A stretch of 64,000 bases of DNA from Phoronis australis (Eukaryota > Animalia > Phoronida): assembly GCA_002633005.1 (NCBI GenBank), contig NMRA01000019.1, positions 272,380 to 336,379 on the forward strand. The letters run 5' to 3'. The notes beneath the pieces are model-generated. The model was not told where the DNA came from. It searched no databases and saw nothing but the letters and a program-made list of their open reading frames with translations. Both the position numbers and the translations under genes were made by a program. The number at the start of each line of letters is the position of its first letter. The first letter of the stretch is position 1. Positions 1 to 64,000 of the stretch are shown one piece after another.

Positions 1-2189
1 TTCTCGACTATTTACCTTTGGACAGCTCTCTGCTCTCAAACCGTTAATACCTGGCAGACAAAACGCACGTGGTTTCACTGGAGTTTGTAAAACACCGCAG
101 TAACGACTAAATGCAGTTATGAAAATCAAGTCTCCCCACCACATCCTTCCATTTGACTTTATGTATCTGCCTAACTTCGTTAATTTTGACATTTGCTGCG
201 TAGTCGGCCAACTCGTCTGCCCAACATTTGTCGTATTCTTTCCGTTTTATCTGAAACAGCCAGTGGTAATCTATTACACAGTTTTGACTTCAAGGTACGT
301 AGCGTTAATGGCTACTGTCCGCTGGGATCTTTGACGACAGTTGTTTTTAATCAGAACTATTAAGACATCTTCATTAAAACAGGGTTTCGATAGAACGACC
401 AGATTGGTGATATTTATCAGGTGTGGTAAATTCAGTGATTAAAATGCATACGGTTATGGTTTAATCAATTGCAAAATATTAAAAAATCGCCACGGTATCA
501 AAGGCGTTTCACAAAATCTATCCAATATTTTAAAGTGATCTTTTCCTACAACAATTGTCCAGTGTACTAATTATGAATGCCACTTGCTTGTTTTACATAT
601 CATCAAACAACGAATTAAAACATAAACACAACTGAAGTGGAGTTGAATGACGTCACGTGCCCTATGGGACATTGTAGGGCCAGTCAAGTGCACGCTGTTT
701 TGGGTTTCGATAAGACTCACTTCATCAACTGATAATCGCTAACCAAGGGCGTCTTCTTCACAACGAACGTGTGGTCCGTTCAGAAACGTCGGACAAATTA
801 CCAGTAAGAGATTCTCACTACGTGTACATCTGTTTCACAAACTGACGGCATTATTTCCGAGTTATATATATATTTTAATCTCAGAGTGACCGAATTTAAA
901 AAAAATGTACAATAAACCCGCGCCTTCAGTCACAAAATAACCTTTGACTTAGGTCACTATTTTAAAATCGGTCTCATCCTGGTCACGGCTCACATTAGAA
1001 ATGTCTAAGCTCTAAATTAACTGGTAGGACGTTTTTCTCTTTAGACTTGGCACCGCGGGCCCAATGAGTTTATTGTCAAATAAGCGTGTTAGTTTCAGTC
1101 GGCAACTATGAGAAATTATGGCCGTCAGGGATACTCAAGGCGATTGTAACCAACTTAGACTCAAAAGAAAGGCAACGAACACGATTATGACGTTGCTTTG
1201 CAAGAACGAACACGCATGTGAAGAAAGTCACCGGAAAAGTAATTGAATTTCATAACTTGTCGTGTAATGTTTTTAAGTATTTTTTTAAAGGGCGATATGT
1301 TATTGTTACAACATTATTACATTACAGATAACAATATCAAAACCAGATGTATTTGATAACGACGTCTGTTACTTTTTTGGCACACGAGACAATAACCAGC
1401 TTACTGACACATTCAAACACAGACAACATGGCCGTACTTCCTGTTATGTGTCATCAATGGGTAAGAAAGAGGACGACGTCAAAATTCGATAGCGTGAAAC
1501 ACAACAGCGCATTGATTAGGACGTCCTTGCTCATTTCACAGAGTTTGATTTGGCATTTGAATAAGGGTTAACTTCTTGATCGTATCATCCAGAGATAAAC
1601 CCCATACAGTGGGCTGAAAGACTACGAAAGGTCACCGCATTCGGCTCAATGTCACAGCGATTTCTGTCTTACCATGTTTTATACAACCGATCAAACGTCA
1701 TCCACCAAACCAGAGAATTTTAGAATGTGAGACTACCAGAATAAACTAAAATTTTATATCAAATTCTGTTCACTTTACACGTTTGCTCCATCTGATCTCA
1801 AGGACACTCACCCGCAGTTGATGCCGTTCAATGACAATAATTCCGCCTCAGCCCATTTAACGCAGGCGCAGCTGTGGTGGTGCACATGCGCTATGCTCGT
1901 AATGTGCACGACACATCCATTATTGTTGAGAAATGTCCAGCTAAACTACCTTGGAAAAATGATGGCTCTTTAAATTTCACTAAATGTCTGTGTCAGGTGA
2001 TGCCAAGTGTTGCTTGCGGAGTGGAAAAACGGGACATCTAGTTGAGTGTGCGGTTAAAGACATAAACACAGGTTAGAAAACGAATAGTTTTCAGTCTAAA
2101 TTCACAACATATATTACAAGGGATTGTTTACCTTTTATCAGAGTGAGATTCGACTATAGACACACACTTACATATATACAGCCATGTTT

Positions 2190-2900
2190 ACGTAGTCTTT
2201 CGTACGTACACACGTGCAATACTATGTACAATGTCCAAAATTTCTTTGCATAACGGCATTTTCATAGTTAACGAAATACACCTCTTCATATGAACAATCA
2301 ATTTGAACAGATCAAAGTGGCGTTGTCGTATATACATTTTACTAATCACGTTTTCGAGCCGCCGGTGCTTTTTCAAGCTCATCCCTGGAGACTACATCTT
2401 AGTCTCCTAGAGTAATTTTTCAAGTTTCATTTGTGAAATGCGGTTTTCAAACTTGAACGAACTAGATTTCATTTTGGATTCTGCCCACCTTTATTCCGAT
2501 TCTAGAGGAAAGTCCTGAGGGGATTTGCACTTAACATCTGTCCACAGTTTCACGAGCATAATGCACCGATTGACAAGCTGCCTAGTCAATGTTGAATTTA
2601 ATTGAACCGGACGTGTAATTTGGTTAATTGTATTCCAAAAACTGCACGATCTTTCGCTTTTAGCACCAACTTCCGGAATCCCGGAGAGCAACAACCCGAT
2701 ATTACAATGTTGGAAAGTCTTTTTGTTTCACTCGGGTGCCGATGTTGTTGATCACCACGCTCAGCTTTATTCTGCTGTTTTCATTAGCAGTGTTCGTGTT
2801 ACGCTCACGTCGTCTTGTCAACTGTCTTCATTATTTCGGTTAGTGGTAGCAAAATAAACTTTTTCAGAATCTCTTGGAAGCGCATTGAAGCATTTCAGTT
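2190..2900 (-). mobile_element. Degenerate non-LTR retrotransposon ORF1-like remnant
   Basis: Minus-strand translation, broken by stops and frameshifts, gives LLSGIPE...FKFENR...VYVRK in the order seen in CR1/L2-type ORF1 proteins (hhxGhPE...hKF...hhVR). Motif recall only. Confidence 0.35.
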
Positions 2901-4698
2901 TGTTTACTCTGTCAAAGGATTGGCCGCGTGTGTGTAAATTATAGAACGTTATTAATATGCTGCAACGACTTAGTATCAGAAAGTTGGTAAACCGAGAAAA
3001 TTGGCCTAAAGTCTGTAGATAAACTAAAGCAAGTCCTAAAACTGTGTTATTGTGTGAAATCTGATATCTCTAGTCTGTGCAAGGGCGCTGTAGTGATGTG
3101 CGGGATATGACAGCTAAAAGGAAAAGGTCTTCTTCACGAAAGTGACTTTAAACTAAGACAGAAATTTGGTGTTTCGCTCCCACTTTAGAATTGCTGAACA
3201 AACATTTAGCCAAGTACTTTGAATTATGAGCGCATCTGGGCCCATGCAGAAATAATTTATAGAAATTATCTATAGTTACCATATTTACTAGAAATTATCT
3301 CAGTAACTAGTAGCTATGTGATATTCTCAGAAACTTCGGACTTTTGCACAAGCGAGATTTAATAATTTTTCAGAAATGGATGTGTGGAGTGTAAGACTAA
3401 CCTTCAGACTATTCTTTTCACGAAATAGGTCACACGGCGAGTTCGCGGTGGTGCGTCATTAACATGGATATATTATGCCCCACTTGCGTTCGTTTGTGGG
3501 GCTTTTTAAATGAAGTTCGAGGCGTTGGCTCACATTGGTTCGGGGCATGCATTTTTTTCTTTAAGTAGGGAGGCGCAGGTTTCACAGTGAATCAAAGCAC
3601 GGATCAAAACTAAGTGTACTTCTAGGCCAAAAGACAAAGTTTACAAGAAACATGAAACTTGATAGCTTTTGAATTTAAGAAGCTTTCAAATTATTTTTGT
3701 TAGCACCACTAACTAGGCCCTTCATCGAAAATTGAGGAAATTCATGATAATGATCTTAAAATTCGCTAATTTTGAAGGAATCAAGCGCAGTTAAGAGGTT
3801 TGACCAAATCTAGAGTACATGTGACGTAACCACTAACAACACCTGTTTACGTTTTTACAGGTTGTATAGTTGATATGCATCGTTGGTTGCTAGAAGAAGA
3901 CCAAAATTACATAATACATTGAGTATCAGTCTTACCTTAGCAACAATAACACCACCCAGTGTCCACAAAATAACCAGGGTAGTTTTGAAGACATTTCCAA
4001 GATTTAACGATTCTCAGCATCAGGACACAAGAAAATTCAACATGGTGTGTCTTCGGGTCGGAACGTTTAAAGCTCACTTGCTCAAAACAACGGCTCAATT
4101 AAACACGAAACTGCAGTGAGTCTAGTCCTCTGTACCATACAGTGTGTTTCAATCATCTTAGTATGAGGCGCTGTTGCGGCCAAAGCAGTGCAACGGAAAC
4201 ACACTGACGGTTAGAAATCGACAATATTACCATGCCTTGCCACCAACATTATATGATGCACAACCAGCGTAAACCCAGCTCTATTTATGAGCGTTACAAC
4301 AGATAAACTGTCTCCTAGGGGTAACGAGAGGTTGTCACACGTAGTTGAGTGGAATGTGACCTGAGAGACGGGCTCAAAATTGTCAATTCCCTTTCAGATA
4401 ACCTTTGGCTATGTACATTTGATCGCACAGTTTTACATGACAAGCCGGAGATAGATTTCAAGGCGATAAACCAAAAACGCTTTTATTCGCGAAAGGTTAC
4501 GCATTAGCGTCTCAGTATACATTAGATCTAGAATTTCGAGCTGAGAAATTAGGATGCTATTGTTATTCTTGAAATAGCAATGTTGACAAATACCAAAAGA
4601 ATAGTAGAACTGGTTGAAACATTAGCTTCTACTGTCGTGATGAAATGCGTTCTTAATGAAGTCAACATCACCGTGATTCATCAACTTGAGTAACATTA

Positions 4699-4996
4699 CA
4701 CAAAATTTAACCGGTTATTGTATAGACAAGACCAATATCCAGTAGCGACTATATGTTACCTCGCTTTAAAATCTCCATCTGATCAAGATATGCATCCACA
4801 TCTTTACACGCGGTTAGCCTGTCTTCATAAAACCGTCAAATCTTCAATTTTGCACAAAATTTAACCGGTAACTGTATAGACAAGACCAACATCCAATAGC
4901 GACTGTATGTTACCCTCGGTTTAAAATCTCCATCTGATCAAGAGATGCATCCACATCTTTACACGCGGCTAGCCTGTCTTCAGAAGCCGTCAAATC
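4699..4996. repeat. Two-copy tandem duplication, ~154-bp period
   Basis: CACAAAATTTAACCGGT...CCGTCAAATC starts at 4699 and again at 4853, with scattered substitutions. Confidence 0.9.
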
Positions 4997-6329
4997 CCAC
5001 AAGCCTTTCACGCAGCTCAATATATTATCCCCATCCGGAATTCTCACACCTCATTCTTGCCGTAGATCTTTGTTATTCACAAATACTACTTAGCCTGCTG
5101 GCGGGCGCTTTCGTAACCTTTTAACTAGCACTTGAGAATATTTTTGAACGGTAGGAGGCCCACTCAACAATTTACGATGATTAGACATTAGCACAAGGTA
5201 AGATTCCCAACCATTCGAAAGAAGCGCTGCGCTAATGACCAGGTTCGAGGGAGGACCGTCCCTTTAACCTGTTAAAGTGATCAGATTTTGACGTGCCATT
5301 GTACACCCAGTTATGCGACGGTCGTAAACCGTGTTGTCCGATGATAAACTTGACAAATTGAGCTAATGAAATAACCAACGTAAAACCGGTAATTATTTGC
5401 TAACCTAAATATAGCATTGATGCTTGAGGTAGCATTTATAAGTTCTAAAGTATATGGAAGGTTCAATACGGGAGATGTCCAAGATCATAAATTGTCCGCG
5501 ACAATGTAAAAAAGAAAGGGAGTACTTAACCTTGTTTATGACAGGTGTGCTTGTCATTCGAATGATGCAGTATCGACTAGTAAGCAAATAACTGTACATT
5601 GCCGTGTTGAATTCGGTTCAATCAATTTCTGAGTAAATGAGAACTCAGTTGCGTACAGTGACGAAACAGTAGGCCCCAAAACATCTGATTTAGTAGATGT
5701 CTTGATTAAGCTATAATTATATAACAGGGCTTCTCTTTATCAGAAGGAGGCGCTCGGTTTCCAGCGTGGGCGAATGAAAAAATAGCGCGTAATTTTTATG
5801 CTGAAACAATGGTAAATGGACCTTGCGTACTGGATGTGTACCGAAGCTTACTTTCACTTTGAACTCGTTCTTGTTGGGTTTTGCATTGCCTCCTTAGTAA
5901 ACGTTAGTCGTCAGATGTGAAGTTGGGATCTCTGAAAATTTACCTTTTGTTCATAAAGCACCCTTTCTAGTTGTGCAAGTGCCAAAATAAGTCATGCATC
6001 AGTTGGCCAGATTGAAGCGTAGTCTTTGTAAGGCCTCTCCGAAGCATCCATGCCTTCTATACCGAGACCTCACTTTTCTCACAGGCAGTAAGAATCTGAA
6101 AACGATTCTTTTTCAAGAATGCAAAAGCTTTACTCATATACTATTCAACTGTAGACCTTATGAAGGGCAACAGAACGCACTGATAAATCTTTCATGACAT
6201 CAAGCAGCTATTCATCGAACCCGTTCTGAAATTCTTATGTTTGACGCATCCATGCTAATAGGAGTCAGTGCCACCTAGCGACATAAGAGCCCACTTCCTT
6301 TACTCAAGACCGTATGTTTCGTCGAGTCC

Positions 6330-6540
6330 CACTCTTGAGTCCAAGAAATTGACTTAAGTTCATTTTTGACTTAAGTCTAAGATTTGTCAAAATTAAGGCA
6401 AAACTTAGGTCATACACTTAATTCAAACTTAAGATCTATTTCTTGATTTGGTTTTCAGACAAATTTAACTTATACTTTAAAATTTACTAAGATTTAAGAT
6501 TTGTCTTAGCTAAGTCAGTTTTATTGGAACGGGTCCCTGG
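6330..6540. mobile_element. Partial MITE-like element rich in CTTAAG motifs
   Basis: Internally repetitive TTAAG/CTTAAG tract ending TTTTATTGGAACGGGTCCCTGG, which resembles a MITE terminal inverted repeat. No matching left TIR seen. Confidence 0.4.
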
Positions 6541-9500
6541 TCCCTGGCTCCTTAGCTCGATTTTTACTGTATATTAACAAAGTATAAAAAAATAATTTCC
6601 GGTAGTCAGTGCAATGGGCTCACTTAAACGGCTTGCGCACGTCTGTATTACTTTTACACGTTACAGAGTGTGGAAGTCCTCAGCGCGCCATTCCGCCATA
6701 TATTGTGATGTTGGGATTCGCATACAGTAATGACCAAGAGAAATTTGGCCGCACACTTTCGTCACCAGGACTAAAAATTGACAGAGGTACCGGTGCCTAA
6801 TTATGGTTGGAACTTAAATTCCGTTGTGAAGGTGTAGCCCGTTGTAAGAGTTTATTCCTCCGCTTAGTGTTACACAAGACATTGGTTTACTTGCATGTTA
6901 TTCTTCATTGTGAATTTGTGTCATGTACATCTCGCGGGCAATACCAGCCACGCCATTCTCAGACTTCTCGCCACGGCTGGTAGACCCTCTGTTCTACTTC
7001 TCGCGTTTTCATTCACGTTACTACATCTGTGCTAATTGATTATGCATAAACGTGAAAGCACCATTATTTTATTGTGATCAATTATTTATCAATGAATTAA
7101 GGGGGTCCTTAAAAGCCAATTGCAGGTAAACAGTGCCGGCGAACGCAGCTGTCTCGTTGTCTGTGTGAACAGACACGATGGAGCAGTTGACCACATTGTG
7201 TTTGATGGATGCTTTCGATTTCTTCGTGCCTTTTTTCACCAAGTTAACTAAGTTAAATAGGTCGATGAATCAATTGAGGTAGAACTCAGGCCAAGTGTCA
7301 GCGTTTCGTCCGATCTATACGCATATTCACCGAGGCTAAACTGGCCAGCAGACTCGAATAGTTTGCACCTTGCATGGAAAAGTTTACTGGGTTGGGCAAA
7401 AGTATGGTATCGACATACATACACATGTAGCACTCTGTGAATTTTGATTGGCATCAGAGTTGGAGGTAAATTAGGTGAACTTTTTTCTTGCTGAGTTAAC
7501 GCGTGTGTAATTCGTGTGTACATGCATGTCTTGTCGTTGTGTACCTTTCCGCCACCGTATGGTATAGTGAGTCCTACTCATTTTCTACAAAGGAGTTACA
7601 CTGGTTTTGAAAACGTCATACTAGGATTGCAGTGCCCAGTTGAATAGAAGTTACAAGCTATAACATGGTCGTCAACTATCAAAAACAGTCAAAAATTCAG
7701 CGTATAAAACGAATAATTATACAGTCCAATCCATCTCTTAACGCCAAACGGTTGCTATGTGATTGCTGCTTTAAGTTTGTGCACTGGTAACACCACCGGG
7801 ACCACGAGACCTATCACGTTGTCATAATGCCACAACACGCAATACTGCTCCTTCAATTCGTCATTGGCTATGTCAAAAATTATTGCAAGTTGTACCCAGT
7901 GACCTAAAGTGCTTCAGTACAGAAATATTCTATACATACACTTCATCACTTGTGTTTACAAAACACACTAAGATACAGCTCTTTGCAGGCATTGAAAAAA
8001 CATAACTGTTCAAACAATGGACCTTGTAACATCCTACGAATACACATGTAACTCGATACTTCCGCTGTACACGCATGTTGGGCAATAGAAAATTAAAAAC
8101 CACATTCGCTTACCCCATGATATAATGAACTTAATTAACTGGTATATGTGAAAACATATGCCGTGGATCACGGGGATGTGGCAGAATTGTTTCCAAAACA
8201 ACCACGCTGAAGGAGTCGATATTTTTCTAGTTATAGTTTGATAAAATTCATTCATCATTTTTTTTCACACCAGGAAGGATTACGTGTTCATGTACCAAAA
8301 ACCTTTGTCATGCAAATTAGATGAATACGCGAAGACTTGTAAATTAATAGTTCAGACAGTTACAGAGTTGTATTTTGATTTTTTTATCCCGTAAGTTCTT
8401 GCTCATTGAATTCTCAGTTTTCAACAGCCGGTTGCTATGGAGATGGATAGATTGCCCTGCGCATGCGGACACGTGGGAGTATTCCCTCGAGTGAACACTA
8501 CCTTGGGAATTCTCAATTAACATATATTTATCAGGTAAACATGGTGCTCACAGTGGTTAAATTTGCTTATAGAATATTCTATGTTGCTACAGGCACTTAT
8601 AAACTTTGCCGCAGCTTGACACTCAAGAGCTATGTAGTACCTTATCCACAAGTCTTTGTATTCAAACAAATGTGCACAACATTATAGATTTTAATTCGCC
8701 AAAGTGTTTATTTATTATTTTCTGAAATCAAACTTGATATCAATAATTGGGTCACGTGACCATGTGTTTTTTAGTGAAAATTAGCAAAAAAGAAAGTTCA
8801 CAGAATACCAACAACATCTTGATAACATGACCAAATTTTATTTGATAAAATCTCAAAAAGCACAGTTTTTTAAATGATTATTTCATTTTCGTTTTATGTA
8901 TCTGTCCAGTCTTTAAATAACCAATCTCTAAGTCCTATTTTTGACAGTTCATTATGCAAAAGCGGAAAATTAGCAAAAAAACAATTCTTGACTGGAAAAC
9001 AGCACATCAGGCATACGGCGTCTAAAAGCCATCTCTGAGATACATGTATGTTTTATCGAAGTAATTAGAAAAATTTGGAATTTTTCAAGACTTTTTGCAT
9101 AGCCTGATTTTCTGTATTGCTAGAAAAGTTTTCTGAATTCAGTACTAGTCTTTTCTGAGTATCAAAATCCATCACCATGGAACCCTCAAACACGCTGAAG
9201 AAATCAAATTCCAAACACACGGGTAATTGTAGGCTAGGAAACACCAGTAGCATTAAAACAACTTTAGAAAAACAATGGCCAGTATGTTTGTATAATCTTG
9301 TTAGTTGAGACGGGGTTAGCTAAGGATAATTTAGCGCGACTAGGGGAAGCCAGGCGCGTTCTGTTATTCTAACAAACGAAACAAGTGGTCCAATAATCAT
9401 TACCGTCCGGCGCCCTGTGGAGTACTGTGTCGAAGCAATCGCCCAAACTGGCGGGCTCTCTGAAAACCCGCGATGCCAGCATATTAAAATAACATTTTGC

Positions 9501-11615
9501 TTGGACATACACCCTCAATCTTAATACCAAAGAATATTTTTTCCACTATCATATTTCCTCAGAGCAAAGCACAATTTTTCAAAATTCCCTGTCACCAAAG
9601 AACACATTTTTGAAGACCAGAGAAAAGTAACTGCTTTACTTGAGCTGCCAAAACCAAACTCAAAACCCGCCATAAATCTAAAGTATATGTTTCATTTCTC
9701 GTACAGTTGGTCCGTGTATGCTGTAGTTAATCTCATCTTCAAGCTGTCCGGGTTTTGTTAATGGAGTCAGTGAATCGCAGCAAACATTTTATTTTGAGTG
9801 AGGGCTAAGGCGTAAACCTGAAATCCATATTGAAAAGCAAAGTTGAATGAGAGTTCATGGAGCTGTTTCAGGGCTTTTCCTTAGAGATAATACCTGTGTA
9901 CATCTAATCCACGGACGAATTGATTTAATCTTCAAGGACAAACACTTGTAACATTAAAGTATTATTGCATTTGCACCCCATTTGTGCACTAGCGCAAACG
10001 TGCTTCAAAGCTTCTCCTAAAGTGCTTTTACCTCAAATCTAAGATTATTGTCGCACTACCTCAAATTCATGTATTGTGGTATTCAGCGTAATTGGGATAA
10101 GAAGATTGATTCTTGCAATAAAGTGACTGCGTGCAGTTGAAGTGAGTTACGTCAGATTCTTCTCGAGCATGTATGTTTACGTGAACATTGCTTAAAAAAG
10201 CAAGTTTTCAAATCAAACTATTCCCGTTACAAGATCAGCTTTTAAATTGTCAGAAACGTTCACACTTTCAACCGTTCAGTGCACGGGTTAAAGGGTGATC
10301 GTGAATGTTTTTAAATACAACCATTTTGCAACTGCCCATAAGTCTGCAAGGTCGTACATGTAGCAGTCACTAGCGGATAGTTGCATTAGCGAGCAAAAGC
10401 TGCTTCTGCGGTAAGGGAGAATTCACATATTACGTCATCACTCGAAGGGGTAGGGAGTTTGGAAAGATCTGACAATTTATGACAGGGGGTGGGGAGGTTA
10501 GACTCACGACGGCGCCATCGTGTGCTTTATTAGAAAATCTCTATCACATTACATATCGGTGGGAACTGGTCCACCTTTTAGGGGATAGACTAATTTCAAC
10601 ACTGGGACCCACCGTTTCACTCTTCCAAGACTTGATCATAATATTTCACTGGGCTTACCTTATACACATGTACACAGACCAACGACAGACCTACTCCATC
10701 ACTGCCTATATAAAATTGCTTATGTTAACAGATCAAGCCAAGGAGTTGAACTCAGTTTACATGTAATATAAGTTATGATTATTTTAGAGAATGTAATGTC
10801 TCTTGTGTACTTCATGAGACTGTTTTATTTTCCTGGGCTTCGGAACAGTATACATGTATTTTAAGTCACACTAGCTGGGGTAACTGTGAAACAGTAGCCT
10901 CGACGCCTCTGGGCACGCGCCGATATCGTCTCATATTTTTATAGAGTGTTCGACAATAAATAAATAGGAAATTTCAACTTAGGCGGCGCCTAGACAATGA
11001 TGTATGCTTCCGTACTGTAAAATATCAAATTAAGGAGCTACTATAAATGGTTCGTCTTGTCGGTGAACAATAGGCATGCCGCTACTGTCCCGACGTTATT
11101 CTGCAATGAAGGATGCTATTTCAAGTTACTGTATGGAACCATAGACGTAGATACTGTATCTTACAGTTTGGAAGGCCAAGCTGATGGGACAGACTTTTCA
11201 TGGATAATGGTAATTTGCTGCAACTGATCAAGTATGATTATATCTTTGTTACCGTGGTGCTTTGTAGATCATTAAACTGCGAATGTGAAATTAGCTTCCT
11301 TACTCTTACTGATAACTAAAACTGCAAGCATTCTCACAGCTGACAATTTGTGCAGCATCACGCCTGCGACGGAGTCATATTCGTACGATTTTCTCCCTAA
11401 AAATTTTCCGGTCAACGGGAACATTTAGAGCCCGGGAGTGACGCGTCCAGTTTTTGACACAACTGAAGTTAAAAATAATTAATATTCAAGTGTAAAAACG
11501 ATTCGAATATTTACCCCACTTCACTGATTTGCAGGCGCCCCGCACTTAAACATGATACATATGCGGTAACAGACAAACAACTGGCAATAAGTCTCCAAAA
11601 TATAAATGTACTTAC

Positions 11616-11930
11616 CAGTGGCAACTAAACTCAATTTCCCTGGCTGGATTTCCCTTTATCGCAACAGTCGGTGCTCAAATTCACTGGACTGTATATGGCG
11701 TCAAAGTTTGAGAAGATATTTTCCACCCTTCTCTTGCCTCAACAAGACGGAACAAATCGAGCTCGCGACCGTCTTTAACAGCTTTTATATAAGAGTGGTG
11801 TGTTTTTTCAATGTACACAAAAGACATTCATTGATGTAGTTTGGGCACAGCACTTTGTATCCTTTTGATTGGAAACAGCGCTGAGCCAATCACAGCTCTC
11901 AATATTTCACCAACTCTGCGCGCATGTCTG
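11616..11930 (-). promoter_or_regulatory. Putative Pol II promoter and non-coding first exon of a leftward-transcribed gene
   Basis: Minus-strand TATATAAAA at 11783-11791, CCAAT boxes at 11868-11872 and 11886-11890, TGCGCGCATG near 11917. A consensus donor CTG|GTAAGTAC lies at 11616/11615, and the presumed exon has no ATG. Confidence 0.45.
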
Positions 11931-11950
11931 TTTTTATTTTAGAATTTCAC

Positions 11951-12005
11951 NNNNNNNNNNNNNNNNNNNNNNNNNNNNNNNNNNNNNNNNNNNNNNNNNN
12001 NNNNN
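11951..12005. other. Assembly gap (N run)
   Basis: Run of n. Confidence 1.
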
Positions 12006-14249
12006 GGCACTTTACAATGAACAAGGGGGCGGGAGGCAACCCAAAATGAAATGAGTTTCGATCGGGGAAGCTCTTCTTTGCAATGAACACCGTCCCATGG
12101 GTCCGTTATGCCCTAGTGGTTATGCAAGTGATCATAACACACTTTTCTCGTGGGATCTTGTGTTTCTTTTAAATATTTGCATGTTGGTGTTTGAATTTTT
12201 AAGAAATTCCAGCCAAATGAAAAGGTTCTATGTGTAATTATTTGTTCAGTCAAAACTCCACATACAAACCTCGCGTGAATGATCTTTATCCTTCACACCG
12301 TACCAAACAATTTGCCTGTACAGAATAATACGTTCATTGAATGCACGAAATTGTGTAGAGCTGGACTTTTTAGATCGTTTACGCGATTGTCACACTTCAA
12401 TTCGCAGTGCGGTTTATTCATGCAAGCTTTTCATACAAACATGTCTGTTTACGTTTCACGTGAGCGCTCACTGAGAAGAAAGGATGATGTTTGAGAACTA
12501 CACACTCAGTGTCAATGAATGACAAACATGCTGGGTTGAAAGGATTATAAACAAACAAATTCTTTAACCAATCCTGTATGAAATTTCTACCTGTGAAAAC
12601 GTCGGTAGCGAAAGTCATGGGACAGCATTAGACTCTTTGGTAAAAGCGGTTACGTGCATCAAAAGCACCGACTCGTTTCTAAAAATGCATACTTTTTCTT
12701 TAGATATGTCGGATCATTTCGATTCGTGAAGGGATGTGAGGGGTGAAGGGGGTGATGGGGAGTGCTTTTAGTAAGCGTTGATAACAAAGCTACTTGAAAC
12801 CAGAGTTGCCCTCTCATAAGATCCTGGCCGCCTCTGTGTCAGTAGGGGAATTGTTTCGGAAGGACGTTACCGATGAGTGTTTTGGTTGAAACAACAAAAC
12901 GTTTCACTTGCGGATATACCAAAAATGCTCCCACAACTAGGAACGCATTCACATTATACTTGGGAGTTCCTCGACGTACCTAAGTATTTTTCTGAAATGC
13001 GCCTTGTATTGGTAAACTTTTCAGACATCAGATGCCCGACCTTCGTGGAGGGTGATTCTATCAACACTGCAGTGAGGTTTATGCGGTGTGCTTTAGGGTG
13101 ACATTTTTTGGCAGATTAAATATGTCACGTATTTCCATAAGACAGTAACTGTTAATTAAATCATGTACACCGCGAAAATACATTGTGCTCTGCATTTTGC
13201 TCTCTGTTTGCAGCAAATGATATATAGCTACACATTGTGTGCCAGTACACAGTAGCCTAGTTGTCAAAACGGTGAGACCATAAACTACGGAACAGAGTCA
13301 GTGGCTTAGTTTTCACAATGATGCCAAAATAAACTTCAAATGAAAGGTGAACTCTTTTGTGGCAAATTCGAGCAACAGAAGTATAGGCGAAACAAAGCGT
13401 TTTTGAAGCAACAAACAACCAGGTACTGTTCAAAAATGACCCGTTGTAGTTATAACAACAGCTCTCACAATGAAAACGACGACTATTCTTGAAGGGCTCT
13501 ATTTTGTATAAAATAACACGCGCTGTGATTGTTTCATGAACATACCACAGCGTCGAGTTTGAATAAAATAACCACTTGTCTGTCATAATTAACGTACAGA
13601 CTATGCTCAGGATATTTGAATCACAGTGGTAGCACGATGAACAAGAGAGTTTGTGCGGATTTCCTGTCAAGAGCAAATAATTAATACAATAATTATTCCA
13701 ATTCAGCACAGGCACGGTTCAATATATGCATATGTTTATTGCCATGGTATAAAAGGCCAGCGTCCGGCTGCATGAAACAGTCCCAAATAGTCAACTGAGT
13801 TCCCTAAATCTTTTTCGTATGTGTTTCGTTCCTTAGGCACAGACGTAATATATTTATCATTTTATCTTTATCATAAGCTCTTCTTTGACTAATTGCATGA
13901 AACGATCCCTACTTATTTTCAATGATAATGACAATTCAATGTAGAGTTCGCTCTCGATTTTTATCAAAGCTAAACATTGACTTAGTAACGAGACTTAAAC
14001 GGCATAAGACAGGACAATCGGTGTTTCCGCAGGCCCATAAATACGCAGTAAATTTAAGGAAATTAGTTGAGTCCCTTATTTGGGACATGCAACCGAGCAC
14101 AGATGCCCACAGTACCATAATAGCGTTCAAGTTCATGGAACTTTTAAGTTCTATGAGTTTGAACGCTATTAGATGCTAGATGCTTAAAAGCATCCAGCAT
14201 TTCTCGGCATAACCTCTCTCGTCTTTCCAAAGCGTAAACATGTTTTTAA

Positions 14250-14385
14250 GAATGCAACTTTACAATCTACCATCAGATAAATGAAATTTATCAAGGTTGT
14301 AAATCGCCAAAACACAAGACATCCTCCTCAGATCATCGAATGCAGCACAAACAAGAATAGAATGTAATTCATCTTCAACACAGTT
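14250..14385 (-). mobile_element. LINE ORF2 C-terminal zinc-knuckle remnant
   Basis: CVEDELHSILVCAAFDDLRR matches the EDExHhhhxCxxhxDLR C-terminal motif of L2/CR1-group ORF2 proteins. Confidence 0.6.
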
Positions 14386-15599
14386 TCTCGTATACTGTTC
14401 AGTAGGCTCTACGCAACTGCTTACTTCCGAACCTGTTCGATTTGTCTCCCGCGTATGTTTCTCACCTGCCAGTGAGTTACCACTCATCACCACCGCACTG
14501 AGCAGAAAATACCTCGTTCGTGGGATTTCAGCTGGCGACTTTCCCCAAATAATGATAATGAAAAATCTCGTTCAAAAGAACTACTTGTATACATTCTAGA
14601 TACTAGACAAGCAGGCTTAGGCCTACATCAGTCACCTGAGAGGGTGTTTGGGCCAGGTGTGATGTGTAAAAAGATGCAACGTCAAAGTGAATCATACATA
14701 ATATAAATAACAATCAAGAAACCAGTAAAAACTGGAAACATCAGCTTAAGCAGTAAGAGATTATATTGGTTCCTAGCATCAGCCAAGTTAGCATATCTTG
14801 CGGGCGGCAGCGCAGCGCCGGGCACCGACTTGTTACCTTACTACCGATCAAGGCCGATAGATGGCACACGTGTACTGCGCGGTCCTGGTTTGTGGTTGTG
14901 ACTGTATCTATATTGTAGGTAGGACGGGTCTAGTCAATAGCTGTGCAAGTCAACTGAATGGAAAATCATGCATGGTTCTGGGCCGTGTTTAATGATTTGA
15001 GAATATGATATAGCAATGTGGCAGTTTTTAGTTGTGAGTCCTACAAAACGGATGACTTTGAGCTTACCTTAGATACGCTTGTGTACCTTATAGTCGTTAA
15101 AAGTGATGCGAACCGACGCTTTGTTTTATTTTTAACACTCAGTGACTCGTAGGCCGGGTGAGGCGCAGGCAATGACCTACATGTATTAGGCTATATTCTC
15201 TCAGTGGCTGGACTAAATTATTTTTAGTCAGGTTCTATTTTATGGACTTCCTCCTTGAGTCACCGTGACGGTGGTCTTAGTTAAAATTAGCCTGCAGACA
15301 AAATTCTTTAGTCACGAACGATGTTAAAACATCTTATTTCACCTCGTAACAACCTCCGAAACACCAGTAATGAGTACTTAATACAACACTTTCGAAAGGG
15401 CCCCGACCGCTCAATGCAGACACATTTTACTTCATAAGCCACTTACTCAGATACCCGGTCAAAGTTCACTCCAAAGTTGCAGTCGAAAAAAGCATAATGA
15501 CATTTATCTTTGGCCAGTATGCCCTATCCGTCTGTGGGACACCAAAAAAAAAAAAAAACTCGCAATGGTCATGCGACCAATTCTGTTAATAACAAGGTT

Positions 15600-15900
15600 T
15601 CGTTTTTCCAGTTTCCCGGCCCGACTCGTAAATTGTCTCTTTGTCGCCGAACTATATATATTTGACCGGTCTCGCGAAATGTCGATTTCTAGTTATTGAC
15701 AGTAGTTTATGAACCCGGCCCTCGGACTGACCGACTCGCGGGCGCAACTCAGAAGGTACACTGCGGTTAATTTATGGACGAGTCGGTTTCACCACCTGGT
15801 GCCTGTGAATTCAGGCGTGTTTCCGTGATGTGTGCCTCCTCCGTCGGCCGGAGTGCAGGTGCGTCAATCGCGTCGTTGATGAAAACACTGAGGCACTACT
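15600..15900 (+). promoter_or_regulatory. CpG-rich putative promoter/TSS region of the PNK-like gene
   Basis: Local CpG enrichment, a TCTCGCGA(A) motif at ~15670, ATG at 15774 and a donor CAG|GTGCGT after 15858. Confidence 0.4.
15774..15858 (+). CDS. Candidate first coding exon of PNK-like gene (MDESVSPPGACEFRRVSVMCASSVGRSA)
   Basis: ATG with an open frame to a phase-1 GTGCGT donor, phase-compatible with 16504-16574. No homology support. Confidence 0.3.
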
Positions 15901-16427
15901 CAGTGAGAATTCTATGGAGGGAGGTTTCACATGGACATTTCACATAAGCGGAGGAAGTACAGTCATAAAAAATAAGCATAAACCATGAAGTTGGCGGGAA
16001 AATCTAAATACATTCTACAAATTTGCACAAAAATTTTAGATCGGGTACTTAGGCCTAGCCTTTATACCTATAGTGACATCAAAGACGCTCTCTACGGTCT
16101 CTGGTGACATTACATATAGGCCGGCGTGCCATTGTACAAGTAACAAAGGTTACATTTTGTCCACGAGAGGGCGAAATACATAGTTTGTGCTCTTTAGTGG
16201 AAAAAGTACGTTAATCCGAACGTATTTTGCTTGTAAACTAAACCATGTAAGGCTGAAACTTGCTTTTTTGAACTTTCAAATCTGTCTCGGTAAATTATTG
16301 ATGCGGACTGTTTGTGTAATTGATTCCTATGTGGTACCATGACGCTGAATGGGAAAAGTATACCTGATTTGCAATACAAAACAGACATTCATTCAGATTA
16401 TACGCCGTGGCCGTCAGCTGGCCAGCC

Positions 16428-16462
16428 TGTCACTGTCACTGTCACTGTCAGTGTCAGTGACT
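16428..16462. repeat. (TGTCAC/TGTCAG)n microsatellite
   Basis: tgtcactgtcactgtcactgtcagtgtcagtgac. Confidence 0.8.
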
Positions 16463-16503
16463 GAGTCGAGAAGACTTCTTCCTTTGTCAATTTGATATCA
16501 TAG

Positions 16504-16574
16504 CGTCAGGCAGATCAACTACAAGACAAGAGGAGCAAAGATATTTCTGTCTGAAAATGCAAACTGGTGCTGCT
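16504..16574 (+). CDS. Candidate 5' exon of PNK-like gene (..SGRSTTRQEEQRYFCLKMQTGAA)
   Basis: Pyrimidine tract plus TAG acceptor and a perfect GTAAGT donor in phase 0. The start codon could instead be ATG 16557. Confidence 0.4.
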
Positions 16575-17399
16575 GTAAGTCCGTGTGAATGAATGTCTGT
16601 AACCTGTGTAACCATGGGCATGGAAGAGGAATTTGACAGGAGTCTTGTAGACTTTTCTGTAGTCATGCTGTGTGGAACAACATTTAGTGTAAGTAGCATT
16701 CAATGGAAATTATTTCCTGACTCAATTATTGTGTTCTGCTCGTTACGTCGTGAAAGTTGTATCAACATTTAGAGCGAACAGCCAGCGGTGATGCATGCAA
16801 AATATGGGAGTCAACCGACACTCACCTTGTTCGTTGCTGCTGTTTAATTGAAAGACAAGGTAATAAAATCATTTTCTCGAATAATGCTCCACATTTTTGT
16901 AACAAAGAAAAGATTATATTCATCATTTTAAAAACAGTACACTCATGTCACGCGCATTTCCTAATTTTTTGCACCAAGGCCATTATGAGGAGAGCTCAAG
17001 CTGAGCGATTTGGGAATATTCATGAATATTCATGACGAGGTTTGAACCTTTGCCCTTTGGGGGCACCTGATGATAAAAAGTGTGCTTTTTTTCTAAAAGT
17101 TGTGCCCAGCAGACTTAGTATAATTAAAGTGGTAACATATGAAACAGAAACCCCAATTAGGGCAATCGAAATAAGAACAGAGTCATGTTTTACCCAAGTG
17201 GCTGTAAGTTGACTAGAGCGTTACATTTTTGAAAGAGTGTTGTGGTTTTAAAAGATGCGCCCTGGGGGTGCAGTGCTGCAATGTACTGGTGCCTTTTTTA
17301 TGTGCTGATGGCACAAAGGCACAGTCCAGGAATATCCTTGCAATTGTTAATAGTTGATGATTCATCGTCATAACTCACTGATTCAGGTCCAATCCCCAG

Positions 17400-17438
17400 T
17401 TTGAGAATTTATTTGACCCATCAACCACTCCATATAAA
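17400..17438 (+). CDS. Candidate mini-exon supplying the first half of the P-loop (FENLFDPSTTPYK)
   Basis: CCCCAG acceptor, GTGCGT donor, phase 0-0. It would give TTPYK-GKT across a 64-nt intron. Speculative. Confidence 0.3.
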
Positions 17439-17502
17439 GTGCGTTTAAGATACTCGAAGTTTGGACAAATGCATGCAAGGCAACTTCTCTGTTGTGTTTT
17501 AG

Positions 17503-17634
17503 GGCAAGACTGCCATCTACAGAAAGCATTTCTCTGCCACTCATGAGCGCTTTTCAGCCACTGAACTGTTCAGTAAAATGCCCGAGTGTGGCCTCCATTA
17601 TGCTGCTGGGTGTGTCGTTCAGTTGTTACAAAAG
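17503..17634 (+). CDS. PNK-like gene exon: P-loop kinase (GKTAIYRKHFSATHERFSATELF...VVQLLQK)
   Basis: TTTTAG acceptor. GKT..Y.KHF..TH.R.S resembles the AAA_33/PNK kinase Walker A region. Ends at a GC-type donor AAG|GCAAGT; 44 codons. Confidence 0.85.
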
Positions 17635-18161
17635 GCAAGTTCAAGGTCATGTGGAACCTTATTGATGAAACTGTGCGTTTAGCCAAATATCTACAAACCC
17701 TGGAAATGTAAATTCTGTGAAACTCGCATAAGAGAGATTTATCCAAATGAGGCAAAATTTGACTCTTTTGAAAGATTGAGTACAGAGACTGGAACAACCA
17801 AACTGCGGAACTTACTTTAAGCAAAAATCTGACTTATGCCTGTCTGAATTCTGCAAATTTCGATGTTCATTCTGAAGGTAAAAATCCTATTGAATTTGAT
17901 TTTTTAAATTTGTACTAATCTACCATTATTTCTTAACAAGACCATGCTTTAAAGGCACTTTCGTTTTTTTTTCAATAAGTGATAGCTACTCGTGCCAAAG
18001 CAAAATATTCGTTTAAAAGTTCCTCACTGTTACGGAGAACAGAGCTTCATTTGAATTCGATTTGCCGTTTCTCAGATCAGAATTAAATCCTTCAAAGATT
18101 GGTTATGAATTTAACAAAAAGCATTTCAGTTTACATTTGGAGTCTCAGTAATAGTCACTCA

Positions 18162-18210
18162 GAGGGGTCCATTAGTAACTTACAGGGGTCTATTAGTAAC
18201 TTACAGGGGT
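18162..18210. repeat. 21-bp tandem repeat, ~2.4 copies
   Basis: AGGGGTC(C/T)ATTAGTAACTTAC repeated. Confidence 0.8.
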
Positions 18211-18424
18211 CTTGCATTGTGAAAACCAATTTTCTCCACTGAATAACCGGCATCAAACTGGTTGTCATAATGCGTGACCCTGTGTCTTTTGCCAAACTCT
18301 CTCCCCATTCTTTTATCTGCACGCCATTGTCCCCAAAGTAAATTCTAGAGTTTGTGAAATTCACAAGAATCATCATTTGTATTTCTATGACTTTTCATTG
18401 GGAATGGCAAGGTTTTACTTCCAG

Positions 18425-18502
18425 AATAAAAAGGTTGTCATCGACGATGATAATCTAAGTCGCCAAGTGCGTGAAGGTTACATCTTACAGATACAAAGTA
18501 AA
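18425..18502 (+). CDS. PNK-like gene exon: Walker B region (NKKVVIDDDNLSRQVREGYILQIQSK)
   Basis: TTCCAG/GTGAGT, phase 0-0. Parallels the PNKP kinase pattern hhIDNTN....R..Y. Confidence 0.87.
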
Positions 18503-19640
18503 GTGAGTATTTAGGTAAACCATTAAGCCCTGTCTACACCTGTAATAGTTCTGTAGCATTTCTGCAAAAAAACACGCAACATGTTTTGGCCTGTCCAAAC
18601 TTTTTCACAACTTCTAAGAACGTGTATTCAAATGTAACAGAAATAATGCAAGAAATTTGGAATCAGAAATAGTGAATGAAAAATGGACTGCAGGCACAGA
18701 AACCTCTGCATTGTTATTGGTGCAGGTGTTATAGTAGGAGCATTAATTAATTGAAAGAGAAAAAGAGGGAAAAATTCAGTAACCTCTTCTTTGTGAGTCT
18801 GTCTTAAGTTTGTACTCTTTTGTTGTTGTGTACAAGCTGGGACATTGCTCCCACATACAGTACCTGTGAGCTGTTCTGATGTTTTTTGTCCAATTGAAAA
18901 TCTGACAGCTCTATGGGGGCTACCATTCCACATTTGTCTCAACGGTCACATGACACAAAGTTTACTTCTGATAGGTCCAATCCTAAAATATGTTTCAGGA
19001 TGTTTCCAAAATATTGCTGCATATCACGCCACACAAAAGCATGCTGCAACAAGTTCATTTTCTAGTACTGGTGTCTTTACAACTGTTTCATAAAAGTTGC
19101 CCTGTGTAGACAGGCGTTTTTGACTTTGTTGAAACTTTCAAGTTAAACGAAGAAAATAATCAATGACCATCTAAATACTGTTATCTCTTGTCTAGCTAGA
19201 ATTTTTAAATTGTCTGTATACCCGGTTTTCGTTACATTTTTGTTTAGATCACAAACCGTTACGAAGTTGATTCAAAATTGTTTATTAGAGATTTTTGGTT
19301 TTACAAAACACTCACAGTTCATCACTGATTCATCAAGCATGTCATCAGGAATTAATATAAGACACTGTCAGTGTTTTGCAAGTCCAAAAATGACTTCTCT
19401 TCAGAGTAAAAAACAAGTTGAGAACAATTTATAGTTGTTATGGTCTAATAAAAGCAAGATTTAGTTTCTACGACAGATTGGGTTTATTGCCTCTTTAAAC
19501 TTTTTGATTTTAAAACCATGGTTATATATAGTTTTTGTCACTTATTATCAAATGCAAAGTGTCGAAAAGGTCGTATATTTATTCTTTGTCAAATATTTTT
19601 ATTTTGAAATTACCCAATTGCTATTGATACATTCATGTAG

Positions 19641-19794
19641 GTTCCTCACATCCAGATAGCCTGCTTAAAGGTCACGCCCCATTTGGGCGAGTCACAGATT
19701 CATTGGTCAGCACAGACCAGATTAGCTGAGAAGGTTCTTCGAGGCGAAGACAAAGCAACCACTGTTCACAGGAAGTGGTGGAATGCATCATTTG
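19641..19794 (+). CDS. PNK-like gene exon (VPHIQIACLKVTPHLGESQIHWSAQTRL...WWNASF)
   Basis: TGTAG/GTAATT, phase 0-1, open frame overlapping ORF 19683. Confidence 0.83.
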
Positions 19795-20728
19795 GTAATT
19801 CAGCCATGTTACGTGAACAGAACCCTCCCCTAGTTAACAATAAGAATTCACATATCTGTAGACACTTGGAAAATAATGCTGCTTATAGAGAGACAGCTGG
19901 GCAACACAGCGTTACGATTATTGACAATGATACTAATCGTGTATGTTTTACCACCGAAACATGTCCCTACATTTTATAAAAATTGTTGTCGTTATTCAAA
20001 CTTTTCTCGTGTTCGTCAGTGCGAGACCTTTTGATACTAATCGCTATTGCTTGAAACTGCATGAAGCCATTCACATTCAATACGCCCCTATGTTGAAAAT
20101 ATTCCATAAATACATTCAGTCGTGAGCAATATGTAGTTAGTGTCCATTCCTGTTACAAGCTATTAGTTGTTGCTTAGTGTAATGAATGTTCTGAATGGTT
20201 ACTGACAGTTCACTTTTTCAAAATTTCGTTGCAGAATGTTCGCTAGCGAAAGTTTCATTACGTCAAAGGGCCACTCACCAAAGACCCACTGTAATTCATA
20301 GTATATGTATTTTTGGTTAGGAGTAAAGAGGATTTGAGTGAAGTTTTAAAATAGTTCATCCAATTAGTTGTTATTGTATTGGAGGCTAGAGTGCATGTGC
20401 TACTGAACAATTGTTAGAAGTATGAACGCCTCAAACACAGTGTGTGGAAAACATTGTGTTATACAGTACTTGTGTACACAGTGGAGGAGAAAGCCCTACG
20501 ATAAAGTCACGCGATTTTCAGATGGCCCGCCATTTTGGGACATGAATAAATATTTCCGAAATAAATTTTTCATAGTCCACGAAATTCGTACAAGGTCCAA
20601 AAACTGTTTTTCAATGATCCTCGAATTTCGGTATAATATTTTGACTCACTTTCTTGGTGTATGTCTGAGGGTATAAGTTTCAGAAGTATGTTTGTCTGGT
20701 GAAGCCAATTTGTCTTCTCATTCTGTAG

Positions 20729-20805
20729 AGGAGCCTGATTCTGGTGATGGATTTGACAAAGTGTCTTCAGTTACCACCAGTTTGGAGTATTCGACACCTT
20801 ATAAG
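20729..20805 (+). CDS. PNK-like gene exon: end of kinase domain (EEPDSGDGFDKV...PYK)
   Basis: Strong pyrimidine tract plus TAG. The join gives FEEPDSGDGFDKV, matching the PNKP kinase C-terminal FExPxxxEGF motif. GTATTT donor. Confidence 0.8.
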
Positions 20806-22261
20806 GTATTTTGGAAAATTTTTCCTGTTTTCAATGCTTTTAAATACTCATATCAGTGCTCGGTGCTTAGCTTAATGCCAACTTGCCAAATTTGTCTTCC
20901 CGAAAATCCCAGGTCCCCAAATGAAATCTAAGGTTGCCAAAACTGACGTTGGAAGTCACCGACCAAAGAAAAGCTGTGCCGTTCTCAGCGTTATAAACAA
21001 ATTACACAAATTAAATCTTCTTCCATATCAAGTTTTCAAGTTGTCTTCCATACTTAGGACGTATGCACCGTTCAAACTCCTGCCAATGGAGAATGTGGAC
21101 GATTGAATACATTGGAGGCACGTGTTTCATGGTCCGACCTTGCCTGATTTTTGTTTCCGTCTATTTACTTCCTATTGTAATTTAAGCGCATTCGATTTGT
21201 GCTTATATCTGAGGGTAGCAGATTCCCCTATTTTCATGAAATAAATGGAACAATTGTGAACCACTGCTTATGTTAGCTTAGATTGGTTTGAAACACTTGT
21301 TTTGTGACTAAAATCGCTGAGTATCATTTTACATTTGGTTGTCTTGCACCATGCATTTCATATTTGCTAATGTTTTAAGTCACTGGTTTAGAGTCAGGAG
21401 GCTAGTATTTTCTGATTGTCTGCCAGCTCCTTAGGAAGGAAGGCTGTTATAGAGAAATTCTTATAAGCATCTTGGTAACATAGGATCGAGCTGTGTTGAA
21501 TTAAAAGTGCTTGTGCCCTGCTGTAATGGAATGAACTCTTCATAATGAATTTTTTATACTGAATGAAACCCACATGTGTTTTCTCCCTGTACACATTTGG
21601 AAAGATTTTGTAAGAATGATCCCCTGACTTGTTTTTCCTTTCCACAGTCTGAGTTGTGAACCAGCCAACTTTACCCACAACGCTGCATGAACTATGAAAT
21701 TGAAATTTTAATTCAGGGCCTAAGAATGTTTACTGTGTGAGGTGTGCAGTTTGGCAAAGCTGTTAATTAATCGGCGCGGAAAGTGGTTACATCACCCCTA
21801 GCAACTATTCCAAATATTGGAGACGAACAATACAGTGGTAGCCTGTTCACTGGCACACATTTGTTCAAACTGACAAAATTCAACAAAGCTAAGTTATTAA
21901 AATCTGAAGCTCATGCCACATCCTCTGTTAAACCATGTAACTTAGCATATTGACTTTTTTAACAATGAATAACTGGTGATTTTCCTGTTATAACATTTGC
22001 CCCAATGTAATTTCCTGCAGAGGTGTGGCAAGATGGTGTAATCAGGACTGCCTCAAGACAGTGGCACTTTCCCCCCTATTGCTGGGACCTTTTCAAATGC
22101 GCGTTCGTTAGTATACTGTCCTTTGTCCTCTGTGTTTGCTGCTAAGTTTTGGCGTAAATCAATAATTTGCTGTGATTAGTGTCAAAAAGAGTATTTAATC
22201 ACCAAAAAATCGATCAAGATGCCTTTAACATGTTTCTTGTGTACAACTGTCTCTTGTACAG

Positions 22262-22397
22262 TTTGAGGTGCCGTGTCTGTTTATGGAGTTTGCTGCCCTG
22301 CTTAATGAGGAAGGTCATCTGGCTACTGGTATTGTGGAGGCTCTCAGAACGTGGACCACTACATACCCCTATGGAAGGTTGTGTGTCATGCAGAAAG
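22262..22397 (+). CDS. PNK-like gene exon: degenerate HAD motif I/II (FEVPCLFMEFAALL...GIVEALRTW...GRLCVMQK)
   Basis: TACAG acceptor, GTCAGT donor, phase 0-1. GhVEALxxh...G.hhhh follows the HAD-IIIA pattern, but DxDGT is replaced by EFAAL. Confidence 0.83.
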
Positions 22398-22686
22398 GTC
22401 AGTTTTGATGTAACTTGGAAAAGTGTGTGAGCATTACTAGTTGCTGACAAAGCTTTGTGAAGCAAGGAGTAGTTTTAGTAATTAAAAATTTACTGTCAAG
22501 GAGAGCAAATAGTGTCATAATTGTGTACTTCGTGTCAAATTTTGTTTTTAATTTTTAACATTAAAATGATTTGTTCGAAAAGATAGCTTGTCACACAAAT
22601 AACACATCCAAAGATGCATGGATTAATCAAGCTTTTGTGGAAGTTATGGTGAAAATTTATTGTGAAGTGTTCACAAACAGCTTGCT

Positions 22687-22882
22687 CCTCTAAAACATAA
22701 CTTTAAGTATATTTTGTTCCTCTAAAACATAGTATACTTTGTTCCTCTAAAACATAACTTTAAGTATATTTTGTTCCTCTAAAACATAGTATACTTTGTT
22801 CCTCTAAAACATAACTTTAAGTATATTTATTTCTCTAAAACATAACTTTATGTGTACTTTGTTCTTCTAAAACATTAAGTGT
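22687..22882. repeat. Intronic minisatellite, alternating 32/25-bp units (CCTCTAAAACATA core), ~7 units
   Basis: Units start at 22687, 22719, 22744, 22776 and 22801, followed by degenerate copies. Confidence 0.9.
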
Positions 22883-23085
22883 ATTTGATTTGTAACACCA
22901 AGTTCAGACTGTTGTGGATCACATTCATTAGGGGCTGTTTACTAGTGTGCTTGGTTGCTGGCTAAATCGTGAAACCCAAGATAAACCTTTTCTCTCACTT
23001 ATCTATCTAGTGAATTGTCTTGCGTGTTCTCGTTGAACTCTCAAGGTAGAAGCCGTCTTTAACGCGCTAATGGTCTGTTTTTCAG

Positions 23086-23267
23086 TTGATGATGGTCTCA
23101 GTGAGGACCAGGTGGTGGCGCTTGTGAACCGTCTATCGACCCAAGTCCCTTCTACCCCGTTCTATCTTCTGCTGTCTAATCACGACAGGTGTCGTACGAA
23201 CATAGACCCATTAATGGCCGACATGATGCTTCTGCACAGACTCCACTTGTGTGACTTTCAGCATAAA
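23086..23267 (+). CDS. PNK-like gene exon (DDGLSEDQVVALVNRL...HDRCRTNIDPLMADMMLLHRLHLCDFQHK)
   Basis: TTTTCAG/GTGAGT, phase 1-0; lies inside ORF 23070. Confidence 0.87.
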
Positions 23268-24688
23268 GTGAGTAGAATAAAGATTTTTGTTTTCTAGCAG
23301 TCACATTTCAACATTGTTGTTAAAAAGTGTTATTATTATTTAGGTATGAGCAGACTTGTTTAAACATTCTCATTGAAAACTATTGCGTGCAAGCATTCAT
23401 GTTTCAATGTTCTCATTAAATACAAACAAAAAGAAAACAAAAAAAATGACCCATTATTCCGCGTCATGATGGCTGGGCGCAATTGGGATTTCATGCAATA
23501 GAGGTTGCATAAAAATTGAATTGAGTGTCATAGTAGTCATCTGTCAAGACGGCTCATTTAACAGAAAGCTAACAATAAAAATGTAAAAGCTCTTCGCTCT
23601 TCCTATAGTTTGGACGTAATCATGAACAAACTTGATATTTTTAAACTGATGCACCGCACGATAAACATAGATGACCATTACACTATAACTCGATCATCTG
23701 TTGCAAAATAACTACACGTGAATTAATCGTTTAGTAAGAGTGGTCGTGCTTGCAAAATGCACAACCACATTAAAGTGTTCGTGAGGACAATCCAGACCTC
23801 TACAGACATGTGTTGATCCTACGCATGTCCTTTTTGAATTGGTTGCCAGGATTGTGCGAGATTGTTCGAGATAATGATTTTGCGATGACAGAGTTGTAGA
23901 TTCAGGCATTGTTTATATACTGTGGTTGAACATTTGCTAAGAGCTGTCTACAAACACAAAACTTTAAGTGATCGAAAGGTATTGCAGTAAAATGTTCACG
24001 GCTGTCACTGCGGCATCAAAAATCTTTAGTACTATGGCAATACACAGTTATGAATGATGATTATAATCATATTGTTTACATCATGTCGCTAATTGCGCTG
24101 TACACGTGAACATTGGAAATTAGGTCAACGTTCTTGGTTAGTCTTTCACAATGTGCGGACCATTGTGTGTTAAGAGATTACGGCTGTTATGATGCATCAT
24201 TTCAGCGAAATTAAGTGGAAAAAATTTACAAGTGGAATTGACTGTCATGACAAGGAAACAATAGTCTGGTCAGCACACCATCTGTTGGCCACGTCATGTG
24301 ACTTAATGAATTTAAGTCTATGGCAGAAATCTTAACGTATTCGTTAGGTCGCGTGATGTGGCCAACAGCTGCCGTGCTGACCAGACTTAAAAATGTTTGC
24401 AATACGGTTTGTGTTGACTTATTATACTTTGCTGTACTCTTTGTATTGGTTAAGACTTCACCTAGTGTCAGTGGAGACTTAGCGGAAATTCCGTCAGGAA
24501 CTTGACAACGGCACCTCCTCATAACGTGGAGTTGACCTCATGACCCCACAGATCTGAATGTTTGTTTAACCACAAAAGCCACTGACCACTTTTTGTGACC
24601 ATTTGGTGAACTGAAAATTCTGTTAAGCTTCATAATTCGATCTGTTCTTATCTAGCGGTAAACATGCTTATGCTTTCGTTTTTTTCAG

Positions 24689-24790
24689 GGTTCGCTGTAT
24701 TGTGGTACACTTACAGACAGTAATCATGTTCTGAAGTCCTGTGCATTAAAATGTCTCAAAGCAAAATTGTTGCTCAAGGATCCCACTGTG
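24689..24790 (+). CDS. PNK-like gene exon: degenerate HAD motif IV (GSLYCGTLTDS...KDPTV)
   Basis: T-rich CAG acceptor, GTAAGA donor, phase 0-0. SLYCGT corresponds to ShhVGD. Confidence 0.8.
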
Positions 24791-25459
24791 GTAAGATTTC
24801 GTCATCCAAACTGATTTTCCTTGATTTGAAACTTTGCTCTCAACATACAGACAGTATGTTGCCTGGACTGTGTAGAATAGACCCACAACTCTTGCAAAAC
24901 ATTTGCTGCTCGAGATCTTTGCTTATGGAAGGAAAACAGTGAATCCTATCCCATAAGTCAACATTGCAACCTAACCATCTATTCACTTCTTCTGTGGCCA
25001 CCATTTTGCAAGGGTACGCTACTAAGCTCCCAATTATACTCACGAAGCACTTGCCTTTCATTTGCGTGATTTTGCGTTGTCTTACTTTTTCACAAGGCTC
25101 TCGGCTCTGCACAATGCAGTCCTGGTAATAGCACCCCTTTGAGCCTGATTAAATGTACTTTTGCCCTTTTTCTTCGAAAATGGAATGCTCCCATCCACTC
25201 TTCTTAGTCAGCATTCTGTCCCCCTTTTGACTAGAAGTGCTTGGACAGGGAAAGGGCACAGGCAGATTTTTAGATCAAATTAGTGCATCTTTACCTCAAA
25301 ACCTGCTGGAGTATTAACAAAAGGTACATGGATATGGTTTAACAAGATGGCTGCTTGATATGGATTTTCTGCTCCAACTTCTATTGTGATAGAAGCTATG
25401 TAATCTCTGCTTTAACCTTGGTGCATTTCTCGTCGTGTCCACCATGACATTTCAATAAG

Positions 25460-25522
25460 TCTTGGACGCAAGTGAATGGTAAACATGAAGAATGTGCTTT
25501 AGAAAGTGCAATCTGCCAGACG
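25460..25522 (+). CDS. PNK-like gene probable exon (SWTQVNGKHEECALESAICQT)
   Basis: Perfect GTAAGT donor in phase 0. The AAG acceptor is weak, so the 5' boundary is uncertain. Confidence 0.55.
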
Positions 25523-25659
25523 GTAAGTCTGTTGGCCATTTATGGACATTCATACACCTTGCTGATTCACCCAAGTGAATCTGCCTATCATTTATTTTAC
25601 AAATATTTTGCACAATCTGTGATTTCACTTAGTTTATTTTATGATTACTGTACTTTCAG

Positions 25660-25859
25660 ATCACCAGCATTGGTCAGCCCTGTGATGTGACACTGCCCGA
25701 CGTTTTAAGATATGTTGTATTTACAAGTGGAGATGATGATCTATTACCCACAATTCCGTTCTTCTCTCGTGTAACTCCCTGCAATCTTGTCTTCCAATGC
25801 ACTGTTGATCAGTACCGTCGGATCTTCTTGATATGCTCATCTTATCAGAGTCTTGAAAG
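25660..25859 (+). CDS. PNK-like gene exon (ITSIGQPCDVTLPDVLRYVVF...SYQSLER)
   Basis: TTTCAG/GTATTC, phase 0-2, compatible with the next exon. Confidence 0.75.
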
Positions 25860-26889
25860 GTATTCTGTGCCTTAAATGTTTTGTTTCATTTTGTAGGATA
25901 CTGTCCTGCTATGTTTTAGAACTTTGCACTCAAATAGTTGCACTCCATGAAACATTCTCTGCTAAAAATATGTAGCACGGTAAAGATGTGTCTATATCTG
26001 GAGTGTGTATAGTGAACCTTAGCAGTTCATTCTTGGTCAAGGCCATACTCTACACAGTAGCTTACCATTCAGGTCAAGCCAGCGTATTGAGCCTGGTCTT
26101 GAACAATAACTGACTGCCAGTATGGATCATAGACAACAGATTCGCAACTCCGATATTTTCTTGCGAAATATGCTAGAGAAGGCCCCACCCTCTATACACA
26201 GCAAACACGCCTTCTGGTTGGTGTATTGTGACGGCAAATACTTGCTTCTATTTTACTGTCCAGTACAACAAAAAAAAAATTTCGGTATTGAAATGCTGTT
26301 CAAAGTCTTCCAATAGTAGAACTCTTGATATAGTGAATACTTTTGGCAATGCTACCAGACCACCAGACGTACTTGGCGGAAGTGAAATGTGCTATGCATG
26401 CCAGGTGTTGCTAGAGAATAGTGATGTCATGGCTTAGGTGCAAGATCACAGATTTCGTCCTTTGAAAATATACCGAGTTGGCAGTCCATGTACTATATTC
26501 TTTGGTGTCAGCTCTTTCCAAGTTGAGCCCAGTTTCATTACTGTGTATAAGGGTTCTCAATCAAAAGTCATTTCTGACAGAATGTCAGTCCATGGCAGTT
26601 TTCAACTCACAGAGGAAGGTTTTGTAAACCTACAGTCGCTGTCCATGAAGCAGTGGCTGCTAAAACATCTTGTATCAGTTGTGTTTATATTTGAAGACCG
26701 TGTTGTGTCGTGCATTTTTAACAATTCCTTTCGAAATTGCTGTTGGTGACCTGAGTAAAGACCCTGCATGGAGTTTTAAATGTTTTCATGTTTATATACT
26801 CAATGAAATGTTGTTGTATCAGAAGTATCTTCTAATAGGCATTACATTTGTCTGGTAAATAAAGTTGTTGTATTGTTTCTGTATTTTAG

Positions 26890-27591
26890 GTATAATGCTC
26901 TGTACGCGTCCAGCTGCAGTAAACATAATGAACCCAGCAAGTTTGCGCAGACATGTGGAGCCATGCGAACAACATTACCTGCCTCTAGAAATGCTGGTGC
27001 TAGAAAGCGTCTTCCAACTTGGATGTTACCTGTTAGTGAAAGACCAGAGCATCAGGAAAATAGTAAAAAAACAAGAGCCAAAAACCAAGAATCAAGTCGA
27101 ACGAGCAGTGACAGTGATCTTAAGAGGAAAGAAGAGACTGCAAAACGTTCTAAGACTGGTGCTAAATATGAAGGTTTACCAAAGAACAGGATTGTTCGAG
27201 TGCACAAACGTCGCCGTGTTCAAAGACTTGAGTTTGTTAGTTCAGACTCAGACTCAGGATCAAAATTTGATGATTTCAACAAAACCATGCATCAGATGTC
27301 AACAAAGTCGAAACGGTTTGAGAAAGACAATCACAAAGTTCAAAGTGAAACAACAATGGACAGTGCATCAGACTTGTCCTATAATTCAGACGATGACATC
27401 CAGTTAATTGTGGGCAAATCACCAGTATACACAAAAGCTGGTTACAAGAAATTTTCGTCAAAACACACCGATTTGCAAACTTCATCTGAGGTCCCGAATA
27501 GCTCTGGCCCCTGTTCATCTACACCACCTAGTGTCCTGGATGATATGTTTTGTGAACGAGTGAAAAAACGACCTCCTCCAAAGAAACAAAG
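26890..27591 (+). CDS. PNK-like gene large exon: disordered K/R/S-rich tail with RKRLPTWML motif
   Basis: TTTTAG acceptor, phase 2-2, within ORF 26873-27682 (the longest ORF in the window). Donor AG|GTCTGT. Confidence 0.87.
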
Positions 27592-27980
27592 GTCTGTGTA
27601 CTTAGGTCACAACACTGTTAAGTTCATCAGTTCTTATAAAATCAAATTTATGGTACAAATGAATGCAGTGAGAGCTTACTGACTGCCGTGGTAAATATTC
27701 TTCAATTTGGCACAATGAAAATTTAATGAGTTTGCTAAAGGTTGGAGTTGGTGCCAAATTCTTGTAGAAATGTACAATATTGACTATTCCAAATTCAAGA
27801 ATCACTGGAAGGACGACAAAATTACCCGCTCTGTAGATTAAAAATACATTTTTCGAAATTTGAGAAATATGGTGAATGCCAAAATTGCCCTTGTCCCAAA
27901 TTCTATAAGCAAGGGTTTCCTTATCCCAAATTCTAGATACTAGCCAAGTTGCGGAATTATTACCCCATTTTCAATGGTAT

Positions 27981-28110
27981 TTAAGGTTATGTAGGCCCCC
28001 TGTGGATAAGCCTGTGCATTAAGCTAAATATTTGCAACTCTATAGCATTGAACTCATGAAGAGGTTATTTTTTCTGAAAGCAGAAAGCCTGTAGAATTTG
28101 ATTTATGGCT
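27981..28110 (+). repeat. Dispersed repeat end (TTAAGGTTATGTAGGCC...), related copy at ~30367-30495
   Basis: Both copies start TTAA(G/A)GTTATGTAGGCC and share AGAAAG(C/T)CTGTAGA. TTAA-RR termini recall Kolobok-type elements. Confidence 0.4.
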
Positions 28111-28655
28111 TTAGTCCGATCTTCCGTTGATTGGGTCTGGTGACCACATCGTTTTAGTCAAATTTAGCAAAATGGTACAGTTATAGCAAAGTAATGGCAA
28201 CAATACAATTACTAAATTTCGCTTGATATAAGTATTCCAAAACACAATTAAATATTTCTAATTTGTCTTTTTGGTTTCGTTTTATGCAAATTTTATTTTG
28301 TTAATAATACTCCTCTTTGGTAGTCTCTTGTGCAAAAGTGGCGCATTTCAAAAACAATATTCTAACAGGGTTTTGGGGAACATTGCGTTGAGTAGAGTAT
28401 CTGAAAATTTCATGTAAATCCGATCACTCATTTCTGAAATATGATGTTCTGAAGTTGCCTCGTGTGTACATTTTTCAAGGGTCCTACACTTGTCTTCCAC
28501 TCTCAACTTAACTGCAAAACTTAGATGTTTCACCAATTAAGGTCATCAGTGTGGGTTAAGAATGTGTTTGCTATGATTGTGTCTAATTCAATATTCATTT
28601 GGAATTGAGAGATAACTTGAGATTGAATTTTTGGAAGCAGTGGCCTGCCCTATAA

Positions 28656-30184
28656 TTTTTATGCGCCCACATATTTATATGTGGACGCATTATGCCGTCA
28701 TCTCTGTCCGTCCGTCCGTCCGGGCGGCGTCCGTCCGGCGTCCGGCGTCCGCTGCTCTATCTCCAAAACCCTTTGACATACGTTCATGAAATTTGGCACA
28801 TATGTTCCGTTCATGAATGGGACGGCATGTGCGAACTTTCGGACGGATCCGACTACCGGTGTGCCCCCTTGTGGCAATTTTAGTTTTTTACGCTTACCTT
28901 TGTATCTTCAAAAGTCCTGAACGGATTTTCATGAAATTCGGTATGTAGGCACCTAGTAGTGAGATGACGCTATCCTGCCATTTTCGGATGGATTCGACAT
29001 AGTTTGCGCCACCTAGTGGCCATTTTTAGTGTTTTCGAGTCTGTTTTTGTGCTTCCACCCCTCTATCAACCAAACCGCTCAAAGGATGATTGTGAAAATT
29101 GGCATGTATGTGCTTACTATGTAGAGGACGGTTGACGATGATTTTCCGACGATTTCGACTACTGTGGCGCCTCCTAGTGGCAGTTTTGTTTTTTTTGCGC
29201 CTATGGCTGTATCTCCTAAACCGTTCGCAGGATCTTTACAAATTGTGTAAGTATATTTATATGATGTTAACAACGGAAGATGACGACTTTTGGTCGGATC
29301 CGACTACCGGTGTGCCCCCTAGTGGCAATTTTAGTTTTTTACGCTTACCTTTGTATCTTCAAAAGTATTGAACGGATTTTCATGAAATTTGGTATGTAGG
29401 CACCTATTAGTGAGATGACGCTATCCTACTGTTTTCAGATGGATTCGACGTAGTTTGCGCCACCTAGTGGCCATTTTTACTGTTTTCGAGTCTGTATTTT
29501 TGCGTCCACCCCTCTATCAACCAAACCGCTCAAAGGATGATTGTGAAAATTGGCGTGTATGTGCTTACTATAAGGAAGACAGCTGACAATGATTTTCAGA
29601 CGATTTGGACTACTGTGGCGCCTCCTAGTGGCAGTTTTGTTTTTTTGCGCCCATGGCTGTATCTCCCAAACCGTTTGCAGGATCTTTACTAAATTTAGCA
29701 AGTGTATTTATGTGATGTTGACAACGGACGATGACGACTTTAGGATGATTCTGATTACCGGTATGCCTCTAGTGGCAATTTTAGTATTTGCCTCTAGTGG
29801 CAATTTTAGTATTTTACATTGACCTCTGTATTTTCATAGGTCTTCAGGTGTATACTTTGTGTTACTTCGTGACTGTGAAGGAAAAGTTCCAAGTAGAAAT
29901 TTGTTTCTGGCATTCTAATGCTGTGCTAATCTCGTATGTTGGTAAATTTGTTTTTAATTCTATGTTTCTGTGGTGCTTTAAGCAACTGGTGTATAGGATG
30001 TGCTTGTATTATGAAGATTACTCACATTTTGCCCCTAGCCTATTGAGGAGACAATGACCATGCCTTTCCATTTTGCAAAGTATGCCTTCTACTGGCCACT
30101 TTATGGTACCAATAAACAACCCTAGAAGGATACCGTATGCGGTGCAATTGTGGGCGCATTTCAACGCTCTGCGTTGCTCTTGTT
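28656..30184 (+). mobile_element. Helentron-associated non-autonomous element (HINE/DINE-1-like), copy 1, with internal 451-bp tandem repeats
   Basis: T-run and subterminal IR ATGCGCCCAC (28661) / GTGGGCGCAT (30150), 5' hairpin 28661-28690, (GTCC)n microsatellite, internal tandem array, 3' hairpin CAACGC-TCT-GCGTTG then CTCTTGTT. A second copy is at 52.5-54.2 kb. Confidence 0.8.
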
Positions 30185-30955
30185 ATTTTTTTTTAAGTTT
30201 TAAATGCTATTTAATTGTTCTTAATGGCAACAGCAATAATATCTAATCATGGTAAGAAACATTTCGAGATGGATCTAGTTGGGTTAAATGGCCAAGGCTT
30301 CGTTTTGTTTTTCAAAAGGTTCAACACATGAAACAAATGCAGTTTTAAGTTTATCTGCCATTTGGTTTAAAGTTATGTAGGCCTTTATTGAGAGTCTGTG
30401 TATTTAGCAAAATACATGCAAAATTATGGAAATCAATGATATTAACTCAATAAAGGTACATACATTCTGAGTGGAGAAAGTCTGTAGACTCTGGACATTT
30501 TTCTAGACTCCTGCATAACATTGAAAAGGGAAATGTGTGCAATATCTTCTTTGAGGCGAGTAATGGTTTACTTGAGTTTACTCTGTGCATTATTTCTTTG
30601 GCTAGGGAAATTTACTCTCTATGTGTTTAAATTCTGTTTAAAATGTGCTGTAGTTTACTCACATTGGTTGATTTCAGTAACTGTCTATTTGTAAGCTGGG
30701 ATTATGACTGCCACTGTAAATGTTACTGTTTCTGTTAGGTTAGAAATAAAAAAATGGAACCAATGAATACTTTGGCCATGCTGTGAAACTGGTGACTCAT
30801 TTCATATGTTGTTTGCAAAATCTGCTCCAGCTGAGTTAAATTAGAGTGGGAATGTTCCGAAAAGCAGCTTTTAAAATAACTGCCCTCTGACTTGTCAAGG
30901 CAAAGTTGGAGTATATTCAGCTCACAAATTCTATTGCAAGGTATCAATTTTGCAG

Positions 30956-31214
30956 GGTCGTTGCAACAGACGTATCATCTGTCCTTGACCTTGGTAAGAC
31001 CCCATCTCCACCTTCATGTTCTTGGACAGGTGGAGGAAAGAAGACCATTGAAACAGACCATTCTCATGGCTCCAACAGTCTCTTGGACTTAGACTCCGAA
31101 GACAGTGACTATGGCTCTGGGTTTGGTGCTAGTGGGAAAATTGTTTCCCCAGAAAATGAGAAAAAGCGACAACAAGCACTGGAGGCGCTGCGTGCTTTGG
31201 ATGAAATATTTTGA
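30956..31214 (+). CDS. PNK-like gene terminal exon (VVATDVSSVLDL...ALEALRALDEIF*)
   Basis: TTTTGCAG acceptor in phase 2 matches the previous exon. Stop at 31212-31214, AATAAA at 31274. Confidence 0.82.
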
Positions 31215-31273
31215 TAATCTGAAGACAGGCTAAACATTTTATTCGAGTCATATATTTGTTACCTGACAATGCT

Positions 31274-31279
31274 AATAAA
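31274..31279 (+). promoter_or_regulatory. Putative polyadenylation signal of PNK-like gene
   Basis: AATAAA about 60 nt after the stop codon. Confidence 0.5.
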
Positions 31280-32579
31280 TAATCTTATTTGTACCATGAG
31301 TTACATTTAAGGGCATCAGTCCCAATGCTTAACAAAGTAACAAGATTCAAAACTTGACAATACCCCTTAGACCACGATTTTTATTAGGCATGCCGGTGGC
31401 ACTTTTTTGGTGCATTTGCTAAGGGGACCTGGCTCAACCCTCCCCCAAATCCGCCTATGCTGCTTTTAGTTTCAACCTTGTGTCCTTCATATTATGTACA
31501 TGGATTTGTTACCATTCAAAGTTTGACTACCTTCAAGGTACCTATATCTCCCTACTAGTAACCGTGGGTAGCTCAGCCCTGCCTGTGCAAAATATCTCGC
31601 GCATGCTATTCCCCTCTGGCAGATGTTTATACTTTCCTCTCTGACCACTTCCCCCGTCTAGCGTACACGTATTTCTTTCAGTTTTTGAAGGAGAGAACAA
31701 CCCTGCTCCTGCTCATTCTCTGCCCATAGTGTCATTTCTCCCTATCACGGCCGAACGAGCGATCAGCTGGACTATTTTCGTTGCTGTTTCATTTTTCCAA
31801 TAAATTTTGCAAAACATCACTGAAATTTTATCAGATTTTCGAAAATGCATAACTCGGAAGCAGTGAACCATGTTGAGTCATCTCGTGCATGGCAACTTTA
31901 TGATAGTCTGGGAGCCGAATGAAAACATGGTTCAGTGTTTCGATTTGGTTCGCCCCTCAGGGTGACATCTTGGAGAATACTAGAATTAAGATGGCTATCA
32001 ACCTAGTGCACCAACGCACAAAACGTCTGAAGCCACAAAACATTTTCTTCACACGCAATTTAGAAACAGAAGAAAACGCAAAAATCGCACTTTTTAAGGA
32101 AAACTTCCCTAACTTTGGATTGGAATAAGGTTTAGACACAATTTTCAAAACATTGACAGCACATTTACGTCTTGTCTCAACTGAAAATAAATCAAATTTG
32201 TTGAAATGACATTAATATGACAATGAGTGCGATTTGGGATCCAAAATTGAAGACACGATTTCGTTTACCTTATTGACAATACTTCGAGCGACTTCCCAAT
32301 GGATATATTAAGTTTTGCACATTATGGAAAAGTTTTTAAAACTTGGTAAATATGCACGATGGACGAGATTTGAGATTTTTTTGTAACCAAAAATATTTAT
32401 ATGTGTGTGGGTTTAATTCGTCACGTCATAAGTCTTAAAGCTTTGGAATTATTTACAAGTGGGTTGGTTGTTTCCTTATTTTTAAACCTTTGTTCAAAAT
32501 TTCATTTAGTCGCCAATCCCTAAAGGCATTAGATAGTAAGACGTACTTTTATCGTTGACAGGGCATATGTGACGTGTTG

Positions 32580-33390
32580 CAGTGGCGGATCTAGGATATG
32601 ACAAGGGGGGCCATCATTTTGTCCGGCCGTAAGCATTTGCGCAAGCCACGATTGTAGATGCGCATAGCACCGAATGGGGGGAGGCAAACCCCCTCCCGCT
32701 CAGGAAATTTTTCTGTTTTTTCCTCTAAAAATCAAGCATTTTCCTTGATTTCTGAAGTATTATCCAAGAAAAAAAAGTTAAAAAAATAACAAAAAAAAAA
32801 AACGGGGAACGTGTCACACAGGAAAAACTGCGAGTTATACAGATTCGAACTCACGACCTAGCTGATAGGACGCGCGTGCTTTACAACCACGATATCAGTA
32901 CTAACCTAAAGCCATAGATTATAGACAACAGATTCGCAACTCCGGCATATTCTTACGAGCTGAGCTGAACTCTCCTATAGTCTATGCCTAAAACTAAGAG
33001 ACCTACTTGTTTATGGTCCACAGCTTTTGCGCGCGAAACCTACTTCTTTTTGTAATGCTTATTACACGTTTTATATTTTGTGCAATCGGTTCTTAACATT
33101 TTTTTTTTGTATTTAAAATAGTCATCAAATGCCCAAAAGACCAAATCCGTTTTTCGTGTTGGCAATAATGACGGGATTGCTTTGGAAATCGTCTTAAGTT
33201 AAGGTTTGACAAAGAGAGAATTAATGAGTTTCTGAGTGATTCACTAAGGCTTAGATTAAAATTCACATCTTACCAGTAGCTTCTGTTTTTTCATCGTCAC
33301 TCAGGTTCCTTTTTCTTTAAAAAATGAAGTCAATTTTCTTCATTGCACAGTGGAGCAGACGACGGAAACGGAGTCGTAGTGCGCAGCGCC
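32580..33390 (+). mobile_element. Non-autonomous DNA transposon family (CAGTGGCGGATCTAG end), copy 1
   Basis: Colinear with 47725-48438 over ~700 bp. Contains a minus-strand tRNA-like B-box segment (GTTCGAATC, ~32842-32850). Confidence 0.85.
32913..32986. mobile_element. 74-bp mini-MITE with 12-bp TIRs and ~8-bp TSD (hAT-like)
   Basis: CATAGATTATAG...CTATAGTCTATG flanked by CCTAAAGC/CCTAAAAC. It is absent from the paralogous site near 48070; a related left end is at ~26122. Confidence 0.7.
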
Positions 33391-36300
33391 ACTACCGGTC
33401 GCCTGGGATATCGCGGGAGAGCCTAGTACACTAACCGTACATGTAGTTCCGTTACGAATGCGCCGTGTTCCGAATTTGACACTTGAAATTAGATCTGAGC
33501 CCCCCCAAACACTAAAACTGCACACATTCAAATCTTTTTTCATCCGTATAATTTTAATTACCTGGGCAAATTAATAAACTCAACATTTCCCTACGCTCTT
33601 GCTGTTTTATTTTTTTTGCGGCACCCAAGGGGGGGGGCCTTCAGAGATAGCGACTGGACACATTGCATTCGGTGACTTAATAACTAGGATTTTTGTTGCT
33701 GGGTAGATGGAGTTACTTTGGGATTTTTCTGTATATTTCAATATCTGTAAAGAGAAAATGTCTTTTAGAAGTCCAGAGATGGCCAAAACCTGCTCATTGA
33801 CAGTCGCGAGGAGAAATGTTATACCTAATTTCTTCTATGACTTTGCACAATGCCATTATTTTTGATGAATAATTATAATAATTTTATGCTTTTCTGACTG
33901 TGGAGGTCCACGTGCATTTTCACTGCACCTTATTTGCGATGAGTCTAGTTTCGTAGATCTACTAAGTTGTCATTTTGCTGTACTTTTAAGTGGATTTTGA
34001 AATTAGTAGAAATTTTCGTAGTTTACAATAATTAGAAATGGGATTTTGATGTGATAGAGACGTTGTTATTTTTTTTTCTGTGTCAGATTTTTTCCGAACA
34101 AATTAATCCGTTTACTAGAGACCATTGAATGACACTGATACGCAGACTACGCAACGCCTTGATGTAGTGCACGGTTTGTTTTGTTCATTAAACAGCGTCT
34201 ATTGAATTTTTGTTGACTTCTTTTATTGCACAAGTAGCCTCGTACATATTGTATAAAATGGAAAAAACAACGGCGGATTTAAACCGGCTTGACATGTTTT
34301 GGCGTTTATTGAAACACCAACATCAGAAGAAAAAAAAAACAGCGGCCACCTTGCTGGGCCCAACAACAAGTAATGGTACACAGACATTCCCATATTAATA
34401 ATCATCTGCAGAGCTCCAATCGTTGTTATGAGTAATGCTCTTTCAATGACATAGCTATAACCGACCAAGCAGAAGCAACAAAAGAGCTTGAAATTCGTGA
34501 GACCCTGCGCATCAAATTGGTGCAGGCCCCAGCCTCAACAGGCCCGTGGCCAGCATTGCGCGCGGATGGTTCGATGAATTTCTCGAACGGTGGACATTTG
34601 ATATTTTGCTAAAAGCGTCGACACTGTGGAGTTTCAACAAAGTGCTCAGTTGACGCAACAGGGAAATCTGTATACACAACGATGACACTCAACTCTACGT
34701 TTCTGAGATGTGACGGAATTACATGTAGTAATGCTAGAAATAAGGATGCCGTGACGGTTGCTCGCAAATTGGACTCAAATTCGGATGTAATGTTGTCCAG
34801 AAAGTTAACGCGTTACCTCCAACCAAACTTTCAAATTAGACGTGCTTAAATGACTGATTACACCTACTCGGACAGAAATATTTAGTCGGAGAATGACTTC
34901 ACGAATTTTTTATCTACAGTGTAGTTATATTTTTACGGGGTGTTACTTAAGTTGCTTACATTGTTAGAAATGGGAGCAGCCCACTACTCCAAAGGTTCAC
35001 TACTACAAATAGATCTAAATTTCCGTCTCGTGTAATTTCGATGCTTTCACATGCAAAAATAAACGATACTTCAATTTAGATGTACCGAGTGGTGTACTTA
35101 TACCGAAAACAACGCCCGGGTACTAAAACATTTTATGCGCATGCGAAATTGCCCGCATGTCCTACCAACACGGAAAAATGAGTACGTTATTGTATTTTTA
35201 GAAGAATATAAAATAGGAAAACTGATGAATTATAAGCCGCGATACATTCATTAAGATTGCATCATTTCACAGCTTGACTCAAAAGTTTAAAGCCGCAGCG
35301 TCTCAACCTCACCTACCGGAACCACGCACACGGCCCGGGGTCGAAATTAAATATAGTTAGTAGGCTACCCTATCCCTGCTAGTCTTCACGAAGTCAGAGT
35401 CCCATTCAGTTTTCTTAAACTTAAAACCGTTGGTCGCTGCAGCCCTAACCCGTGCCCGCACTAAGATGTTGTCCCTGCTTGAGAATGAGTCATTAGTTAG
35501 ACTCAAGAATCACGACTGGCAGTGATTGGAACTGAATTCATTTGTAAACAATGCGGGGCCCGTAGCCAGGTTGGTTCGAGGGTTCGAACGAACCCCCCTC
35601 CCCTCAGAAAAGGTCCAGCCCCAGCCTATCCATTAAAGATATGATACAGATGGACAACAACAAAATTGATGCAGCTACTGGTACTACTAACTACAATTGT
35701 TAACTAAGTTAGTAATAATTTTGAATTTGCTTCTGATTCAAAGCGCTTCACGTTATCATCGAGCCGTGCGTTACGCGGCTCACTTCGCCCGAGTGGTATT
35801 TGCGTAAATGACAGGATCGTGCAGACGATTAGAGGAGGCTTTGAACACGCGTGGTGGTTACACCGTAGGGAAACAAGGGAGTCTAGAAGTAAACGTCTAT
35901 ACCTAGTTAAGCTATGTAGCAGGGATATAGCCCCCAAAAAGTCACATTGCGGTGTGAATGTCTTAAAATCGACCATGAAGCAAAGCAGCAGAAAATAGGT
36001 TTGTTATCTGATATTGCTTGCTAGCACAGTACGGTAAAGGGCAGGTGTTTCCAAATTTGGAATTGAAAATGTTCGTAAAGTACAAGTATGTTTTTCGTCA
36101 TATAGTGTCCAATTCGAGAGTTGATTGGTGGGTTGACATGCATTCTTGCGTTTCCGTCCTTTTAAATTCAGTAGAAGCCGACGGTAAGTTATAGACAGCC
36201 CTCCATCGTTACTCAAAAACCTGAATTTAACTATAACTATAACTATAACCGTGTTTGCTTGCTCTGAGAAATCACCGAAGAGCACGTTTACATTTGAGGG

Positions 36301-36424
36301 GGGGGGAGTAGGTTTAAACTCAATAAAAATTCTGGGCAATGGAGATAGACTTGTTTTGTCACTAGTGTCAATGGTGTACAGCCTCACACTTCATGCGAGC
36401 AACCAGATGGAAAAGATTTCCAAG

Positions 36425-36660
36425 CAGAGGCGGGTCTGCGGAGGGGTGTTCGGAGAGTTCAAAGGCTACCCTTGGGAAAGGATCAAAAATAAAAATTAAA
36501 AAAATGTCACCAGGTAAACAAAATCAAGTACTAAATACCAAACAAAATCTTAAACAGGAGGGGAACTCCCTCCTGACCTTCCCTACGCTCGGCGCTACGC
36601 GCCTCGGATTCAGGCGAATCCTACCCCCCACCCCTTACTGAAAACGTAGATCTGACACTG
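36425..36660. mobile_element. MITE inserted in arm B (CAGAGGCGGGTCTGC...GTAGATCTGACACTG)
   Basis: Imperfect TIRs; the segment is missing from arm B'. Confidence 0.55.
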
Positions 36661-37532
36661 TCAGGTTAGATGCCACAATTCCCATGGTGCGCGACTCCGA
36701 AGCTTCACTACTCCGAAGGTTTGCCACCTTCGAAAATTCACTATTTCGAATGTCCACAATTCCAGAACCAGAACTCCGACAGTTACTTTTTTTACTCGGG
36801 TCTCTCTCAAACAGTAGTCCAGACCTCAAACCACTGAGCCAAACAGTTCATTACTCTGATTGTCTGCTAATGAGTCGTAATAAACGTGAATAGATTATTG
36901 TATCTGTGTCCATTTAGTAACCGTGTAAAAGGGTGTGCAAAAAGTTGACTAGTTCTTAATACATTGATTTCATTGTTGAGATCGGTTCCAATCACTGCCA
37001 ATCGTGATACTTGAATCTAATTAACTACTCATTCTCAATTAAGGGCAACATCTGGGCCACGGGTAGGGGCTGCGGCGACCAACGGTTTTAAATTTAAGAA
37101 GACTGAATGGGGCTCACTGACTATGCGAAAACTGGCCGCAGGGATTGGGTAGCCTGCTAACTACATTTGATTTCGACCCGCCTGTGGGTGGTTCCGGTGG
37201 GTGAGGTTCAGGCGCAGTGGCCCTAAACTTTTCAGTCGCGCTGTGAAATGATGCGACCTTGACATGGATTTGATGAATGTATCGTGGTGATAATGATTCA
37301 TCAATATTACCACTCCAAATTGTTTAAAATGCAATAACGTTAGCACGGAAAAATATGACTAGATAAAAAGTTTCATTAAGTTAATCTCCGACTAAATATT
37401 TCTGACCGAGAAGGTGTAATTACTCATTTAAGCACGCCTGATTTGAAAATTTGGCAAGAAGTAACGAGGAGAACGTTTTGGACCACATTACATTTGAAAT
37501 GAGTCCCATTTTTTGCGAGCAACCGTCACGGT

Positions 37533-38148
37533 CTCGCTGGTTCCCTGCGTGACGCTGGGTGGTAGCCGCAGCAAGCCTGTTATGAACACTTAATTTTCCT
37601 CGGGATTTTTTTTACACCGGCGTTTCTGATTGGCTGGTCGATTTCTCAACAAGCAGCACTTTACCCAAACAAACTGATATGACTGATGGAGAAAGTGTAA
37701 ATGTGGTCTGTTGTACAGACAAATCGGGTGCTTAAAATTCATGTTTAAGAAATGTGAATCCCAGAAAATTGTGGTTGCGCCTTTCGGATTGCATCTTCCT
37801 AATGTCGCTGGCCTTTTGTTTACGTTAGGCCTACTGTCCTGTATTTATACAGTATGAATAACACACTAGTAAAATCGACCAGATGACGGTGTGTTATTGT
37901 ACATGTGCTTCTGAGCACGCGGCTATGAAACATTAGGCCTACTGCAGAAACAAAATAGTTGCTTAATAGTTGCTGCTACGCCACTTGCATGGACAAGGCT
38001 AAAAATCGTCCATAATCCGCCATTTTCTCACTTTGTTGTAAAGTTAACCAATGACTGTCGCGGTTACATCAAGCAGTGATAAAGCGCGTGCTACTGCCTG
38101 CTACCCGCGTGCTGGCTACCACCTAGCGGCACGTGGGGAACCGGCGAG
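37533..38148. mobile_element. Non-autonomous element with CTCGCTGGTTCCC TIRs and 9-10-bp TSD (Mutator-like)
   Basis: TSD CCGTCACGG(T/C) on both sides. The empty site is visible in arm A near 34745-34765. Confidence 0.75.
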
Positions 38149-38522
38149 CCGTCACGGCATCCTCATCTCTGGTATTAGGCCTACTAATTCCGTCTCATCT
38201 CAAAAACATAGAACTGGGAGTCATCGTTGTGTATACCAATTTCCCTTCCCCCTGATTAAGCTGCGCCAACTGAGGGCCTTAATGAAAACTCCAAAGTGTC
38301 GATGTTGCGGCAAAGTATCAAAGGTCCACCGTTCAAGAAATTCGAACCACCCCCTGCGCAATGCTGGCTACGGACCTGCAATGTATCAAGAACTATCCAA
38401 CTTTTTCATACTCGTAAATGGTTAATGGACATGAATACAATACATTATTCTTGTCAGTTCCGACCTATAGGGCCAATATCGAATATACTCCCAGGTTCCG
38501 ACTCATTAGGGTAATGAACTGT

Positions 38523-39085
38523 CTGGCTCGGTGGTTTGTGGTCCTAACTCCTGTTTGGGAGACCTGGGCCCGGTCTCTAATCTTTGTACTCGAAACGAAC
38601 TCGAAACTATTTTTGGCAATTTCTCTGCTCCATTTGTGCGAACTTAAGATGATTGGTTATCAGACTCTAGTGTGCTCGAATACATTATAGTTTATGCATA
38701 GGAGTTTCTAGTTCAAGTTTGCCCTTGAAGACCCTTATATTCGTGCTACAAACTCGAGTAAAACTCGAAATTTCGAGTTCAAACTCGAACTTATTGCTTT
38801 AATATTGGGTTTGCAAACTGTGAACTAAGGGCAATAAATTATCTACGTGAGTTATTGTGTACTCGAGCATAGAATAATTGACACTTATCTTGAGTTCGCC
38901 CAAAAGTAGAGCAGAAAATGACAAACCTAATTTCGAGTTCCATTTCGAGTAAAAAGATTGGAGACCGGGCCCTGGGTTCGAATCCTAGCATCACTGGCTG
39001 ACAATCGAGCATTGCAGAAAGGTGTTACCTACTCCTCTGAGTTGGTCTACTAGTGAATGTGTGCAAGGGTATGAATGAGAACATG
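38523..39085 (+). mobile_element. tRNA-derived SINE interrupted by a MITE
   Basis: A-box TGGCTCGGTGG (~38524) and B-box GGTTCGAATCC (38975) fall at tRNA-like spacing once 38567-38971 is removed. Confidence 0.65.
38567..38971. mobile_element. 405-bp MITE, GGCCCGGTCTC TIRs, CTG TSD (PIF/Harbinger-like)
   Basis: ~45-bp imperfect TIRs, CTG duplicated at 38564 and 38972. The internal CTCGAAA/TTTCGAG motif recurs at ~57585-57630. Confidence 0.8.
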
Positions 39086-40427
39086 GATGTAATGCAAAAT
39101 CGACTTCTGGGGCTGTGCTCGTATTAAGACAAGAAAGTAACTGTTGGAGTTCTGATTTCGGAATTGTGGACATTCGAAGTAGTGAACTTTGGTAGGTAGA
39201 GAACCTTCAGAGCAGTGAACCATCGGAGTAGTGGACCTTTAATGGAGTAGCGAACCTTCGGAATAGTGATATGAAACCTTGGAAACCATTTCCGTCAAGT
39301 TAACTGCTCGTATAATGTGTGTGAGGTTGTGCACCATTGACACTATTGAAAGAGAAGTCTATCTTCCTTGAGCAAAATTTTTATTTGGTACAGACCTACT
39401 TTTCCTCAAAATTATGAACAGCCATGCTCGTTGGGGTTTTTCTCAGTGCAAGAAAACACATTTGTGGTTTTTGAACAACGATTGAACTAATACCAACGGC
39501 GTGTACACGCATGCATGTCAATCCACCAATCCACAATCGAATTGGACACTGGATGAATTAGAACAACATACATGCATTTCTCTTGACGAACACTTTTAAT
39601 TCCAAAAATATTGAAAATGCCTTCACTTTACAATACTATGCTAGCATGTAATATCAGATAACAAACCTATTTTCAGCAGTTTCGTTTCTTGGTCGATTTT
39701 AAAGCATTCACACCGAGCTACTTTTTGAGATCTCTTTCGCTGCTATACATGTATAGGTATTTACTTCTAGACTCCCTTGTTTCCCTACGGTGGAGCCACC
39801 ACGCGTGTTTAATGCCGATGAATAATATAAAACCTCCTCTAATCGTTTGCACGATGCTGTCATGTACGCAAACACCTGACTCCTGCGAAGATGGCCGGGT
39901 ACGGCGCCTGTCCTATGATTACGTAAAGAGCTTCTAATCAGAAGCAAATTGCTAACTTAGTTATCATTGTAGTTATAGTAGTACCAGTAGCTGCGCGTGA
40001 TCATTCATCACAAGCTAAACAGAACTGAATGAGGCCCTACTGGAGTCGAGTTTGAAACCCCCGACCAATGGCATCTCTGTGGAAAATGCCGGATGGTAAC
40101 TATTATATCCATCCCATTTCTGTAGTGGGTATTTTTCGCTCCACTATTTGGCGCGTGCGTTTAATTGCGAGTTATGCGTTTTACTGCGTACGAAAACCCG
40201 CTTCTTACCATCTGTCACCGTCAGGTGGTTTGATTGACGATGCACGCCGGGCCCGTCAGTTAACTTGACGAAAAAACTTCACGTCATCAACGTATGCATA
40301 GACATGCTTATTTGAACGGGGGACTGAAAACATCGGTTGGCACCCGGTCAGTTTCGCCCCACCCCTTCCGTCATTCCCACGCACCTCGGGTATCGCCGTC
40401 CGGCCCAGGTAATGTGTTGCACCCCCC

Positions 40428-40481
40428 NNNNNNNNNNNNNNNNNNNNNNNNNNNNNNNNNNNNNNNNNNNNNNNNNNNNNN
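40428..40481. other. Assembly gap within a poly-C tract
   Basis: Run of n. Confidence 1.
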
Positions 40482-42199
40482 CCCCCCCCCCCCCCCCCCG
40501 GCCTCCGCCTGCTGTGTGCTTTGAGGCGTCATCTGGCTTCACGGTCGATCTCCCACAGTGAAGAAATTCATTGTACGGTGCAATTATGCGATTTCGGAAT
40601 TCATCGATCGTTTTAGCCACCCCCACCACTCCGGCCCCCACCCGACCGATGCCCATCCGTGCCCGTATCAAGGACCAGTGTTACTGTACGGAGGTCCATC
40701 CTAGTTGTTCGAGCCGCACGTACGTACCCGGGGACGGATTCCGGTTCATTCTACCGTTTAGTAAAGTGACTGTATAAAAGTACCAAGAGTGGCTATTTAC
40801 TGATAAAATGCCACCTTTATGTCTCCGACACTTCGGTGTAACAGCGATGAAAAAGGTCGTCATCGGGTTCACTTGGATCACACACCATAACATGAAGAAA
40901 TGGCGAAAGACCGGAACCATGATTTATGACGTTACAATATTTACTTACATCAGTGGCATAGCGGTAAGCTTAAAAAGCCCGGATTTGCTGTAGAAGATGC
41001 CAGAGAAACGGTCTTTTGTAGGGGTAAAACATGTCATATTCAAAGCAGCCCAGTGCAACTATGCGATCTTCGGGGACCAGTTTGGTGCTTGAAGATTAAA
41101 TCACAACTTCAACATTTTTTTTTTCTAAATCACATTTGAAAACACGTGAATATGCTTCATAACAGTTGTTCCTTCCTGGTAATGTATTCCTGCCGGGTAG
41201 GGTGAACTCAGCGGATTTTTATAAAATGCAGATTTCTCTGAAAAGAAACGGCGGAACCAGGACTTGGTAATACATTTATACATGTACAACCAATACCCAA
41301 GTACTGTGAATACCACGGTGTTGTTTAGACGCACTAACTTTCACATTATTCTTGAAGATAGCTTTATCTCTCGGATTTCGGCAGATGTGGGAGAGATTGT
41401 TGATAGCAATACCCTGCGACTGTAATAGTATTAAGGCATTATTGAAAAAATGTAAAGACTAATTGTGTTTTCTTTGTATTCAATGCTAACTGGCAGGGTA
41501 ACTACTGTTCCTGGGATGAACTACATAAGCACGTGACAGACCTTGAAAAGTGTCGAATTTTTCACCGACTACATCGACGTCTAATAATGCGCTAGGCAAC
41601 TGAGCGTAGGCGGCCAGCAAGAAACTTGAGTTTGTGACAATGCTACATATGCAATTGCAAATTTTTGGCAATCTAGTCGACCCTCTTTTGAAAGCTCAAA
41701 TATTGGTCTGTATAGGGAAATGCACATAAATTTTAAATATTCATGATGCCCAATGTAAGACGAAGCCGTGGACTTGTGCCCCTTCAATGGCCGCATTTTG
41801 CCGGAAAGGCATGTAATTTCCGCATCCTCGCGAAACTCTCGTTTTTCACTCATGCGATTTTGTGGCCCTTGTGAGACTGGATCTCACGTTTTTCCAGTTG
41901 CAAGTTTTTAGTAGGTCTAGGGAACGCTTTCCAGGTGTGGGCCGTTCTGTTGACGCAAGATTCCATCCGAGCAATGGCGGCCAAGTAATTGTCTTCTTTC
42001 CCAACTTTGCAAAATATTACCGTAAACCCTACCAAATGCGACCAACCAGCAGAGCTTGTTAAAAAGTTTGACAGAATTTGGTAGAGTGGGCTAAGTTGAA
42101 ACCTGCCCCACGTCCCGGCGTTGATGGAAACTTAAAAAGGCGGGTCAAATGTCAACTGTTATCGCTAAGGGATTGTATCCCTTATTAACTTGTTTTTCC

Positions 42200-42438
42200 T
42201 CGTCATCCAATAAGCGAGAGAAAACGCCGCTTTTAGTCACACGGGCGGCTGCGTGTGTGCGTTACATAGAAGCTTCTTTTGTGTGAATGTCGACAGACTA
42301 ATTGATTGTATATTGTACAGCATTTATTTGACCTGGGTCCAGGTAAAGAGGTCTCACCGGTTGATCGTTCAGACTGCGTTGTAGTGATCAAATTCGAGGG
42401 AAAAGAGAACATTTTTACCCAGATATTAACTTTTGTAG
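42200..42438 (+). promoter_or_regulatory. Putative promoter, 5'UTR exon and small intron (42343-42438) of the channel gene
   Basis: CCAAT at ~42207, Inr-like TTAGTC at ~42233, donor AG|GTAAAG, acceptor TTTTGTAG upstream of ATG 42495. Confidence 0.3.
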
Positions 42439-42494
42439 AAAGAGAGACCAGTACCTGTGAGTCAACTTTTACTATTACTGAGTGTCACGCCATT

Positions 42495-42698
42495 ATGGAG
42501 GATTCATCTGCGTCTACACAATTAGAGGGAGCAGGTGACGAGGTCACCATGATAGACCTGATGTTAAAACTGGAGAAAACGACAGACCTCCTTGCGAAGT
42601 GTCTTCTAAGTCAGACTTCCCCCACCGACTCGGGGATTCCAGACGGTGATGATGTTTCCTTGAGCGACGTGGTTTTGTCGGCGCGAAAGGCTCGCCAG
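42495..42698 (+). CDS. Probable first coding exon of the pLGIC (MEDSSASTQLEG...LMLKLEKTTDLLAKCLL...RKARQ)
   Basis: Good-context ATG, protein-like composition, CAG|GTTGGT donor in phase 0. The phase chain through 49817 and 50876 to 51856 is consistent. Confidence 0.55.
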
Positions 42699-43099
42699 GT
42701 TGGTTAAACTTAACACACGCACATTGTTTACTGTCAGTGATTTCTCGCACAAAGTACCAATAACACACAAAGCAAACGTGCAGTCTAATGTTTATTTCCG
42801 AAATTTGAAGTTCCCGAATAGCTTTGAATTTTGTCCGTCCAGGCATTGGTAGTTGATTGAGATTGCCCTTCGACGTGCCACATGCCCGCCGTCGAACTGT
42901 GACAATCGGAACATTAACCTTGTTGTACATGAAAATGACTTGTGCGGTTATCTGATAAGAACATATTTTTGAACGAACATCAGGTAGGTGTTACCCTTTT
43001 GATGAGCATGCCTATGCTCTAAAAATCAAGTCGTATTTCTATTAGTCTCCAAAAAGCTCGCATGTCGCGTCATTCGCTAAATATAATTGTATCTCAATA

Positions 43100-43800
43100 T
43101 CTGAACTTTTGCCGCAGTTCTGGGGATAAAAAGTTGAGATGTGTTGCAAGTCCAGTGCTGTGAATGATCCGGCAACACACACATTCGTGCATTTTCTCAT
43201 TGCGTATTTTCAACACAGATTTCTTCACAATTTCAGTCATCGGCATTATTGTTTCCATCTCAGCAACGACTAAATTTAAAGCCGTTGTTCTTTTTGGACA
43301 TATACCATGTGACGTCTGCATACCTGGGTTTCAAATTAATTCATATACTACGCAGAGACAAGAGGACATTGTTCACTCTATACCGTCGGAATTTTTGTAA
43401 GCCGCCCACGAAATGATTATGTGCGAGGTGGTCCAAAGGCATCCCGCTCAGTGATTTTGTACTTTTAATTTCCTGATATCTCCAGGTTGTTGGGATATTC
43501 TTTTAGTGACATCAATATGGACTGATTGATTACTCCAAGTCCAGTTTTCCACAAAACCGATACGTTTTTGAAAACGCAGACGAGATTTTGGCGGAACAGT
43601 ACACCGTTCTATTAGGTACATTTTTGTTCCGGCCAAAATAATATCTTCGTTTTTTCAGAAGCGCGATTTTGTAAATAACTGGATCACAACTCCTTGTTAT
43701 TCATTGCTGCCTAATGTACGGTCCAAATTCATCCATAATGCCGTCTATCAGTATCTCAAAATTGTCATCCCATTTGAAGAGAACGAGAAAATGTTGCACT
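43100..43800 (-). mobile_element. Possible degenerate DNA-transposase remnant (Academ-like)
   Basis: Stop-interrupted minus frame with ISWAAY...VYEL..NPGM..HG...TTALN, reminiscent of the SWAAYHA...PLFxE...M..H.M...LNP motif of Academ transposases. Recall only. Confidence 0.3.
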
Positions 43801-44304
43801 TTTTTATCACCCTGTGCGTGTGGTGAACAATCAATAACTTGCCGTGCTGCTGACCGTAGATCATGACCCGTTGCATATGAAATAAGCAGGGCATGAACTC
43901 AATACGTTTTAATAGGGTTAGTAACCCGCACCTTCTGTCACAAACCGTTGTCTTTTGATTTTGGCCACCTACCGTTCGGCCTCAACGTGTACCTTATTCA
44001 GATTAAAAAATGATTTCTAGGTTTGTGAAGAACTTGCAGTTCACTATTTTGCTTCTTACCTGGCCCATCAAATTGCTTGTCACGGCGGGTTTGTTTAGAT
44101 TTACAGTCGCCAAGGGAGTGTCGCTGATTCGCTAGAGAATATTCCTGGCAATTTGCTACATTGAATCTCAATTCAAACAAAGGAAAAGGACGTGAACAAC
44201 TTAGTAATTAATCTCTGAAGAAAGTTTTCAGTACCAAAAGACGGTTTGTACCCCTTCATTAAAGCTAAGTTTAGTACATCACGACAATACGATTTTATTC
44301 AGTC

Positions 44305-44359
44305 TTCGCTGGTTCCCTGCTTGGGGATACCCCTAGCGGACACGCTGGGAACCAGCGAG
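44305..44359. mobile_element. 55-bp deletion derivative of the 37533 element
   Basis: Same TIRs (TCGCTGGTTCCC...GGGAACCAGCGAG), flanked by TTATTCAGTC/TTATTCCGTC. Confidence 0.7.
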
Positions 44360-45089
44360 TTATTCCGTCCAGCATTGGTTTGTTAACGAGACACATTGTT
44401 CGTTGCTAGAATAAGCAACTTTTTAACGTTCTAATGTTGCCATTGGGAAAAAGTGACGCCCGTAAGGTGCGGACGAAAGACACGTGGCAATTCACGCTTG
44501 CACATGTAGGTCGTAATCCTCGCTCGTTGTTTACGTTGAGTCCTAAATTACACCAATGATTAATACTATTTCACCGAGAAGCAGGAAATGAGCTTCACCA
44601 AAAAATCTTGGAGAGCACCCTCACCGATACGCACGTCGTTTGTTTGCGTACCCTTCGGGTACTCAAGTACACCGCCCTCTCTAAAATAACCAAACCCTCT
44701 AGTAATTAAAGTTTGTAGTGTCCTGCCTATGGCGTAAGCTGCTCGCGGGATCTCCAAATTATTGACAATTTATATCGGTCATCGAACAAATCACGGACTG
44801 TCGTGAATGTTTAACAAAGTAATCTTGCATTTATTGTCCAATAGCTGTCTGTATTAAATAAATGATGTTATCCCGTAATGTTATCATGCAGTAAAATACA
44901 ACACACCGTGCTGAATGAACGACTGCATGGTAAGAATTGAGAGTCGCTCGTTTTGCTAAAAATTTGATATATATTTGAAAGTGCAGTAATGCGCAATACA
45001 GAAAACCTGAAAAACGCCAGCACACAAAGTTAATTTGCCATTACAATCGACTTCACTTTCCCATTTCTGGAAAGCACAACTCAGGCAGA

Positions 45090-45530
45090 AAAATGGCTGC
45101 TTTATCACCTACTCAGGTTGAGCCCAAACATAGCCAAATCCATATTTACATAACAAATGTCTTATATGAGTCGCTCAAGTTGTTCTTTCATGTTCGTCGT
45201 ATACTCTCAACAGTTCGTACGATCTTTTGAAAGCCTATCACTGACAATTTTTCATACTCTCAACCAATTCTTTATACCTCTTAGTAAAGTAATTAACATA
45301 CAATGGGAATCTTCCCAATTCTCCAAGAACTCCACAGTTGGAAGTGTTATTACTGGCTCTTAACATGTGTTTACGAAAGGTTACCAGCACATTCTCAATG
45401 GCTTTGTGGGGCTGACAGCCCACACTTCTCAGCCGTAATACAGTATGGGTGCTATTGTTTTATCAAATGTTTGCAAGGCAGCTTTGCAATTAAGCCATTG
45501 ATGAATAAAACATAAGCCTTCCTAGCATGT
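45090..45530 (-). mobile_element. LINE (L2/CR1-group) ORF2 fragment, region C-terminal to RT
   Basis: FDKTIAPILYYG..EVWGCQPHKAIENVLVTFRKHML...NCGVLGELGRFPL...LLCKYGFGYVW, with frameshifts. Confidence 0.8.
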
Positions 45531-47724
45531 ACGTGCAGCTAGTTCGTCGGAATTTTTACCCCAGCATGCTCGGGAGGAGAAAATACAACGACCCAAGTAC
45601 TTAAAATACGACACCGTGTTCATTGGTTGTGACCACTTCTCAATGTTTAGATTACTAACATAGCAACGTAGAAGGCTCACGGTTGACGATTGGTCATGGA
45701 CACAGACTTGTACCCTCCTCCATCATAATGAATTTCTCGTTAATGGCCACACATTTATTATCTCACTGACCGCATGTACTGCGCTGGTTGTTACTTAGTA
45801 CGTAAATGAACAGCGCTGACAAAGATATAGTTACTATATAGTATCTTAATTGGCGCTGAAGTGACATCGATCAGGCAAGTCAGCTCACGTGACTTGTTGA
45901 TGAAGTCAAAACAGGAGCTTGATTGGACTTGCACGAAGCTAGCTTAATAATCACATCTCAAAGTATCTCAGCACCTCTCTGATTCTGTCGTATCTACCCA
46001 CAATGATGGTGTACATTGCTGCCGTGCTAACCATTTGTATTGCCGGAAAATAATTTTGGACAATTGTTATTCTAAATAATATTTTCAAAGTGAGTTGCGG
46101 TATTGACACAAAAGAAGTTGACAATTGAATGGGTGCCGCGATACATATTTGCTTGTCCTAATCTTTTCGCAAATAGGTCAGTCGTTCAATGTGTATTTTC
46201 TAATCTATGTTTGACAACTACGTTAACGTTACAAAGCGTGCATTAGTGTTACGCAAAACGTGGCTTGTTTTCACCAGGTGACATAGTATGTCCAATTCGC
46301 TATACATGGAGCTATCGCGATATGCTCCACGCCAGTCGGTAGAATCTCAGGTTCCGCCAACCCCATTCACCACTTATCCCACGTCAGGTCCCCGCTCTTT
46401 CCACGATGGCCGTCAATTTCTACATCACCAGCCTTAATAGCGGGGCTTCCGTCAGCACTGCTGTAAATATAATGTATTCATATCGTATTCGTTTAATTTC
46501 AGAGTTTCTTTGAATCGACTGGTCATCCTGTAAGTTTAACAATGGGAAGTAAATTCCTTTGCCGATGTGCACAGTTGCGGCGTGACCTGCCCGGTGCATG
46601 TAAAGTTTCACGCTTATCGCATTGCTGTGTTACAAAGGAACTGGCATGGGTTGCTATGAGTTTTTGTGTCACTACCCTGTGGATTTTCAAAACCGTAACT
46701 ATCGTATCTTAGGCAGCAGAAAAAAAATAAACAGCTTAATGACGTTTATTGATTCTGTTGTATCTGCTTTCACAACTTTGCTCAAAGACATTTCTCTTGA
46801 TTTTTGTTTGTTATATTATTGTAACTGGAACCAGGTGCCCAGTGAGGTGCATGCCATGAAGATTTCAAAAATGTAGGCTTAATATGTATCCCGGCTTTAG
46901 GCGCATGTGGGGACCCCCTGTTTTGGTTCGAGCACATTGCCACTATCGATAGGAAATGTATCGAAAGATTTTGCAAATCTATCGACAAAGACAGTATATC
47001 TATAGACAAGTGTTTCCATCAATGGAAATAAATCTATCGATGGGACTACCACCTCTATCGATTGAGGTATATCTCGAGAATATAGTCACAGCCATCACAA
47101 ACTCAGCCTCATCTCAGTGATTCAGTACCAGGCAAAAATCAGAAGTGAATTTCCACAGGGTGGTGACGGTATGACAAGGTTTAATAAAATTTGCTTCATC
47201 TGGTAATGGGGTACACGGCGATCCCTTTATCAAAGGTCGCAAGTGAGCACGTTATTGATAAGATTACAATGCGTGTTTTTTTTTAGATGGGCGAAAATGT
47301 AGAGCCTGACGGAAAGATGATAACTACATGTAGGTATTGTCACACGTCTTCACCGGCGAGTCGGGTTAATGAACTTCGTGCAAATTAAATGCGAAGTTAC
47401 GACCGCATTTACGACCTTCGATAAAAGGAGTCCCTGGGCAGTAGGTGCTGGCACCCGGCATCAATTAAAAGCAGTATGCGGGCTACTGAGTGAATGTTGT
47501 ACTGGTGTTAGGAGAGTACATGGCGTTTGCTTTTCGCAGAAAGCTGAGGTTTAAATTGAGTTTCAGTGTCCTCAACACCAGATCGTAAGAGGACCAGTCT
47601 GACATAACTATTCGCATACGAACCTGAGTTTTTATTTCAAGAGCGCTACAGGTGATATACCTAAACATACGTATAATCTCTAAGGATGATGTAAACAGTG
47701 TGGGAGCAACAAAAGACAATGTAT

Positions 47725-48926
47725 CAGTGGCGGATCTAGGATATCACAAAGGGGGGGCCAACATTTTGTCCGACTGTAAGCATTTGCGCAAACTGAACCA
47801 CGATTGTAGATGCGCATAGCATCGAATGGGGGGAGGTCGGGAGGGGGGTTTGCCCCCCTCTCGCCCAGGAAATTTTTCTGTTTTTACCTCTAAAAATCAA
47901 GCATTTTCCTTGATTCCTGAAGTATTATCCAAGAAAAAAGGCAAAGAAAAAAAAAAAACACGGAGAACGTGTCAAACAGGTAAAACTGCAAGTACCAAAG
48001 ACTCGAACTCACGACCTGGCTGATAGTGCGCGCGTGCGATACCACTCCACCACCACGATTTAACTACTAATCTCATACTAAGAGACCTATTTGTTTATAG
48101 TCCACAGCGTTTGCGCGCGAAACCTACTTCTTTTTCTAATGCTTATTACAGGTTTTATATTTTGTGCCATCAATTCTTAACAAATTTGTCGTATTTAAAA
48201 TGCCCAAAAGACCAAATCCGTTTTTCGTGTTAGCAATAATGACGGGATTGCTTTGGAAATCGTCTTAAGATAAGGTTTGACAAAGAGAGTATTGCGAGTT
48301 TCTGAGTGATTCACATCTTACCAGCAGCTTCTGTTTTTTCATCGTCACTCAGGTTCAATTTTCTTTAAAAAATGAAGTAAATTTTCTTCATTGCACAGTG
48401 GAGCAGACGACGGAAACGGAGTCGTAGTGCGCAGCGCCNNNNNNNNNNNNNNNNNNNNNNNNNNNNNNNNNNNNNNNNNNNNNNNNNNNNNNNNNNNNNN
48501 NNNNNNNNNNNNNNNNNNNNNNNNNNNNNNNNNNNNNNNNNNNNNNNNNNNNNNNNNNNNNNNNNNNNNNNNNNNNNNNNNNNNNNNNNNNNNNNNNNNN
48601 NNNNNNNNNNNNNNNNNNNNNNNNNNNNNNNNNNNNNNNNNNNNNNNNNNNNNNNNNNNNNNNNNNNNNNNNNNNNNNNNNNNNNNNNNNNNNNNNNNNN
48701 NNNNNNNNNNNNNNNNNNNNNNNNNNNNNNNNNNNNNNNNNNNNNNNNNNNNNNNNNNNNNNNNNNNNNNNNNNNNNNNNNNNNNNNNNNNNNNNNNNNN
48801 NNNNNNNNNNNNNNNNNNNNNNNNNNNNNNNNNNNNNNNNNNNNNNNNNNNNNNNNNNNNNNNNNNNNNNNNNNNNNNNNNNNNNNNGGGGGGGGGGGGC
48901 CTGCGCCCCCCTAAATCCGCCTATGT
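47725..48926 (+). mobile_element. Non-autonomous DNA transposon family, copy 2 (spans gap)
   Basis: Left end CAGTGGCGGATCTAGG, right end CCCCTAAATCCGCCTATG after the gap; colinear with the 32580 copy. Confidence 0.8.
48439..48887. other. Assembly gap (N run)
   Basis: Run of n. Confidence 1.
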
Positions 48927-48996
48927 GTATAGCGCTCCAGATGATTTCTCAACCTACGGCCAAAGCTTATCTGGATCTTTTTAGAACATTCTTACG

Positions 48997-49075
48997 GCAC
49001 ACGCGCACGCACACGCCCGCACGCATAAACACACACGCACACCACACACACACACGCGCGCGCGCACACACGCAT
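48997..49075. repeat. Imperfect (CA)n/(CG)n microsatellite
   Basis: cacacgcgcacgc...cacacacacgcgcgcgcgcacacacgca. Confidence 0.85.
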
Positions 49076-49816
49076 ATATGAGCGGTATGTTCAAAAACGC
49101 GTAATAAGCTGCCGTACATCTTCCCTCTGGCAGTGGATACTGGTGAGCGGCGGACTGGCCATCCGGGCATTTCATCAATGGTCAGTGATCCTTCTTCCTC
49201 ACGGGTTCCTCTCCTTTAAATGTGGGTAGTGGAGATCAGATCAGCGATTTACTGAGAACGAATAGGGAAAAGTCCTTGCACGATATAAAAGCATGTGCAG
49301 ACATGGCGATTAGTTGAAACATGGCCGCAAATAAACACGTCCACGTCCAACAGAATGTGAAGTGAATTCACGTTCCTAACCTTTGTGTCGCGAATTTCTT
49401 TTCTCTACTGCTATCTCATATATCCAATACGATGAGGGTATACGACAGCCAAATAGTGAAACTGCGCCAGAATTTATTCTTTACGTGTGCAATCTTTACA
49501 AATAAACATGTTCATATGATTCGCATGGTGTACATGTATTTCATTCAAGTCTGATGAGAATTTCCCCGTTTTTTCTTACAGGCATTCATGTTACTGATGT
49601 TCTTATATTTTCGCAGTGACAGGCGTGTGAACGCAATTATTTCTCAAACTGATTTATAGTGTGAAATTTTCCCTTTTTGCCGGTCCCCACAGTTTGCTGG
49701 AGGGTCGCACGTACAGTGAGCACTCGGGTCCATGCTTTTCTCAACACATTTTGAACTTAGGGCGCAGTACAGGTGTACTGTCCTCCTACCATTGTGTGTG
49801 TCGCACTTGCTTGTAG

Positions 49817-49925
49817 AATCCAACTACGATTCCGAAAACTCCAATTCGGGACCCGAATTCACCAAACCCGCAGCACAAATCCACAGATTTGCATCCCAGA
49901 ACTCCAAAAACGCACCGCGGAAAAG
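49817..49925 (+). CDS. Candidate N-terminal exon of pLGIC (NPTTIPKTPIRDPNSPNPQHK...THRGK)
   Basis: TTGTAG acceptor and weak GTACCA donor. All three frames are open; the frame was chosen by phase consistency. Confidence 0.4.
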
Positions 49926-50875
49926 GTACCATGAATGATGAAGACTACTAGATTCCACGGCAGTACCTCTAATTAGCGGCTGGAATATAAAAGCATGACT
50001 TTGGAATTTGATCCCCGGAACTTGATCATCGTGTATGGAGCACTTCCGGTGCCTGTGTCGAGTTTAGGGATAAAAATTTGGGGTTTCTGCTGGTCCTGGA
50101 CTGGAGTTCAGGGTGGTCGTAAGTGGTACTTAAAGGCACTTACACAAACGGTGTTTGCAGTCCTCGGTAACATGATTCTTAGTAATTAGCTGAACACTGC
50201 CCTATGAAAAACTAGAACGAAGTACATAAATTGTGGAAGCCTTTAAATTAATTGCAATTGTGTGATTTACATGAAGTGCCCCCCGTAAGACAGTAACATG
50301 AGACAGTCACTGATAGAAACAGAATTTTGGATAATGGTGGCCATTAGTTAGATAAATTATGCAACATCTATCATGCAACAGCTTGCTTACTATAATTTAA
50401 CTGTGGGTATTTGAATAATGGAAGCATTAATTTACAAAAAAAAATCAAATTCACGATTTATCCACCTGTGAACCAGCTCCATTGAATCCACTACCTTGGA
50501 AACAGATAGTCTACCTGGGGTACTTGGTAAGGAAGTTGTAAGCAAAAACATAATTTTGCATAATGGCAACCTTAATTTGTATATTAAAAATAATACTCAA
50601 AGTTGTCATGATTACAACCCAGCTAAAATACTTCAGGGTGGGGGGCACCTCAACATAAAACGATCAAAAAAAACGTATGCTACCAAGAATTTCTAGGTCC
50701 CCTATGGGGACACTCTGGGTGGCTATAAGACTATAATTATATAGCGCGTTCTTTCAAACGGTTGAATAAATATCCACTGTGTATCCGGAAAGTGATTATG
50801 CCTTTGGTTTTAGTGACGCTTATTCCTGTTGTGCACGGGCCCTCTTTCGGTGAACTGGCGTAAACCGAATTTCAG

Positions 50876-50913
50876 TGTCCCATCGCGAATGGTGTCCAGC
50901 TTGCATGCACAAA
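50876..50913 (+). CDS. Candidate mini-exon of pLGIC (VSHREWCPACMHK)
   Basis: TTTCAG/GTAAAC, phase 1-0; restores the frame between the 49817 exon and the 51856 exon. Confidence 0.3.
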
Positions 50914-51855
50914 GTAAACCTGTTTCAATGGGACATCCGTGTATTCACTATACCTGTCTCCTATAACCGCTGGGAGGTTTATCGTTTGGAGGAGCCGCAT
51001 AATTTGTAGGCGACATCCGTGGCACGTGATGGATACCAAAAATGGTCGCCGATACTTGGGTTGAGACGTTGAACTGTATGCTGACACGGAGTTTATCCAG
51101 ATTTTCAACCAACTTAAAAGGGAGTATGTGATCTACAGATGAACACATGCTACTTTGCGTCTTTGTGATTATGCACTGTACTCTTATACAAAAGTTTCTA
51201 TGTTACTGCAGCCTCTCTAAATTAACCCCACTCTCCAGTTTCTTAACATTGGAATCATGCGCTAGTAGTGTAATTTGTAATGACTCTGTTGTACTGATAT
51301 GTAGAACTCGGCCCTTGAAATGTCAAAATTTGGCCAACTGTCGGACCATAATGTCTCAAAAATAGATTATCGCATTCACAGGAAACTTTCATATATTATG
51401 CTTTGCGCACTGTTCCAAAACACTTTTGAATGAGGGAATCAGAAATTGGAGTTCGTTGAATTTCACTAAAAGACATATGATCACGTGACACCCACTTTAT
51501 AACAAATTGAAAAAAATCTAAAATTATATTCTGCAAGCGTTGTACTTTCAGAAAATATGTGCTTTCACTCGATTGAAATCTGTAGTGTTGTAGCTTAATA
51601 CACAGACGTGTCGGTAACATTCTATGTGTACAATGTGTTACTTTACATTTCCAGGAACGCGTCGATAAACGGCTTATACCTGGCAATTTCTTCCTGCTAA
51701 TATGTATTGCAGCTGTTGCACATCAGTGTTGAAGGTTGTTTAAAAAAAGCGATTAATCGAGAATAGAGTAAAATTTTAGATTAATTCTCGGAGGTGACCG
51801 TATTTTTATCGCATGTACATGTACAATGGTTTAGTATAACGCTGTTGCATTTCAG

Positions 51856-51984
51856 ACGAAGGTGTCGCTACGTGTGGAATTCTTAAAAATTGGCGATGTC
51901 GACACCAAGAAAAACGAGTTTACCGGCGACGTGTTGTTGGAAGCAAGCTGGCAAGAGCCGGGGCTGAGGGGAAAATCGGACGAG
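51856..51984 (+). CDS. Cys-less pentameric ligand-gated ion channel, exon beta1-beta2 (TKVSLRVEFLKIGDVDTKKNEFTGDVLLEASWQEPGL)
   Basis: TTTCAG/GTATTG, phase 0-0; classic V.h.h.h..I..hD...F...h.L...W.(D/E)P.L pattern. Not in the ORF track. Confidence 0.92.
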
Positions 51985-52491
51985 GTATTGCAAAAAAATT
52001 CCTTGGAGTGTCTGACGTGGCACGGATAGAGAAAGTCACCTTTTAGTAGTTTGTTTTGCACTAAAAAAATAACGACTTTCCCGTCCAGTTCTCTGAAACG
52101 AAATAATGCTCTGTAACTCTCGACATCCCTCAAAAGTTTGGAAAATTTGAAAACTCCTTTCAAAGTCTGATAACGGGCAAGCGTGACCTACGCTCTTAAG
52201 TAATTACACGGCAACTGTGGGAAAACACCACCCACCAACGACCATGAGTGTCCAATTTGTGAAATAGGAGATATGAGGTTTTAGTTGATTCCTGCTTTTA
52301 TCTTTCAATATTGATGCCAGTGATGCATTAGCAGGTTAGAGAACGAGGATTGGTTGATATCACCACAACAGAGTTAAGTATCCTTTCAAATGTACTATTG
52401 ATAAAAATATAGTGACTGCGCTTGCACGTCTTGTCTAGGTTCACCTTTACACTGATGACCTAACCTAAAGAAAGTGATGCAGCGCGCTACC

Positions 52492-54160
52492 GGGTGCATG
52501 TTGCCGTCATCTCTGTCTGGGCGTCCGGGCGTCCGGCGTCCGCGGCTGTATCACCTAAACCCTTTGCAGGATCTTATTGAAATTTGGCAGGCGTGTTTCT
52601 ATGGAGTTGACGACAGAGGGCGACGAGTTTCGGACCGACCCAAGTACGGTTGTGTCTCTAGTCGTAATTTTATTTTTTTACGTTTGCCTCTGTATCTTCA
52701 AAGGTCCTCAACCTATTTTCATGAAATTTGTCACATAGGCATCTATTAATAAGGTGACGCTATTGTCCCGTTTTCGGATGGATTCGAGGAATTTTGCGCC
52801 ACCTAGTGGCCATTTTTTACCATTTTCGAGTCCGTTTTTCGGCGTCCACCCCTCTGTCAACCAAATCACTCTAAGGATGATTGCGAAAATTGTCATGTTT
52901 GTTCTTACTATGAAGGGGACGGATGACGATGATTTTCCGACGACTTTGACTACTGTGGCGCCTCCTAGTAGCAGTTTTGTTTGTTTTTGCGCCCATGGCT
53001 GATAAATGTAGCAAATGTATTTATATGTAACAACGGTCGACGACGTCTTTCCGACAGATCGGTCTACAGGTGTGCCCCTAGTGGCAATCTTATTTTTACG
53101 TTTACCTCTGTATCTTCAAAGGTCCTCGATTGATTTCTATAAAATTTGGCACATAGGCATCTATTAATGCTGTGACGCTCTTCTTCCCTTTTTGGATAGA
53201 TTCGAGATATTTTGCGCCACCTAATGGCCATTTTTACCGTTTTTGAGCCTGTTTTTTGGCGTCCTTCCCTCCATCAACCGAACAACTCTAATGATGATTA
53301 TGAAAATAGGCATGTATGTTCTTACTATGAAGAGGACGGTTGACGACGATTTTCCTACGACTTCGACTACTGTGGCGCCTTCTAGTGGCAGTTTTGTTTG
53401 CTTTTGTGCCCATAGCTTTATCTTCTAAATACTCTACAGAATCTATATTGAATGTAGAAAATGTGTTTATATGAAGTTAACAACGGAAGGCGATGACTTT
53501 CAGTAGGGTCCGACTAACACTGCCCCCTACTGGCAATTTCATTTTTTTCTGTTTTCCTCTGTTTCTCTAAAGTTCCTGACGAATTTTTATGAAATTTGTT
53601 AAATAGCTTTTTTACAGAAACGGTGACATTTTCCGGTTTTCAGATAGATTCGACATATTTTGCGCCACTTAGTGACCATTTTTACTGTTTTCTAGTCTGT
53701 TTTTGTCGTCCGTCTTCTGTTAACCAAACCACTCTTGGGATGATTATGAAAATTGGCTTATATTGTTAGTGTGAAGAGGACGGCTGACGATGATTTTCCG
53801 TTTTCAATTACTGTGACGCCTCCTAGTGGCAGTTTCTTGCGCCATTAGCTGTATCTCCTAAGCCCTCTTCAGAATGTTTTTTAAATTTAGAAAGTGTTTT
53901 TATATGACGTTGACAACGTTCAGACGGAAAGACCTTTGTCCGACAAAGGATTTTCCCTAGTAGCAATTTCATTTTTTCCGTTTTGCTAAAGTTTCTTGAC
54001 GGATTTTCATGAAATGTGGTAAACAGCTTTCTGTTAAAAAACGGTGACATATTCCCAGTTCGCACTATCTGGCGGCCATTTTTTATGAACAGACACCCTA
54101 GAAGCAAACCGTTTGCAGTGCATTCGTGGGCGCATTTCAACGCTCCGCGTTGCTCTTGTT
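52492..54160 (+). mobile_element. Helentron-associated element (HINE-like), copy 2, 5'-truncated and more diverged
   Basis: Same GCCGTCATCTCTGTC head, same tandem subunits and same 3' GTGGGCGCATTTCAACGCTC(C)GCGTTGCTCTTGTT end as the 28656 copy. Confidence 0.8.
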
Positions 54161-54500
54161 ACCCAAGGGGTTCGCATGTATCTAAAGTTCTTTGGCGTAT
54201 TTTCAAAAAAATTGGTTATTCGTTGTGTATTACCCTGTTACCGCACATTTAGGCTCATGGGCCTATATCGGAAATAATGCCTTTATTCGCGGGATTTTTT
54301 TTCCCAAGTGGTTCGCATATTGGCCCATGTGCCTAAGTTTCGCGTATAATCCCAGTTCCGCCCAGACGCCTATGATCCTAATGGCGCGGCAATACTGCAT
54401 ATAATTATCTGTATTGAATCAAATGATTTACACGTGGTAAAAAGTCATTCAACGAGCAAAAGCGAGTTGACAAAATGCTAATCATGAGCCTCGTTTTCAG

Positions 54501-54707
54501 GAACTAGATGATTTGGAGGATCGATATGGTGAAATATGGGACCCCAAGTTGATAATCCTGAACATGGACCAGGCCCCGAGAACGAATGAGATCACATACG
54601 ATATTGAGTACGGACCTGATGGAATTCCAGTTGTCTATTACAGAAGAAAAATTAGAGGTTCCTTCTTTGAGAGACTAGAGCTTAGACATTTCCCGTTTGA
54701 CGTTCAG
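54501..54707 (+). CDS. pLGIC exon: loop A to Pro-loop (IWDPKLIILN...IRGSFFERLELRHFPFDVQ)
   Basis: TTTTCAG/GTAACT, phase 0-0; WxP loop A and the FPFDxQ signature. Confidence 0.95.
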
Positions 54708-55296
54708 GTAACTTGTGCCTCAACAGCAATGCTCTTTTGAATAAGGAATCAAAATGAACTACCATCTAACGGCAATGCAGTGCTGAACCCGTTGCTATCA
54801 ATGACAAAAAAGTAATATTTTAATTGAATCGGTCCAGATCATACCCATAACCGCCGTGTATGTATAGGATAGGTATTTGGTTCCATGTGGTATCTCGTAC
54901 AATGCTCAGACGCCTTGATTCTTGAATTCGATGGATTTCGTTGAACAGAGGTGTTCGATTGCCTGAGCTTCCTGCCAATCCCGGCCGCAGTCATTGTCAC
55001 CTAGCTGTATCTGCAAAAAATAGTTAAGCACTTCTCTTTTGAAATCGTATTTGCATTTGTGGAAAATAGTTGAATAGCAGCAATCGATGGTGTCTTGACA
55101 CTAAACCCCCGTATTCAGTGGTATGAGTTACAACAAAAGAAACTGAAGAGTTTTAAGCACAATTTACAGAGCCATCTTCAGATTTTTTTTTATTAAATTT
55201 GCATCTCACAATGAAGTACCGTAATTGTCTTTCCTGGTCATCTTGATGTATCTTGCCGATGCCGTTGTCATCATCGTTCCCTTTCTTCGCCTGCAG

Positions 55297-55437
55297 GAGC
55301 TGTCGCTTCATATCGTCTCGGATCATCCTGCAAAACAAGTGTCGCTGGAACTCTGCCCGGATAATAAAAGTACTGTCCACACCCATACCTTCAGGGACGT
55401 CGACGAATGGACTTTGTTCCAATCCGTCAAGGAAAAC
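55297..55437 (+). CDS. pLGIC exon (ELSLHIVSDH...FRDVDEWTLFQSVKEN)
   Basis: CTGCAG acceptor and conserved EW. The 3' donor is uncertain (GTGATT after 55437 or GTGATA after 55461). Confidence 0.8.
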
Positions 55438-56520
55438 GTGATTGTTTTTCGTACTACAACTGTGATAATTGGGATAAACGCATTACTCTCGGCGGTGTTC
55501 CTACTGATCTCGAATGCTTTCGATTATATTTCTCTACTTAAGCCTACATTTCTAGTTACATTTATGTTCAAATCTCAAAACTGATGAAAGATTGCGTGTT
55601 TCTGTGATTTTGTTGCCATCTTTCAGACTGATGCGATGATAAGACGTGCTAGTATCACAAGACGCTCCCCTAAAAAGATAACTGAAATCAAGTCATTAAG
55701 TAAAATTTTTAGACGGTTTTAAAAATATCCGTTATTTCAACGTCTTTTTTAAAAGTTTGGCAATAAATATGTCTATAAATCTTAACTGAGCTCAAGAGAT
55801 TTTTAAATTTTCAGAAGCTACAAAACCACTTTACGTCACAAAAACATTTTTTATTAAGATCAGTTACCTATGAAATTAGTCTCAAAGAGTTCCCTAGTCA
55901 AAATAGGTAGGAATTTTGGGCTTTTACAGAACTTACAGTTCGTTATTGCTTTAGACAATGCTTTACAAGACTTGTTACGCGTTTTATATCGTCCGCCAGC
56001 GAGCATGATTTCTTGCAGTAAAACAATGTCAGCTCGTTGCAAGACCAAACGCCACCTTCCGCTTGAGTGAGAAATACGTTGAGAACAATTTTATAGAGCT
56101 ACGTAATGTAAATCAAGAGTTAATTTCTCCGACGGATCGCGGGTTTATTGCTTGGAGAAAAATACGTTTCGTCTAATTGCTATTGTATTATGATTCATGC
56201 TATACGTTTTTCTAACAAGACAAAAAATAAGAGACTACTTACTGAAATCGGTAGCTCACTGAAGTTCTCTTTTTAATCTTATTGATCTATCTTCTACGAA
56301 TGCGGCTTCTTGATGTCCAATGTTTTTTTCTCTGGATGCGGATTCCCCCCGATTTTTTCTCGTTCTACCAGAATTCTCCGTAATTTTGCCCGAATGGTGG
56401 GACTGGAGGCTTGGTAAATGCTACCCCGCCTCCCACCGCCTATTAATACGTCTGTGACTATACTCATCTCCTATCAGGTATGGGATAAACCTCATCACGC
56501 TGAATTTATTGTCCCAACAG

Positions 56521-56730
56521 GTTAAACCCCATGCCAGTGACTTTGGTTCAGACTCTGACGGCAATATCGAAGACAGAAGGGGTCACTTTCCCGTGGAGAA
56601 ATTGGGAGAAGGGTCGCAATCCATGATCGACATGAGCCGGGCGACGAGGATAAGGAAAAACCGACTCATTTTCAGCTGTTTTGTGGCCAGAAATTATGGA
56701 TATTGGATTTTCAACGTCTTCACGATTTTG
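56521..56730 (+). CDS. pLGIC exon: extended loop C, beta10, start of M1 (...LIFSCFVARNYGYWIFNVFTIL)
   Basis: CAACAG/GTGAGA, phase 0-0; pre-M1 R..GY...N motif. Confidence 0.85.
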
Positions 56731-58833
56731 GTGAGACATATTTAACGATTGCACTTTGTTGTTGATGTAATCTGAGTTTCCTTGTGTGTTTTCATAACAG
56801 GGATAAATTGGACGTTAGGGTAAGGATTAGTCATGTGCTTGCAAAATTTGGGTTCACTACATAGTTGGATATTATGTCGGGACATCATTCTCAATGTATT
56901 TCGGTGATGAGTCATGTTTATTATAGTTGTGCGTTTTGCTGAAGAGTTGGATTCAAGCTCTCAATCTATAGATCTATGGCTCGTCGACGATTTTGCATAC
57001 GACTCTTGTGTGGAATTCATAAGCTGTGTTTTGGGTGTAACAAAAGCCCTGGCAACAATTTCCACTCCAATGATAATGCACATTCTGCCAAACAAGATCC
57101 CAGTTCTGAGTTCCATCCATATCATATCACTTGGCGAGAAATTAGAGGTTGGCAAATTCTAGTTTGAAATAAAAAAAATCCCGTTTATTTTGCAAAACAT
57201 GTGCTGATCATTTCACGTTGAATGCTAAACATTTGTTACATATAAAGTAAAAAAATAAAACAGTTTTGCTGCTGTTATTTTTCTCCTCGTTATTGTAATC
57301 TAAAACCATGACTACCTATAGGGGGAGCTCATCTCACCTCGACAGGAAGGAGGGGTGGATTAGGAGTTCGTCACAGATGACCGGAAGCAATGTTGTTGAC
57401 AAATGGATGGACAGGCCCGACGCTGATGGCGATCGGGGCCAGGGTCGAAATTATTTTTTTTGCATTTCTGTTCCACTTTCGTGCGAACGTCAAGATCAGC
57501 GGCTTAATTATAGTCTGTGTCCGAGTACTTTATGTTTTATGCATTTTAATATCTAGTCTTTACTTGATGACCTATATTAGAATTACAAACTCGAGTAAAA
57601 ACTCGAAATTTCGAGTAAAAACTCGAACTTTTAGCCTCAATACTGGGGTCATCAAGGACAAACTAGGATTAGACAACTGTCCACGTAAGCCACTGTGCGT
57701 GCAAGCATAGAGTAATAGCCAATTGTCTTGAATAAAAATTCCAAAAATAATTTGGAGTTTGATTTCTATCAAAACTATAAGACTCCATCCTCTGGAAACG
57801 CAGCCGCGAAATTGGGAACCGTGAGAGGGGGTGACTCTCATGGCAACGGAGGTGGGGCGGTACCTTCAGCCTCGGGCCGTGATATGGCTAGCTATGCCAC
57901 TGGCCAAAACAAGAATGGATAATCAAGCTTTGATGGTCCTCGTTGTTGTCGTTTGTGTCGAATTGTGCCACTTATTACTCACGTCAGTCTGTAAAGCAAT
58001 ACGACGTGTGCTTACAGTATTTACAGACAGGTTACATTTGTCTAGTAAGTACTTTCCTGCTCCGCTGTAAAAATCAGTGTCCGATTAAGGAATTGCGAGG
58101 CATAAGTCGAAGCGCGGGGCCCCTTATTCAAATACTGATACAACGATTATCTAACAGTTAAAACAAAATAGGTGTAATTTTCATTTTTGAGGAGTGAAGC
58201 AATTGAGACGACTTTTGATGAGACAGTGTGTTGTGTCCACTGGGCACCGTCAGCTGTTGGTCGAAGTGGACGATTTCAGGATAATTCACACGCCGCTTAT
58301 CAGAGGCCCAGCGTTTGTGCCAATTATGGTATCAAGAAGGCTACCTTTGTCAAATATATACATTTTGAATTTTGAAATTTTTGTCGCTCTGTATGTTAAC
58401 AAAACTGTAAACTCAAGAATGGGGTTAAAAAACTCAAACAATGCCTGGCGCCTTAGTGAGTTTCTGCTCTTGTAGGTGCCCGAGGTTTTTTGGTTGCAAG
58501 CTTTAGCATTGAGCATAAGACTACGACATCTACAATTCTTTGAACAACGCTAGCACAGTGGGGTCTCGCACCCTTGCCCCTTCACATATTGAGAAGAGCG
58601 GGGCCACAACACAACGTTTCCAAATCGCGTCGTCACCTGAATAATGTATACCTCCGTCTACGTATTGATGCCTCTAAAAGCGTGCTGTGAGCGCAGTTCC
58701 ATAAAAGTGTTGTTCCGTAGCATATGTTAGTTCTGCTACGTTGTTAATCTGACACTGGCACAGCTGGCAAGTGCTAATTATTTTAATTATGTCTGTTATT
58801 CAATAACCGTGACACGTTTTTCTATGTTTTCAG

Positions 58834-58989
58834 CTCCTGATCAACTGCCTCACGTTCACCCCGTTTGCCTTCCTGCATACACAGACCAGCGCCAGACTTG
58901 GCGTGATGATGTCGCTACTGCTGACCACTGTCGCCAAAAAGATGGCGCTTGGAATGATGCTTCCGCCTATATCATACCTGACTTATCTG
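58834..58989 (+). CDS. pLGIC exon: M1-M2 and M2-M3 loop (LLINCLTF...SARLGVMMSLLLTTVAKKMALGMMLPPISYLTYL)
   Basis: TTTTCAG/GTGAGA, phase 0-0; R0', L9'T10' and LPxxSYxTxLD. The frame differs from ORF 58809. Confidence 0.95.
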
Positions 58990-59183
58990 GTGAGAAAATG
59001 TTGCAACATTGTTTGGTACTTCGTGAACAATGTGTTTATTAAATCTAGAATTTCTTAACCACTGTAAATTGTATAAGACAGCTTCACCGTTGGCGGTGTT
59101 GGGCCGATATATAAATTCAGCCTATATTTCGCCAAAGTGCCCTCTTGTACGCACAATACACTACAATCAATAGAAACACGTGT

Positions 59184-59269
59184 AGAAAATCTCCTTGTCT
59201 CCGGTGGCACTTGAACCAAGGTTGCACGTGCGACGAGGACCAAACGTCTAAACCATTCGGCCAGGATGC
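59184..59269 (-). mobile_element. tRNA-derived SINE head / pseudo-tRNA
   Basis: Minus strand has a TGGCCGAATGG A-box and GGTTCAAGTGCC B-box; the acceptor stem does not pair. Confidence 0.55.
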
Positions 59270-60105
59270 AATTGCCGCTTGGCGAGCGACATAGAGAGGC
59301 TTTCGTGTCACGCGCAGGCGCCATTTCCTAAATTTTCGCGACAACTTTGGAGAAGCAAAATTTGTTCTGAAATTCGGTTTTTCGGTATCGGAATTCTAAA
59401 AAATTATAATGAAGTGAAAGCAGTTCCAATAATTTGTTGTGACGTGTACGCGAGCTCGTGAAAGAACAGCAGTTGATTGAAGAATCGGCGAAAAAAGAAA
59501 CTGGCCAATAGGTGACGCAATATTTCATGGCGCCGAAAGCCGTCGCTAAAGATCGCTCCACAACTTTAGCAGCAGAATAATGGTAGAACGCCATTCTTCC
59601 AACACTGTTAAATAATTTTGTTTACTCAGGGAAGACTGTAGTTTTTAATGACACTAATTTTGTGTCAGATTTTATCTTACCACTTTTTTACCCACAACGG
59701 TGCAAAGCTGTATATTTATACGGCTTTGTACCAAGGCTACGCCCGACCGTGCATCAGTCACAACGTCTGAGTGTCGATCCTGCACAGATATTACTCAACG
59801 AAGTCAAGAAAAACGTTAGAAATGAATGCAAACTTTAACTTTGAAATAGATTTCAGCTCAAACACTAATGAAAATACTGAAAATAGCAGCTATGCACCCT
59901 AAGCCTGTAGCTGCTGTAAAACTTGAACTGCCGTCTCATGCAGGCAGCAGAAAATTTCATTCATGAAAATATTGCAAGTATGTATACGTGTCACGCGATC
60001 TGCGATCATCATTGATAAAAGATGACAAACGACACAAAAACAAACGCAGCAATCTGTGTAAACCCGCTTCTTTAAAGAATCCTCAGTGGAGCGTATAGGA
60101 TAAAA

Positions 60106-60271
60106 AGGTTATACAACGTACGTGCTTGTACCACTGTGTTATTATATCTCGATTCGTGATATGCAAAAGTATTTGAACTCTGACTTCCCCCGAGTTCAAA
60201 TACATTAACTTTTGCATATCACGAATCTCGATATAATAACCAGTGGTACAAACACGTACGTTATATAACCT
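60106..60271. mobile_element. Near-perfect palindromic MITE (~166 bp hairpin)
   Basis: AGGTTATACAACGTACGTG...GAACTC / GAGTTC...CACGTACGTTATATAACCT. Confidence 0.85.
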
Positions 60272-60523
60272 ATATGTATACGACAGACAGGAGAGTCGGA
60301 CCCGAATGTGTGGACGATGTCAGCCGATAAGAACAGGCAGTTGGTGCAACAACAAAAATAAAAGTCAATGGAACTACAGAACCAGTCATTTCAGCACTGC
60401 AGTGGCACATCCCACAACCTAGTAACGTGATCACTACACACTTGATGCTCCACCGGGCAATTTGAAGAAACCGCGCCGTTTCACTATAAAACAGAATGAG
60501 AATGCATGTGCGACAGATCCCTA

Positions 60524-60790
60524 CAGCCGATTTCACAAAGGTGGTTTAAAGTTAAACCTGGTTTAAACTGGACTTAGACCAGGTTTAAAGATAATCTGCA
60601 TTCCATAAAGGTGGTTTAACTTTTAGACCAGTGGTCTAGTAAAACCTGGTTTAACTTCAGTTTAGACCTGGTCTAAGTCAGTTTTCATTTCACCAACGAG
60701 GTCTATATTCTTTAGACCTGTATTAAGATCTAAAACCATGTTTAACTTTAGACTTGGTCATACCCAGGTTTAACTGTTAAGTATGTCAGA
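60524..60790 (+). mobile_element. DNA-transposon left end with AAACCTGG/TAGACC subterminal repeats (Harbinger-like)
   Basis: CAGCCGATTTCACAAAG terminus followed by repeated palindromic GGTTTAAA/AGACCAGG motifs; no right end seen. Confidence 0.5.
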
Positions 60791-60907
60791 CTTGCATGGT
60801 ATGGGTACAACTGAATGATGCAGCGGAGTGCATTTGCGACACAGATTGAGAGCGAAAATGGACTTTTTTCAATATTCAGTTTTACTTCGACACAAGATTA
60901 ATCGTAG

Positions 60908-61060
60908 CAGAGGCGGATCTAGGATCTTTTAGAGAGGGGGTCAAGGACTTTTTGAAAAGGGAGACCAAGTCAACAATTTGAAAATTATAGATTTGATATC
61001 ACTAAAATCAAGGGAAAAAAGGGGGCTCCGGACCCCTTGACCCCTCTGGATCCGCCTATG
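60908..61060. mobile_element. 153-bp MITE (CAGAGGCGGATCTAG...CTGGATCCGCCTATG)
   Basis: TIRs are related to those of the 32580/47725 family. Confidence 0.8.
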
Positions 61061-61774
61061 TGTAGACCAGTACGTGCTGGAGTGTGTCCTGCAGATTCCT
61101 CAGAATACGACTGGTCGAGCAGGGCGTCATCGTCGTAAGCGCTACCGATTTGACTTAAGACAGCATCTTCTGATTCTTCTGAGTTCCACCTTCACTGTTC
61201 TCTGATTTAATGTTGCCGGGAAGGGGTCTTGCCCCCCCCTTTGGCCGCGAAAAATAAACACTAAAATGACACGGAAATATATTTTTAGCATTTATCATGT
61301 TACATCTAATTATGAGCATGTTCTTTAATGTGTGTGTGTTGGGTACAGAAATTAAATTTTTCCTCATGAGAAAAGCTTTCCAAGATGTGACTGAACACTG
61401 TTTACGAACTAAAGAGGACGTTGGTTAATAGTTAAATATGTGTATTCATCAACACCAAATGATTGGGTATGCATCAATTTTGTATAATGTGCAAATAGAT
61501 CACATTTTAAAAAAATTGTCAGTACCCTACATTGATTGTAAATTTGACTAGACTGAATTTAAATCTCCGTAGCGAACTAATTAGTTTGTACATTCTCACA
61601 TGCAGTGATCACTGAAAATCATCCGTTTGCGTTTTGAAATCGACATAAAAATATTCCAATTCCCAACTGCGACACGTATTCAACTACATGTATAACCCGG
61701 GGCCTCGTTGTTCCCGCCCGTTTCTTACATTATGTGTTCAGAACTTTGTGGTTTCAATCATATCGTTGTTTCAG

Positions 61775-61960
61775 GATATTTACATGATGTCTGTCATGGG
61801 ATTTCTGGGACTCCAGGCGACCCAGTTTGCCGTGTCTTCTATTTGGGTAAAGCAGAAGAACAAGAAATTGATAGAAGAGATCGACTTTTACTCAATGATT
61901 ATCATGGCTTGCGTCCTGTTGACTTTCAACATCATTTACGTGTTGTTCGTACTGACCACC
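61775..61960 (+). CDS. pLGIC exon: M3, short loop, M4 (DIYMMSVMGFLGLQATQFAV...EEIDFYSMIIMACVLLTFNIIYVLFVLTT)
   Basis: TTTCAG/GTGAGT, phase 0-0; two hydrophobic helices with a pre-M4 Asp. Confidence 0.93.
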
Positions 61961-62260
61961 GTGAGTATGCATACTTAAAACGCTAGCCGTGTGCAAACCT
62001 GTACAAATATACAGCTTTGAAACTTTGGGTGTAAAATACTGGCAAACTAAAATCGGAGACAAAATTAGTGTCATTAAAACCTACACTCTCCCTTGACACC
62101 AAAGCGGTTGCAGGTATTGTACTATAAATAATCGTTGTATCGTTATTCTTCTGAAAAATATGTTGAGCGATTAATGGATATGCGACAATTTTAGCGCCGT
62201 CAAATAGAGCGTCAAGCTGCTTACTATTTTAAGTGATTAATTCTTTTTATAATTACATAG

Positions 62261-62338
62261 GTAAGAAATTCAATGTCGGCCCGTATTAATACAGGGGGCG
62301 CCCGTCCTAAAGCGACAGAAGACCTGACACTGTATTAA
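62261..62338 (+). CDS. pLGIC terminal exon (VRNSMSARINTGGARPKATEDLTLY*)
   Basis: T-rich TAG acceptor, phase 0, stop TAA at 62336-62338. Confidence 0.65.
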   Translation, partial: VRNSMSARINTGGARPKATEDLTLY

Positions 62339-64000
62339 TGTAAAAGATCCCGCTTTTTGATCACTGGGGGATGGGACCGTTTAAATTTATATAGTTTGGC
62401 CCGCGCATCTCAATATTGATTTGGGGTTCTTCTGTTGTTTTCGGGTAGGTTTTGAAGTAGGGTTCCACTATCTGGACATCAACCCTATAATGTAATGTGT
62501 CATTTGGTTGGTTTATGTCTAGTACATTTTGGGGGATATACGATGTAGCAGAATAAGAGTGCAAAGGTAAATTTCTTAGCTCCCATAACTCATCGTATTT
62601 ACTGAAAAGAGATGAAGGTTTACTGACTTTGAAACAGACCAAAAGCCATTCCCAGATTGAATTTTAGCCGAAAGTCGAAAACAGAAGTCACTAGACTATC
62701 CGAGAAGCAAGCTCATGAATAGAGTGTTGTTTCTAATATTCCACAATAGCACAAATTTATGCATTCGATTTCGGCATTATGTCAATCAAAACTGTCCGTA
62801 GCCATCAGGTGAAAAATGAATGTCGAGCGGCTAGATATTTTGCAAATCCGCATTGTCCCCATCTGAAGGCTATCTAAATTTCTTGCTAAATTCCAACTTC
62901 CGGCTTCCAAGTGCTAAAGGTTAAGAAACTTAGACACGACTGGGCAAAATACAATGCCAACAACCCAGCAGGCGCCTATTTTTATTGAAATTGGTGGAGG
63001 TAAAGTGAAGTGTGTCTCAAAAACTCGTGTTTACATAAGTTACATAGTGTACTTTAAAACGTATTTGCAGGCAATTGCTAAGCGGAAACGTCTTGGTATC
63101 ATGGAGTCAACTGGTCACAGTCATTCGCATCGGGAGAAGAAAACAAAACTTCAAGATGCAGGCGAACGGGAACATTTGACTACAAACGAAAGCGTCTAAC
63201 TCAGGATCTGAGCATGAAGTTTAATTGCAGCATACTCATAATTCAGAAATTTTATATATTTAACGGTGTCGTAAATATTTTCAGTATTGTACAATAATGG
63301 TGAAAACAGTGTTGGGGGTAGGATAGTGGATGATATTAAAAATAATTTCAGCAACTCCTATTACTTGTACCACATGGCTGCAGTGGTCAGTTTCTGTCCA
63401 GTGTCATGACTTCACATGCAATGTACCTAAACTACACGGTTAACGGTCAGCTAAACACGGTGTAGGACACAAAAACACGACTCACGTACCTGCAAACACC
63501 ATTCACTGACTTACATACACGGGATCGGACTCAAACACACGATCCATTCTCCAAAAGCACACGGTCACGGACTAACATTCATGTAGAAACGCAGCACAAG
63601 GACCGACAAACACGATTTACGGATAAAATCTAGAAATCGGCTTGGACAGCTGTGTAATGGGAGCAAAATTAAACATAATTTTGTCTGGCCAGGTAATCCA
63701 CCATTGAATAGCGGAGTTGCAACGCCGCCATATTCGAAATGGGTCAGAAAGTTGCATTGTGGTTAAGCCGGTAAACAAGTACGTCGGCAAGCGTGGGGGC
63801 GAACCGGCCACAGGGAGGTTATACGTGTTGCGTGCCTGGCATGCTATAATACCAGTTAGCGAAATAAAAAATTTAGTTACTACCTGTTTCCCAAGGATCA
63901 AGAACTGCACTGCGTTAAACATGGGTCAGAGACATCGGTAGAGCTGGTAGCAAAGGCCGACTTCGTGAATTCTTTTCGACTTCGTAGCATAAAGTGTGCA

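Follow-up and report, generated by a model that had tools for sequence, protein, structure and literature searches.

The 64,000-nt stretch of Phoronis DNA analysed here (the window) carries a real gene, spliced and expressed, that encodes a kinase domain, a HAD-like domain and a long tail. The new element is the pattern of losses as read from alignments: the kinase keeps its nucleotide-binding residues and has lost its general base, and all four HAD motifs are degenerate. Since both domains are without key catalytic residues, the protein is likely an adaptor and not an end-healing enzyme. The reading we favour, to which we give an even chance, is that this double pseudo-enzyme would act as a non-catalytic, Ku-tethered adaptor at double-strand breaks in end joining. 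At present there is one well-supported gene model, and we infer the role; the proposal starts from the observed gene structure, kinase homology, residue losses and motif sequences.

Gene structure and expression

The gene comprises 11 coding exons on the + strand (16614-31214), whose open frame, 2,097 bases long, encodes a protein of 698 aa; an alternative in-frame ATG upstream, at 16593, would give 705 aa. An earlier sequence-only reading had modelled a protein of 694 aa from 17503-31214 and had set the start of the gene at 15774. The ten exons from 17503 onwards are phase-consistent and were retained, but the true first coding exon lies at 16614-16688 and is joined to exon 2 by seven RNA reads (16688>17503). 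This exon, and the loss of catalytic residues in both domains, had been overlooked. The start at 15774 was discarded: RNA depth is zero over 15402-16035 in all three runs, and the evident donor of that stretch has phase 1, whereas the acceptor at 17503 requires phase 0.

The RNA evidence comes from three raw-read runs, chosen by species label. Stranded reads support nine of the ten introns, one of them weakly, and the earlier reading of the locus as one spliced gene is borne out. Eight introns have 7-14 spliced reads each, all on the + transcript strand, and intron 19795-20728 has 2+2 reads only. The joint of the last intron (27592-30955) is not among the 15 joints listed, with 169 others outside that list, and the strand-specific RNA depth of the last exon is similar to that of exon 10. 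Taken together, joints and depth indicate that a single transcript joins the kinase, the HAD-like part and the tail. One intron, after exon 2, has a GC donor (17635); a GT donor at 17646 in its place breaks the frame, and the RNA reads use the GC donor. AATAAA lies about 60 bases past the stop codon of exon 11. The allelic differences listed for aa 1-395 comprise six replacement and four silent changes, and therefore point to little constraint on this part of the protein.

Kinase domain

Residues 13-166 form a PNKP-type kinase domain encoded by the first five exons, all on the + strand. Exon 1 (16614..16688, aa 1-25) carries the start codon, the first strand of the kinase and the first half of the P-loop. 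Exon 2 (17503..17634, aa 26-69; RNA joint of 7 reads) completes the P-loop with GKT and places Thr45 (17560-17562) at the position of the general-base Asp, and exon 3 (18425..18502, aa 70-95; 9 reads) carries Arg85 and the conserved Asp76, the latter in a DNTN-type motif altered to DDDN. The lid region with the conserved Arg122 is encoded by exon 4 (19641..19794, aa 96-146; downstream joint 2+2 reads only), and the E.P...GF motif that ends PNKP-type kinases is encoded, with the linker, by exon 5 (20729..20805, aa 147-172; 13 reads).

The kinase motifs quoted in the sequence-only reading are present, and the domain scores 51.1 bits against a PNKP-type profile built from a mixed set of 74 sequences, far above chance (best of 1,001 shuffles, 8.9). 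Scores range from 21 to 51 bits over PNKP-type, standalone bacterial and myxobacterial-fusion profiles and from 30 to 42 bits over viral PNKP-order profiles; a profile of five true eukaryotic PNKPs gives 15.6 bits and misses the HAD part. Identity to any single relative is at most 23%. Against the T4 Pnk profile the score is 3.6 bits (shuffles, 3.4), so the earlier label "T4-type" holds for the domain order and not for the sequence. A KTI12/PSTK reading was set aside on a proxy comparison with archaeal AAA_33-like kinases (3.7 and 0.6 bits).

The nucleotide-binding residues Lys27, Thr28, Asp76 and Arg122 are kept, as is the terminal E.P...GF motif. In contrast, the general base is lost: the residue at its position is Asp in 98% of 281 relatives and Thr in none of them. 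PMC2831316 names six residues as essential in T4 Pnk, namely Lys15, Ser16, Asp35, Arg38, Asp85 and Arg126, with Asp35 as the general base. Of these, the Phoronis kinase retains counterparts of Lys15, Ser16, Asp85 and Arg126 and has Thr45 for Asp35, while Arg38 is a residue that mammalian PNKP, too, is without. The lid lacks the insert of about 12 residues found in prokaryotic fusions and is PNKP-like in length.

HAD-like domain

Profile alignment suggests that residues 173-310 are probably a HAD-IIIA-like phosphatase domain. Its hhalign score against HAD is 31.0 (P 2.6e-4, probability 31-43%), a value reached by none of 148 shuffles (best 21.0) and none of 105 natural decoys (best 24.6); by hmmsearch the score is at most 2.9 bits, which is not significant. 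The HAD-IIIA-like domain of the sequence-only reading thus has moderate support, from hhalign and not from hmmsearch. A HAD profile built from fusions only gives P 0.3, and profiles that include PNKP-order proteins give the HAD-like part a better alignment than fusions alone do.

Four of the four HAD motifs are degenerate. Exon 6 (22262..22397, +, aa 173-217; 10 reads) encodes motifs I and II, with Glu181 and Ala183 where the DxD of motif I is expected; exon 7 (23086..23267, +, aa 218-278; 7 reads) the motif III region; and exon 8 (24689..24790, +, aa 279-312; 14 reads) motif IV, where GT replaces GD. The motif III Lys (177 of 178 relatives), here Thr255, and the motif IV Asp (178 of 178) are both Thr. 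In the T4 phosphatase the nucleophile Asp is required, according to PMC3592404.

Ordered segment and disordered tail

As the sequence-only reading had described, the HAD-like part is followed by a further ordered segment, of about 80 residues rather than about 90, and then by a polar disordered tail of about 300 aa. The ordered segment is without recognised fold and is represented by exon 9 (25660..25859, +, aa 313-378; 8 reads); AlphaFold of this exon alone gave a mean pLDDT of 49.7 and was unusable. A NYN/PIN reading of its SGDDD stretch (aa 335-339) was rejected, the match covering 18 columns only and one of 169 shuffles scoring higher. The tail is encoded by exon 10 (26890..27591, +, aa 379-612), whose basic clusters may constitute an NLS, and by exon 11 (30956..31214, +, aa 613-698 and stop), both covered by strand-specific RNA depth.

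The NHEJ-type motifs proposed earlier for the tail were recovered as two candidates, by comparison with the peptides in PMC4831024 and with shuffles. RKRLPTWML (aa 417-425; 27002..27028, +), a candidate APLF-type Ku-binding motif (KBM), has a basic patch and then Pro-X-Trp within the disordered region, and is close in pattern to the WRN-cA peptide ERKRRLPVWF. LRALDEIF (31188..31211, +), a candidate C-terminal XLF-like motif of MRI/CYREN type, is close in pattern to LKYVREIFFS of the MRI-X peptide VLKYVREIFFS. The Trp of the candidate is followed by Met, which bioRxiv 10.64898/2026.07.22.740027 names as the high-affinity residue at this place for APLF and for most MRI proteins. The strict KBM core R-X-X-P-X-W, which occurs in more than 600 human proteins (PMC4831024), is absent from the candidate, which has Lys at P-3 and Arg at P-2 and P-4; the C-terminal candidate has neither a basic patch nor the final F-S, and a Pfam scan of exons 10 and 11 separately did not match MRI. 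The MRI/CYREN arrangement, a KBM plus an XLF-like motif at the C terminus, linked by disorder, is present at the level of pattern only. Among 100,000 shuffles, searched with patterns composed after the sequence had been seen, the KBM-like pattern occurred 63 times, the terminal XLM-like pattern 19 times and both loose patterns together once; the loose KBM core occurred in 3,751.

Comparison with known systems

Eukaryotic PNKP (e.g. fish proteins P0169-P0171; mouse structures 1YJ5 and 3ZVL) has the order FHA, HAD-IIIA 3'-phosphatase, 5'-kinase. With it and with the PNKP-order proteins of giant viruses, the Phoronis protein shares a kinase of the same subfamily and a HAD-IIIA-like second domain, and with eukaryotic PNKP it likely shares a nuclear DNA-repair setting. 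However, FHA is absent, the order is reversed with the kinase beginning at aa 13, the general-base Asp and DxDxT are missing, a long C-terminal tail with candidate Ku-type motifs is present, and no common intron positions were found. The earlier statement that this is not a canonical PNKP is thus borne out.

The kinase-then-HAD order is, as also stated earlier for bacterial and viral fusions, that of AAA_33 + HAD-IIIA (PNK3P) fusions of myxobacteria, planctomycetes and phages (L023-L091, L214-L222), with which the protein shares colinearity and linker length; these fusions differ from it in that every catalytic motif is intact and the lid insert longer, and that both introns and tail are absent. 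T4 Pnkp (PseT), an active enzyme in tRNA repair, has the same order and superfamilies, but differs in its kinase profile and in its phosphatase, which is Pfam HAD_PNKP and not PNK3P. In its disordered region, its candidate APLF-type motif and its candidate XLF-like motif right at the C terminus, the protein resembles MRI/CYREN (C7orf49), whereas human MRI has 157 aa, no folded enzyme-like domain and an N-terminal KBM. The Phoronis Ku-binding candidate, to be compared also with those of APLF and WRN, has Lys at the canonical Arg position, and no profile match links its motifs with those of the known proteins.

Three limited short-query searches, against a database that includes fish and fungal PNKP, found no orthologue, which is weak evidence of absence. 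With exon 9, none of six candidates from a word-index search scored, and phmmer over 1.84 billion representatives returned one match, a repeat-rich protein of 1,593 aa with nine stretches, judged to be chance. A profile of one bacterial kinase with exons 2, 3 and 5 gave 50 matches among 5,491 candidates, none of which extends past the kinase. Single-exon scans of Pfam (11 exons), NCBIfam (5 exons), PDB sequences (6 stretches) and plasmids were unproductive, and exon 7 in Atlas (best 0.82) gave nothing useful.

Possible function

In the adaptor reading, Ku would bring the protein to double-strand breaks. Docking on the Ku80 vWA domain, known from APLF, WRN and MRI, would fall to the internal tail motif, and the C-terminal motif would provide one more contact to the Ku/DNA-PK complex, like its counterpart in MRI. 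The kinase fold may still bind nucleotide and perhaps also a 5' end, without phosphorylating that end, and the dead HAD could be a structural or 3'-end-binding module, with the outcome that ends would be tethered, shielded or sorted, not healed. To our knowledge, a Ku-tethered factor is an active enzyme, like WRN and APLF, or else a bare disordered adaptor, like MRI and the PAXX tail. If true, a dead polynucleotide kinase-phosphatase brought to Ku would add a third type, in which an end-healing enzyme has been remade into a sensor or shield of ends, and it would suggest an origin for the pair of MRI/CYREN motifs that can be tested. A more specific version, which we regard as improbable, makes the protein an ancestral-type long MRI/CYREN and a Ku-tethered adaptor; its N terminus would be a domesticated prokaryotic kinase-phosphatase fusion, a double pseudo-enzyme reading or shielding unhealed 5'-OH/3'-phosphate DNA ends, with vertebrate MRI as the tail left after the folded part was lost.

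The kept nucleotide-donor residues, every one of them, and the E.P...GF motif call for explanation, and might indicate that only the HAD is dead and that the kinase is active still, in a Ku-recruited end-modifying enzyme: the base would be Glu46 or the substrate itself, or else the acceptor would carry a phosphate or be a small molecule. Nucleoside-monophosphate kinases work without a general base, and the S-A-T-E-L stretch, which we take to be reminiscent of them, was counted for this alternative. Nevertheless, Glu46 aligns one position after the catalytic Asp and Glu stands there in active fusions too, no relative has Thr at the Asp position, DNTN is changed, and Asp35 is essential in T4 (PMC2831316); we consider an active kinase unlikely. 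Equally unlikely is that chance or a vestige accounts for the tail motifs and that the function lies outside end joining, for example in a nuclear pseudo-enzyme binding nucleotide or RNA ends. Loose KBM cores are frequent in shuffles and in human proteins (PMC4831024), and among the relatives of the kinase are fusions of RNA-repair type, for example P0123 with its Hen1-like domain, but the protein comes from an end-repair family and has two distinct Ku-type candidates in the MRI arrangement. A decaying, lineage-restricted gene with no present function would fit the very long branch, the catalytic losses, the lack of orthologues in limited searches and the many replacement alleles; it is made very improbable by the long open frame, spread over 11 exons, by transcripts that are spliced correctly in three RNA runs, and by nucleotide-binding residues having been kept selectively.

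Evolutionary origin

Trees do not tell horizontal transfer from PNKP rearrangement. Two tree runs, on 67 and 46 rows selected by hand from about 290, are in conflict, and none of the three placements put to AU tests was rejected (p 0.68, 0.47, 0.45). The earlier proposal of a separate family, possibly ancient or horizontally acquired, could therefore not be confirmed, since no orthologue was found in the limited searches and the trees reject no origin. Horizontal acquisition of the core, with a kinase-HAD fusion of a prokaryote or phage as donor, followed by intron gain, loss of catalysis and acquisition of the tail, is plausible at somewhat short of an even chance. The domain order is identical, the protein is colinear with fusions over about 300 residues (hhalign 96%, kinase-driven), the linker has 25 residues versus 21-24 in 55 of 55 fusions, and the careful tree places the protein within the fusions. 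However, the terminal branch measures 3.6-4.0 changes per column, the protein falls outside the fusions in the quick tree, a constraint with fish PNKP yields a higher likelihood (p-AU 0.68), pairwise and profile scores to PNKP-order and standalone kinases exceed those to fusions, and the lid insert is missing. The PNKP-like lid, the better fit of the HAD-like part to profiles containing PNKP-order proteins and the AU test are compatible with a eukaryotic PNKP copy, arisen by duplication or as a retrocopy, that lost FHA, had its domains reordered and decayed to a pseudo-enzyme, and PNKP itself has an established role in end joining. This origin, which we hold to be tenable though on the doubtful side, requires a domain swap that coincidentally yields a fusion-like linker length, and the profile of five eukaryotic PNKPs fits poorly. 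One kinase intron lies, presumably, 2 nt from human PNKP c.1126. None of four kinase introns matches human PNKP introns c.1188, c.1298, c.1386 and c.1448 (variant names in PMC12641809; mapped by hand), which counts for the transfer and against the rearrangement. If a prokaryotic origin held, a transferred repair gene would have been absorbed into animal end joining. The AAA_33 + HAD-IIIA fusions themselves often sit behind an aldo/keto reductase.

Gene structure and transcription

Splicing by coordinates gave a frame of 2,097 bases in 11 exons on the + strand, encoding 698 aa. The exons lie at 16614-16688 (which encodes the first kinase strand and the P-loop's GxxxS half), 17503-17634, 18425-18502, 19641-19794, 20729-20805, 22262-22397, 23086-23267, 24689-24790, 25660-25859, 26890-27591 and 30956-31214. 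Nine introns have GT-AG boundaries and one (17635-18424) is GC-AG, with RNA reads using its junction. Three stranded raw-read runs carrying the same species label were mapped to the locus. For eight of the 10 introns the listed joints have 7 to 14 reads apiece, the first mate always being on the - strand, and the intron after 19794 was supported by 2+2 reads. The last intron has no joint among those listed, where a transcribed repeat inside that intron dominates; exon 11 was joined to the gene on the basis of its frame, splice signals and depth, which is strand-specific (4.1, 3.4 and 2.5 per bin) and similar to that of exon 10. The joints across the locus indicate that the kinase, the second domain and the tail bearing a candidate APLF-type Ku-binding motif (KBM) share one transcript. 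The sequence-only reading was right in seeing one spliced gene; its start at 15774 was abandoned, because the bin concerned has zero depth in the three RNA runs and the phase is wrong, and the first exon is 16614-16688.

The RNA reads also show allelic differences; of those listed, six replacement and four silent ones fall in residues 1-395, and two replacement and one silent in the tail, too few for measuring constraint. A 12-base insertion at 16532, upstream of the start codon, occurs in four of six reads of one run (X3); its presence in RNA reads places this stretch in the transcript leader. The repeat in the last intron (28655-30184) contains internal duplications and is covered, mainly on one strand, to a depth of over 1,000 by reads 90-99% alike, indicating abundant transcription from copies elsewhere. 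A short tandem repeat array lies at 22690-22880, in the intron after exon 6.

Kinase domain

Single exons had no match among Pfam, NCBIfam and PDB sequences; therefore, relatives were gathered and profiles were built. Scanning 185,579 prokaryote genomes with a DNA pattern yielded 69 loci. Kinase-then-HAD fusions, for the most part myxobacterial, make up 46 of these; five that were scanned in Pfam consist of AAA_33 and PNK3P, with an aldo/keto reductase in front in three. The viral scan gave 42 loci, comprising giant-virus proteins of PNKP order (phosphatase then kinase) and single-domain kinases. To these were added 120 PNKP-order proteins (of 850), standalone bacterial kinases (78, from 80 loci), nine viral fusions (from 16 loci) and five eukaryotic PNKPs.

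Residues 13-166 scored 51.1 bits against a mixed PNKP-type profile (best of 1,001 shuffles, 8.9), 42.4 against the viral kinase profile, 30.1 against the PNKP-order proteins, 24.4 against the standalone bacterial kinases, 21.5-24.1 against the fusions and 15.6 against the eukaryotic PNKPs, compared with 3.6 against 22 T4-type proteins and 3.7 against archaeal AAA_33-like kinases. Judged by these profiles, the region has by homology a PNKP-type kinase fold and is a PNKP-subfamily kinase; the earlier label "T4-type" applies to the domain order and does not extend to sequence kinship.

In T4 Pnk, Lys15, Ser16, Asp35 (the putative general base), Arg38, Asp85 and Arg126 are described as essential, and mammalian PNKP as lacking Arg38 (PMC2831316). 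Here Lys27, Thr28 (in a column of Ser), Asp76, Arg85, Arg122, Pro149 and Gly154 agree with columns showing 86-100% conservation across 281 relatives. The general base is lost: its column, Asp in 98% of these relatives and Thr in none, holds Thr45. Moreover, the DNTN motif is altered to DDDN, and Asp replaces the Glu of EGF. Retention of the donor side with loss of the acceptor-activating side would be typical of a nucleotide-binding pseudokinase.

Second domain

HAD profiles gave no significant hmmsearch score for the second domain (0.6, -1.0, 1.2 and 2.9 bits). With hhalign against 66 HAD-IIIA domains the score was 31.0 (P 2.6e-4, probability 43%), attained by none of 148 shuffles and 105 natural decoys, and motifs II to IV were covered in order; a fusion-only HAD profile gave P 0.3. 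Aligned to whole fusions, the protein stays colinear as far as about aa 310; between the kinase GF and motif I its linker has 25 residues, versus 21-24 in 55 of 55 fusions. A HAD fold is likely. Its motifs are degenerate, with Glu181/Ala183 where DxD is expected, no NQ, Thr255 for Lys and Thr285 for Asp; these motifs occur in 177-178 of 178 relatives, motif I (and, in the bacterial set, motif III) having been a selection criterion. According to PMC3592404, T4 requires the first Asp of motif I, which acts as the nucleophile; the domain, if indeed a HAD, would be catalytically dead. Residues 313-395 are ordered by composition, and searches with exon 9, which encodes most of them, tied them to no family. 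A NYN/PIN reading of the SGDDD stretch in this segment (25726-25740), which resembles SGDxDF, gained no support from a profile test.

Origin of the two-domain core

A quick tree of 67 rows placed the kinase in a polytomy with PNKP-order proteins and fusions, and in a careful tree of 46 rows it sits within the myxobacterial fusions, with a branch length of 3.97. AU tests retained all sister constraints (fish PNKP, p 0.68; T4, 0.47; standalone kinases, 0.45), that of fish PNKP having a likelihood above the free tree's. Domain order and linker favor descent from kinase-HAD fusions, scores and lid length favor descent from PNKP-order proteins, and we prefer neither. The P-loop intron lies 2 nt from c.1126, which we take to be a human PNKP intron position, a near miss of a size within chance. 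None of the four kinase introns, mapped by hand, coincides with human PNKP c.1188, c.1298, c.1386 or c.1448, positions taken from variant names in PMC12641809.

Tail motifs and proposed role

Residues 396-698 are polar and poor in hydrophobic residues, and contain two motif matches. RKRLPTWML (417-425) has the basic patch followed by Pro-X-Trp that marks the Ku80-binding peptides presented in PMC4831024, with Lys at the canonical Arg position and Met following Trp; such a Met is reported to lift affinity about 30-fold in MRI (bioRxiv 10.64898/2026.07.22.740027). The final eight residues, LRALDEIF, resemble the XLF-like motif of MRI (LKYVREIFFS, PMC4831024) and stand at the extreme C terminus, as is typical of such motifs. 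Among 100,000 shuffles of the protein, scored with patterns defined post hoc, 63 had the extended KBM pattern, 3,751 its loose core and 19 the loose terminal pattern; a single shuffle combined both loose patterns. The candidate pair reproduces the layout of MRI/CYREN, described as a disordered NHEJ adaptor (bioRxiv 10.64898/2026.07.22.740027; review PMC8533500).

Each component is of a known kind, and we found no description of a protein that joins reversed domain order, loss of catalysis in both domains and MRI-type tethers. The literature covered, mostly at title level and largely outside the subscription journals, gave no description of such a gene or of an invertebrate MRI, and orthologue searches with short queries returned none.

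We propose, at about even chances, a Ku-docked adaptor with non-catalytic domains: basic clusters would drive nuclear import, the internal motif would dock the protein on Ku80, the terminal motif would give a second contact, and the dead domains may engage nucleotide and perhaps unhealed ends non-catalytically. The donor side of the kinase persists and its acceptor-activating side does not, and we think it improbable that the kinase is still active. A role outside end joining, with the paired tail motifs as chance or relict features, is equally unlikely. Decay of the gene, whose catalytic motifs have degenerated and whose transcript keeps its frame across 11 exons, seems very unlikely beside the proposed adaptor.

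Neighboring and related loci

Exons of a neighboring gene at 54471-61978 (+) weakly match the ligand-binding domain of neurotransmitter-gated (Cys-loop) ion channels (E 0.002, below cut-off); together with the intron style, this match suggests an animal source. Among the relatives' loci, L047:2077-4875, L032:117-3293 and L049:1146-3032 encode myxobacterial-type proteins with aldo/keto reductase, AAA_33 kinase and PNK3P-like HAD, motifs intact. Fusion genes L063, L032 and L066 lie on contigs labelled as Klebsiella, Enterobacterales and Nitrososphaera metagenome bins; by sequence, L063 and L032 resemble myxobacterial genes and may therefore have been mis-binned. The kinase-HAD-IIIA fusion occurs in standalone form on nine viral contigs (L214-L222), as a type of phage Pnkp that differs from T4 PseT. 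In the bacterial protein P0123, a standalone-type kinase is fused to methyltransferase and Hen1-like domains, which hints at RNA repair for the standalone kinase subfamily.

Follow-up and report, generated by a model that had tools for sequence, protein, structure and literature searches.

CYREN/MRI is a small, disordered adaptor of vertebrates, known either to support end joining or to restrain it, and its layout consists of a Ku-binding motif (A-KBM), a disordered middle and an X-like motif at the C-terminus (PMC4831024; PMC13276856). A-KBMs are also carried by unrelated proteins, and the bare core is present in >600 human proteins, the majority of them unvalidated (PMC4831024). Ku binding by APLF requires a basic triplet and a Trp (PMC5207133), Arg184 being described as critical (PMC6264785), and the motif Arg of WRN packs against Ku80 Asp106/109 (PMC13377182). 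In MRI a Met after the Trp confers ~30-fold higher affinity for Ku80, according to 10.64898/2026.07.22.740027, which also places Met there in most non-primate MRI, as in the Phoronis motif. With hnRNPUL1 there is a precedent for a break-repair protein whose PNK domain is dead (PMC13066744).

The Phoronis protein described here has the same order of A-KBM-like motif, disordered linker and C-terminal hydrophobic-x-E-I-F as isoform 1 of vertebrate CYREN/MRI (C7orf49, 157 aa), placed behind a kinase-HAD-like head. We propose, with a probability of roughly 0.55, that it joins a pseudo-PNK head to a CYREN-like adaptor tail that docks on Ku in DNA break repair; we found no description of this combination in the literature. 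Within one protein, a Ku motif is a fitting companion for a DNA-end-processing fold.

Gene structure and expression

The 705-residue protein is encoded by one 11-exon gene on the + strand of the window (the whole 64-kb stretch of DNA analysed), and is called expressed on the basis of RNA reads from three runs of one study, which show 10/10 introns (Table 1). The start codon in exon 1 (ATG 16593) is the first in frame past a stop, with alternatives at 16614 and 16620; read depth starts in the bin that includes the start of exon 1 (16222-16632), no joint into exon 1 is listed, and no coding exon upstream of the kinase was seen in the reads, whose depth is low. The intron after exon 2 is of the GC-AG type. 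For exon 5 the reads support the acceptor at 20729, and a longer version starting from acceptor 20684 was rejected for this reason. Loose read ends at 27592 continue into 30957 in 9, 11 and 10 reads in the three runs, so the A-KBM-like and C-terminal motifs belong to one protein, and AATAAA lies at 31274, 3' of the stop codon in exon 11.

The reads contain at least 27 exonic changes, with 10 replacement and 6 silent in the head and 8 and 3 in the tail. The pN/pS of the head is 0.47 (p 0.12), suggesting only weak constraint, which counts against the proposal. Among the variants listed none falls in the A-KBM-like motif or in the internal SVLDDMF, numbers too small to interpret.

Table 1. Exons and sequence motifs of the Phoronis gene, in window coordinates.
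Feature	Position	Strand	Content	Support
Coding exon 1	16593..16688	+	first strand and start of P-loop	joint 16688-17503 in 3, 2 and 2 reads; frame
Exon 2	17503..17634	+	end of P-loop (GKT); Ala51/Thr52 at 17557-17562	read joints; bacterial-profile alignment
Exon 3	18425..18502	+	VVIDDDN strand, 18434-18454	read joints; profile alignment
Exon 4	19641..19794	+	kinase lid region	read joints; profile alignment
Exon 5	20729..20805	+	EP-x3-GF end of PNKP-type kinase	acceptor 2+2 reads; donor joint 5, 4 and 4 reads
Exon 6	22262..22397	+	start of HAD-like domain; motif I position LFMEFAA (22277-22297), without DxD	read joints; alignment
Exon 7	23086..23267	+	HAD-like domain; CRTN, against CRKP in the bacterial family	read joints; alignment
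Exon 8	24689..24790	+	end of HAD-like domain; SLYCGT, without motif IV Asp	read joints; alignment
Exon 9	25660..25859	+	predicted ordered; about residues 320-400	read joints; hydrophobicity index
Exon 10	26890..27591	+	bulk of Ser/Lys/Asp-rich tail, predicted disordered	read joints
A-KBM-like motif RKRLPTWML	27002..27028	+	residues 424-432, exon 10	sequence; profile score
Acidic Ser cluster SSDSDSG	27239..27259	+	3' of basic cluster 27200-27220	
Internal SVLDDMF	27530..27550	+	residues 600-606	sequence; profile comparison
Exon 11 to stop codon	30956..31214	+		loose read ends; depth on expected strand in bin 30727-31327
C-terminal ALRALDEIF and stop	31185..31214	+	residues 697-705; resembles the MRI/CYREN end; TGA 31212-31214	

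Ku-type motifs in the tail

That the A-KBM-like motif lies far above chance expectation is supported by scoring with a profile built from the A-KBM cores of three published motifs (PMC4831024). RKRLPTWM scores 26.7, against 21-22 for the known A-KBMs when each is left out of the profile in turn; it ranks first among the 79,996 six-frame 8-mers of the window (runner-up 17), and its score was reached in 3/20,000 shuffles of the tail. It contains a basic patch, hydrophobic-Pro, Trp and a hydrophobic residue after the Trp; this Trp, one of only two in the tail, directly precedes the affinity-raising Met. A preliminary description had correctly placed RKRLPTWML and SVLDDMF, which share one frame, and had cautioned that Lys stands at the consensus Arg position, as is the case: the strict R-x-x-P-x-W core has no match in the tail, the motif reading K-R-L-P-T-W. 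The comparison drawn there was with RKRILPTWML as the full APLF motif. APLF (Arg182-Lys183-Arg184, Trp189, Met190) shares the basic triplet and the Pro-Thr-Trp-Met core, but the Phoronis motif is one residue shorter between triplet and Pro, so that Lys or a shifted Arg fills the place of Arg184. The FHA and PBZ domains of APLF were not seen in the Phoronis gene model.

At the other end of the tail, ALRALDEIF does form the end of the protein as had been described, although its codons begin at 31185 (and run to 31211) instead of one codon later at 31188. Compared with the MRI end, an XLF-like motif that closes with E-I-F-F-S, LRALDEIF has a score of 18. This value is reached anywhere in 410/20,000 shuffles and in the last 11 residues in 1/20,000; among the 3,642 frames of the window that end in a stop, five score at least as high, counting its own. 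LRALDEIF does not have the final Phe-Ser of the MRI end, and judged by these comparisons its likeness to that end appears only modest. The internal SVLDDMF is present and resembles the gene's own C-terminal LDEIF, but it falls outside the five best matches to the MRI end and cannot be called MRI-like. The reported acidic Ser/Asp clusters were found at 27104-27118, 27239-27259 and 27380-27397, and negative FoldIndex-type values over residues 381-581 agree, as far as this crude predictor goes, with the placement of the A-KBM-like motif in a disordered tail.

CYREN/MRI is nearly all disordered with its KBM at the N-terminus, whereas the Phoronis motif sits behind a 400-residue ordered head and is followed by a linker about twice the length, with Lys for the core Arg and an end two residues short. 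The CYREN multimerization segment, defined as the YCMN strand and hydrophobic helix at residues 49-81, was not found with three patterns, either in the gene model or on translating 16200-31400 in its three + frames. Low-sensitivity searches with single exons gave no MRI family match in Pfam for the two tail exons with an E limit of 1, and no usable match in the ESM atlas for exon 11. The idea of a CYREN-like tail is supported as regards an A-KBM-like motif and a modestly MRI-like end in one protein; it does not extend to the multimerization segment or to SVLDDMF.

Alternatively, the motif would be a genuine A-KBM that recruits the protein to Ku without any kinship to CYREN. A PNK-like pseudo-enzyme would have gained it independently, as did APLF and WRN, and LDEIF and LDDMF would be two occurrences of an acidic-hydrophobic repeat that serves another partner, perhaps reminiscent of the ends through which NBS1 and Ku80 recruit PIKKs. 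The missing segment and Pfam match, the modest C-terminal score, the similarity of LDDMF to LDEIF and the known A-KBMs of unrelated proteins are all consistent with this reading; however, the rarity of the terminal match to the MRI end (1/20,000), the occurrence of both motifs jointly in 0/20,000 shuffles and their MRI order argue against it, and we consider it unlikely. It departs from the CYREN-like reading over ancestry and over what the second partner is; Ku docking is common to both.

We give somewhat less credence still to the possibility that the protein does not bind Ku, with RKR belonging to a nuclear-import signal or to a site that some other protein recognizes. The gene would then encode a fast-evolving pseudo-enzyme whose role lies elsewhere than in end joining, RNA metabolism being one example. 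The Lys at the core Arg position and the nine basic clusters of the tail are compatible with this, as is the fact that PNK-fold domains also work on RNA (RNA-repair kinases are among the fold-search matches); moreover, no Ku, ligase or RNA-repair family was found beside bacterial relatives of the head in the 126 of 156 chosen flanking frames that were scanned. Against it, neither the known A-KBMs nor any other 8-mer of the window score as high as this motif, and it encloses one of the tail's two Trp together with the favoured Met.

The kinase-HAD-like head and its relatives

An alignment spanning 284 columns matches the head to a profile of bacterial kinase-HAD proteins (probability 97.6, E 1.6e-11); for the kinase part, hhalign gave a probability of 96 (E 1.6e-9), with 0/1,000 shuffles scoring as high. 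The best solved relative of this profile is mouse PNKP (E 1e-31), to which a fold search also links it; T4 Pnkp was rejected as a direct sequence match (phmmer E 0.12). The head was previously described as a PNK-like DNA-end-binding module, and the profile alignment with its tie to mouse PNKP bears out the first part of that description. The second part is weakened, as in the alignment the head is without the PNKP general base and two DNA-contact residues. The P-loop G-x4-GKT and the general kinase pattern are retained, but Ala51-Thr52 occupy the columns of the PNKP-type Arg-Asp, that is the general base Asp396 (PMC2764422) and the Arg preceding it. A Glu adjoins the position of the lost Asp. 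The PNKP-type VVxDNT motif reads VVIDDDN here, with Asp85 in place of the Thr equivalent to Thr423.

For the HAD-like part, global alignments gave 0/109 second-half shuffles and 0/175 shuffles scoring as high, while 44, 70 and 384 of 1,000 shuffles did so in local searches and 39/60 in one global setting; exons 6 and 7 singly were not significant against the profile. The positions of the catalytic DxD, Lys and Asp read MEFAA, CRTN and YCGT and are thus all changed. Given the loss of the kinase general base, of two DNA-contact residues and of the HAD motifs, catalysis by the head is unlikely and its binding of DNA ends doubtful. That the head is instead catalytically active in end healing, as a further PNKP with the domain order of T4 that Ku rather than an FHA domain brings to breaks, is very improbable, the retained P-loop and kinase pattern, the neighbouring Glu and the 23% activity of D396N mouse PNK on recessed ends (PMC2764422) being set against Ala-Thr where 62/62 complete bacterial relatives have Arg-Asp, Asp at the Thr423 equivalent and the change of every HAD catalytic position.

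A match in layout is seen with bacterial fusions of aldo-keto reductase, AAA_33 kinase and HAD (Acidobacteriota, Myxococcota, Gemmatimonadota), which share order and spacing with the Phoronis head over ~300 residues at ~20% identity; this set was gathered by a motif and need not include the nearest relatives. They have Pfam matches to AAA_33 and weak matches to HAD, a reductase motif lies upstream in 43/62, and none has a long tail such as that of the Phoronis protein. Mammalian PNKP, linked to the head via the bacterial profile, likewise combines a PNKP-type P-loop kinase with a HAD-IIIA-like domain, but in the order FHA, phosphatase, kinase; the Phoronis protein has the kinase first and no FHA, has lost the catalytic residues and would use Ku motifs for recruitment. 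Kinase before HAD is the order of T4 Pnkp, which has no significant sequence match to the gene model. The PNK fold of hnRNPUL1 resembles the Phoronis head in its loss of the general-base Asp, its disordered flanks and its link to break repair (PMC13066744); no homology is claimed. SAP and SPRY are not in the Phoronis protein, which has instead a HAD-like domain and Ku-type motifs.

Orthologue searches retrieved none; they used single or overlaid exons as queries and are therefore low in sensitivity, simulated relatives at 40% identity averaging 35 bits in exon-based searching. A word index returned six candidates each for exons 9 and 7 and 193 for four pooled kinase exons, none of which scored. 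Exon 9 gave one repetitive chance match in a full HMMER search over 1.84 billion representatives and no match to a family, structure or usable atlas entry in Pfam, PDB sequence and ESM atlas searches; folded alone, it has a pLDDT of 49.7. Pfam searches with the 11 single exons returned nothing useful, and PDB sequence searches (exons 2, 9, 10, 11 and pooled exons) only chance-level matches. Three metagenome loci matching exon 7 over 25-26 residues were rejected, their frames containing stops or belonging to unrelated genes.

A possible Ku-docked scaffold and its origin

As a CYREN-like adaptor, the Phoronis protein is predicted to dock on Ku80 through RKRLPTWML. By analogy with the human proteins, Leu-Pro-Thr-Trp-Met would enter the groove of the Ku80 vWA domain, with the basic triplet turned toward the Ku80 aspartates contacted by the WRN Arg, and the terminal helix and Phe may bind the Ku80 X-KBM site or ATM/MRN, as reported for MRI; the ~270-residue flexible linker could allow the two motifs to bridge partners across a break. 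The kinase-HAD-like head would then be a likely dead enzyme taken to the break. Least certain is its function there: with its P-loop it may bind nucleotide and act as a scaffold or oligomerization unit, rather than healing or tightly binding DNA ends, and it could perhaps substitute for the multimerization segment of CYREN.

We found no discussion of the origin of CYREN/MRI in the literature on these proteins, and an invertebrate version that is long and bears a folded pseudo-PNK head would supply its ancestry. Tentatively, and at well below even odds, vertebrate CYREN may be the tail remnant of an older bilaterian protein whose two Ku motifs took to breaks a dead kinase-phosphatase with the bacterial/T4 arrangement. 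The Phoronis gene would be the surviving full-length form, the multimerization segment also having been shed, and its head a nucleotide-binding scaffold or an end-masking cap that sets the choice of repair pathway. Such a protein would be a further accessory factor of animal end joining, one not described so far, and would point to the tethering of a dead end-healing enzyme to Ku. It would also provide a natural test case of whether Lys can stand in for the Arg held to be 'invariant' in the Ku motif.

Gene structure and tail motifs

The window is DNA of animal type with a GC content of ~40%, and the tail motifs fall in exons 10 and 11 of a + strand gene whose 11-exon model was built from splice signals and then checked against RNA reads (three runs from one study). 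All ten introns are backed by reads: eight are listed read joints, one is a joint seen in 2+2 reads, and the tenth, at the 3' end, is marked by loose read ends (9, 11 and 10 reads) whose sequence carries on in exon 11. One of the ten, within the kinase domain, is of GC-AG type (3 reads in one run, 4 in another). No coding exon 5' of the first ATG was seen in the RNA reads, which are few per base here. Upstream ATGs occur several times in the transcribed leader, which also has a short GTCACT repeat, and the intron after exon 6 contains short tandem repeats (unit roughly 30–60 bases). Within the last intron lies an abundant, strand-biased transcribed repeat, where a depth above 1,000 comes from other copies; similar text recurs elsewhere in the window, and this is likely a mobile or dispersed repeat.

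Features of the gene and its surroundings (window coordinates)
Feature	Position	Detail
Transcribed leader	16250–16592	
Coding region, + strand	16593–31214	705 residues
GC-AG intron	17634–18425	
Intron with 2+2 reads	19794–20729	
Tandem repeats	22680–22880	intron after exon 6
A-KBM-like motif	27002–27028	RKRLPTWML, residues 424–432
Internal motif	27530–27550	SVLDDMF
Last intron	27591–30956	
Transcribed repeat	28655–30184	similar text near 52459–54249
LLDLD	31080–31094	last exon
Terminal motif and stop	31185–31214	ALRALDEIF, TGA at 31212–31214
Channel gene exons, + strand	about 54470–62000	
Transmembrane-type stretches	near 58731–59039, 61696–61983	channel gene
Near-repeat	59587–59835, 61986–62228	channel gene

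The three motifs and the Ser/Asp clusters of the preliminary description are all present in the sequence. To avoid patterns fitted to the sequence itself, we scored the motifs with the cores printed in PMC4831024. RKRLPTWM scored 26.7, compared to 21–22 when three known APLF-like Ku-binding motifs (A-KBMs) were scored by one another. Of 20,000 tail shuffles, 3 reached this score, and among the window's 79,996 six-frame 8-mers RKRLPTWM ranks first. As had been cautioned, Lys occupies the Arg position, so the strict R-x-x-P-x-W core is not matched. APLF requires a basic triplet and Trp (excerpt of PMC5207133), both of which are present here, as is the Met that in the motif of MRI (CYREN) raises Ku80 affinity about 30-fold (excerpt of 10.64898/2026.07.22.740027). 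The core Arg is termed critical in APLF (excerpt of PMC6264785), and that of WRN packs on Ku80 Asp106/109 (excerpt of PMC13377182); here Lys could keep the positive charge, or a shift of register could let the following Arg do so. By a crude index, residues 381 onward are disordered or borderline.

The terminal motif starts at 31185 rather than at 31188 as first reported. No other part of the protein matches the MRI end as well as LRALDEIF, though the match is modest: its score was reached anywhere in 410 of 20,000 shuffles and at the terminus in one, while 5 of the 3,642 stop-ended frames of the window score as high. No shuffle among 20,000 jointly reached the A-KBM and terminal matches. The internal SVLDDMF, which had been likened to the terminal motif, falls outside the five best MRI-end matches. 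LLDLD fits the clathrin-box pattern, and likely occurs by chance in the acidic tail. MRI multimerizes through a segment comprising a YCMN strand and a helix (excerpt of 10.64898/2026.07.22.740027), which was not found here with three patterns.

A PNK-like head with altered catalytic residues

Single exons of the gene gave no Pfam matches. We compared the head with a bacterial family fetched by motif scan (120 loci, 62 complete), whose profile best matches mouse PNKP (E 1e-31) followed by GmhB/HisB phosphatases; in a fold search, the structure modelled for one member (pLDDT 93.9) matched both PNKP and T4 Pnkp. The family (L002–L081, e.g. L007:812-2668 and L013:794-2659) fuses an aldo-keto reductase, a PNKP-type kinase and a HAD domain, and accounts for about 220 stretches across the genome collection. 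Its kinase Arg-Asp is intact, its HAD often lacks the first Asp, and no constant neighbour genes were found among the flanking frames scanned.

Residues 16–168 match the kinase half of this profile (probability 96, E 1.6e-9; 0 of 1,000 shuffles), and an end-to-end alignment over 284 columns relates residues 11–325 to the two halves together (probability 97.6). When the kinase was kept and the second half shuffled, none of 109 trials attained the full-alignment score, and the head's middle part alone outscored 175 of 175 shuffles in global alignment. However, local searches with this part were not significant (44, 70 and 384 of 1,000 shuffles as high), and a second global setting did not align the HAD part (39 of 60 shuffles as high). 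We thus regard the kinase as established and the HAD domain as likely. Residues 320–400 appear ordered, and no family, structure or atlas match was found for them.

The kinase–HAD order is that of T4 Pnkp and of the bacterial family, and differs from that of animal PNKP. It may reflect either transfer or permutation; the sequences compared were a bacterial set that had itself been picked by a motif.

The P-loop of the head is intact. Where all 62 complete bacterial members have an Arg-Asp pair, the head has Ala-Thr, and Asp replaces the Thr of the following kinase strand; mapped through the alignment of the bacterial profile with PNKP, these positions are equivalent to Asp396, Arg395 and Thr423 of mouse PNK, the first being the general base and the others DNA-contact residues (excerpt of PMC2764422). 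The HAD motifs are all altered. Given these changes, the head is likely a dead enzyme and tight DNA-end binding is doubtful. Of the "PNK-like DNA-end-binding module" proposed previously, the PNK-like character is upheld by the kinase profile match, but the DNA-end binding is weakened by the loss of two contact residues. A precedent for such a head is hnRNPUL1, whose dead PNK domain still binds nucleotide and nucleic acid (excerpt of PMC13066744).

Classification and proposed mechanism

Unlike CYREN proper, the gene product carries a large head and no multimerization segment, and it differs from PNKP in catalytic residues and domain order. By these features it is neither of the two, and it likely works in a CYREN-like way. 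Short queries of low sensitivity found no orthologues, and a search of main texts, among which subscription journals were few, gave no publication describing a CYREN in invertebrates or a PNK-like fusion; the parts are known, and their combination appears undescribed in print.

We put the probability of the full CYREN-like reading at roughly 0.55, and predict with good confidence that the A-KBM-like motif docks on Ku. Ku would first bind the break, and the motif would then fold into the Ku80 vWA groove, by analogy with that of MRI (excerpt of 10.64898/2026.07.22.740027). The terminal motif would make a second contact, either at the X-KBM site of Ku80, as described for the MRI end in the same source, or at ATM/MRN, an alternative contact of that end (excerpt of PMC13276856). 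The long linker would allow one molecule to bridge partners. In human cells, the back-up role of MRI to XLF needs both MRI ends (excerpts of PMC12179622 and 10.1101/2023.12.12.570754). The head would travel with the rest of the protein as a scaffold that binds nucleotide; it might also provide the self-association that MRI draws from the segment absent here.

Further along the window, where a weak Neur_chan_LBD match occurs (E 0.002), lie exons of a gene for a Cys-loop-receptor-like channel, which includes two similar transmembrane-type stretches and a near-repeat, perhaps the product of partial duplication.
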